Below are positions 1 through 64,000 of a stretch of 64,000 nt of DNA, piece by piece. The DNA comes from Vitrella brassicaformis CCMP3155 (Eukaryota; Protista; Chromerida), in NCBI GenBank assembly GCA_001179505.1, contig CDMY01000350.1, positions 1 through 64,000 of the forward strand. The letters run 5' to 3'. A program made the position numbers and the translations under genes. The notes under the pieces are model-generated. The model was given only the letters and a program-made list of their open reading frames with translations. It had not been told where the DNA came from and made no database searches. The stretch's first letter is position 1. Each line of letters begins with the position of its first letter.

Positions 1-852
1 GAACAATGTGGTAGGAGGGCGTAGGGGAAAACACGTCATCCACTTGGTTGCCGTCTTGTTCGAATCCTCTTGCGACGATACGAGCCTTGTACTTGTCAGG
101 CTTAAGGGCAAATACCCATCTACATGAGATGATCTTGGTCGTTGCGGCGTTCACCGGCATGTACTCAAACACTCCCAGGTCTTCAATCGACTTCATCTCA
201 CGATCCATGGCTTCTTTCCATTGGTCTGCTGCTGCTGACTTGATGGCTTGGTTATAGGTCTTCGGTATGGTTGGCTGAAATAGCTGTGGAAGTGATGGGT
301 CACCTGCGGTCTTGTCGTCTTTCGATGGGTCTTCTGTCATCTCTCCATCTTCATTCACAAAGAGCAGGTCAGGATGATCGAAGAAGTGGTCTTTATAGAC
401 GCGTCCAGGGATGCGTCGCTCATCCGTTGTTCCATCATGAAGGGTGGTCAACACAGATCTCACTTCGGTGATGGCTGATAAGATCGTGTCTCCTCAGAAT
501 GCTTTCCTTGTCTTTCCTTGTCTTCTCCTCTCTCTCTCCGTTACACAGCAATCTACCCTAGCTCACAAGCTCGCAATGGTTCGTCTTGCCAAGCTGGCAA
601 TCCTGACACCCCCTCTCTTGACCATTGCCATCCTCTTCAATGATCGTCATGTCATCTTGGGCATCATTTGTCTCCTGATGCTGGTGTGGTTCGTTGTTGT
701 CGTCGTGTATGTCTTCGTTTGCTGGTAGGGGCTCACTCACAGATGTCTCGGGTCGTTGTGGGTAGATGAGATTGATTGCTGGTGGTGCTCGTGGCTTCTT
801 CTCTTGTCCAGGCAGTATCGCCTCGTCAAACACCACATCGCGTGACAGCACC
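1..852 (-). mobile_element. Second copia copy fragment(s), paralogous to 2297-3012, interrupted by an LTR-like segment
   Basis: 1-432 aligns to 2297-2728 with 7 substitutions. 609-852 aligns to about 2765-3012 with a few differences. The intervening 438-608 is unrelated to pol. Confidence 0.85.
438..608 (-). repeat. Candidate 171-bp LTR (TG...CA) preceded by a polypurine tract
   Basis: Minus strand reads AAGAGAGGGGG|TGTCAGGATT...CCACCCTTCA, i.e. a purine tract abutting a TG start and a CA end. No second LTR copy in the window to confirm it. Confidence 0.55.
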
Positions 853-1152
853 NNNNNNNNNNNNNNNNNNNNNNNNNNNNNNNNNNNNNNNNNNNNNNNN
901 NNNNNNNNNNNNNNNNNNNNNNNNNNNNNNNNNNNNNNNNNNNNNNNNNNNNNNNNNNNNNNNNNNNNNNNNNNNNNNNNNNNNNNNNNNNNNNNNNNNN
1001 NNNNNNNNNNNNNNNNNNNNNNNNNNNNNNNNNNNNNNNNNNNNNNNNNNNNNNNNNNNNNNNNNNNNNNNNNNNNNNNNNNNNNNNNNNNNNNNNNNNN
1101 NNNNNNNNNNNNNNNNNNNNNNNNNNNNNNNNNNNNNNNNNNNNNNNNNNNN

Positions 1153-3270
1153 AGCTGACGTATGTAGTGATAACGCACGTCAATGTGTTTCGTTCTGTGA
1201 CTGACTATCGGATTCTGTGCGCTCAGGATAGCTCCCCTATTATCAGCCATAAGATATGCACTCCCAAACCGAACACCAAAAAGAGGTATGCCACGCAAAA
1301 ATGACGCCAGATATACGAGGGCAGTGGCACATTCACTCATCTGTACGTATTCAGCCTCCGTTGACGAAAGCGTCACCAGTGGCTGAGTCTTCGCACTCCA
1401 ATACACAGGTCCACCACACACAAACACCACATGACCACCACTAGACTTGCGACCCACACAATCAGCCCAAGACGAGTCAGAGAAGGCAGTCAGATCAATC
1501 CGACCTTCCTTGCCTGGCTCAGCCTTGAACTCGATCCCCTTGTCTTTTGTCCCACTCAGATAGCGAAGAACCCTCTTTGTTGCCTGCCAATGCCCAAAAC
1601 CGGGCTCATGAGCATATCGTGCAAGCTCCTTGACCACATAGGCGATGTCCGGGCGGCACGTGACCGAGCAGAACATCAATGCGCCAACGAGTTGCCGATA
1701 GGGAACCTTCTTCATCTTCGTCTTCTCTTCGTCCGTCTTCGGTGACATCTCAGAGGTCAGTTGGATACCGGACGCACAAGGGAAATCCACTGGGTTCGCA
1801 TTCTCCATGCTGAATCTCTTGAGCATCTTGTCGATGTACTGTGGCTGTGTGATCTGCAGGGTCCTTTCTTGACGATCGCGGATGATCTTGAGGCCGAGAA
1901 AGATGTCAACCTCGCCCAGGTCCTTCGTCGCAAACACGCTCGACAGCTGCTGCTTGAACCAGGTGACCCCCTCTTGTTCGCTGACGATGAGAATGTCGTC
2001 GACGAACACCACAAGAAGGATGTTGTTGTCCTTATGCAGGTACACACAGGGCTCCTGAGGGTGGCGAACGAACCCTCTGTCGTATAGTTGGTTGTGGAGG
2101 GTGATGTTCCATGCGCGCGGGGCTTCCTTGAGGCCATACAATGCCTTCCGTAGACGAACAACATGGCCGGGCTTCTCATATCCAGGTGGGCACCGCATAA
2201 AGACAGGCTTGTCCAGCGGGGCGTTGAGAAATGCTGTGTTGATGTCCATCTGATGTATCTCCAGGTTAAGTTGATTCGCCAGGGCAAACGCTGATCGAAC
2301 AATGTGGTAGGAGGGCGTAGGGGAAAACACGTCATCCACTTGGTTGCCGTCTTGTTCGAATCCTCTTGCGACGATGCGAGCCTTGTACTTGTCAGGCTTG
2401 AGGGCAAATACCCATCTGCATGAGATGATCTTGGTCGTTGCGGCGTTCACCGGCACGTACTCAAACACTCCCAGGTCTTCAATCGACTTCATCTCACGAT
2501 CCATGGCTTCTTTCCATTGGTCTGCTGCTGCTGACTTGATGGCTTGGTTATAGGTCTTCGGTATGGTTGGCTGAAATAGCTGTGGAAGTGATGGGTCATC
2601 TGCGGTCTTGTCGTCTTCCGATGGGTCTTCTGTCATCTCGCCATCTTCATTCACAAAGAGCAGGTCAGGATGATCGAAGAAGTGGTCTTTATAGACGCGT
2701 CCAGGGATGCGTCGCTCATCCGTTGTTCTTGTCGTTCTTGTCTGTTGCTCATCAGTGTCTTCCTCCCCCTCTTGACCATTGCCATCCTCTTCAATGATCG
2801 TCATGTCATCTTGGGCATCATTTGTCTCCTGATGCTGGTGTGGTTCGTTGTTGTCGTCGTGTATGTCTTCGATTGCTGGTAGGGGCTCACTCACAGATGT
2901 CTCGGGTCGTTGTGGGTAGATGAGATCGATTGCTGGTGGTGCTCGTGGCTTCTTCTCTTGTCCAGGCAGTATCGCCTCGTCAAACACCACATCGCGTGAC
3001 AGCACCAATTGCCGTGTGTGCGGCAGGTACACCAGATAGCCGTCCTTAGTCGTTGGGTCATACGCAAGTAAGATGCCGATCCGCGTGCGAGGGTCCATTT
3101 TACTAACCGTCTCTTTCCTCTGGTTGATGTATGCCTTGCAGCCGAAGGTGCGGATGTGGCCGACATCGGGTGGATAGCCGATGAAGAGCTCATGTGGTGT
3201 CTTCATTCCCTCGTTGGCTGCGGTTGGCGTGCGGTTCTTAATGTACGTCGCTGTGGGCGTCGCATAACAC
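1153..3270 (-). mobile_element. Ty1/copia LTR retrotransposon pol fragment (integrase C-terminal part, reverse transcriptase, RNase H), 5'-truncated, no gag/protease visible
   Basis: Minus-strand ORF has copia hallmarks: YIKNRTPT..TPHELF, HIRTFGCKAY, RDVVFDE, PKTYNQA..WKEAMDREMKS, YKARIVARGFEQ, HQMDINTAFLN, LRKALYGLKEAPRAW, VFVDDIL, PYRQLVGALMF, AFSDSSWA, SSTEAEY, ADNRGAI, HRTKHIDVRYHYIR. The order is IN-RT-RH. Homology stops near 3270; the track's start at 3377 is host sequence. Confidence 0.95.
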
Positions 3271-3524
3271 GGCGTGTGTGCGTGTGATGATGGTGAAATG
3301 ACCTGTATGTACGATATGTCTGGTGGAACTCGCTCATGCAGACAGACAATCGACGAATTAGCAGCATACAGCCACACACAAATATATTTGTCCTATGTAC
3401 AGCCATCCATCCAACCATATCCATGGCCAGCCACATGAACACGCAAAACACATGCACACACACAGAGAGATAACGGCCCAAAAGCTACCCCTTAGCTCCA
3501 TCCAGCAATCAGACACACCATCTA

Positions 3525-4331
3525 TCACGCCTCCCCTTCCCGCTGCTCATCCCTCTGCACACCATTCTCCTCCCCACCAGCACCCACTCCACCATCCCCC
3601 CCACCACCCGGCACCATTGCCGCCTCCGACTGCTCTGGCGACGGCATGGCGTTGTAGCCGCTAAGTATGCTCGCCCCCCGCACAGACAGCACAATGGAGA
3701 AGCCGATGATCAGCACCAGAGCCACGATGGCGCCGACAAGGTTGATGGTCTTCTGCTGCTCGGTGAAGTGTCTGGACGGGTATTGGGCGACAATCACTGC
3801 AGTGAGGCCAAGGAGAAGGTACATGGGGATGGACGAGCGGACGCAGTCCCAGCAGAAGCCGCATTGCGGGCAGCAAAGGATGGCCGCCAAGATCTGCACA
3901 CACACATGCAATGATATGAATCGGGAGAATGAGCCTCGGGCAGGACGGCTTGTGCGTGTGTACGATGAGCGTCCAAGCCACCGTGGCGAACCACACAAAG
4001 GATCTGCGAACAGCATGGATGGATGGATGGATGCATCAACACATTACCGCGTGGAATGGGCGTGATGACAGGCGGCTTACATGATGAATGCTGGGACTTC
4101 CACGCTGTCGGCGGACGTATCGGTGTAGGAGAGGTCTCCTTGCATGAGTAAAGCAGCCGCCAGGGGCGTCAGCTGATAGAGCATCATCGTTGCCAGCATC
4201 AACAGGCCAAGCGTAAATACACATCCTGAGCTCCGCCCACCCTCTGGCCCTGCACCCACTGGTGCCTGAGTGAGCTCCCTGACGGAAGTGCATCTGGTGA
4301 AACGAACCGACTTTGGTCGACAAGATGCGAT
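3525..4331 (-). CDS. Hypothetical small multi-pass membrane protein (at least 2 exons)
   Basis: Hydrophobic segments VFTLGLLMLATMMLYQLTPLAAALL, MYLLLGLTAVIVAQY and INLVGAIVALVLIIGFSIVLSV, plus an acidic/Gly tail. GTAAG donor near 4079 and AG acceptor near 3895. The exon phase did not join cleanly by eye. Confidence 0.4.
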
Positions 4332-4521
4332 CATCTCATCAATCCATTCACTCATTCACAAAAGCGATGCGATGCAGTCAGTGAGTCTGACAAAAAAAGC
4401 AAGAGGGCCCTTCACCCACTCAGTCACGTCAGCCATTCAGATGCACTCAGTCCCCGTCCACTTCTCACACACTGCCCCACCGGCGTACGGCTACACGACG
4501 CCACTCGCCAACCAGCACTGC

Positions 4522-5650
4522 TCACCCCACCACCGTCCCCCTGTCGATGACGTCGGTCTCCAACTCGAATCGCCGCAGCAGACGGCGCCACAGAGGCTCC
4601 GAAATGGGGAAGCGGATAGTGAGTGGTGCAGGCGCATCAGCAGCAGAAGCCTCGGTCGTCCGCAGGAGGATGCCGTTAAACCCCACCACCAGATGGGCAG
4701 CGATGGTCTCCTTTTCGCGGCAGCCACTCACAATGACATCACGATAGTCCGTCACGTCACCACCATCCATATTGCCCCAGTCATAGCGCCAGTCGACATC
4801 GATGCCCAGATCCTCTGTGATGGCATCGGTGCTCAGCAGACGGCCGTAGTGAGGGTCGTCACGGCCGATGGGTGCAAAGAGCACCCTTTTGTGATCCACG
4901 CCCTCTCCATCCGACCAGCAGACGAGCATCGTCTGCAGCAGGAATGCCGAAAAGGAGGGGTAGAAGATCGCCCTGTCGGATGACAGGGTTGGTCCGCTTG
5001 TAGCCCTCAGCATATCGATGGCCGCCCGGCAGCTCACCCAACGACACCACACGAAATGTCACACCGCCAATCCGATAGGCCCCGCTGTCGTTGGCTTGCT
5101 GCAGCGCCAATCTGGTCCCTCCGCATGTCAGCTGCTGGCCGATGATGGCGTAGAGGGCCATGGCGAGTGGCAGCTGGTGGAAGGCCGTTGCTGTGGGGAG
5201 CGAGTCAGCCGACAGACAGAGAGGCCGCGTCGCATTGGCAGGGGTCAGCCGGTAGATGAATGCCATCCGAAGGAACCGCCCCATCGCCCGCCACTCCTCG
5301 CCACTGCCCCGCTCCAGCACATAGACCACCTTCAAGCCGGCCTCCACATCACCGCCAATGTCGAAGGCCAACACGTCCGCCACGCCGAGACGGCTGAGGG
5401 CCTTGTTGATGTGCTGCTGGACAGCGTTGAGCAGGGTGCTGTTGACGGTCTCCACAGTGTGGCCCAGCAGCTCCTGTTGCCGAGTGCGGGTGGCGATCTG
5501 CGAGCGGAGAGCGGCTCGTTTGGCATCGTCAGTCGCCATGGCCATGGCGGCCATCTTGCTGATGGGCAATGACAGGTCAAAGAGGTCGGCGGGCTGGAAG
5601 AGGGCAGGGCTGGGGGGACGGGACGAGGGCGCTGTGCCAGTGGGCTGCAT
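4522..5650 (-). pseudogene. Intronless family member, class A (BC-box-like N-terminus), frameshifted near 4960-4985
   Basis: ORF 4859-5650 matches 31417-32547 up to TNPVIR. The remainder (FYPSFSAFLL...DVIDRGTVVG) is in the other frame, ORF 4522-5052. Confidence 0.85.
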
Positions 5651-5707
5651 CGTGACTGTCTTGAGGCCTCAACGAAGTGTGACAGGAGAGAGAAGGACGC
5701 ACCGGCA

Positions 5708-5765
5708 AACCAACGCGAGCTGGCGAATGAGCTTGCAACCAACGCGAGCTGGCGAATGAGCTTGC
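5708..5765. repeat. Perfect 29-bp tandem duplication in a bidirectional promoter
   Basis: AACCAACGCGAGCTGGCGAATGAGCTTGC occurs twice back to back (5708-5736, 5737-5765). Confidence 0.95.
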
Positions 5766-5810
5766 ATCTTTTCTCTCGGAGATCCGGTCTGTTAGGCGCA
5801 TCATCGCATC

Positions 5811-8586
5811 ATGGCCTCCGCCAGTGTGCATTCGAGCAAGCGATCTCCCAGCACCGCCGGCAGCGACAGTCCCAAGAGCACCGCAGCTCATCCCGTAGAC
5901 GAGGACCCGCTGTACAAGGACGCATCTGGCGCATTCGACCTCTACTACAGCGGTATCTATGCCATCAGCAGCCGATATATCTGGCTGCTGATCGGTGCAC
6001 TGTTGTTGCCTGTGTCTGTGTGCAGGGAAGCACGCCGAGTGCGAGTCGCTGCTGCGGCGCATCCAGCAGGCGCAGGGCACGGCAGCGGAGCTCGTCTATC
6101 GGCTCAAGGTCTCGCACAACCTGGAGCTCAACAAGTACCTGCAGGGTATGGAACCCCACACACCTCGCCACGCATCCACCCATCCGTACATCTGATCTGT
6201 CATTCGTTTGTGTGCAGGTGGGTGCTGTGATCCGGATGGCTTGTTGAGGACGTTGACGCAGCTGCATGAGCAGGGCCGGGTGGCCAAGCGGCACCGGGAC
6301 GAGGCGGCCGCTGCTGACCATGACGATGTCGGTGCTGAACAGGTACGTCCGTGTGTGTGTGTGTGTCTGTGTGCGTGATCCGCCGTTGTGGCTGTGTTTG
6401 TGTGTGTTTGGATCGGTGGGTCAGGTGGACGAGGACCTCTCCGTGTTGGCGTACAACCGGGCGGTGCTGTCATACCAGCTGCGCAACTACGAGCAGGTAC
6501 AGATGGATTCGTGTGGGTGGGTGTGCTGCAGAGCCATCCATGCGCCCATATGTGTGTGTGCAGGCTCGGTCGATCCTGGAGGATCTGTTCAAGCGCATCG
6601 AGCCCGTAGACGACTTCCTGGCCGTCAAGATCTGCCTACTCCTCATGGTCCATCCATCCATCCATCGGCCCACACACACACATACACAGACACAGACACA
6701 GACACAGACACACGCCTCTGTACCTTTGTGTGAATGTGTGCAGGAGCTGTATTTGACGATTCGTGAGCCTGAGAGGGCAGCGGACGTGCTGGCGTACTTC
6801 GAGAAACCCCAGGCATTCCCCACCCTGTGGAAAACGCCTGAAAGTACGGATGGATGGATGGATGAGTGCGGCCATGCAGGCAGGCAGGCAGGCAGGCACT
6901 GATGGACACCATGTGTGTGTGATGGCTGTGCTGTGGGCAGACAAGGATGCCAACGGGCTGCCTCCGTCGACTTCTCCCGACCAACCTGCACCAGACGCAC
7001 ACGCCGGTAGATACATACCAGCACACACACATATACACACACACACACACATGTACCTCTGCAAAGGGGCGTACATATCATTGCTGTGTGGGCAGATGCC
7101 GCGCCGGAGCATGCGCAGGCGGCGAAGGACGACCAGCAGCAGCAGCAATCGCAGCAGCAACAGCAGCAGCAACAGCAGCAGCAGCCATCACAGCAGCAAG
7201 GCGAAGAGTCGGCTGAGGGGCAGCAGGTGGGTGCGTCTGCAAGCGCCATCATGTGTCCCTCTCTCGCCATGCCCATCTTGTCTATGTATGTGTTCATTCA
7301 TATAGGGAGCGGAGAGGCAGCTGCTGCCGGCGCTGGTGCTGGGCTCCTATCTGCCTTAGTAAGCGCCGGACGCCCAACATGTGTATCCACAAATACGTGC
7401 CTGCGTGTGTGTACGTGTCTGCCTGCTTTTTGCAGCCACGGCCGCTCGCCAGAGACCATATCAGCGTCGGAATTTAAGGTAAGCAAGTCCATGCAGTCGC
7501 CCACAAAGCGTGCAGTGAACGGTGCTTGTGTGTGCGCAGTTCTTCACGCAGCTGTACCGTGCCAAGATCGCCGTCATGCAGAGGAACCTCAAGGGCGCCA
7601 AGAAGGTGCGTTAGTGTGTGGTAGTGTCGTGTGGAGCGTGTGTGTGCACACCAAAGTCAAAAGAAAGGGTCAATTGACGTGCGTGTGTGATGCACATCAC
7701 ACGTGTTGGCTTCGTGTGTGTCCGTGGACCAACAGGAGCTCAAGACGGTGCTCGAGACGTTCCAGCACCAGCTGCGGTCCGCACCCATCCTGACGGCATC
7801 GCCACACACAATCGGTCAACACACACACTCACCACACACAAAAACACACACACACACATCGGCCGACACACACAAGCGCATCCATCCATCCATCCGTGTG
7901 TGTGTGTGCTGTGTGTGTGCAGCCACGGACGCCTCGCAGCCGTCATCGGGCGGCTCTCCAGGGCCATCTGGTACGTCCCTCTCTGTGCATCTTGGAACCC
8001 TCCACGAGTGACTCTGTCTGTGTGTGTGTAACCAGAGAAGAGCGGTCTGCAGCGCTTCACGCGGTGGATTGGCCTGGGGGGCGGCAGTGCAGGTCAGCAC
8101 ACATACCCATACCGTTGTCTAGACGTACAGGGGTGTGTGTGTGTGTGTGTTCAGGGAAGGACACTTCGTCCCTGCCAGCGAGCGGCAGCAACCTCGGCGA
8201 GACGGCCCTGCAGAACGCCGTGCTGAACCAACACAACTCTATGGCGCTGATGCTCAAGGCAAACCTTGTCGGTGCACCCCACACACATACCACAGACCAC
8301 AGACGAGCGTGTCTTGATGTGTGTGTGTGCAGGAGTATTTCCGTCTCAACTTCCGCAAGAGCACCAAGCTGCTGACCTGCTGGTACGTTGTGTGAGGGAG
8401 GGAGGGAGGGAGGGAGGCACACAGATCAGACCCCTCTGCAGAATCTGCCGCACCTGTGTGTGTGTTGTGTGTGCCATGCAGCCAATTCAACTTCGCCGCG
8501 GCATCGTCGACTCCACTCAACTACAAGTAAGAAACACAAACCCATCAAAGGACGTGTGTGTGCTGTGTGCACCCTAATGGGCGGCC

Positions 8587-8621
<35 letters not shown>

Positions 8622-9614
8622 TGTGCTATAGGTACACGTATGACGACATCGACGACGAGGGCCATCCCCACAGCCACCCGCACCAGCAGCCACACGAGCC
8701 ACGGGGGCGGGGCGACCATGGCGGCGTCTCACACCAACAACCTGACCTTAGGTAAACACACACACACACACACACAGAGGGAGAAAGAGAGGTGTTTCTG
8801 TGTGTCTGTGTGTGTGTGTGTGTGTGTGCAGTTCTGATTTCCACCCTGCTATGGACCCGGCGTGTGCGACCGTCTTCTACAATAACGTCCGTGTGTCCGT
8901 GTTACACTAAGGCGTCTGTGTGTGTGGTGTCAAAGCACCAACCGGTCTGTGTGTGTGTGTCTTTGTCTGTGCCTGCCCTTTGCAGCTGGGGTGCATCCAC
9001 TTCCTGATGCGCAAGCCGCACCTGGCCTGCTTCTATTTCAACAAGGCCATGCAGGCCAACGTGAGGGCGCGGAACGAACTGCCAGCCATGCTGCACACAG
9101 GCGTCGGTACGCAGCCACCCCCTTTCCCCCCCTCCCTCCACACACACACGTGTGTCTCTCTCTATGTGGTGTTATGTGCAGGCAAGCCGCTTCCCGGCGT
9201 CGTGGCGTCGAGATATGTGCTCGACCGGGGCTCGGAGGTGCGTATGCGTGTGTGTGTGTGTGTGTAGGTCGTCGGCAGACACACACGGACGGATCTGTAC
9301 GTGTCTGTCTGCCTGTCTGTGTGTCTGCTTGTACGCAGGTGTCGCTCAACGCGGGTCTGCAGCTGCTGCTGACAGGGTCGCCGCTGGAGGCACTCATCGC
9401 ACTGCAGGCAGCCAGCGAGATCTTCCCAAACAACGCTAAGGTGCCTGCCCACAAATCGACCACTCACACGCATCCATTCATCAATCCATCCGCTGTGCGT
9501 ATGTGTGAGAGTGCAGGTGTGGCTGCGTATGGGTGAGTGCTGCGTGGCGCTCTACCTCCAGTGGGCACGCAAGCAGCGAGACCCCGCCATCGCACCCATG
9601 CCAGTACATACACA

Positions 9615-9652
<38 letters not shown>

Positions 9653-12244
9653 ATGAGAATATACACACCCGTCAATGTGTGTGATTGTGTGGATGTGTGT
9701 GTGCTCAGAGCCTCTGTGGCACCCGGGCGGTGTCCTTCCTGCAGCCGGCCGAGAACGACGACCAGCAGCTGGCCACTGACGTCATACGTACGCCCATACA
9801 AGTGGAGGTATCCACCCTGAGTGTGTGCACGCCTGTGTGTGTGTCATTATTCAGGGTCCCCTGTGTTCTATCGGCGTCTGCTGCTCTCCGTGCAGAAGTA
9901 CCCTGCTGCTCGTAAGTGCTTTCACACGTCCATCCATCCATCCATCCACACGTGTGTGTGTGTGCGTGTGTGTCAGCGAGCATGCTGGCCGGCACTCTGG
10001 CGAAACGAGGCAAGCGCCGCACACACACACACACACGCACACACGCACACACATGCATCTCACCGTGTGTGTGTCCCTGACTGGCTCACAGCGGCCGACT
10101 CGCCCAGCCCGACAACGGAGGACAGCTCTGCCGACACAGATGCAGCCACGTACGCAGACACACACACACGTCGCACAGCATGCCAATCCACCTCTGTGTT
10201 GGGTCGGCCGATTCAGAGAGGAGGCTTCCGGCCGGCAGCTGGCGCAGATTCTCGCCAATGACGGCAGCAAAGGTGACTGAGACGGTGACAGACAGACACC
10301 ACCTGGTGGTGCGTGTGGTGAATGGATGGATGGATGGATGGGTGCAGCATTGCGTTACGCCGAGACGTGTTTCCGGACGGCCCTGCTGCTCGTGCAGCCG
10401 CACAAGGACAAACACGCCACTGGGTGAGTGGGTGCGCCGCCGCACAAGAACGCTCTGCCTATCTGTCTGTCCGTCTGTGTGGTGTGTCTGTCTGTGCAGT
10501 GAGTCTGCGTGGCTGGAGGACGCGTGTGACGTCAAGCTGGCCTACGTCTGTCTCGGAAGGTCTGTAGTGGGTGGGTCAAGTATACTCACCAATACATTGA
10601 GAAGGGCCCCACACACCTGTGTGTGTGTTTGAGCACTGTGTGCAGGCGAGATTGGCGTGGGGCGTTGTGGTGGGCGAGCAAGCTGCTGGCACGGGTCAGT
10701 GGCGATAAGGGCCGCATACACACACACATACGCAGAGACAGAAACACGTGTGTGTGTCCATGTGGGTGTGTGTGTGTGTGCAGAACGGAGTGCCTGTTCG
10801 TTGTGCGGGCGCTTCACTGCGGCCTGAAGGCAAGCATTTTTCGCACAGCACACGTGTGCGCGGGAGTGGAGCATCTTGTGTCTGTCTGTCTGTGTATTTC
10901 TGTGTGCAGATTCTGCTCCACCGACAATCGCATCGAGTGTGGCATGGTACGTGGGCCACACGGGCTCATGCACTCGTGTGTGTGTGGAGGGATGGATGGA
11001 TGGATGGCCCGATGGGCTGATGTGTGCAGCCTGTATCTGTGTCGGCTGTACGCCGCCGAGGCCCTGTGCCATCTCAACAACGTCGCAGAGGCCGTCAACG
11101 TCCTCAAACCACTGCAGGCACCGCCTCACGCCCATCCACACACGCCCACACAGAGAGAGCACGTGTGAATGGACCTCTTTGGTTGGTGCGTGTGTGCGTG
11201 TGTGCAGGATGGTGGGCTGCAGGCGGCCGTCCGCGGCCAGAGCGCCCAGTGGGAAGCCAGCTCCGCACAGGAAGGTACCCACTCTCTCTCTCTCTCTCTC
11301 TGTATGCGCACGGCACACACGGGCGGATGTTTGTGTGTGCAGGGAAGGAGAAGCCTCTGGGTCTGTCCCTCGGCGGCTCGGCGCCGGCAGACGACACTCT
11401 CGAGATGACCGCACCGGCACACGCAAAGGTCCGTCGTTTCCCGTGCACACCGATGCATCCCCGCGGGAATGTGTGGACGTCTGTGTGTGTGTGTGTGTGT
11501 TGGGGGTGTAGAGTCTGTTGGTGGCGTCGTTCCCCCCTGCGACGAGCTGCATGTCGCTCAAGGAGGCCCAGGCCACACTCAACACAGACCTCTGCCATCT
11601 CGCATGCAGACAGGTGTCTACACACCTGATTGTGCATCTGTGTGTATACCTGTGTATGCGTGTGTGTGTGTGTGTGTGTGGTCAGTTTGAGCACCCGCCC
11701 GAGCACACCAAGACGGACAAGGACAGACACACCAGACGATTCGCATCGCAGAACGAGCTCATGGCCGGTGCGTACACACACACACACACACGCGGCCGTG
11801 TGCGTGTGGCCATCTGTGTACTTATGTCTCGTGCGTGTCGCACTTGCCACTGACAGGCCACAATGCGCAGCTGGTGGAGGCCGCAAAGGGGCTCATTCGG
11901 GTGGGTTTGTGTGTGAGTGTACACAAAGCCCTCATGAGTGTGTGTATCGTTAAAGTGTGTCTGTGTCTGTCTGTGTTTCCATCCATCCATCCGTAGGATG
12001 CCGTGTCGGCGTACCCCACGGCAGCGGCGCCTCTGCGGACGCTCGTCTACCTGCTGCTCATACAGGGGAAGAGGTACCTTCTTCAACACTTCCACCCACA
12101 CTCACTGTCTGATATGGAGGCTCACGTGTGTGTGTGTGCCGACCCCAACACAGGGAAGAGGCCCTGCAGTTGCTGCAGAAGAGGCGGGCGGACGAGGCCT
12201 TCCTCTCTGCGGTGCTGGGGCCGGCGCGGCCGATGCATCCATGA
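5811..12244 (+). CDS. CNOT10: CCR4-NOT complex subunit 10 (TPR-rich), many exons
   Basis: Joined exons give YNRAVLSYQLRNYEQARSILEDLFKRIEPVDDFLAVKICLLL, LYRAKIAVMQRNLK, ALMLKANLEYFRLNFRKSTKLL, FYNNLGCIHFLMRKPHLACFYFNKA, NAGLQLLLTGSPLEA, VWLRMGECCV, KLAYVCL, YAAEALCHLNNVAEAV and LVYLLLIQGK. These follow the CNOT10 motif order. Stop TGA at 12242-12244. Confidence 0.9.
7133..7198 (+). repeat. Poly-glutamine tract (CAG/CAA) within CNOT10
   Basis: Encodes QQQQQSQQQQQQQQQQQPSQQQ. Confidence 0.85.
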
Positions 12245-13006
12245 CACACAAAGACACACATACACACGCTCGCTGCCTGTCTTCCTGTCATTCACACATT
12301 TTTGCCCTAGCAAAATTCTCGACGTACATTCATGTGTACAGCCATGACCAGACAGAGAGACAGACAGATAGATTCATGTGTGTGTGCTGATGCACACGCA
12401 GAGCGGACAGACAGCCAGACAGACAGGCAGACAGACGTGTGTGTGCGTGTGCGTGGCTTGGCTGTATTTGTATCTCTCCCTCCGTGTGTGTATGTATGGC
12501 TGTGTGTGACTGACTGACTGACTGACTGAGTGAGTGAGTGAGTGAGTGTGCAGCGCGGTGCTTAGAGAGAGAGGGGTGGCCTGGGGGGACAGGACAGTTA
12601 GCCGCCGTAGCCGTAGCCTTTCTCTCACCGATACATACATACATACATACACTGTGATTTAAGCCCATACACATACACACACGTGTCACCGTCACACCAC
12701 ACCCAGCCACCCATGGTGCACCCACACCCCGCCACTCCCTCAGACAGATCAGACCCTCTTTCTGTTTGCATGATCGACATTGTATGGTATGTATGCGTAC
12801 GGATATTTGTCACTCGTTGATTGAAGACCATGATGCAGTCAGTGGCCGAACTGTGACGATCCTCAAACATACAGCATCGGCCAGAGAGGGTTTCCTGGCG
12901 GACGGCGACATGGCCCCCACTTAGCCCCCAGTCTCCGACTCTGTTGTTTGCACCCCTCCCCCGGCAAACCAAATTCTCCTTTGCCCGTGGCCCGCATCAA
13001 GTCACC

Positions 13007-15300
13007 ATGCAGAACTTCAACCTCTCAAACAACGACGAGGCCTGCAAAGACGGCCTCGAGATCCTCCTCAAACCCAAATACTACGGTGTGCTGTGACACT
13101 TTGCGATGATCACTGCAATTGCTGCGATCGTGTGTGTTATGCTATGCGTCGTGTGTGTGCGTTGATTGCATGGTGCAGGTGTGATAGAGCCGTGGACGCT
13201 CACGGCCACGGAGAAGGAGAAGGTCGACATCGCAAAGCTGGCGCGCATCGTCGAGTGCGAGCCGGACCCTTCGACCACCATCCTGCCGCGCACGCAGGTC
13301 GCGGCCGACATATCGAGATACGACGCCAAGGAGGCCGTGAGGGCCACCCTGCACCAATGGCAGCCACACAGGAGTGGCGCCAGGTCAGTGCAGTCCAGGC
13401 ATACAGACGTTCATAGAGACAAGGGCCGTTTGTGTGTGTGTGTGTGTGTGTGTGCAGTTTGCGTGGCAAGGATGAGATTGGGGAGTGGCACAAGGCCATG
13501 CGGCCGCCCGCGATGGTGTCGGCCCGACACGCGCCTTTCAACATGTGCGTATGCGTGACGACAGACCCACAAACAGGCATCCATCTGAGAATGTCTGGCA
13601 TTGCCTGAGTGTGTCTGCAGGTCTTCGGAGCAGCAGGACGCCGTGCTTGCCAATGTACGTAGATACACAGTTCATGTGACTCAGAGAGATACGTGCTCAA
13701 TGCCGTAATCGGCGTGTGTGTGTGACCCTGTCAGCCGAAAGGTCTGTTCCGCCCGCTCAAGGACACGGGCAAAGCCATGGACCAGCAGCAGCCGGTGAGG
13801 GCATAGCATAAACAAACACTCTTTCTCTGGTGCGTACACATCTTCACGACGCAGGATTTGCACGATCGCACACTGTCGGCGTTCGCAAGGCGCAACATCA
13901 AGTCGCTGCAGCCGCCCAGAGGTGAGTCGGTGGCCGTGTGGGGCCAGCCTGTGAACGGGCATGTGTGTGTGTGTGCCCATTCATTAAGGTAACCGTTTCC
14001 GGACCCAGCAGCAGGTGGATGACTACTTCCGGCTCAACTATGAGCGCCTCAGCACGGTGTGTACACCCCCACCTCTAGAGAGAGACACGGGGGGCACTGC
14101 ACTGCACTGCACTGGATGTGTCCCTCTGCGTCGCGTGCTGCAGCAAGGCTGCGCGAGAGTTCTGATCCCTCGGGCTGTCAGGAGGTCGGTGGGTGCGTTG
14201 TGTCTCTCTGATGCGTCAATGGCATACATATGCCTGGCCTGCTCATGTCCATCTAGGTTGGAGAGTTGGCAGATTCTGAGGGCCAGCGAGGCGGAGAAGG
14301 CCAACGTCGTCAAGCTGCTCAAGAGGTGACGGGAGACGCACACAACACACCCACACTCATATGTGTATGGGTGGTGGATCTCTGCAGTTTGGAGCACGCT
14401 GTGTCTGCACTGCCCGACTATAAGATCATGTCGGGCGCCCTCGAGGGCATCGACCCGTGGAACCGACTCTTCGAAGACCACCGCGTCCACAAGTAAGTGT
14501 GCCCGTGTGTGTCTGTCTGTCTACTCAGCACATGTCTCTGCTGCATATGCGTAGGTATCACAAGGACCTGCTCAACATCCGGCTGTACGGTGGCCCCGGC
14601 GGCCCTTTCCCCATGCAGCAGCCCACACAAAACGAGCGGCCATGGACGGTTGGCTTGCCTCGCACAGACACCAACCAACACACACAGAATTATATACGAG
14701 TGTCGTGTGTATGTGTGTGTATGTCGTTGCAGGCGCCCGGCGGTCAGCATTCGATCGGCGATGTGTATAACGCCATGCAGTGGACACTGTCGCGGAACCG
14801 CCCCAAGCCGCCGCCCATGATCACCGCTGCAGAGATGGCGGAGGCTGCCGACCGGTCAGAACCAGACGTATGAATGCACACGTGTGCGTGTGCGTGTGCG
14901 TCGTGTGTGTGCAGAGTGCGTCAGCGTGCGGAGCGTGCGCGGAAGCATCTGGCGGGAGGTCTGTGTTTCCCCTGGGTGGCCAAGGAGAAGAAATCCCAGT
15001 ACCAGCGGTCGTATGTGCCGCTGCCCCACGACCAGGACGTCATCTATCGCCGCCAGCCGGCCGAACGCACACACGAGGCCATCGCTGTCGGCGGCCTCGA
15101 GGCAACTGCAATGAGTGCAGGTACTGCCCCTGGCCGTGTTTGGGCCCGTGCAGTGCAGTGCATGCAATGGTTGGAGCGTACACGCTTGTGTCTGGCTGTT
15201 TGTATGTGTAGGTGCTGGTGGTGTGTATGAGGACACGGCGACGATGCTCAAGGCCTGTGTGTCGCCGCTGATCACCAGCGAGCGGCTCCCCGAGAAATGA
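13007..15300 (+). CDS. Multi-exon hypothetical protein
   Basis: Exons with GT-AG borders: MQNFNLSNNDEACKDGLEILLKPKYY, GVIEPWTLTATEKEKVDIAKLARIVECEPD..., VDDYFRLNYERLST, LESWQILRASEAEKANVVKLLK, YHKDLLNIRLYGGPGG, ...KACVSPLITSERLPEK*. No family recognised. Confidence 0.6.
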
Positions 15301-15485
15301 ACGAACATACACAATTGAGGACAGGGGATGGATGGATGGATGGAAGGAGACACGATTGAACGATTCAGCTGCCGCCATGTGCGTGTATGTTATGAAGAAA
15401 ATGCATAAAGGCAACCAGCAAGTCGCACAATGATTGACACACTATGGACCTAACAAACACCGGCACAACGACCTATCTCTAGCAC

Positions 15486-16097
15486 TCACGCCATGTCTCT
15501 CCCACTCCTTGCCCGACCCCACAGCCGCTGCAGCAGCAGAGAACACTTCCCTGTCATGGGATCCTTTTCCCCCTTCTCCCCCTTCCTCTCACCCCCTGCG
15601 GCGACGGCCACAGGCAACACGAATGGGAATGCCTTCATCGATACCGCCAGAATGTCCACCATCTCGGTCAAGGGAAGCCACTCCACCAGTCGGCACAAAA
15701 CCGCATCGGATTCGCAATATAAGGGATAATGATTGGACGCCGACGGCCTGCCAGTGGCAGGCCGGACCTTCGGGTCGGGGAAAACGAGGTTCGGCGGCAG
15801 ATGGGATGGGGCAGAGACACCCACACTTGTTGCATTGAGATGATGGTGCCGGATGAGGCGCGGCCTGGCCGTCCTTTTGTGTGACTTGAGAAACCTCTCC
15901 GCGCGGCTCTCAGTGCCATTCAGGGTGTGGTGGCTGGATGCCGCCGCTCTTCTGACTACCTGCAGGAATGAGGGCCGGTCGTTGCTGCAGAGGAGGCAGC
16001 CGTAACCTGCTGAATCGCTGGGCAGCACCCTGCCAGAGGTATGGCGAAGAGGCCAGGTGAGGAGAAGGGTCACGCAGGCCGGCAGGAGGAGATGCAT
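15486..16097 (-). CDS. Possible single-exon secreted hypothetical protein (203 aa)
   Basis: Signal-peptide-like N-terminus (MHLLLPACVTLLLTWPLRHTSG) and no microsatellites inside the ORF. No homology recognised. Confidence 0.35.
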   Translation of the reverse strand: MHLLLPACVTLLLTWPLRHTSGRVLPSDSAGYGCLLCSNDRPSFLQVVRRAAASSHHTLNGTESRAERFLKSHKRTARPRLIRHHHLNATSVGVSAPSHLPPNLVFPDPKVRPATGRPSASNHYPLYCESDAVLCRLVEWLPLTEMVDILAVSMKAFPFVLPVAVAAGGERKGEKGEKDPMTGKCSLLLQRLWGRARSGRDMA

Positions 16098-16856
16098 ACC
16101 GCCCCACGTCCAATGGCCCCCATCGCCCCTGCATGCATGCTGATTTACGCTTCCGGATAACCCCTCAGCAATAATCCACGAGAGCGCCCTTCTTGGTTGG
16201 ATTCTTCAAGCCTTCACAGAGGCAGATATCAACCCCCCTCGAGTCATCGGCATGCCGCCGCCCGCCGCAGCACTCATCTTTCTCGTCCTGTCATCATGGC
16301 GGATGCTGGAGGTGCATCCCCCCCACAAAGGCGCTCGCTTTCCCGCAGACCGCCGCGGCGCTGGGTGGCGTCTGCCCGCCCCGCCGCCCGTAGAACTGCT
16401 CCCCGCCCCGCCACGCGTTGAGCAGCAGATGCATCTGCAGATGCATCTGCAGATGCACGCGGCGATGCAGCCACTGGCGTTGCTCGCCTTCCGAGTCATC
16501 GGGAACATCGAGAGAAGCCCGCCCAAGTGCGGCATGCTGCCGGCGCCAGCGAACACCCACCGACCACCCTCCAGCGCCGAGCCACCTGGCATCAACGACC
16601 ACAGATCTGCAGATTCAACTCGCTCGGGCGGGTCAAATCCATGGTACTTCCATGAATGAAGCGCTTTGCAAAGCGACAGAGAGAACATGCAGCTGACATG
16701 TCTTCTGTGTCCTGACTGACACCAGGTTCATATTGGCGCTGTCGGCTGTTTGGGTGGTGTATCCGGGATCTCTGTTGCTACTCCTACTGAGGTGACCCCG
16801 GCAAGAGCCACTCGAATGCATGTATCTGAACACTCTGAATGCTTTGCCTTTTGTAG

Positions 16857-18034
16857 GCCCGCGTCTGGCCAGAGAGACAGAGGCAAGCGCCCGAGGCGAG
16901 CGATCTCACGACGAGTCCGACGCATCATTCAGAGGTGCTCCTTCAAAATAGCGCAGCGATGTCGAAGGAGCCGCGCTGTCGATGCCGGAGGGGAGTGCAG
17001 TGGGACTGTCACGCGTGTGAAGGGCGATCCATCCGATGCCGTGTTCAAAGTGGGGGATGAGGTGTGTGGCGCCATTAGTGGTTGCCTCAAGACCTACGTC
17101 ACGACCAGAGCAGATCAGCCACTTTCATCGTGCCGCGTATCGCGCCACGTGTCAGGAGGTGTCGACGATGTCAAAAAGGCCATAAGCGGTCCGGTCCATT
17201 TCACAAACCCCCGGAGAATTACACCGCCATTCAATTGTTGCGTTGTCCTAATTGTGGCCGCGATGCGTTCAGATTCCAGCTGCACGGCGCCTACGACACC
17301 GAACAACAATGTGCCGAACGAGGCGCCTCTGCAGCATGTCGCCAAGTCGAGCGGCGATGCTGGCAGCCCGACGTCGGACAGCTGGCACACACGGTGGGTG
17401 AGTGGTCAGCCATGTCAGTGACGTGCCGAGAGGAGACACGCATATATCTCTGCTGTCCTCGCCCCGCCTGTTTCGTGCAGTGTGTGTTTCCGTGCGTTTT
17501 TGAAGCATCGTGCGCAGCCGTCGGCCTCGGCTCTCAGCAACTATCTGGCGGTGGGTGATCGAGAGAGAACGGCACAATTGATTCCAAACACCCAGCCGTC
17601 CCCGTATGTGTCCTGTCTGTCTGGGTGGGTGTGGTGTGGCGTGTGCAGGCATGTGATGAGGAGCTGTCCCATTTGCTCTCGGGTGTGGGCATGACCTATG
17701 AGACATTCAGCAAAACGTAAGTACACACGTCCACATGATATCCATCCATCCATCCATCCATCCGCGTGTGTGTGTGTTGGCCGTGATCGATCTACAGCGT
17801 GATGATCCGGGCGTTTGCTCTATACGAGAGTTCTAGCCTGGATGCCCCTGACGAGAAGGGCCTCTACCAGCAGGTGTGCATGACCCAACAACACAACACA
17901 CTCACTCATTTCGGCATTTCCCCTTCATCCACACTCTTATGCATCGATGTGATGTGTGCATTCATTCATTTATTCAGGCCTTGGCCACCGAGCTGTGCAT
18001 TCTGCTGGACGAATATTACGCCATGTCAGACTAG
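16857..18034 (+). CDS. Hypothetical spliced gene or pseudogene containing a short MDR/PKS enoyl-reductase-like fragment; 5' end unresolved
   Basis: Frame of ORF 16750-17421 splices in phase through exons at about 17480, 17650, 17798 and 17979 to ...ALATELCILLDEYYAMSD* (TAG 18032-18034). It contains GGECSGTVTRVKGDPSDAVFKVGDEVCGAISGCLKTYV at 16987-17118. Confidence 0.45.
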
Positions 18035-18921
18035 CCACCCACCAGCATATCCACCGTAGTCCATGCTCGTGTGTGTGTGTGTGGGTTTACGTACGTGGCT
18101 GCTGGGTTGATGTGATGTTTTGACTTGCTGGCTTACAGTCATGTTTGTTGTATAGGTTGCCAACCTTGCCTTGCCTTGCTGCCGTCTTGCTGACTCTGAT
18201 CAGTCACTTCAATTGTACAGACAGCCGAGTGCACGGCACGAGGAGAACACACACAGCAGTCTGTCATGATCACGTCACATATCTATCTATCTATCTTCCA
18301 CAGACACACACACCACACGGACACACACGCACACGCATGAGCATGAGCATGCCCCGCTCTCCCCTCCCCCTTCATCGCGCAGAAACACAAGAAGTGACAA
18401 AGTCCAGCACCCCCATCCAGAGGTCAGTCACCCCGACAGCCGAGACATGCACACGGACGTGCGATCGTTTTAGAAGGGCAGACAGACATACAGTATTTAT
18501 TTGTACGGCAAGCAGACACAGAAAGCGAAAGCCCGTCGCCTGCCGGCACTCCTGTCTGGGTACCATCCGTCTGGCTGGCTGGCTGGCTGGCTGTTTGACA
18601 CCTTCGCACTACAACACCGATCGACGAGTACTTCTTCCCCGCCATCCGTTCACATTCGCTCTCTCCCCCCACACCACGCCCCCCAGCTGCTCCCCCGGCA
18701 TGCACACACACACACACCCTACATCACTCGATCAAGACAGCCGACGGATAGGTGTGACAGATATGATGTCTGTCAAGGAACATACACGCTAATGGCAGGT
18801 AGACCATTCATGCAGGCAGGCCACAGCCCCCATGCATCACAGGCAGTCGCACACAGACGCGCCACTCAGCAGACAGAGAGAGCGAAAACCCGTTGTTGCC
18901 TCCATTCCTGTCTGGCTACCC

Positions 18922-18952
<31 letters not shown>

Positions 18953-19237
18953 GGACACCCCCGCCAGCTGACTGGTGGAGAAGACACAGACACTCAGGAA
19001 AAGCATATCTAGCTCTGCTCCCCCCATACGACGCCCCCATGTGCTGCCCCAGCACACTCATCACGGCACCGCGTGTGCACTTGTGAGGGGACGACTCGGT
19101 CGTCCAGGTCTGAACAAAGCGCCTATCCTCGGGGTCCCCTAGCAGGTGAAGGTCAATCTTGACCCAAATCGCCGCCAGCATCAGCGGCCACCCCTGGCCC
19201 CCACTGTGCCTCGTCGTTGGGAGGTGTAGCCATCAGA

Positions 19238-20458
19238 TCAGTCACATACCGGAATATCTGATGACATTGACGTGGCCGCTATACGGAAGAGTACGAAGGC
19301 CCCAGAGCTGAGAATCCTCCAGTGGCGCGGCGCCCTTCTCTTGCTAGTAAAGGCCGCCCGGGTGCCGAACCCGTCGTAATGCTCATTCCGCAACACCAGC
19401 GGCCTCCTCCCTTGCAGAAAATACACCATCATCACATGAGGCTTCCATCTGGCAAAAATCGCCTCCGCCCTCTTCAGCCGGAGGGTCAGCTGCTCGATCG
19501 CGACTGCCATGCGGCAGCCGTGGCTGAGTGCCGCAGGAAGAGGAGGCTGGAGGATGACCCACATCAGGAATGACCCGACGCCGACAATGGGCAGCAGCAC
19601 ACCCAATACATGCAGAAGGATGGGCAGGAGGGATCGGCTGAGGGCGCTGCGATGACTGGGGGCCACCGAAGAAGCCACGTCCAGGGTCAGCTGAGTGATG
19701 GGCACCTCCACTAAAGCACTAAGGACGGCTTCCACAACGACGGGCAGCAGTCGTGTGAGGACGGCTGTTGTGAATTGGGTGGGATGGGCGTCAATGAGGG
19801 CCTCCAGCTGTGAGTAACTCCTGACGTACTCGGCGACCGTCGGGGCGAGGTGTTGCGGCACATGAGAGGCATCGATGGTGCGCTCATGCTGCTGCTGGGT
19901 CGCCGACGATGCACTGGCCGCACCTGCAACACGCCACACACACAAACAGACAGCTGTGTGCCGGCATGACAACTGTGTCCTTCTGCAGCATCGCCCCCCG
20001 AGATCGCCCTTACCGCCAGCAGCGGATGGATCCGTTACGAGCAGCACCTGACATCTGCAAGAAACGCACAGCACATGACTGAGACCACACACTTTTGCTT
20101 GTGTTCCCTTTCCCTCCCTCCCCCCCTGCCGCACCTTGCGAGTCACACAGATCTGCCAGACACAGTAAAGAGACCACACACACTGTCATCCTTGATGGCC
20201 TCCCGCCCCTGCTGCTTGTCCTTTAGCACCTCAATGCGTCAGACTCTGGGTGATGAATTCGACGTCCGTCGGTGGAAGCTCGTTGGGGCCGGACACGTGC
20301 AGGATGGCGCGGCGCAATCCTGCACGTGTCCGGCGCCAACGAGATTCCCCCGGGGAGGAAGGCGGAAAATTCATCACGCTCTCCTCCGCACGCCAAGCTC
20401 GCAGCCTTTGGCTCGCAGAGCGACCCCGCTCGTTAAGCGACCCCGGAGCGGGGGCCAT
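19238..20458 (-). pseudogene. Hypothetical gene with apparent frameshifts, head-to-head with the class B copy at 20690
   Basis: Protein-like stretches (MAPAPGSLNERG...DVEFITQ; IEVLKDKQQGREAIK in another frame; ...LLPILLHVLGVLLPIVGVGSFLMWVILQ...). Coding-like sequence continues out of frame beyond the 19238 stop. Confidence 0.4.
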
Positions 20459-20689
20459 GAGGGCGTGTCTGATCACTGCATCGGCCACTGCTCGTTCTTG
20501 GAAAGAAAAGCAAGACACAGGGTGAAAGTGCGTGAGAGAGGCACAAGAAACGTAGATCTGCTTCACAACTCTGTTTTTTCTGCTTGCAGATCTCTCACAT
20601 CACGCCAGCCATGCAGACGACGCCATCGCCTCATTCAGCTGCTGCCGGGCATCATCGCTGTCACGTGCCGACTGAGGCGTGGTGATTGA

Positions 20690-21725
20690 TTGATGGCATC
20701 TTCGTTGCCCGACGACCTGTGGCTCGGGCGCATTCTGCCGTCCCTTCTCGTCCATGAGGCGGTCTGTGTCCGAGCGACCTGCCGGGCGAAGGCGGCTCTG
20801 GTGACGGCCGCTCTGCTGGTGGAGCGCATCGACGGCTCCCTGGCCCGCCACTCACTCACCGGCCTCATCGACATCGACCGCACCGCCCCTCTCCCATTCA
20901 GCTACTCGCTGCGGGCGGCCTATGTGCTGGAGCAGGGCAGCAACGAGTGGCCTGGGATGGGGCGGTTCATCCGGCTGGCCGCCATCTATCGGCTGACGCC
21001 TGCCAATGGGCTGCCCCTGGTGCTGTCCGGCTCAGTGGCTGACAGCCCACCTTCCCAGCAGGACGGCATTCCACCAGCTGCCATTGGCGATGGCCATCTA
21101 TCGGCTGTTCGGCCGCCTGCTCACATACAATGCACACAGCCTGGCGCTGCAGCCAGCCAACGACAACGGGAGCTATCGGATCGGCAACGTGACGTTTTGT
21201 GTGGTTCCGTTGGGTGAGCTGCCTGCCGGCCATCGCTAGGCCGAGGGCTACCAGAGGACCGATCCAGTCATCCGCTGGATCTGGCTCTTCCGCTCATTCT
21301 CGGCATTCCTGCTGGCCACGCTGCTCTCCCAATGGCGGGATGGAGAGGGGGTGGGCTACAGGCTGGTGCTGTCTGCACACATCGGCAGTGACGACCCTCG
21401 CTGTGACCGTCTGCTGACAGATGACATCACAGAGGACCGGGGCATCGCTGTCGACTATCGCTACGACCGGGGCAATCTGAATGATGCGAATGCGATTGAC
21501 TATCGTCATGTGATTGTGAGCGGCTTCCGACGCATCGAGACCGTCGCTGTCTCCCTGTGTGTATGGTCGGGCGGCATCAAGCTGTTCACCACTGAGCGGC
21601 CTGCCGCCAATACGCCTGCATCCGTCGCTGTCCGCTTCCCCACTTCGGAGCCTTTGTGGCGCCGTCTGCTGCGGCCATTCAATCTGGAGACCGACGTCAT
21701 CGACAGGGGGGCGGTGGTGGGGTGA
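20690..21725 (+). pseudogene. Intronless family member, class B (F-box-like N-terminus); +1 frameshift near 21030 and in-frame TAG at 21237-21239
   Basis: Collinear with 29727-30761 across ORFs 20690-21217, 21006-21239 and 21351-21725. Confidence 0.85.
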
Positions 21726-22072
21726 GAGGTACTGGTTGGCTGGCGATTGGTGTTGCGTGTGTCGCATGTTGGCGGGGCAGTGTGTGAGTAGTGGAGGGGG
21801 ACTGATTGACTTCAAAGTGGCTGACTTCAACTTGGATGGCGGTCACTCTCGCTTTTTTTGTCAGACTCAGTGACTGCATGGCATCACTCTTGTGAATGAA
21901 GGAACAGGTGTGGAGAACATGAGTTCTGCCTGTTTACATCGTGAACCGCCTAGGGTATTACCTGAAACCGCTGCAACTGATCTGCTTCTGACCGCCCAGC
22001 ACAAGCAGTGGCCTTGTGTCAACGTACTGTATATCTACCACTCACACAGCTGATTGTTCGCCTCGCCGTTTT

Positions 22073-24457
22073 ATGGCCTTGCCCGCTCGGTGCATCTATG
22101 TCAAGCAGCCGTGGTGGAGGCTTCTGCTGTCATCTTCGATCCTGCTCCTCCTCTCACCGCTATCTCGCTCCGATGAGTCATCTCCCGCCCTGCGCCACCG
22201 CAGCAGCAACAGCAGCAGCAGTATGAACGACGACATCTCCCCGTGCCCCTCTCCAGAGGCCAATAGTGTCATGGACAACCGCTCGGGCACCGGCACTGGT
22301 CGGCCCATCATCGGCATCGTGACGCAGCCATCGAACGGGCTGCGCGATCGGCTGCGCAGACGGGGCGAGGATGCGACGGTTGCTGGTGAGGACGTGTCGA
22401 CCATTGCTGCCAGCTACGTCAGGTGGGAGGGAGGCTGGAGGGACGGATGGGTGGAGAGAGCTAAGATCTGTCAGCCTGCCTGCCTGCCTGCATGCTGGTT
22501 GTGAGTGTATGTTATGTGCAGGTTCGTGGAGTCTGGCGGTGCTCGTGTGGTACCTGTGAGATATGATGCGTCAGAGGTGAGAGAGGGGCGGAGGTGTGTG
22601 TGTGAGTGCTGACTGCGTGAGTGTCCTTGCGTGTGCGTCTGCTCGTTCCTGAAGGACGAGTGGGAGTACCTCTTCAACTCAATCAACGGCATCCTCTTTC
22701 CCGGTAGATCGACATGGCATGGACCAACCCACACAGCCGAGCTCTCGTCGCATAGCACAATGGGCTGGGCGTGTCGTGTGTGCAGGTGGGGCGATGTTCT
22801 TGGAAGGAGGCAGCCCATACATGCGCGCACACGAATTCTTCGTCAGACGGGCCATGAAAGTAAAGAACTTGACTGACCGGCACGGCACACGAGTCGACGA
22901 CGGGGAAGTGGCGTGTGTTGTGTTTTGTGTGGCGTCATCAGGCCTTCGACCAAGGCGACTACTTTCCCGGTGAGTGAGTGTGTGTGTGGCAACAGAGGAG
23001 AGTCGCGCTCATGTGCATTGTCATGCGTGAGTGCTGCTTGCGCGTGTGTGTGCACAGTGTGGGGCACCTGCCTGGGGTTCGAGGCGATTGTGGATGTGAT
23101 CTCGGGCGACTACTCGCTTATCCGGCAGTCGCACTTCAACGACAGCAACCACCCCTCCAACCTCTCATTCGACAGGACGCACAAGCCCATCCAGTGCAGC
23201 AGGATGTTCAGACCACTCATGGCGCACCCGCACGCCGACTGCCGCCACGAGAGTGGCCCAGTGGGTGCGATGAACGGCCGTCACGACGTGTCGGCGCCTG
23301 ACCCTGGCCTGTGGTCCTTTCTGTCCCCTACAATCTTGCAAGTGCTGGAAAATGCAAAGGTCAGGCAGTGCGACAGACACGGTGACTTGACTGACGGGCG
23401 CCGTGGCACACGTGCAGGGCAGCGCAGCGAGCCACGTGTGTCTATGTGTTGTGTTGTGTGCGGTGTGTTGTGTTGTGTTGTGTTAATCAACCAGGTGGTG
23501 TATTACAACCATGAGCGTGGCATCAACCTGACGACGTGGGAGTCGACGCCCTCGCTGATGGAGTTCTTTGATGTGCTCAGCACCAGCAGGTGAATATGAG
23601 CGAACCAGTGAGTCAGTCAGTCGGTGATACATACCATGGAACTTGGAAGGATTGCATCGGTGGTGTCTGTCGGTGTGTCGTGTGAGCAGAGACAAGAACG
23701 GCGTGGACTTCGTGTCGACCATCGAGAGCAGAAGGCAGGCAGCGAACCGAATGAGCCGATTGACGCACCCCCTTCTGTATTGTATGTGTGTATTGGGTGC
23801 ATGTTGTCTGGGATTGATGGTGCCTGGCTGCCAGGTATCCGATATACGGCGTGCAGTGGCACCCCGAGAAGAACGCCTTCGAGTGGTCGCCATGGCTGGA
23901 CATTCCCCACTCGGTCGGTCAGCCCAACTACCTTACACAACACATGGCAAAGGGCATTCGCTTCGTTACCTTACTGCTATGGGTTCCCTGTGTGTGTGTC
24001 AGTCTGATGCGGTCCGGGTGACGCAGTACTTGGCTCTCTTCCTGGCCAACGAGGCGCGCAAATCCTCACACACCTTCCCATCACGGTGTGTACACACAGA
24101 CACACACAGAGGAAGAGACAGAGGAGGGAGAGGGATGCTCAGCCCCCGGCCGGCCACATCCGTGTCTGTCGGGGTGTGTGGGTGTGTGATGTGATGTGAT
24201 CCAACAGCAAGGCAGAGTTCGCGTCGTTGATATACCACTTTCCGTCGATCATGACTGCCGACGCCGAGCACAAGTACACCTTTGAGCAGCTGTACCTCGT
24301 CAGGGCCCGCAACCACACTAAGGGCAGCAGCAGCACTGCTGAGCGGGAGGGACACCTCCCCAATGGAGATGCCCTTATCGTAAGCAGCCGGCAAACGCAT
24401 GGATGGATGGATGGATGTCTCGTGATGGCTGGTGGTGTGGTGTTTTGGCAGGCATGA
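22073..24457 (+). CDS. GGH: Gamma-glutamyl hydrolase (peptidase C26, class I glutamine amidotransferase-like) with predicted signal peptide
   Basis: RPIIGIVTQP, STIAASYVRFVESGGARVVP, FNSINGILFPGG, DYFPVWGTCLGFE (catalytic Cys), YPIYGVQWHPEKNAFEW (catalytic His), FLANEARKSSHTF. Confidence 0.93.
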
Positions 24458-25007
24458 GACGTTTGACAACAGGAGCGAACTGGCAGTTCGCGAACTGGGA
24501 CGTCTTCCGCGTCTGTGTGTGCGTATGTGATGTGTGTTGTACCCTAGCTGCCTGACTTCCTCTCTGCCTCTCTGCCTGAATTCTTGTCGTCGTTGCATTT
24601 TGCCAATCGCATGCGGAGACAATGCGAAGATGATGATTAGTGTGTGTACATGTACAGCAGATAACACAGGCAGGCAGGCAGAGAGAAACCATGCACTCAC
24701 TGATGGGGAACGAAGAGATTGCCGTTTGTTGACGGTGCCGTGATGTGTAGTTAGCAGTGGGGTGGGTGAGTGTGGCGTTTTGGCAAATGAGTGAGTGAGT
24801 GCGTGCATCCGTCGTGAAGTGTGTCGTCATAATGTGGTCGTCTTGTGCGGCTGACTGCGCACAAAAGATACTTCTTAAGACGTGTGCATGTCCTCGTACG
24901 GTGGATCAATAGGGAGCCGGACAGGCATTAAGTGCATGGCAATATATCACGTAACTAACGACACTTGTCCGTGTCTACACACACACGAAAAACGATTTGT
25001 TCCCCAA

Positions 25008-26866
25008 TCAACAGCCCCACTTGAATCGCACCATGACGCCCCAGTGGTCCGACACATGCCGACCACAGGGCAGCTTCTCGCGGCCCACCAGCTGCATCCG
25101 CTCTGGCCGCAACGCTTGCTGACACCCACCACGACTGGCCACATAGACACGGTCGAACCGATGGCTGGCCGACACACACACACAGCATCCATCCTCCATC
25201 GACGTGAAGGTGGGTGTGCAGTCCAGTGCTTAGCCTACGGCGGCAGTTTGTTCTTGATTCCTTCCTTGCGCATCCAGTGCTGTATGTTGACGTTGTCGGA
25301 CGGCACGTAGGTGTTGCCGCAGTCCCCCGGGCAGCCCAGCAGCGAGTACACATCCGACAAACGACCACTGGGCAGCTCTGCAGACATGTACCCCAAGGCA
25401 GACACAGCAACACAGACGCGCACGCCGTGTGTGTCATGTTTTTTGTATGTGTTTGTGTCGCTCACACACACACACACCTGAGAGTTCCTCGTCGCGAATG
25501 TTGAGGTCCTCCGCCATGATAAGGGACCCGAGATCGGGAGACGACGAGCGGTCATCCAGCAACCTTACGCGCACACAGACAAGAGAGCCAGGCGTAAGCA
25601 GACAGACATCCAGATGAAGTACATCCATCCTCTCCTGGCTGCTCATCTCACTTGATGATGGTCCGGCCAGCGTCCCTCAGCTGCTCTCGCCGGAACTGGT
25701 TGCTGCAGGCGCATGGACTGCAGTGTGGGTGCTGTGGTCGGCTCGGCTGGTGTGCGGTTGACTCACTCACTCAGTCACTCACTTGTTGCTGCGGTGGCCG
25801 CTGTCGAGGTGTGTGTTGCACAGCAGCAACTCCGTGTCGCCACTGGCGCCATCAACCGGCCTCACCCGCACATGGCAGAGGCGCCTGCACCCACACAGAA
25901 ACCAGCTACGTGTGATCTGATCCCTTTGGCTGCCTGTCTTCATCCCTGGCATAGGTGACTGAACTGACCGCAGCTTCTCGTCGCCCCTCTTGCCGATCTG
26001 CCCGCGCCGGTACCAATGAGTATCGGGCGAGCCGCCTACATGCCCGACACATACACAGGCTGCTCCAATTGCCGCCTTGCTTCCCAGCCGCCCTCCCTCC
26101 CTGCCGCTCACCGATGACATTCAGCGATCGCTTCAACACCAACGTCACGTTGAGAGGGTCAACTCTGCCGGCAGCCAGACAGGAAGGCAGGGACGCAAGT
26201 GAGTCGACTCACTGCGTATGCCGTCATGTCATGTGTCTGCTCTGCATGTGCTGGCGTACTCCCGCCCCGATGGGTGTTGTGGTACGAGGACATGGTATTC
26301 GTCGCCGAGGTAGTGCTCGCCGCCCGGCGCACTCAACTGTATCTGCATTCACGCATACAATACAGCCAGAAATGTGTGCATGGCCAGCCAGCAAGCCGGC
26401 CAGGCACGCGCGCACACAGAGAGTGGCCCTTACCGCCCTGAGCGGCGTGACTTCCTGCAGAAACACGATGTCCGGCTGCTCCTTCCGAATCAGCGCGACC
26501 AGGGCCCTCTGCCGCTCCTCGCGGTCGGTGTCCTCAACGTCGATATTCCTGCAACACACAACACACCACACCACCCATATATACAGCACACCACATGCAC
26601 TGCGATGCGATGCATGTCAGTCCTGTGCGTGTGTGGTCACCAGGTCAGAAATGTCAAAGCCAGCGGTCCGCTGCGCTTTGCCGGCGATGATGCGGCAGCA
26701 GATGCAGAGGCGCTCTCCGCCCCGCCATCAGTCCGCGCCTGCAGCCATCCGCAAACCGCATGTGGGAGAGATGGGAGAGATGGGTTCGGCATCTCCCTTG
26801 TTTGACCTTTTTCTTCGCAGGTTCGTCAGCAATGGTGCCCTTGTCGCCCTCTTCCTTCGCCGACAT
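25008..26866 (-). CDS. TDP2: Tyrosyl-DNA phosphodiesterase 2-like (exonuclease/endonuclease/phosphatase family)
   Basis: LTFLTWNIDVED, QPDIVFLQEV, LLCNTHLDS, IMAEDLNIRDEE, HRFDRVY, LVGREKLPCGRHVSDHWG. Exon 1 is MSAKEEGDKG...KKK, spliced in phase. Confidence 0.85.
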
Positions 26867-27074
26867 CTCAAGCTCCAAAACTTCGCCCCGATCGCATCTG
26901 CGAGCTCAAAAGCTCACACCTTTGGAGAGCCAGATCTGTTATCTTGACGTGCCTGAGGACCGTTCATACGTCCACCATTCAATTCGGTCAAGCTGGATCT
27001 TCCGCCAATTCGTCTATTCAGTTGACACAGCTGATCTCTCACCGGCTGGTTTTCCCGCTTCCTCTGTAGAGGGA

Positions 27075-29046
27075 ATGAGCAGCCCGCCGCTGTTTTCGAC
27101 GTCTTACCCGTCGGCCAGTGTGCCGCCGCCGACGCAGCATGCAGCCCCCGTGATGAGCCGCCGCATCCAGGTATCAGGCGGCGAGTCCATCGAGGTGCGC
27201 GCAACCATGCCCCTCTCGCCACCGCCTGTCAAGGTACGTACGTGGGCATGAACAGTAAGTACAGTTCCAAAGGGAAAGGAATGGGTCGGTCTGATTGATT
27301 CCCATTGATGGATTTCCTCTGTCTGTTTCCTCGGTAGGTGAGTCGCCACAGCTGTCATGGGTGGGAGTTCGACAGCCGCAAGGGCGTCATGTGGACGCAC
27401 GGAGACCTCGACAGGTTCGTGTGGTGTTGTGTGTTGGGCGGGTCTGGTCAGAAGAGGGGTTTGTTTCGTGCTGCACTCACTGATTTTCCTCTCAAGTTGT
27501 CCCTCCCTCTGTGCATGTGTGTGATGTGATACATATCAGCCGTGGTCGTGCTCACACGGGTGAGATATCCTTCCCCGACGCCGTCTTTGGCGACAACCGG
27601 CTCACCATCCGCCACCCATCCCGAGGCTTCTCCATCACTTTCGAGCCGCTCGAGGCCCTCAAGGGCTGCAAACTCACGTACGCACGGACAAACGGACAAC
27701 GAGTCGAGCAATGGGAGCTGAAGAGGTTGCCATGCCTTCCTTGTGTGTCGTGGCCTGCAGTGACCCATCTTGCTTCTGTGCGCCCAAGAGGGACTTTGAG
27801 CCTTCCATTCCGAAGGTGTCTTATGCGGATCAGTGGCTCAAGAGGAGCCAGGCCGTCGAGTAAGGACCACACACCACACCACACCACACCACACCACACA
27901 CATCACATGGAAACATGGCTGTGTGGTGTGTCTGCAGGGAGTGGGCCGAGGTGAAGAAGCCCGCCATGACTTACGACTGGACATACTCGACACCCTACTG
28001 GGGACACATGGAGCGGACTGATGACGCGACGCCGGTACGCGCGCGAGAAACATTATCTCGGCTGCAGGCATGTCTTTCTGTGTGTGTATGTGTGCAGTGC
28101 GATGATGGGTGTATGTCTGTGCTGCCGATGGATCGTCTGGTGCGGCAGGACCCCATTGCTTGGTACGACCAGGTGGGTAAACCAACACAATCACGAACAC
28201 ACAGCACAACGACACACACATGTGTGTGCAAGTGTGCATCCGGCCCTCTATGTGCGTGTGTGTGTGTGCAGGTGCCGCTGTTTGAGAGCGACCTTGATGA
28301 CAATGGCGTTTCCAGAATGTTCGTCAAAGTGGTACGCACAGTGAATGCATGGAGGCGCCTTCGCACTCCATCGGCCCACTGCCGTGTTTGTTTGCTGATC
28401 TGTCCATCGTCAGCGTGTGATGCCCACTTTCTGGTTTGTGCTGCTTCGGTGCGACATCCGTGTCGACAACGTCATGCTCAGACAGGTAAGGCGACAGCAG
28501 ATGTGTGTGGAGAAGACACAACAAACGTGCCCTCCCTCTCCCCGTGTGTGTGGATCAGATCGACACGCGCGTCTTTCACGATTTCGGCGAGGCTGAGGTG
28601 CTGCGCGAGTTCACCTGGAAAGAGGGCACCTTTGAGCAGCTCGCACAGGTGAATCCACAGCTCCAGAAATGTGTGAACTTGTGTATGTGTGTACTTGTGG
28701 ATGTGTGTGTGCATTGCAGCGTGGCTGTGACCTGGGTGCTGGGTCGCCACATATATCACACGAGACCTGCGGCACACACCTCCTCACACAAGTAGGTGGC
28801 TGGGTGGGATCGGTCGAGAAATATGAGAGCAATCCCGTATCTGCTTGACTGTGTGTGTGTGTGTGTGTGTGTCGTGTGCAGGATGACATCAAGTGGCGTG
28901 TGATGCAGAGCATCCCACTGGTGGGTCATTCTGCCGGTGATATCAACGGCGGCCCAGAGCACCTCACGTCGAAGACACAGTCAAATGGGGAGGGGGGCGG
29001 CGGCATGCAGGACGACGAGACAATGGCGAGTGCCGGGCGGCCGTAG
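27075..29046 (+). CDS. TIPRL: TIP41-like PP2A regulator
   Basis: FPDAVFGDNRLTIRH..FSITFEPLEAL, YDWTYSTPYWG, DPIAWYDQVPLFESDLDDNGVSRMFVKVRVMPTFWFVLLR..RVDNVMLRQIDTRVFHDF...VLREFTWKE. Confidence 0.92.
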
Positions 29047-29109
29047 GGGCGGTGCTGAGAGAGGCCTCTCTGCAGTCATTGCTGTGCATTAGCTTATCCT
29101 CCTGCCCCA

Positions 29110-29290
29110 GACAGACAGACATCAGACACAGGGGGTGAGTGACGTCAGCTGTGTGTCGCTGAGATGGATGATTGATAAACTGACTCAAGCAGTACTCATA
29201 GCTGGGGCCTTCTGCGCCCGCCGCCAGAGTCGTCCTCCATCGCCCCGTCAGTTGGTCAGATCAACGTCGGTCGAAGAGATGATGGCCACA
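29110..29290 (-). pseudogene. Remnant of the 3' end and 3' flank of the ankyrin gene family (paralogous to 33451-33610)
   Basis: Shares AGACAGACAGACATCA, GAGATGGATGATTGA..TGACTCAAGCAGTAC and CGCCGCCAGAGTCGTCCTC..CATCGCCCC. Minus frame TDGAMEDDSGG compares with ADGAMDEDDSGG in the intact gene. Confidence 0.75.
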
Positions 29291-29367
29291 TCTGTGTTGA
29301 TCGATGTCATCACAGCAGCTCTTTGAGCATCTCACAGACACTCCAGGCGGCCCTGTTGTCATCAAAA
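29286..29367 (+). promoter_or_regulatory. Orphan copy of the conserved upstream element of class A family genes
   Basis: Aligns to the reverse complement of 57075-57157 and to 31155-31200. Core is GCATCTCAC.GACAC.CCAGGCGGCCCTGTTGTCA.CAAA. No class A ORF follows it. Confidence 0.65.
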
Positions 29368-29726
29368 TGATTGGAAAAGGGCGGTGCAGAGGTGTTTGGA
29401 GACAGCAAGACTCCCACCACAGGCACACACTCATGCTCACAGACAGGCCTTCCTCAACAGATGATGCATACGTTGTGTGTCGGTTTCATCCACGGTGGCT
29501 TGTGTCTCATGACGAGGATATAGGTCTGGTGATTTATGTCTATCAAACGAGTCGAGGGTGCACATTCATTCATTCATTCACGTGAACAAACCAGTCAGTC
29601 AAAAGAGTCCGATAGAAACGAGTGGACATTCATCGATCCATGCATACTTGCAAAATGTAGTCAGCCTTGCTCCGCCACTAACACGGCTCGGTCAACATGC
29701 CAGAACACCTATCAAGCCAGCACCCC

Positions 29727-30761
29727 TCAGCCCACCACCCTCTCCCTGTCGATGACGTCACGCTCGAGACCGAATGGCCGCAGCACACGGCGGGCGGCAC
29801 CAACCGACACAGGGTAGCGGTCTGCGAGCGGAAGTAGCTGTACAGCCACAGATTCCTCGGTCGTGTACAGCTCGATGTCGCCCCACCATACGCACAGGTG
29901 CGCAGCGACGGTCTCATTGGGCCGCCAGCCGCTCAGAATCACATCACGAACGTCCCTCGCATCAGCAGCATTAAGATTGCCCCAATCCAAGCGATAGTCG
30001 ACCGCGATGCCCTGACCCTCTGTGATGTCGTCGGTCCTCAGCAGACGGCCACAGCGAAAGTCGTCACGGCCGATTCGTGCAGAGAGCACCAGCTTGCCCA
30101 CCCCCTCTTGACGGCGCCACCGGCAGAGCAGCCTCTTTAGCAAGAATGCCGAGAAGGAAGGGTAGAGCCATCCGCTCCAGCGGATGACAGGGTCGGTCCT
30201 CTGGTAGCCCTCAGCATAGGGATGGCCGGCAGGCAGCTCACCCAGCGGCACCACACCAAACGGCACCTCATTGCCGACCCGATAGGCCCCGTTGTCGGCT
30301 GGCTGCAGCGCCAGGCTGTGTGTGTTGTGTGTGACCATGTGGCCGAACAGCCGATAGATTGCCATCGCCAATGGCAGCTGGTGGAATGCCGTCCTGCTGG
30401 GCAGGTGGGCTGCCAGCCACTGAGCCGACAGCACCAGGGGCAGCCCATTGGCAGGGATCAGCCGATAGATGGCGGCCAGCCGGATGAACCGCCCCATCCC
30501 AGGCCACTCGTTGCTGCCCTGCTCCAGCACATAGGCCGCCCGCAGCACATAGCTGAATGGGAGAGGGGCGGTGCGGTCGATGTCGATGAGGCCGGTGAGG
30601 GAGTGGCGGGCGAGGGAGCCGTCGATGCGCTCCACCAGCAGAGCGGCGGTCACTAGAGCCGCCTTCGCTTGGCAGGCCGCTCTGACACAGACCGCCTCAT
30701 GGACGAGAAGGGACGGCAGAATGCGCCGGCGCCACAGCTCGTCGGGCACCAAATCAGACAT
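29727..30761 (-). CDS. Intronless family member, class B (F-box-like N-terminus), intact, 344 aa
   Basis: Uninterrupted ORF MSDLVPDELWRRRILPSLL...DVIDRERVVG with the shared core. Confidence 0.85.
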   Translation of the reverse strand: MSDLVPDELWRRRILPSLLVHEAVCVRAACQAKAALVTAALLVERIDGSLARHSLTGLIDIDRTAPLPFSYVLRAAYVLEQGSNEWPGMGRFIRLAAIYRLIPANGLPLVLSAQWLAAHLPSRTAFHQLPLAMAIYRLFGHMVTHNTHSLALQPADNGAYRVGNEVPFGVVPLGELPAGHPYAEGYQRTDPVIRWSGWLYPSFSAFLLKRLLCRWRRQEGVGKLVLSARIGRDDFRCGRLLRTDDITEGQGIAVDYRLDWGNLNAADARDVRDVILSGWRPNETVAAHLCVWWGDIELYTTEESVAVQLLPLADRYPVSVGAARRVLRPFGLERDVIDRERVVG

Positions 30762-31416
30762 CGCCTCGAATCACTCACTCAGTCAGCGCATGGCAAACAC
30801 CTGCCAGACAGCACACAGGACACACACAAGGAAGCAGAGAGCGACTGCACACATGGGCGCCAGGTCTGCGCGACGAATGTGGTTCTTCTCTCACCCTTCA
30901 TAAGTTGACCACGTGCAGTGCAGGAGGCACAACGACGCCGGCCCGTGTGATCATGAAGCCTCTGTCCGCTCACTCGCACAGATCAACGAGGCAGAAGGCG
31001 CCTCAGACCTGCCCAACCGCACACAGAAATCACACAAGCTGTCATCCCGGTGCCATCAGCCCCTCCCACCGCCCTCGCACCTTCAATTGGCCACTTGAGC
31101 CTTCCTCAGAGAGGAGGTGGCATTATGTGTGTGGATCGACATCATCTCAGGAGGTCTTTGTGTGCATCACAGAGACCCTGCACCGCCCTGTTGTCATCGC
31201 AAAGACAAAGAGATCTGCAAAAAACCAAGCTCGCAGATGGTCCCGGACGTCTTCCCCCGTCTTGGGAGATTTCGGAAATCCCAAGCCACTCAGTGAAGGT
31301 AAAGAGATGCAAGAGAAGCAGACGAAGCTTGGAGAGCGCTTCACGAGCTGTTTGTGTCTGTCCCAGTGCTTCAGATCTCTCACATCACGCTTCGCTGAGG
31401 CCTCAGGACACTCACG

Positions 31417-32547
31417 ATGCAGCCCACTGGTGCAGCCCACTCCTCGTCCCGTCCCCCCAGCCCTGCCCTCTTCCAGCCCGCCGACCTCTTTGACCTGTCA
31501 TTGCCCATCAGCAAGATGGCCGCCATGGCCATGGCGACTGACGATGCCAAACGAGCCGCTCTCCGCTCGCAGCTCGCCACCCGCACTCGGCAACAGGAGC
31601 TGCTGGGCCACACTGCGGAGACCGTCAACAGCACCCTGCTCAACGCCGTCCAGCGCCACATCCACAAGGCCATCACTCGTCTCGGCCTGGCGGACGTGTT
31701 GGCCTTCGACATTGGCGATAATGTGGAGGCCGGCTTGAAGGTGGTCAATGTGCTGGAGCGGGGCAGTGGCGAGGAGTGGCGGGCGATGGGGCGGTTTCTT
31801 CGGATGGCCTTCATCTACCGGCTCACCCCTGCTGATGCGACGCGGCCTCTCCGGCTGTCGGCCGACGTGCTGCCCACAGCAACGGCATTCCACCAGCTGC
31901 CCCTCGCCATGGCCATCTACAAAATCATCGGCCACATGCTGACATATGGAGGGACCAGCCTGGCGCTGCAGCAGACCGACGACAACGGACACTATCGAAT
32001 CGAAGATCAGTTGTTTCGTGTGGTGCCGTTGGGTGAGCTGCCGGGCGGCCATCGCTATGCTGAGGGCTACAAGCGGACCGACCCTGTCATCCGACGGGGC
32101 AGCGTCCTCTATCCCTCATTCTCGACATTCTTGATGGTCAATGTGCTCGCCAGGTGGTCGGATGGAGAGGGAGTGGGCGACAGGCTGGTGCTGTCGGCAT
32201 GCATCGGCCGTGATGACCCTCGCTATGGCCGACTGCTGATCGACGCCATTACAGAGGATCAGGGCATCGCTGTCGACTACCGCAATGACGGGGGCGATCT
32301 GAATGATGCTGATGGGAGGACTGCTCGTTCTGTAATAGTGAGCGGCTGGCGACTCAACGAGACTGTGGCTGCCTACCTGTGGGTTAATTTGGGCGCCATC
32401 CATCTGTGCACGACCGAGGCACTCGTCGGCGATCGGTCTCAGCCGCTCGCCGACCGCTTCCGAGTGTCCGTTGGTGCCGCCTGCCGTCTGCTGCGGCCAT
32501 TCGGTCTGGAGAGTGACGTCATGGACAGGGGGACGGTGGTGGGGTGA
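31417..32547 (+). CDS. Intronless family member, class A, intact, 376 aa
   Basis: Uninterrupted ORF MQPTGAAHSSSRPPSPALFQPADLFDLSLPISKMAAM...DVMDRGTVVG. Confidence 0.85.
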   Translation: MQPTGAAHSSSRPPSPALFQPADLFDLSLPISKMAAMAMATDDAKRAALRSQLATRTRQQELLGHTAETVNSTLLNAVQRHIHKAITRLGLADVLAFDIGDNVEAGLKVVNVLERGSGEEWRAMGRFLRMAFIYRLTPADATRPLRLSADVLPTATAFHQLPLAMAIYKIIGHMLTYGGTSLALQQTDDNGHYRIEDQLFRVVPLGELPGGHRYAEGYKRTDPVIRRGSVLYPSFSTFLMVNVLARWSDGEGVGDRLVLSACIGRDDPRYGRLLIDAITEDQGIAVDYRNDGGDLNDADGRTARSVIVSGWRLNETVAAYLWVNLGAIHLCTTEALVGDRSQPLADRFRVSVGAACRLLRPFGLESDVMDRGTVVG

Positions 32548-33508
32548 GGGATGTCGGCTGGCGATTGGGCTGTTGTTGGTGCGTTTAATGGGTGGAGAGG
32601 GCTGTCTGTCTGTCTGTCTGCCTGCACGCCGACTGACGAGCAGCGGTGGAAGGAGACTGAGTGATTTGAAATGGGTGGTTGACTGCATTGTGTGCCATGG
32701 GTGGATGGGCGAATGTTCTACTCGTTTTTGTCGGACTCACTTGACTGCATGGCCTCACTCAAATGATTGAATGAATGAAGCACACAGTAATGTGTGAGTG
32801 GTTAGAGATGTCAAGTGTGTGAGTGATTAGTTTGGTGTGCATAGGCGTGCGGCTCGACACACACTGATCAACACGATGCACATGAAGTGATGCACTCACA
32901 CAGGAAGTCACCACACATTCATTCACACTCCCACATACACGCAGAGAGAGACAGTCCACTCACGAACTGCCACCCGTCCGTCGGCCAATACCCAGGCGGT
33001 GTGCTCGTGAATGCACAAAGCCGCATCTCTACCGCAAGGTACCTAACGCAGCAACACACGGACACTCCCCTTCCCCCTTTCCCCCCCTCTCAGTCAGTCA
33101 GTCAGTCAGTCACCACACACCCATGTACGCACACACAGAGAGAGAGAGAGGCTGTGGGAGAGGAGAGGTCATGATTGCTGCACACATGACCGTTCGTCGA
33201 GGCCGCCTCCCTCCCCTGCAGCACAAGCCAGCTAGCTAAGGCGGGCAAAGGCCGGCCCCTCCCGCCCTCTCTGAGTCAGTCAGTCAGTCAGTCTATCGGC
33301 AATATGGATGCTACACACCCCTCAGCCCCACCTCTATCTACTCGTCTGCGACATCCATCGCGCCGTCAGCATCCTCTGCCTCGGCGTCGCCATGGTCCGC
33401 TCCCGCAGGAGGATCGACATACGCTGCATTAATGAATCGACGGGAGACGCAGACAGACAGACATCACACACAGTGAGCTGTGTTGAGATGGATGATTGAC
33501 TACTTGAC

Positions 33509-35671
33509 TCAAGCAGTACCGAGGAATGGGTCTTGCATGTCTCGTGGCTGTGGCCTCCTGGGTCTGAAGGTGTCCTCCTCGCCGCCAGAGTCGTCCTCAT
33601 CCATCGCCCCATCTGCATCCTCCCCCTCCTCCATCGCACCCTCACCCCTGCCACCACCGCCACCACCGTCGTGGCCATCACCACCACCCTGCGGCGCCCC
33701 GCTACCATCCCCACCATCGCCATCGCCGTCGGCGAAGGGGTCGGTCGGCCCATCGAATCGCCGAAACATCCCCGTCCTGTCGATGTAGCCCAGCTGGCCC
33801 CAGTCGAAGTGGCAGTCGTCATTGCCAACGAGGGTGTTGAAGCCCTTGACCATCGGCGGCAGCTGACACTTGTCCTTCTTGTCCTGCCGCTTGGCCTTCT
33901 TGTCATGAAGCTTGTCCAGCTCGGCTTGCCACTTGGCGATCTCGTCCAGGCGCGCCTTGTGCACCACCTCCTTGAGCCCGAGACGGCCATGTTTGTGCAC
34001 CGCCTCACGTGGACGGCTGTCGGCTCTGTCGGCAAGGGCGAAGTATTGGAGTGGCGGCTTGGACGCCTTGGCTCGCTTGGCACCTGGCTCATCCCCATCC
34101 TCTCCGTCATCATCCGGCTGCTGTACGAGTCGTGTCCCTCCGACCACCTCCCCATTGCCGACCACCTCCAGCGACGCCGCCCTGAAGACGAACACCTTCA
34201 TGGCCGCATTGATGCGCCGGCCGATCTCCGTCACGTTCTGCACGGGGCGGCGGCTGTGCCACGTGTGCTCGAGTGCCGATGGGTCGATGAAGAACGACGC
34301 AACGCGCCAGGCGGTTTCCGACATGCCCTTGCCGGCGAATGGCGTCTCGTCGTCCTGCCAGGGGGCCACCGGATGGGCGTGTGTGGGGAGGGGGGGAGGG
34401 GCCACGGAGCGGCGGTATGGGTCGAATGAGGGGAAAACGGCCTTGAGCTGCTGGGCGGTGGCCTTGGGAAGCGCCTGGGTCAGCACGTCGGCCATCTTGC
34501 GCATGGGGTGCAGGGCGGCATTGACGCACCGCATGACGCCAAAAGGCAGCTCCTCGAGGACCGTAACGTACTCGGCCAACGCCAGCTGGAAAACCTTGGG
34601 CTTGTCGGTGCGGCGGCTGTGTGGGATGCGGGAGATGTCGGCGCCGGCCCTCAGGAGCTCGCGGATGCTGCGCTTGCGGTGGGGAATGTCTCTGGTGGCT
34701 CTGTCTCGGACGGATTCCGAGACAAGTCTGTCTGGTTTCTCCGCCCACTCAATCTCGAGATTGAGCCTCCACGCAGCAACACAGAGGGGTGTGTCGTCAG
34801 TGTCGTCCGGTGTCCCCCTGTCGACATCATCAGCGGTCAGACGGGAGCACAGAGACGTGACCCCTTGATGGGAGCCGCACCGTGCCGCTCTGTACAATGC
34901 CGTCCGCCCCTCCTCGTCACGTGCCCTGATGTCCGCTCCGTTGGCCACCAGCATGTCAACGTACTGGTTGACGAATTGCTGGGAGAAGGCGTGAATGGTG
35001 CCGGCCGCAGAATGCAACGCGTCTTGTGCGATGGCGAGAGTGTCGTCGATATCGACGAGCCGCCGGTAGGTCGACAGAAGCCAGTCCTCGTGCACCTCGG
35101 TCGGCTGGTCCGTCGGCAATGTCTGTGGCACCGCCAGCTCCCGATTCGCCCCCCGCTTCAGCAGGAGGTCGATGGCGTTGTCGTTGCCCGACGCAATGGC
35201 CACTTGCAGGGGCGATGGCAGCGGGTCGCCGTCTTCATTGACGCCGCCATTGACATCCGCCCCACCATCGATGAGGGCGGTGAGGATCTCATCCTGGATG
35301 TCGAGGGAGGGGCAGTGCGGCAGAGCGATGGGAGATTCATTGGGATGGTGCCGGACCCAGATGGACGGAACAGTGTTGTCGGTCATGTTGTCGATCGCGA
35401 GAGCGAGGATTGAGAAGGAACGAACAATGCCTTCGAAGGCGTCCTCCCAGGGCGCCTCCAGCTCAGGCACCAAGTTCAAATCGACTCCCCCGCTGATCAG
35501 CTGCGTGACGTCCTGTCCGCTCGGGAGGGTGCGGCCCAGGACACCATCCCACAGCTGTTCGCTTGGAGGGACATATGCTTCGACTGACATGGGGCCAACA
35601 GCGCGGTACCAGCTCATGTCAACGATGTCCGCTCGCTCCCAGCCACGGGGCAGAGCTGCGCCCTCGGCCAT
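33509..35671 (-). CDS. Intronless ankyrin-repeat protein (about 720 aa) with a Gly/acidic tail
   Basis: Ankyrin motifs ALIDGGADVN, SPLQVAIASGNDNAIDLLLKRGAN, MLVANGADIRARDEEGRTALYRAARCG, DTPLCVAA, ELLRAGADI. First plausible ATG is MAEGAA at 35671. Confidence 0.85.
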   Translation of the reverse strand: MAEGAALPRGWERADIVDMSWYRAVGPMSVEAYVPPSEQLWDGVLGRTLPSGQDVTQLISGGVDLNLVPELEAPWEDAFEGIVRSFSILALAIDNMTDNTVPSIWVRHHPNESPIALPHCPSLDIQDEILTALIDGGADVNGGVNEDGDPLPSPLQVAIASGNDNAIDLLLKRGANRELAVPQTLPTDQPTEVHEDWLLSTYRRLVDIDDTLAIAQDALHSAAGTIHAFSQQFVNQYVDMLVANGADIRARDEEGRTALYRAARCGSHQGVTSLCSRLTADDVDRGTPDDTDDTPLCVAAWRLNLEIEWAEKPDRLVSESVRDRATRDIPHRKRSIRELLRAGADISRIPHSRRTDKPKVFQLALAEYVTVLEELPFGVMRCVNAALHPMRKMADVLTQALPKATAQQLKAVFPSFDPYRRSVAPPPLPTHAHPVAPWQDDETPFAGKGMSETAWRVASFFIDPSALEHTWHSRRPVQNVTEIGRRINAAMKVFVFRAASLEVVGNGEVVGGTRLVQQPDDDGEDGDEPGAKRAKASKPPLQYFALADRADSRPREAVHKHGRLGLKEVVHKARLDEIAKWQAELDKLHDKKAKRQDKKDKCQLPPMVKGFNTLVGNDDCHFDWGQLGYIDRTGMFRRFDGPTDPFADGDGDGGDGSGAPQGGGDGHDGGGGGGRGEGAMEEGEDADGAMDEDDSGGEEDTFRPRRPQPRDMQDPFLGTA

Positions 35672-36261
35672 GATGTGGTCGTCACCGATCACTGCATGTA
35701 CCACACACACGGACCAATCACACGTATGCCCGTCGGCTCCATGAATGAGTGCCCGTCTGCTCTCCCTCGCTCGCCTCTGTCCGCCTCACCTGAGTGTGCG
35801 CGAGAATGGCATCATGCAGGCTGCAGGCCGCAACACCACTCACCCACAGCAAGCTACCTCTCAGCACAACACTCGAAAATGAGTGCCTGATGCAGCCATC
35901 ACAACACGTGGAGGAGATCCCTGCAGCCATCACAGCACAACGATGTGTGGCGCGTGAGGCGGTCTCTCTTGCGTGAATGTATGGATTACTTGCTGCAGAG
36001 ATGTGGGCAGCACCCTGAAAGGCTATGGCATGGATGGGAAGCGCTCACACTGCTGCTCTATGGGCTATCTTTGCCGTCGAAAGCCGATGGATGGAAGGCC
36101 GCGCACTGGGCGGGCAGCGGACGAGCAACAAAGAAGGCGGCCCTGCGATGGTCAGCTGCCGGCTGCCCTCCTCCTTCAATCTCCACGGTTGCGAGCTCAG
36201 AGAATGCGTTGCGAGGCGTGATCTCCTCATGGCGTGATTGACAGCGTGTGGCGCATTGTCC

Positions 36262-38553
36262 ATGCATCTCGCTCTCATGCAGCCCTCTCCCGTCTTTCTC
36301 GCTTTCTTTCTCACAGCAGCCCATACCATCTCGCCGCCGCCAGGGAGGCAGGCGTCATCGCTTGAGCAGCCCAGCAGCAACCACAGCAGCAGCAGCAGCA
36401 GCAGCAGCAGGAGCAGCCTGTTTCGGTCGTTTGTGGTGCGGAAGGCTGACGATGTGCACGTGGCGAGCTCTGGCTGGGGATGGGACGTGAGTGTGCGGAT
36501 GGACGGAGAGGGCATGAGCGAAGATTTGTACCTGGTCGTCAAGGACAAGACGCATCGGCGGCATGGCGCCGATGCATGTGATGCGCCGGCCACCCAGGAC
36601 GCTGTGTGGGGTGAGCAAAGGACACGGGAATGGCACCATACCTTATCACGTGTGGATGTCTGTCTGTGTGTCTGTCTGCGTGTGTGTGTGTGTGTGTGCA
36701 GGTCAGACCCCTTCTCGCGTGTCGGAGGACCGTCGCTCGGCCTCGTTCCATCTGCACAAGCAGTCCAACAGCGAGTTCGGCCAATCCTTCATTCTCTGTC
36801 TGTACCAGTCCGTCAAGGCCGACGGTGGCGGCATCATGCTGTCCGAGAGCGTCCGCATCCCCTCTCTCAGCCTGCCCGAGCCACGGCTGACCACACCAGT
36901 GGCGATGAACGTGTCCTCTGTGGCCTTCCGGCTGCCCCTTGTGGCACATGGGCTCACCGAGTACACTATATTGTCGCTCAAGCCTTTTGAAATAGGTCAA
37001 AACACGCCCACAGACGTTGCTCTCTGTCTGGTCACATGACTCTCCGCCTGTGTGACGATGCAGGCTGCGGTAGCGATTACCACTCCTACAGCCTGGCGTG
37101 GCGGTCGGGCCACCCGGCCTCACTCAGACCCACCCACCTCCCACATGCAGCAGCGGCCTTCATGAGCACCATCATGCGCGGCCTCTGGGGGGCCGGCGGC
37201 AGGGGGGGCGATTCGAGCGTCGACGCGGCGGCGGACGGCGGGATGAGGAAGTACGTGTTTGATTTCGACGCTAAGGGCAGAGAGGCCGACGCCAAGAACA
37301 AGCAGTTTGCCATATGCCTCTTCCGTGAGCCCACCCGACCTTCACGCGATGGATGCAATGCACCCGCATGTGCGCTTCACGCTGCTCTGCAGGTCATTCA
37401 TTCGACCATGAGCCCCTCTCTGTCGGCACCATATTGGTCAAGCCGACCCGCTCCGGCCGTTCCATGATGCTGGCGCTGTTTTGGGTGGCCATGGTGCTGT
37501 CTGTGGCCCTCCTGCTGGGCGGAGTGGGCTTCCTCTCAGCAGTGGGGGGCAAAGAGCCCACCGCACGACCGAGCAGACGACGCGCCAGACATCAGGTGGG
37601 TGCCTGATGACGGACATACTTGGGGGTCACGTGTGATGTGCTGTGCCATGTGCGTACGTGTTGCAGTCCCGACGTAGTGAGAATGCCGGGGTGGGCGACT
37701 CGCCAACACAGCCCAAGAAGTAAGAAAAGGCGCGACGGAGAGGGGAGGGAGAGAGAGAGAAGCACAGCCACCTCATGACCCTGTCACCTTGTTCCATCTG
37801 CCCAGGTCCAAGCTCTGCCACCGTCGCCACGGCCACACGACCAGCTCCCGATCGCACTCCAACCAGTCGCAGGGCATCCAGAAGGAGTGGATCCAGGTCG
37901 ACTCCTCCAGCCTCTACGACTCCCTCCCCTCACCCACCACCGTCAACCGGTCCACCAGCGGCGGCCTCCCTGGCCTCGCACCCTCGTCGTCGGCAGAGTT
38001 CCGCAGCTGCCAGTCGTCACCCCTCAACAGGGGAGGGGACAGTGACGGCCCCACCCCCACAGCTATATTGGCGCAGAACCTGCAGGCCACTGAGGCGGCA
38101 GAGAGGGGGAGAGGCGGCAATGGCAGCAGCAGCAACAGCAACAGTACGCCGTTTCGTCTCGGCTCGCTGCTCTTCGGCAGCCACCAGCAGCAGCAGCAGC
38201 AGCAGGGTAGGAAGGGCAAGGACGTCAAGCGTCCGATATCGACCGCCATGGCCCCAGCCAGCAGCACCAACACCCGCACCCGGACGAGCACCATCATCAA
38301 CAACGACCGATTCGCCGCCCCGCACATGCGTTTCGCCGCCAACAACAGCCTCAACATCAGCACGGGCGGCCTGAGTGTGCGGTCGGGTGATGGGGGTGAG
38401 GGTGACGAGGGCGACTGGTCCACAGTGGGCGACGACAGCAGTCTGGGCGGCCGCAGCCCACTGCCGCCGATGGACGATGCTGCGTCGGGGAGCTCCAGCA
38501 GATGGGGCGCACCAGCCAGGGGGGCGGGGGCAGTGAGGGAAACACGCCTGTGA
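36262..38553 (+). CDS. Hypothetical type I membrane protein (signal peptide, luminal domain, one TM helix, low-complexity Ser/Gln-rich tail)
   Basis: N-terminal hydrophobic MHLALMQPSPVFLAFFLTAA and TM segment MMLALFWVAMVLSVALLLGGVGFL. Exons join in phase via a small exon at about 37668-37720 to the terminal ORF ending 38553. Confidence 0.6.
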
Positions 38554-39622
38554 TGATATTATTCCATCCATACATGCACACATTGAGAGAGGGAGGGAGG
38601 GAGAGAGGGAGGGAGGGAGGGTTCATCTTCTGGGTGGGTTCGCTTCATACATCTTGCTGGCTGGTTTACAGTGTGTCCACACACACATATATATGTATGT
38701 ATGTATGCGTATACGTACCGCCAATATGTATACACGTGCACGCGGCCCTCGTGTACACACGTTGGTGTCTGTCTGCCAAATGTGGTTGGTGTTTGATTGG
38801 ATTGGTTCATCCACGAGGGCGACTGCCTAGCCACATCCATCCATCCATCCATCGAATCGACCAGCTCAGCGAGGCCCTGTCCATCCAGGCCACCTGCAAA
38901 TGAAGCATGTACAGGGACGATACACGTACGACAGAGGGAGGGAGGGAGGGAGAGAGGGGGAGAGGGAGGCCTGCTTAGACGTGTGTGTATGCCATGTCTG
39001 TATGTCTGCAGCATGGATGTGGCCATGGATGTGTGTGTGTGTGTGTATAAGTACAACATTCATCCTTGCAGACAGACAGACAGACAGACAGACGTTCGTG
39101 TGTGGGTGCTGCTGCTGCGTGTGACAACTTGCTTTCCTGTCTGCCTTCCTGTGTCGATAGCAGCTGCTCATCTACGCCTGTCCGTCCGTCTGGCCCTCCT
39201 CGCGATGCGTGTGTTTTGAAGTCTCGATGCATGTGTATGTGTCTGTCGCGTGCTGCTGCTTTAGTGCGTGTGTGTGCTGTTCGTTTCTGCCTGACACGTG
39301 CGGGCTGCCCGACAATTTTGCTGTGCGTGTTGTCTGGCTGCTTGCCTTCGTGTTTGATTGGCTGCTTGGGCGGCTGTGTACATCTATCTGATTAGTCTTT
39401 TCTGCCCGTCACGTCGCTGCCTAGTCGTCCTCATTGTGTTGTGTGGGTGGGTGTTGTATGTATCGGCGGCAGAGTGCCGTTGATGACTAGATGTGCATAT
39501 GCTGGCGCGCCGAATGCGGCGCGGACGTCCGGGTGTACGGAACAGCTTGGTGCGATGATTGCGATCCATTAGTGCTGTCAAAGCTCGCAAATCAGAACCG
39601 CTCTCTCTCAGCAGCCTGACTA

Positions 39623-41336
39623 ATGCCGTCAGACAGATCACGGTGCGTGGGCAGTGAATGAATGAACGAGTCACAAGATCTGTGTATTGTCCGCCATCAG
39701 ATACACGTTTGACGATTTGGGCACCGATGGGGAGATCCACGCCATCATCCCCATCGCCGACCACATCAAGGTCACTGACGCACAGACACAAACAAAGGCA
39801 CACACACAGAAACACAGAGATCTGTCAATAGTTGCCTGCACATCCTATCTCTGTGATCTCTCTCTGCTGCGGCCGTGCATCAGGCCAAGGACATGGCCAT
39901 CGACATCCACAGCTCCAGGCTGAAAGTGGCCATCAAGAGCGAGAACACACCTATCATGGTACGGTGCGACAGATGGCAACCACGAACACACGTGTGTGAG
40001 TGCAAGCCGTTTGCGAATTAATGACCCCCAGGATGATTCGCTGTGGGCCAAGGTCAATGCCGACGACAGCTACTGGGAGATCGACACTGTCGAGGGAAAG
40101 GGTACGTGTCTGCACACGAGCAATGATCAACGCACCGGGTGTGGTGTGGTATGTATGGTGTGTCTGTCTGCGGCGTGCCTGTAGGTCGTGTGGTTCGTGT
40201 GGTCCTCAAGAAGGTGCAGGCGTACACCAACTGGGAGTACCTCCTCAAATGCGACGAAGTCCCGCCAGACACCACCGTCACACACAAGGTCAGACATCGG
40301 TTCACACACACTTACACACACACACACACGCAGACGCCTTTCTGTCTGTCTGTCTGTCTGCGTGTAGGTGTATTTCGATATATCGCTCGACGACGAGCCG
40401 GCCGGGAGGGTACTCATGGGCCTCTACGGCAACCAGTGCCCAAAAACAGGTAGGTATCCACCGATCCATTGCGCCTTCATGTGTCCTGTGCGTGGATTCA
40501 GTCGAGAACTTCCGCGCACTGTGTGTGGGCGACCGCACGAGCGAGGACGGCACGCCGCTCAAGTACAAGGGCTCATTCTTCCACAGAATCATCCCCGGCT
40601 TCATGTGCCAGGCAACCATACACACATGCACACACGCACACACACACAGACGACACACACGTGCATTTGTGGTGCAGGGCGGCGACTTCACAAAGAATGA
40701 CGGCACCGGTGGTCTGTCCATCTATGGGGAGAAGTTTGCTGACGAGGACTTCGGCATCAAACACACACACGGGGGCCAATTGTCAATGGCCAACGCAGGA
40801 CCCAATACCAACGGCAGCCAGGTACGCACCCACACAGACTCACACACGTCGTTTCTCGCCTTGAGTGCCACAAACCAATCTGTCTGTCTGTCTGTCTGTC
40901 TGTCTGTGATGTCATTCATTCATGTGTGTGCAGTTCTTCATCACTGTGACGGAGTGTCCCCACCTGGACAAGAAGCATGTCGTCTTCGGGCACGTCATCG
41001 ACGGATTCGACACCGTCGTCAAACAAATGGAGGCCGTAAGCTGACAGACAGACACACACTGGTCTGGTGCCCCCACTTGCACCAGGGAGTGCACCGTGAC
41101 ATGTGCTGTGTCGACAGTGCGGTGCATCGGACGGGAGCACGAGCAAGAAGGTGGTGATCGCCGACTGTGGTGAGTCTGACGATCACCAAGAGAACTGAAT
41201 GCAGCCATGGCAGGCAGGCAGGCAGGCAGGCAGGCAGAGAGAGATACATAGAGCGGCCAGGCTGGGCAGCTGTGACGTACCATGTCCAGGGACTCTTGTT
41301 TGTCTGTCGTGTGTTTAGGTGAGTTGACTGAGTGAA
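39623..41336 (+). CDS. Cyclophilin-type peptidyl-prolyl isomerase with an N-terminal CS (p23/NudC-like) domain
   Basis: [68 protein letters not shown] (CS-like). Then [70 protein letters not shown]. Confidence 0.92.
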
Positions 41337-41598
41337 GTGCGTGCCTTTATAGGGGCTGCCGTGCCGAGTAGCACTTCCATGCGTAATAGTGCATGCGTGA
41401 CGTAAACCGGCCGACCAACACAGACCCATTCATGCATTCATCATGTGTGAATGTCACTCATCGCACGCAGCAATCCAATCCAGCACGGCCACACACGCAC
41501 ACCAGCCACCCAATATAAGCCATCCATGGCCATCCATCTGTGTGTATGCTCCGTCCGCACAGCCAGCACACGCATCTACCACCGGCCAAACTACCCTT

Positions 41599-42090
41599 TC
41601 AGTGTGCCCCCTCTCCCTCTCCCTCCTTGTTGCCCTCCTTCGCGTCGCTATCGGCCATGACGGCGTCGCCTTCGTCACCACCCTCGTCGGCGGCCTCGCT
41701 GTTGGCCTGCCCCAGCAGCTCCTCGAACGCACGACACACCACCGGCAACTCGCCCTTGGCACCATCTGCACCAATATCCATCCGCCCACCCACACATGCC
41801 AGGCGTCATCCATCCATTCTCATCAAAATTGTGAACTCACCTGAGAGGTTGACGTTTCCGTCGATGAGGTCGCCGATTTTGATATCCTTGATCTCTGTGG
41901 GTAGGATGCCCAGCCAGTGCTGCTTGCGGATGAGAAGGTTGAGCCGCTGGTCCTCGGCCGCCATCCTCAGCCCACGCTCCAACGCCTCGAGCATCATCTC
42001 GCCGTACGCACGCTGAATGGGATTGATCGTGGTCTCGTCTGCCGCTGCAGCAGCCATCGGATGGTCTCCTGATGCCGCAGCAGCTGCCAT
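41599..42090 (-). CDS. Small two-exon hypothetical protein (about 138 aa, acidic tail)
   Basis: Exon 1 (42090-41841) splices GT-AG in phase to exon 2 (41765-41599): MAAAAASGDHP...QRAYGEMMLEALERGLRMAAEDQRLNLLIRKQHWLGILP...DGAKGELPVVCRAFEELLG... Confidence 0.6.
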
Positions 42091-42190
42091 TCGCCCTTCT
42101 AAAACTCCTGGCCGTGGCCAGGCTATCGGCGAGGGTGTGCGAGCTGAAGCTGAAGTGTTCTCCTTTGCCAGCTTTCGCGGCGTTTCAGCG

Positions 42191-42516
42191 ATGAATGGCT
42201 CATCATCCAACAGCAAGGGCACGGCAGGCATCAGCAGCAAGCAGGCAGACAAGATCTGTCACGGAGCCATGCTGCTGAATGCGGGCGGGTCGGTCATGGC
42301 GTTCCCGCGTGATTCGCTGCTTCACGATGAGCTGAAGGGCACCTGCCTGGCTGTGCTTCTTCATCGCTTCGACAGCTGGATGCTCACAGATACTACCGGC
42401 ATTCACTTCATCGACACAGACCCGTTCTACTTCATCTGGTGCGAGAGAAGCAACATACATGTACACTCCCACTGCCACTGTTCGCTTTGAGACTCTCGTC
42501 TGTCTGTCTGTCTGCG

Positions 42517-42548
<32 letters not shown>

Positions 42549-44704
42549 GTGCTAGGTTGGCTGTCAAGCTTCGTTACCTGAGGGACAACCGCATCGACGT
42601 GAGTGAGATCTGTGAGGGCTGCCCCTCTGCATTCGCCTTCTACCACGACCGATTCTTGGCCAAGACGGACCTCACAATCGAGCCGCAGACCGGCGACGAC
42701 AAGAGTGATGCCTTCCGCGGCTTCATAGCTGAGATGAGGGCCTTCATCGACTCATCAGTGGCGGGCGGGAAGGGCGGGAGTGAGGTGCTGAGCGTGTGTG
42801 TGGATGGCTGTGCGGTGGCCACAACCGACGCCACGCTGGACGACTTCACCGCACTCTACAACCGATTCACCAAGTGAGAGAGTTCTGAGGCAGGGAGCCA
42901 CACTGGGACGATTGTGCGGCCGTCTATGTGTGCAGGCTCACTGGGCCGGTCATCGACGTATCTGCGGACCACCTCCGCAAGTAAGACGACAGACAGCAGG
43001 CAGATCTGCCAAGGGATGGATATATGTGTGTTTTGTGTGGTATTGTGCAGGATCGTCGATTACCTTCGTCGCATTCGCATCGCCCCCGACGCCGCCACGC
43101 CGCTGCCTACGAGCAGTTCTTTCGACGAGCTGCTTTACGCGTGTGAGATGTACGGCCTCATGGAGCAGGTGTACCTCTCGATGATCGGCAAGTCCCACAG
43201 CCACATCAAATGCATCCTCAAGTGAGTCGCAGACCATACACAAACAGCACAGGGGCGGGAGAGATCTGACATGGCATCCCTTCTGTTTTCTGTGTGTGTC
43301 ATCAGGAGTTCCCATGACGATTGTGAGTTTGAGACGTTGGTGCAGCGGGCAGAGGGTCTGCAAGGTGGCCTGCTGTTCGTCATCGAGTGTGAGCATGAGA
43401 CCCGCCGCCACCGCTTCGCCTGCCACGTTGACGGCCCCCTCATCGCCCCGTCAGACCCCAAAGCTGAGCTGCGCACCGGCCGCCCCGTCGCCTTCTACTC
43501 CATAAGCGGCGCGTTCAAGGAGGGCGATGGTATCGTCATGATCGCCGTGCCACACGACTGGCAAAATGTGGACGTCGCAGGCATACAGGGGGCGGTCAAC
43601 GACGGCATGGGTGTGCCTCGTGGCAAGGTGGCCATCGGTGGCGGTCGGCTGTAGCTGGGGTGTGCGGAGGATGGGCAGCCGGTGAGCGACCTTCGCCACT
43701 GCCAGCAGTGGCTGCGGACGGGCGACCTGCCTGACGGCAAGACGTATCGGGGCAGCTTCGATGGCGACGGACGGACCACGTTGGCCGGCAGCCGTGACTT
43801 TACCTCCACACGACTGGAGATCTACCAGGTCAGACACACACATCGATGGCAGGGGGCGCTGAATGCACCTATGGGTCGTTGTCTTTCTGTGTGTACGTGC
43901 AGGTGTGGAGCACTCGTCCTGCTGACCCCATCCTCTCAGCCGACGGCCTCCAGGCACTCATCAAAATGACGAGCGACGCCACAATGACCGGAAAGCTGCT
44001 CTACAAGTGAGGGAGCCAACGAATAAGTGACAGCGCTGTGATCTCGTCGGTGCATTGTCTGTCTGTCTGTCTGTCTCTCTGTTCGTGTGCCTGTCAGGGG
44101 TGAGCGTGACGGCTGGGCGCACAAGACCATGATGGCCAAGGTGGGCAAGGCGGCCGACCTGCTCTTCGTCATCAAGGACATGGGCGGCCACGTCCTCGCC
44201 TCCCACCTCAAGAGGCAGCTCAAGCTGCCAGACAACCCCACTGACGTGGAGAGGACCATCAACTGCCCCGTCACCTTCTACTCGATCAGCGGCGCATTCG
44301 AGGAGGGAGACGGCATCGTCAAGATCGCCGTGCCCAACAACTGGCAGTGGGTGGTGGTTGCCGGGACGGAGGCGGAGGTCACGAGCAGCCAGGGTGTGCC
44401 TCGTGGCAGTGTGTGCATCGGTGGCGGCCGGCTGTGGCTGGGGATTGGGAAGAATGGGCAGCCGGCTGGCGACATGCGGCTCTGCCAGCAGTGGCTGAGG
44501 AGGAGTGATCTGCCCGACGGCAAGACGTATCGGGGCGACTTCAATGACGACGGGCAGGCCACGTTGGCGGCCACTCTCAGCTTCACGTGTGCCGATATTG
44601 AAATCTACACTCTGCAGGTGAGAGGGGCAAGAGTGAGGGAGGGAAGAAGACGAAGCCACACATGAATGTCTCGATGTGTTCAGGCGTCGGAGGGCAGTGG
44701 CTGA
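42191..44704 (+). pseudogene. BTB/POZ (KCTD-type) x2 plus TLDc-like x2 gene, with an in-frame TAG at 43652-43654
   Basis: LLNAGGSVMAFPRDSL...IHFIDTDPFYFIWLAVKLRYLR (T1/BTB) and a second BTB-like segment (LRKIVDYLRR..ELLYACEMYGL). Two paralogous TLDc-like repeats follow (LLYKGERDGW..LLFVIKD..FYSISGAF..GGGRLWLG..LEIY). The first repeat reads GGGRL*LG. Confidence 0.75.
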
Positions 44705-45550
44705 ATGCGGTGGTGTGACGTCGCGCTCTGCCAGTCGACGTAAGAGCTGTTTAGGGGTGGGGGAGAAGCTGATGGTCGGCAGGGGGGTAAGTGGTCGTCG
44801 TGTGTGTGGGAGGATGGGTATGTATGTATTTGACTAGCTCGTGCGGTGCGTGCATTTGACCTCCCTGCTATGTGTATATCAATCGGCAGACAATCGGCCC
44901 TTGAGATGATTCTGGCTATCGCAATTGCAAGCTTGGTGCATGAGTCCGCGTATGGGTGACCTGACAAGGGTTTGCGTCATCATTGCTTGTCTGCCTTGCC
45001 TGCCTGCGTGCTGTAGACTTCATTGAGCGGGAAGGAACACACACATTCGTCCCGGCTGTGTCCGTGCGTCCGTGTGTGCACGAGGTGTCGGTCCATGTTG
45101 TACATGCATGTATGGATACGGATGGCGCTCCGATTCGCGCTTCTCGTGTGATGATGGTTTAGATCTCCCCCTCCCTCCCTGTCTCTCTGTCTGCCTCTCT
45201 GTCTGTCCATCTTCATCTCCATCTGTCTCTGGCTGTGTATACATACGCTCCTTGTCCATCTCCCTCCCTCCCTCCCTGCCTCCCTCTTCATGGCGGATAC
45301 ATGCGCATTTTATGCTGCCTGGATGGACTTGCCGTGCATCGCCCATCAAGGCACTCCATGGATGGCATCGCATCAGTCGGCATGAACAGGCAAGTCAGTC
45401 AGTCAGTCAGTCAGTCAGTCGTACCCGCGCCCGAGACGGGACGTCATGATGCAATAGCAAGCGCCAGACATCGACACCAGGGTGCCATAGGGAATTCTGG
45501 CCAACTCGGCATCATCATGGTGCCTTGTCGTGTCCCGCATACGCTCGCCG

Positions 45551-45633
45551 GGTGACATGTCCGAGTGGTCTAAGGAGCCAGACTCAAGTTCTGGTAGACC
45601 TAGTCTGCGTGAGTTCGAACCTCACTGTCACCA
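45551..45633 (+). tRNA. trnL-CAA: tRNA-Leu(CAA), intronless, long variable arm
   Basis: Acceptor stem GGTGACA/TGTCACC with discriminator A. D arm TCCGAGTGGTCTAAGGA, anticodon arm CCAGA-CTCAAGT-TCTGG, variable arm TAGACCTAGTCTGC, T arm GTGAG-TTCGAAC-CTCAC. Confidence 0.95.
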
Positions 45634-45644
45634 TGCTCAAACAC

Positions 45645-45676
45645 CTAGGGTTAGGGTTTATAGGGTGTAGGGTTTT
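45645..45676 (+). repeat. Degenerate telomere-like TTAGGG array / G-quadruplex motif ending in TTTT (putative Pol III terminator)
   Basis: CTAGGG TTAGGG TTTATAGGG TGTAGGG TTTT begins 12 nt after the tRNA. Confidence 0.8.
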
Positions 45677-46020
45677 GGTGAGTTGGGGAGAGGAACCTCC
45701 GGCCGTATCGTTTTCCCAGGTGCTGTTGATCCCGTGCAGCTTCACTGCATCGCCGCACGTGCCATCATTGATTGACTCACTGACAGTCACTCACATCGGT
45801 GAGCGAAGGACATGATGCATGGCCATCGCGTGACAATTTTGTTATGCAGGCTTGGTTGGCTTCCTGAGCTGCCATCGCCTCTCATTGCCAGCGGCATCAA
45901 AACCGTTGAGTCATCAGCACAGGTGAGGAAGCAACACAAAGCAAACGAATGAACACACCAGTCTGGCACCGTCTGCATCTTATTGCCTGTTTGCCGTTGG
46001 TCCAGATCACTCACTCACCC

Positions 46021-47115
46021 ATGGCGTCCGAGTCGGTACCCTCCCTGTGGTCCATAGCACTCAAGAAGACAGCACACATGCTCGATGACACCGCCAAGCG
46101 GCCGACACTCCTCACCCGTATCGAAAGGCAGCCGCCCACAGAGATCCCCAGGGGCATCACTCTACCGACCGTCCTGGGACAGCGGATCGAGAAGGCCATG
46201 GACCGCGACGACCTTCGTGGCGTTCTGGTCCTTGATATTTCTGACGTGGCCGGGGCCATCAAGACCGTCCACGTGCTGGAGAGATGCAGCGGCCACTGGC
46301 AGATGATGAAGACGTTCCTTCGGCTGGCCGCCGTCCATCGGCTGACCCCCGCCAACGCCACACCGCCCCTGCGGCTCTCGGCTGAGTCGCTGCCCGCCAC
46401 GACGGCATTCGATCAGATGCCCCTCGCTATGGCTTTATACGCGACAATCGGACAGCAGCTGACACACAGAGGGACCAGCCTGGCGCTGCAGCAAGTCGAC
46501 GACGGACACTTCTGGATCGGCGATTTGCCGTTTCGTGTGGTGCCGTTGGGTAGGCTGCCGGGCGGCCATCCCTACACTAAGGGCTACACAAAGACCGACC
46601 CCCCCATATATCTACGATACAATTTCGGATGCACCAGAGACCTCTTCCCCTCATTCTCGACATTCCTGATAGCCATGCTGCTCCGCATGTGGTACCGTGC
46701 ACGGGGTGTGGGTTACAGGATGGTGCTGGGTGCAGGCATCGGCCGTGACGACCCTCGTTATCGCCGTCTGATTACCGAGCGCATCACAGAGGATTTGGGC
46801 ATCGCTGTCGACTGGCGCTACGATGGGGGCGATCTGAATGCTGCCACCCAAGTCAGTGACCATCGTCGTGTGATTGTGAGCGGCTTCCGACTCAACGAGA
46901 CCATCGCTGCCCATCTGCGGGTGGTGCGAGGCGTCATCGAGCTGTGGACGACCGAGCGACCTGCTGCCAGTCGATCTCATCCGCTCGCTGTGCGCTACCC
47001 CGTGTCGATGCCCCTGTGGGGTGCTGTGCTGCGGCGATTTGGTCTCGAACACGATGTCATTAATGGGGGGAGGGTGGCGGGGGGTCCATCAATTGGGAGC
47101 ACGCTGTCGGGATGA
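46021..47115 (+). CDS. Intronless family member, divergent class A (clearest BC-box-like N-terminus), intact, 364 aa
   Basis: MASESVPSLWSIALKKTAHM...HVLERCSGHWQMMKTFLRLAAVHRLTP... shared core ...DVINGGRVAGG. Confidence 0.85.
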   Translation: MASESVPSLWSIALKKTAHMLDDTAKRPTLLTRIERQPPTEIPRGITLPTVLGQRIEKAMDRDDLRGVLVLDISDVAGAIKTVHVLERCSGHWQMMKTFLRLAAVHRLTPANATPPLRLSAESLPATTAFDQMPLAMALYATIGQQLTHRGTSLALQQVDDGHFWIGDLPFRVVPLGRLPGGHPYTKGYTKTDPPIYLRYNFGCTRDLFPSFSTFLIAMLLRMWYRARGVGYRMVLGAGIGRDDPRYRRLITERITEDLGIAVDWRYDGGDLNAATQVSDHRRVIVSGFRLNETIAAHLRVVRGVIELWTTERPAASRSHPLAVRYPVSMPLWGAVLRRFGLEHDVINGGRVAGGPSIGSTLSG

Positions 47116-47544
47116 GGGTGCTAGATCGAGGTGATGGGTCGGCATTGGTTTGTCTGTCTGACGTGTTCGCTCTCCCGTTTCTTCTCAGTCGTCTTGTTGA
47201 TCTGACTGCCTGCGTGTGTCTGTCGCATGAATGGATGGATGGATCATGACCGATGCCAGATATCATCACTTGCTACAAATAGACGTTTATATGTAAGGTT
47301 CACCCGCGGCCTTAATTGTCTGTCGTGGCACCGGCCATATTAATCCAACCATGCAGCACGCCCTAGCACCCAACGAAGCAACCACAATCAACAACAACGT
47401 CATCAGATCGACACATACATACACCACACACAGAGAGAGGCGCGGTAGGTAGCTGGATGGATGGATGGAGACATCAAGCACACACACACACAGATGTCTG
47501 AATTACACACACACACACATACACACACATCATGGACACACACG

Positions 47545-60085: not shown

Positions 60086-60699
60086 CGCCTCGAATCACTG
60101 AGTCAGCACATGGCAAACACCTTCCTGACAGCACACAGGACACACACAAGGAAGTGGGCGCCAGGTCTGTGCGACGTATGTGGTTCTTCTCTCACCCTTC
60201 CTCAGTTGAGCAGCTGCTTTGCAGGGGACACGACGACGCCGGCACAATCAAGGATGCAGGCCTCTGTTCGTCACCCGCAAAGATCAACGGCCCTCCCTTC
60301 GCTTCCCCAGCGAAATTCACGAATTTGCGCTCTACCGCGAATCTCGACGGGGACGGGACGGCCTTCTTCGCAATTTTCTGATTTCGTTTGCCATCGGATT
60401 CTCCGCGCTTGTGGGCCCTTTTACTCTTTGTGGGTGTTCTATGGCCTTTCACCTTCGTGTGTCCGTTCTCAGGCTCTGCAGGGAGCGGCTCCTGGGTCAT
60501 GTGCATCAGCCAGCACAACGACCACATATGGTGGCGGGGAGATGACGGAGTTCAACACGCATGAGGGAGGCCCTGTTGTGTTGCGGGTGGCATGCGGATG
60601 GATACCTGGAGGAAGAGCACGCCGATAAGCAGGCAGGCGAGGAGGGAAAGGAGCGGCATACAAACGCTAATTCCCTCTGTCGTCCTACTGATGCTTGAA

Positions 60700-62829
60700 T
60701 GCAGGCATTGCTGCAGCCATCGATACACTGCACGACCTGTGTGTGTCTGCGTGTCCGTGTGTACGTTTGCATGGTTCTTGCAGGGTTCTCCACACACTGG
60801 ATTCACCCCAGATTGGGATTCACCGCCCTGTGCACTGCGACAGCACTCCAGCCACTGACCCACGTCAACGAGCGACACCCCCGTCGGCACTGAGGCGTGC
60901 GGGAGCCCTTTGCCACCTGCACTTTCTGCGTGAGAGATATGCCGCGGCTCTGTGCAGCAGACACGACGGCTGGCGGCCGCGTTCTCGTCGAGGACGCATT
61001 GGCGTCCGTTCGTTCGAATCGCCACCGAGAGCCGGTATGCATTGCGACAATAAAGACATGTACAGGATTGAATGCTGTTTCCATGCCTGACTTTTGTGGT
61101 TCGTGCAGGTGCGTCGGCGGCTGACTGAGCAGCAGGGGGAGGAGGTCATATTGCACTGCAGGGTATGATCCATGCGCCGCATGATGACGACGGCATGTGT
61201 GTAAGGTTCGGGAATGAATGCGTTGAGATGGTCTGTGTGTACAGGAGGAGGTGGTCCAAGCTGTGCGGAGCGCCAACCTGCTCGTTGACACGAGCGTCTC
61301 GATGCGAGAGGGGCTCCAAGGCTGCGCAGAGGTCTTATTCAACCAAACCACCCACAGCCACATCGCCTACAAGGTGTTCAAGACTTACGAAACCGACGAG
61401 CCCAGGGTACGTGAGGGTCACGGTGGGGCTGGCGGCATGCGTGGGTGTCACAAGAATGTGTGTGTATGTGTGTGCGGGTCGCAGGACGCTGAGGGGTTTG
61501 TGAGGAATGGGTGGGACATCTCAGCGGCAGCAGGTGTGAGCCACGAGAACGTGGTCAGCGCCCCTCACATTCTCAAGGTCCGCACCCCCTACGCGACCGT
61601 CAAGGCGATAGTCATGCACTACTGCAATGGTATGCACGAGTCGAGACATGCACCAGTGCCCGCGTATCCATGAATTCGGACATTGTTGCGAATGCCTCTC
61701 TCCTTCATGTAGGCGGCACCCTTGCAGACCGAGAGTTCGTACTAGTGCCACTGCTGCGGCAAGCGCTGGCCGCCCTCAAGCACCTGCACGAGAAAGGCAT
61801 CGCCCACACTGATGTTCTGGTACGGATGGATGAATGTGTGGATGGGATTTACTCATTCTGTATGTGTCCGTTCATCTATTCATCCAGGGGTCCAGGGAGT
61901 GCCCTGGGGGCAATCTGGGTATAGTCATGGACGCCGCCACCAGACAGGCCCGCCTGGTGCTGCTTGACCTCGACCGCGCAGAAAGACACGACCCCACAGC
62001 CAAAGACTTTGTAAGAGACATGTCTTCCTCAAGGCAGGCAGCTAGCGACGGCACTTCGAATCGCTCATGCGCCGTGCTCTTCCTCTGCTTGTCTATTGTG
62101 CAGGCGGCCGAGGCTCAAGGAGACTGCGAGGACCTGGGCACCGTATTCGACCACCTGTTGGGCGAGACGAGGGTCAGACGCACATGCCTACACCCACAAA
62201 TCAATTGCACTCACGGCTCATTCTGGGGTTGACATGCAGTCACTCGTATGCGCCGAGATTGTCAGGAGGCTGGAGAACGGACTATACAGCGCCAAGAAGG
62301 TGAGAAGGAAGTACATCTCTCACGTCTCTCCTGTCGTTTTTACTCTTCTCGTGTCTGGTTTCTTCAGGCGTTGGACGATCTCGAGAGGAGGTGGACCCCC
62401 CGGCACGGCCACAAGGCCGCACAGCCGAGGCCGGCAAAGTCGCAGCAGAAGCCAAGCCACCTGAAGCCGCTTACAGTGGCGCCCTCCTCGACCCACACAC
62501 ACGGTGCCCGCCAGTGGGTGGGGCACTTGGTGGGTAGGGCGACGGCGGCCATCCCATCACACGAGGAGCTCAAGCGACGGGAGGACCGCACCTGGCGCGG
62601 CACGTGGAGGGGCGGCAGAGTCGCGGGAGCCAGACTAAAGGTTGACACGGGGCGTGGTGGTGTGGCGGCGGTGGCGGCTGTTGTTGCCGCTGCTGGTGGT
62701 GCGGCTCCAGCACCCCCACCACAGACACGGGCGGGAGGGGACCATTGGACATGCAAGGTGGCAGACAAGGGATGTGAAGGGACTCGAGCGGGGGTGGAAG
62801 AAATACTTCTGATTGAAGACGCCAATTGA
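60700..62829 (+). CDS. Multi-exon divergent protein kinase-like (possible pseudokinase); start uncertain
   Basis: HIAYKVF (subdomain II), HENVV, IVMHYCNGGTL, LRQALAALKHLHEKGIAHTD (HRD position), LVLLDLD (DFG position), DCEDLGTVFDHLL. Confidence 0.7.
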
Positions 62830-62969
62830 AGTCATCTAGACCAAGGTACGAAAGGCAGACATTACAGAAGGACACAGTCCTGGAGGCACACACTGCGCCA
62901 CACAGCTGTGTGTGGGTATGGCTGACAGTGTGTCTCCATGCATGGCTGCGTCTATTTTTCTGTGCCAGA

Positions 62970-63763
62970 TGAGTTCGTTGGAGACATTGCATCAGATGCG
63001 CTGCATCCACCGAGACCAGAGCCTGAAAAACTGTAAGGAAGGATCAGATGCGAATGGAAACACCTTTGTGGATGTCTTGTATTTGCAATGGACTCATTGG
63101 CTCAGTGATCGTCGGCCCGAGGGATCCGCAGGCCCTCGGCGTGTACGTGGTGGATTACACACGGTCCTTCCGGGCGGGGATACAGGACCACGGGGCTCGG
63201 TTTGTCGGCCGACAGAGCACCATGAAGGGCACGTTGCTGTATGCGGGCGAGTGGTCGGTGAAGAGCATCGAGACTTCTTACCGGTCAGTGTCCGTCCCTG
63301 TGTGTGTGTGTGATTGGTTTTGGGGGTCATGGATGTGTGTGTGTGTGATTGCAGTGACGACCTGATGACGTGTTTCTGGGCGCTGGTGCATGTGATGGAT
63401 CAAATTACATCGAGGGAGCCGGGGACGCCGCCGACGGTCTCTGCGGCATGGGGGGCGACGGGCCGAAGATGCGGGCGGCCACACGACGACTCATCGACAC
63501 CCGACGAATTAACTTCCCCAAGTGGCTGCGCAAACGCGCGGCAGACCTCCCAAGTGAGCCAAAAACCTGGTGTCTCTCTTGGGTTTGCCTTGCGCCTATA
63601 TATAAATGTGTGTGGTCACCTGCTCGCAGGTTCCATTCGGATGGCATTTGAGGATGGCATGCTGGACCTGTACGACACTCTCACTGGTCTGCCCTTTGGA
63701 GCCCTGACGGCCAGCACGTATGACAAAATCTTCGGCCACATCGACGCCACAATTCGCCTGTGA
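62970..63763 (+). pseudogene. CK1/VRK-like kinase C-lobe fragment with an apparent frameshift
   Basis: SLETLHQMRCIHRDQSLKN, GVYVVDYTRSF, KGTLLYAGEWS, SYR/DDLMTCFWAL. The downstream coding-like frame (RINFPKWL..LYDTLTGLPF..YDKIF) is offset. Confidence 0.55.
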
Positions 63764-64000
63764 GTGGCCGAAACACACAGCGGGCGTGGGGCACCGATGT
63801 ACAGTGGCAGGCATTTGTTATCTACGTACATGTGTGCAGGTTTGAGAGTCTGCCCCGCCAGTGCTCCTTCGGAGACGTTGCACAGAATGGGATATGTTCG
63901 AGACCAGGGCCTCAACAAGTGTAAAGAAAAGATGATACCGACTGTCTCAATGGGTAAGCGACATGGTGAGCGAATCGATGTTATGTCGTTGTACTTTTAT

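What the first reader, a model, noticed from the sequence alone, without database searches (positions are those of the whole stretch)
29727..47115. Same core domain fused to two alternative cullin-adaptor-like N-termini (F-box-like versus BC-box-like)
Seen: class B copies (20690, 30761, 60085) begin (L/V)PD(E/D)LW(R/L)(R/G)RILPSLLVHEAVCVRA(A/T)C. Class A copies begin with an unrelated helix, PSLWSIALKKTAHM (46039-46080) or ADLLDIAISKAAEM (57739-57780), and ADLFDLSLPISKMAAM in the other three. Known: the F-box consensus is LP.E.L..IL..L......R.VC (binds SKP1-CUL1), and the BC-box consensus is (S/T/P)LxxxC/AxxxPhi (binds Elongin B/C, CUL2/5). Inference: one substrate-binding module has been wired to two different cullin-RING ligases, giving a diversified, polymorphic degradation system. 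I know of no description of this, but both motif matches are short and by eye only.
Basis: inference. Interest (0 to 1): 0.8.

Follow-up and report, generated by a model that had tools for sequence, protein, structure and literature searches.

The report
Algal F-box receptor family, two N-termini
This stretch of the alga Vitrella brassicaformis holds eight copies of a large gene family found only in that species; one class starts with a probable F-box, which would link it to the SCF ubiquitin ligase, while the other class starts with a different conserved helical piece that shows no sign of being the proposed BC-box.

Summary
Three copies are disrupted.

**Class B is a probable F-box.**
- An AlphaFold2 model (pLDDT 92.6) matches the F-box regions of ten solved F-box proteins, most of them SKP1-bound, among the top 50 structural hits.
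- P6, L18 and R27, read here as the F-box 'LP', helix-1 Leu and helix-2 Arg, are conserved or invariant.
- Distant paralogues give weak Pfam F-box hits, all below threshold.

**Class A is not supported as a BC-box.**
- Only 3 of 50 class A proteins fit the motif, which occurs about 0.9 times per 1000 aa by chance.
- There are no SOCS or VHL hits by Pfam, PDB profile, language-model or structure search.
- Cul2/Cul5-Elongin ligases are reported to be animal-specific.

**The core** has no Pfam family. It looks weakly SUKH-like plus a TBP-like domain, recalling FBXO3. Its 203 representative clusters appear confined to Vitrella.

**The core tree** places class A inside class B, with class B N-termini reappearing on class-A-like cores. 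This points to recombination among clustered paralogues.

Verdict: a lineage-specific F-box receptor expansion with an F-box-less sister class. Moderately interesting.

The parts
29727..30761 (-). Class B gene, intact (344 aa, P0001): F-box-like N-terminus plus core
   Evidence: ORF and translation. AF2 model has pLDDT 92.6 and pTM 0.90. Contigs of two runs show a spliced 5'UTR. An in-frame stop lies 3 codons upstream of the ATG.
30606..30752 (-). F-box-like module of the class B gene (residues 4-52; helices 7-17, 20-29, 31-34, 39-52)
   Evidence: VIA-align places 10 F-box proteins in the top 50, all over model residues 1-85, with Z 4.1-6.3. P6 is at least 90% conserved; L18 and R27 are invariant in 22 class B N-termini. 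The top language-model hit is an F-box cluster at 0.94.
30081..30515 (-). Middle alpha+beta domain of the core (residues 83-227), weakly SUKH/Smi1-Knr4-like
   Evidence: Matches 2prv (Z 4.7, 118 aligned), 2icg (Z 4.4, 107 aligned) and FBXO3 9kbf_C (206 aligned over 1-267, Z 5.5). The class A model repeats this with 2icg 4.9, 2prv 4.8 and 2pag 4.0. No Pfam SUKH hit.
29730..30104 (-). C-terminal domain of the core (residues 220-344), TBP-like / phosphoglucomutase C-terminal-like alpha/beta fold
   Evidence: Z 5.5-6.6 to PMM/PGM domain 4 and to TBP.
30798..30891 (-). 5'UTR intron of the class B gene (minus-strand GT..AG; ends within about 3 nt)
   Evidence: Joint 30797>30892 in contigs of runs X1 and X7.
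31007..31078 (-). Second 5'UTR intron of the class B gene (minus-strand GT..AG; ends within about 2 nt)
   Evidence: Joint 31006>31079 in a contig of run X7.
31417..32547 (+). Class A gene, intact (376 aa, P0025), divergent neighbour of the class B gene; opening ADLFDLSLPISKMAAM
46021..47115 (+). Class A gene, intact (364 aa from MASES; the ORF extends upstream to 45949)
   Evidence: Translation. AF2 model has pLDDT 91.3.
46045..46128 (+).
   Evidence: AF2 secondary structure. A2 alignment gives the consensus P.L..LAI.KAA.MAMS.D..RRAALRSQI. No F-box, SOCS or VHL match.
46162..46206 (+). Helix shared by both classes just before the core (residues 48-62)
   Evidence: This is the only region that hhalign aligns between the class A and class B N-termini.
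55778..56902 (-). Class A gene, intact (374 aa, P0035)
57229..58770 (+). Class A gene; the family part probably starts at MQPTRTPP near 57679; opening ADLLDIAISKAAEM at 57739-57780
   Evidence: The public gene model P0043 splices the upstream part.
59057..60085 (-). Class B copy with an in-frame stop after codon 200 (ORF 59483-60085, P0017); similarity continues in the same frame
20690..21725 (+). Class B copy disrupted by a frameshift near 21010-21034 and a stop at 21237-21239; probable pseudogene
4525..5650 (-). Class A copy with a frameshift near 4966; probable pseudogene; lies next to a copia-type element

Best explanation
The window is a cluster of a multigene family restricted to Vitrella brassicaformis. 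Each gene encodes a roughly 280-aa two-domain core: an alpha+beta domain that is weakly SUKH-like, followed by a TBP-like alpha/beta domain. The core is preceded by one of two N-terminal modules of about 70-100 aa. Class B carries a divergent but genuine F-box. These proteins most likely act as substrate receptors of SKP1-CUL1 (SCF) ubiquitin ligases, with the core as the target-binding part, an architecture like FBXO3 or SKIP16. Class A has the same core, but the first two F-box helices are replaced by a different, conserved two-helix module that is neither a recognisable F-box nor a BC-box or SOCS box. Class A proteins are most likely F-box-less paralogues. They would bind the same kind of targets without recruiting a cullin through Elongin BC, acting either as non-degrading binders or competitors, or docking to an unknown partner. 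The family evolves by tandem duplication, decay (3 of 8 copies are broken) and recombination, which has moved N-terminal modules between core lineages. Shown here: the copies, the two exclusive N-termini, the F-box fold prediction, restriction to Vitrella, transcription and splicing of one class B copy, and the mosaic phylogeny. Inferred: SKP1 binding, target binding by the core, and the role of class A.
For: - **Copies and classes:**
- **Organism and restriction:** 89 close hits and 203 representative clusters at E<=1e-3 in 1.84 billion proteins. All 17 of the 20 sampled clusters that carry a source name are Vitrella; the other 3 are unnamed JGI records.
- **F-box, structure:** the AF2 class B model (pLDDT 92.6) matches F-box regions of beta-TrCP1 (Z 6.3, 79 aa, 18% identity), Cdc4 (6.0), FBXO31 (5.9), Fbs2, FBXO3, SLY1, FBXW8, Fbw7 and FBXO42. 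The class A model has the same core and gives none of these, which serves as an internal control.
- **F-box, sequence:** P6 is at least 90% conserved and L18 and R27 are invariant across class B. The language-model top hit is an F-box cluster at 0.94. Paralogue P0159 hits Pfam F-box-like with E=0.0037 at the equivalent position. P0153, which UniRef names an F-box protein, aligns to the class B N-terminal profile with hhalign probability 79% and E=1.7e-5.
- **SKP1 in Vitrella:** the genome has the Skp1 modification pathway genes, which implies Skp1 (PMC11570480).
- **Constraint:** the N-terminal modules are constrained (dN/dS 0.15 for a B pair, 0.40 for an A pair), while cores run at 0.6-0.8.
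- **Core fold:** SUKH structures 2prv, 2icg and 2pag, plus FBXO3, recur for both models. These PDB entries are SUKH members, and FBXO3 is F-box plus SUKH (PMC3113570).
- **Mosaic history:** in the core tree class B is basal and paraphyletic and class A is nested. The window-type class B clade (99*) is sister to the window-type class A clade within a 98* clade. P0011/P0014 (B) group with P0046 (A) at 100*. Forcing class A into one clade costs 112 lnL units, AU p=0.045.
- **Expression:** spliced 5'UTR contigs for the 29727-30761 copy; MMETSP transcripts exist for both classes.
Against: - No class B sequence reaches Pfam's F-box threshold. Only 1 of 22 gives E=0.022, and the best relative scores 17.4 bits against a cut-off of 24.3.
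- A class B N-terminal profile finds no F-box protein in the PDB at E<=10.
- The Trp usual in F-box helix 3 is absent.
- The structural Z-scores (4-6.3) lie in the range the tool calls 'middling', and Foldseek finds nothing significant.
- The SUKH resemblance is weak (Z 4-4.9) and has no sequence support.
- The AU test is borderline, and the grouping was examined after a first tree had been seen.
- Gene conversion of cores between neighbouring genes would give the same mosaic pattern as transfer of N-termini.
- No binding partner was tested for either class.
Confidence: 0.6

Rival explanations
1. Class A N-termini are very divergent F-boxes that still bind SKP1. On this view both classes are SCF receptors and the 'two adaptors' are one.
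For: - Class A is nested within class B on the core tree, so it derives from F-box ancestors.
- It has the same number and order of helices before the shared helix: 9-21 and 27-36 versus 7-17 and 20-29.
- Conserved Pro and Leu residues start the first helix, and a D...R..L pattern follows in the second.
- The module is under purifying selection.
Against: - hhalign aligns only the shared downstream helix, not helices 1-2 (probability 11%).
- No F-box protein appears among the top 50 structural hits of the class A model, against 10 for class B with the same core.
- There is no F-box hit by Pfam or by the language model.
Confidence: 0.2
2. One reading: class A N-termini are BC-boxes that recruit Elongin B/C and a Cul2/5-type cullin, so one core is wired to two cullin-RING ligases.
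For: - About a third of class A proteins (16 of 50) fit a relaxed S/P-L-x3-A/S-x3-A/T pattern in helix 1. From my own knowledge, this resembles the Ala-type BC-box of HIV Vif.
- Vitrella has a homologue of the Elongin C-like protein SPARKEL (PMC11321763).
- The module is conserved and so is probably a binding surface.
Against: - The strict motif occurs in 3 of 50 class A proteins and is absent from the commonest window subtype.
- The same motif occurs 0.88 times per 1000 aa in these proteins, and in 32 of 69 class B proteins somewhere.
- No SOCS_box or VHL Pfam hit, no PDB profile hit other than designed coiled coils, no language-model hit, and no VHL, SOCS or Elongin A structural hit.
- Cul2/Cul5-Elongin complexes are described as animal-specific (PMC2785787).
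- The Toxoplasma Elongin C-like protein did not pull down ligase components.
Confidence: 0.06
3. The family is not a ligase system at all. The 'F-box' is a generic three-helix cap, and the genes are fast-evolving, partly decaying, repeat-associated sequences with no conserved function.
For: - Three of eight copies are broken.
- Core dN/dS is 0.6-0.8.
- A copia-type element lies next to one copy, and one public model fuses a copia tail to a family gene (P0070).
- There is no Pfam-threshold F-box.
Against: - Both AF2 models are very confident (pLDDT 91-93), which needs coherent co-variation in the family.
- dN/dS of the N-terminal modules is 0.15-0.40.
- Both classes are transcribed, and one window copy has spliced 5'UTR introns.
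- The structural hits for residues 1-85 are specifically F-box proteins, not generic helical bundles.
Confidence: 0.1

Closest known systems
FBXO3 / SKIP16-type F-box proteins (F-box + SUKH domain)
   Same: An N-terminal F-box is followed directly by an alpha+beta domain that structure search places nearest the SUKH structures 2prv, 2icg and 2pag. The solved SKP1-FBXO3 complex aligns over 206 residues spanning both parts. PMC3113570 describes SUKH as the substrate-recognition part of such E3 subunits.
   Different: There is no sequence-level SUKH signal. The C-terminal domain is TBP-like, not the ApaG/DUF525 Ig-like domain of FBXO3. According to PMC3113570, FBXO3 is single-copy and shows no lineage-specific expansion in eukaryotes, whereas this family has at least 203 clusters at 50% identity in one species.
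Lineage-specific F-box receptor expansions in nematodes and plants (F-box + FTH/DUF38, F-box + FBA). These are recalled from my own knowledge and were not checked here.
   Same: Hundreds of clustered paralogues. A conserved F-box sits next to a fast-evolving target-binding domain (dN/dS 0.15 versus 0.6-0.8). Many copies are pseudogenes and the family shows birth-and-death evolution.
   Different: The binding domain is different and is confined to a chromerid alga. About 40% of classified members (50 A against 69 B) have swapped the F-box for another conserved module.
BC-box / SOCS-box / VHL-box receptors of Cul2/Cul5-Elongin BC ligases
   Same: An amphipathic helix with Leu at position 2 and a small residue at position 6 occurs in some class A members. 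It is followed by a second helix.
   Different: The consensus is not kept across the class (3 of 50). There is no profile or structural match. The ligase type is reported to be animal-specific.

Membership tests
F-box (PF00646 / PF12937) | Three-helix fold of about 40-50 aa that can be superposed on solved F-boxes | tested here: met
   In the AF2 model, residues 1-85 align to F-box regions of 10 solved F-box proteins. Z is 4.1-6.3, 55-80 residues align, and rmsd is 3.3-3.9 A in the best rows. The class A model, used as a control, gives none.
F-box (PF00646 / PF12937) | Sequence profile match at or above Pfam's gathering score | tested here: not met
   One of 22 class B N-termini hits F-box-like at E=0.022. 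Paralogue P0159 scores 17.4 bits against a cut-off of 24.3. A PDB profile search finds nothing.
F-box (PF00646 / PF12937) | Conserved L-P at the start of helix 1, Leu at the end of helix 1, and Arg in helix 2 | tested here: met
   Alignment A1 has P6 in at least 90% of sequences and L18 and R27 invariant. The mapping onto the Pfam consensus was done by eye.
F-box (PF00646 / PF12937) | Binds SKP1 | not testable with these tools
   No complex prediction or experiment is available. Literature implies that Vitrella has Skp1.
BC-box / SOCS box / VHL box | Consensus (A,P,S,T)-L-x3-C-x3-(A,I,L,V) in helix 1, kept across the family | tested here: not met
   A strict regex that even allows C/S/A at position 6 fits 3 of 50 class A proteins, and a relaxed one fits 16 of 50. 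Background is 0.88 per 1000 aa.
BC-box / SOCS box / VHL box | Profile or structural similarity to SOCS_box or VHL alpha domains, including a Cul2/Cul5 box | tested here: not met
   No such hit by Pfam at E<=10, PDB profile, the language-model atlas, VIA-align or Foldseek. Caveat: the N-terminus is a small part of the model that was searched.
BC-box / SOCS box / VHL box | Elongin B/C and Cul2 or Cul5 present in the organism | not tested
   Literature only. An Elongin C-like homologue exists in Vitrella (PMC11321763). Cul2/Cul5-Elongin complexes are described as animal-specific (PMC2785787).
SUKH (Smi1/Knr4, Syd, US22) superfamily | Alpha+beta fold that can be superposed on YobK (2prv), 2icg and 2pag | tested here: inconclusive
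   Z is 4.0-4.9 with 103-119 of about 150 residues aligned, seen for both models. This lies within the tool's 'middling' range.
SUKH (Smi1/Knr4, Syd, US22) superfamily | Sequence profile match to SMI1_KNR4 or SUKH Pfam families | tested here: not met
   No such hit at E<=10 in 64 members. The PDB profile search is empty.
FBXO3 orthologues | C-terminal ApaG/DUF525 Ig-like domain after the SUKH domain | tested here: not met
   The C-terminal domain matches TBP and phosphoglucomutase domain 4 (Z 5.5-6.6). No Pfam DUF525 hit.

The most novel reading that the evidence does not exclude
The class A N-terminal module is a new docking helix pair. It would connect the same fast-evolving SUKH-like binding core to a partner other than SKP1, for example the Elongin C-like SPARKEL homologue or another SKP1/BTB-fold protein. 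Vitrella would then run two parallel arms on one recognition repertoire: a degrading arm (F-box) and a second effector arm, with recombination moving cores between them. This would be an intracellular surveillance or immunity-like system.
Probability: 0.12. Interest if true: 0.75.

Novelty: new variant of a known kind. Interest (0 to 1): 0.45.

Why it matters
Chromerids are the closest photosynthetic relatives of apicomplexan parasites, and their ubiquitin-ligase receptor repertoire is almost unstudied. The genome paper's main text does not mention F-box or ubiquitin at all.

This family has at least 203 clusters at 50% identity. That is probably around 1% or more of the 22,817 predicted genes. 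It has no Pfam domain and no detectable relatives in 1.84 billion representative proteins outside Vitrella.

If class B proteins are SCF receptors, this would be an F-box expansion of the kind seen in plants and nematodes, but found in an alveolate. Its binding fold is one that bacteria use for toxin immunity.

The F-box-less class, and the exchange of N-terminal modules between core lineages, offer a natural experiment on how substrate receptors are gained, disarmed or rewired.

Tried and rejected
- **Whole-protein Pfam scans.** Scans of window copies and of 64 family members found nothing relevant.
- **Foldseek against the PDB.** Nothing at E<0.1 for either model. The ESM-atlas fold search gave only TM<=0.30.
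- **hhalign of the two N-termini.** Only the shared helix aligned, so homology of helices 1-2 could not be shown. hhalign of the class B profile to P0159 also failed, although Pfam sees a weak F-box there.
- **A single hypervariable loop.** Variability and indels are spread over several loops, and I could not tell whether that note concerns the same family.
- **Bacterial promoter/terminator scan.** This is irrelevant for a eukaryote and I ignored it.
- **RNA evidence.** No run is recorded as RNA. Only contigs were available, so depth and expression level cannot be read; only the spliced joints are informative.
- **Trypanosomatid origin.** I considered this at first from GC content. The protein search rejected it.

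Full report
**What is in the window**

The window has 58-60% GC with a few AT-richer patches.
- 4525-5650(-)
- 20690-21725(+)
- 29727-30761(-)
- 31417-32547(+)
- 45949/46021-47115(+)
- 55778-56902(-)
- 57229-58770(+)
- 59057-60085(-)

Three copies open with (L/V)PD(E/D)LW..RILPSLLVHEAVCVRA(A/T)C (class B). Five open with PSLWSIALKKTAHM, ADLLDIAISKAAEM or ADLFDLSLPISKMAAM (class A).

Three copies are damaged:
- The 4525 copy has a frameshift near 4966.
- The 20690 copy has a frameshift near 21010-21034 and a stop at 21237.
- The 60085 copy has a stop after codon 200.

The family genes lie among ordinary genes: an ankyrin-repeat protein, a cyclophilin, a TIP41-like protein and an amino-acid transporter fragment. 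A copia-type retroelement ORF also lies in the window.

**Organism and size of the family**

A protein search with the intact class B copy returns 89 relatives. Nearly all are 'unnamed protein product' of Vitrella brassicaformis CCMP3155, a chromerid alga. A few are MMETSP transcripts or short unnamed metagenome contigs.

A profile of 64 members was searched against 1.84 billion representative proteins. It finds 203 clusters at E<=1e-3, of which 134 are at E<=1e-10. I looked up 20 of these, including the weakest. Seventeen carry a source name and all of those are Vitrella; the other three are unnamed JGI records.

No member reaches any Pfam family over the core. The main text of the chromerid genome paper mentions neither F-box nor ubiquitin (PMC4501334).

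**Two exclusive N-termini**

HMMs built from the two N-terminal alignments (A1 and A2) classify 69 of 217 collected proteins as class B, 50 as class A and none as both. Profile-profile comparison of the two N-termini aligns only the helix just before the core, RID..L.R..L.GLIDID against HI..A.SRLGL.DVLAFD. The class-specific part is therefore the first 35-45 residues.

**Is class B an F-box?**

Sequence evidence alone is weak:
- One of 22 class B N-termini gives Pfam F-box-like at E=0.022.
- The class B N-terminal profile finds no PDB chain at E<=10.

Structure is more telling. An AlphaFold2 model of the 29727-30761 product, built on the family alignment, has mean pLDDT 92.6 and pTM 0.90. Its N-terminal helices are 7-17, 20-29, 31-34 and 39-52.

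Foldseek finds nothing significant. An exhaustive VIA-align search of 48,161 PDB representatives places ten F-box proteins among the top 50, each aligned through its own F-box to model residues 1-85:

| Protein | Z | Notes |
|---|---|---|
| beta-TrCP1 (two entries) | 6.3, 5.5 | 79 residues aligned, 18% identity for the first |
| Cdc4 | 6.0 | |
| FBXO31 | 5.9 | |
| Fbs2 | 5.5 | |
| FBXO3 | 5.5 | |
| SLY1 | 5.2 | |
| FBXW8 | 4.4 | |
| Fbw7 | 4.3 | |
| FBXO42 | 4.1 | |

The class A model has the same core and gives none of these. That works as an internal control.

Further support:
- P6 is conserved in at least 90% of divergent class B sequences, and L18 and R27 are invariant. I read these as the F-box LP, the Leu at the end of helix 1 and the Arg of helix 2.
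- A language-model search with residues 1-62 ranks an F-box cluster first, at 0.94.
- Distant paralogues link the module to recognised F-boxes. P0159 hits F-box-like at E=0.0037 and F-box at E=0.02, at the equivalent position.
- P0153, named an F-box protein by UniRef, aligns to the class B profile with hhalign probability 79% and E=1.7e-5.

I put the F-box fold at about 0.8 and actual SKP1 binding at about 0.65. SKP1 binding itself is inferred. Vitrella is reported to have the Skp1 modification pathway (PMC11570480).

**Is class A a BC-box?**

I find no support for this.
- A regex for the BC-box, even allowing C/S/A at position 6, fits the N-terminal helix of 3 of 50 class A proteins. It does not fit ADLFDLSLPISK, the commonest subtype in the window.
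- A relaxed version fits 16 of 50.
- The strict motif occurs 0.88 times per 1000 residues across these proteins, and somewhere in 32 of 69 class B proteins. A match by eye therefore carries little weight.
- Pfam gives no SOCS_box or VHL hit at E<=10 in 18 class A N-termini.
- The PDB profile search finds only designed coiled coils.
- Language-model searches find nothing usable.
- The class A model (pLDDT 91.3; helices 9-21, 27-36, 48-62) matches no VHL, SOCS-box or Elongin A chain in VIA-align or Foldseek.

One caveat applies: the N-terminus is a small part of the model that was searched, and I had no prediction jobs left to fold it alone.

On the organism side, a homologue of the Elongin C-like protein SPARKEL is reported in Vitrella. 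In Toxoplasma, however, that protein did not bring down ligase components (PMC11321763). Cul2/Cul5-Elongin complexes are described as animal-specific (PMC2785787).

I put the BC-box reading at about 0.06.

**What the core looks like**

Both models place the middle domain nearest the SUKH structures:
- 2prv, Z 4.7-4.8, 118 residues aligned
- 2icg, Z 4.4-4.9, 107-119 residues aligned
- 2pag, Z 4.0

PMC3113570 lists these entries as SUKH members. It describes FBXO3 as F-box plus SUKH, with SUKH as the likely substrate-recognition part, and reports no lineage-specific expansion of it in eukaryotes. The solved SKP1-FBXO3 complex aligns to the class B model over 206 residues spanning the F-box and the middle domain (Z 5.5, rmsd 6.3 A).

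The C-terminal domain resembles TBP and phosphoglucomutase domain 4 (Z 5.5-6.6). It does not resemble the ApaG-like domain of FBXO3.

These Z-scores are in the tool's 'middling' range and have no sequence support. I therefore treat the SUKH likeness as probable, about 0.55, and not as shown.

**History of the two classes**

A maximum-likelihood tree of 119 cores shows class B in all the deep branches of the main clade. Class A forms a nested group of 53 rows (95*).

Inside that group, class B N-termini reappear twice:
- The window-type class B clade (12 rows, 99*) is sister to the window-type class A clade (22 rows), within a 98* clade.
- P0011/P0014 (class B) sit with P0046 (class A) at 100*.

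Starred branches force at least three changes of N-terminal class. On a 55-row set with a site-heterogeneous model, forcing class A into one clade costs 112 log-likelihood units (AU p=0.045). This is borderline, and I had already seen a first tree.

Within a class, the N-terminal module is much better conserved than the core:

| Pair | N-terminus dN / dS (omega) | Core dN / dS (omega) |
|---|---|---|
| B pair | 0.022 / 0.143 (0.15) | 0.21 / 0.27 (0.79) |
| A pair | 0.03 / 0.075 (0.40) | 0.19 / 0.30 (0.64) |

Together these results point to recombination or gene conversion among clustered paralogues. They also point to functional constraint on both N-terminal modules and to fast evolution of the presumed binding core. 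Variable and indel-prone positions are spread over several loops rather than concentrated in one.

**Expression and gene model**

No run is recorded as RNA. However, contigs from two runs join 30797 to 30892 and 31006 to 31079, with GT..AG ends on the minus strand. These are two introns in the 5'UTR of the class B gene.

In the spliced leader, an in-frame stop lies three codons before the ATG at 30761. The F-box-like motif therefore sits at the true N-terminus.

The first exon reaches at least 31174. That is about 250 nt from the ATG of the divergent class A gene at 31417. MMETSP transcripts exist for both classes.

**Other fusions**

Distant Vitrella relatives carry the same core behind other domains:
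- TPR repeats
- HMG boxes
- ubiquitin
- a cyclin C-terminal domain
- SAP
- in P0183, a KCTD-type BTB domain plus TLDc

It rests on a single automatic gene model, and I did not check that model.

**Verdict**

The BC-box half is not supported.

The family is best described as a Vitrella-specific expansion of F-box receptors. It has a new, possibly SUKH-like, binding core and a large sister class in which the F-box has been replaced by another conserved helical module of unknown partner.

That is a new variant of a known kind of system, of moderate interest. The open question that could raise the interest is what the class A module binds.

Noticed in passing
window 558-3377 (-): A 939-aa ORF encodes a Ty1/copia-type polymerase (RVT_2 E=6e-54, retroviral SH3-like domain). 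It sits in a 44% GC patch, next to the frameshifted class A copy at 4525-5650. One public gene model elsewhere (P0070) fuses a copia tail to a family gene.
   Followed up: partly
window 30798-30891 and 31007-31078 (-): Two short GT..AG introns in the 5'UTR of the class B gene are seen as joints in contigs of two public runs. The leader contains several short upstream ORFs. The first exon reaches at least 31174, about 250 nt from the ATG of the divergent class A gene, which suggests a shared bidirectional promoter region.
   Followed up: partly
P0183 (Vitrella CEM01874.1, another contig): A 1015-aa model carries a KCTD-type BTB domain (BTB_2, E=3e-5), a TLDc fragment and then the family core. 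Other distant relatives carry TPR, HMG-box, ubiquitin, cyclin C-terminal or SAP domains in front of the core. The gene models were not verified.
   Followed up: no
P0031 and P0085 (Vitrella, other contigs): Two class A members have a CBM_25 carbohydrate-binding domain (E=1e-5, just under Pfam's threshold) inserted between the N-terminal module and the core.
   Followed up: no
window 33509-35710 (-), 40000-41157 (+), 27915-28652 (+), 52146-52967 (+): Ordinary genes are interspersed with the family copies: an ankyrin-repeat protein, a cyclophilin-type isomerase, a TIP41-like protein and an amino-acid transporter fragment. These ORFs are probably exons of intron-containing genes.
   Followed up: no
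window 48001-50000 and 54001-56000: Two further patches of lower GC (46-48%) stand against the 58-60% background. ORFs there (48566-49762, 54508-55338) have no Pfam hit. They may be repeat-derived.
   Followed up: no
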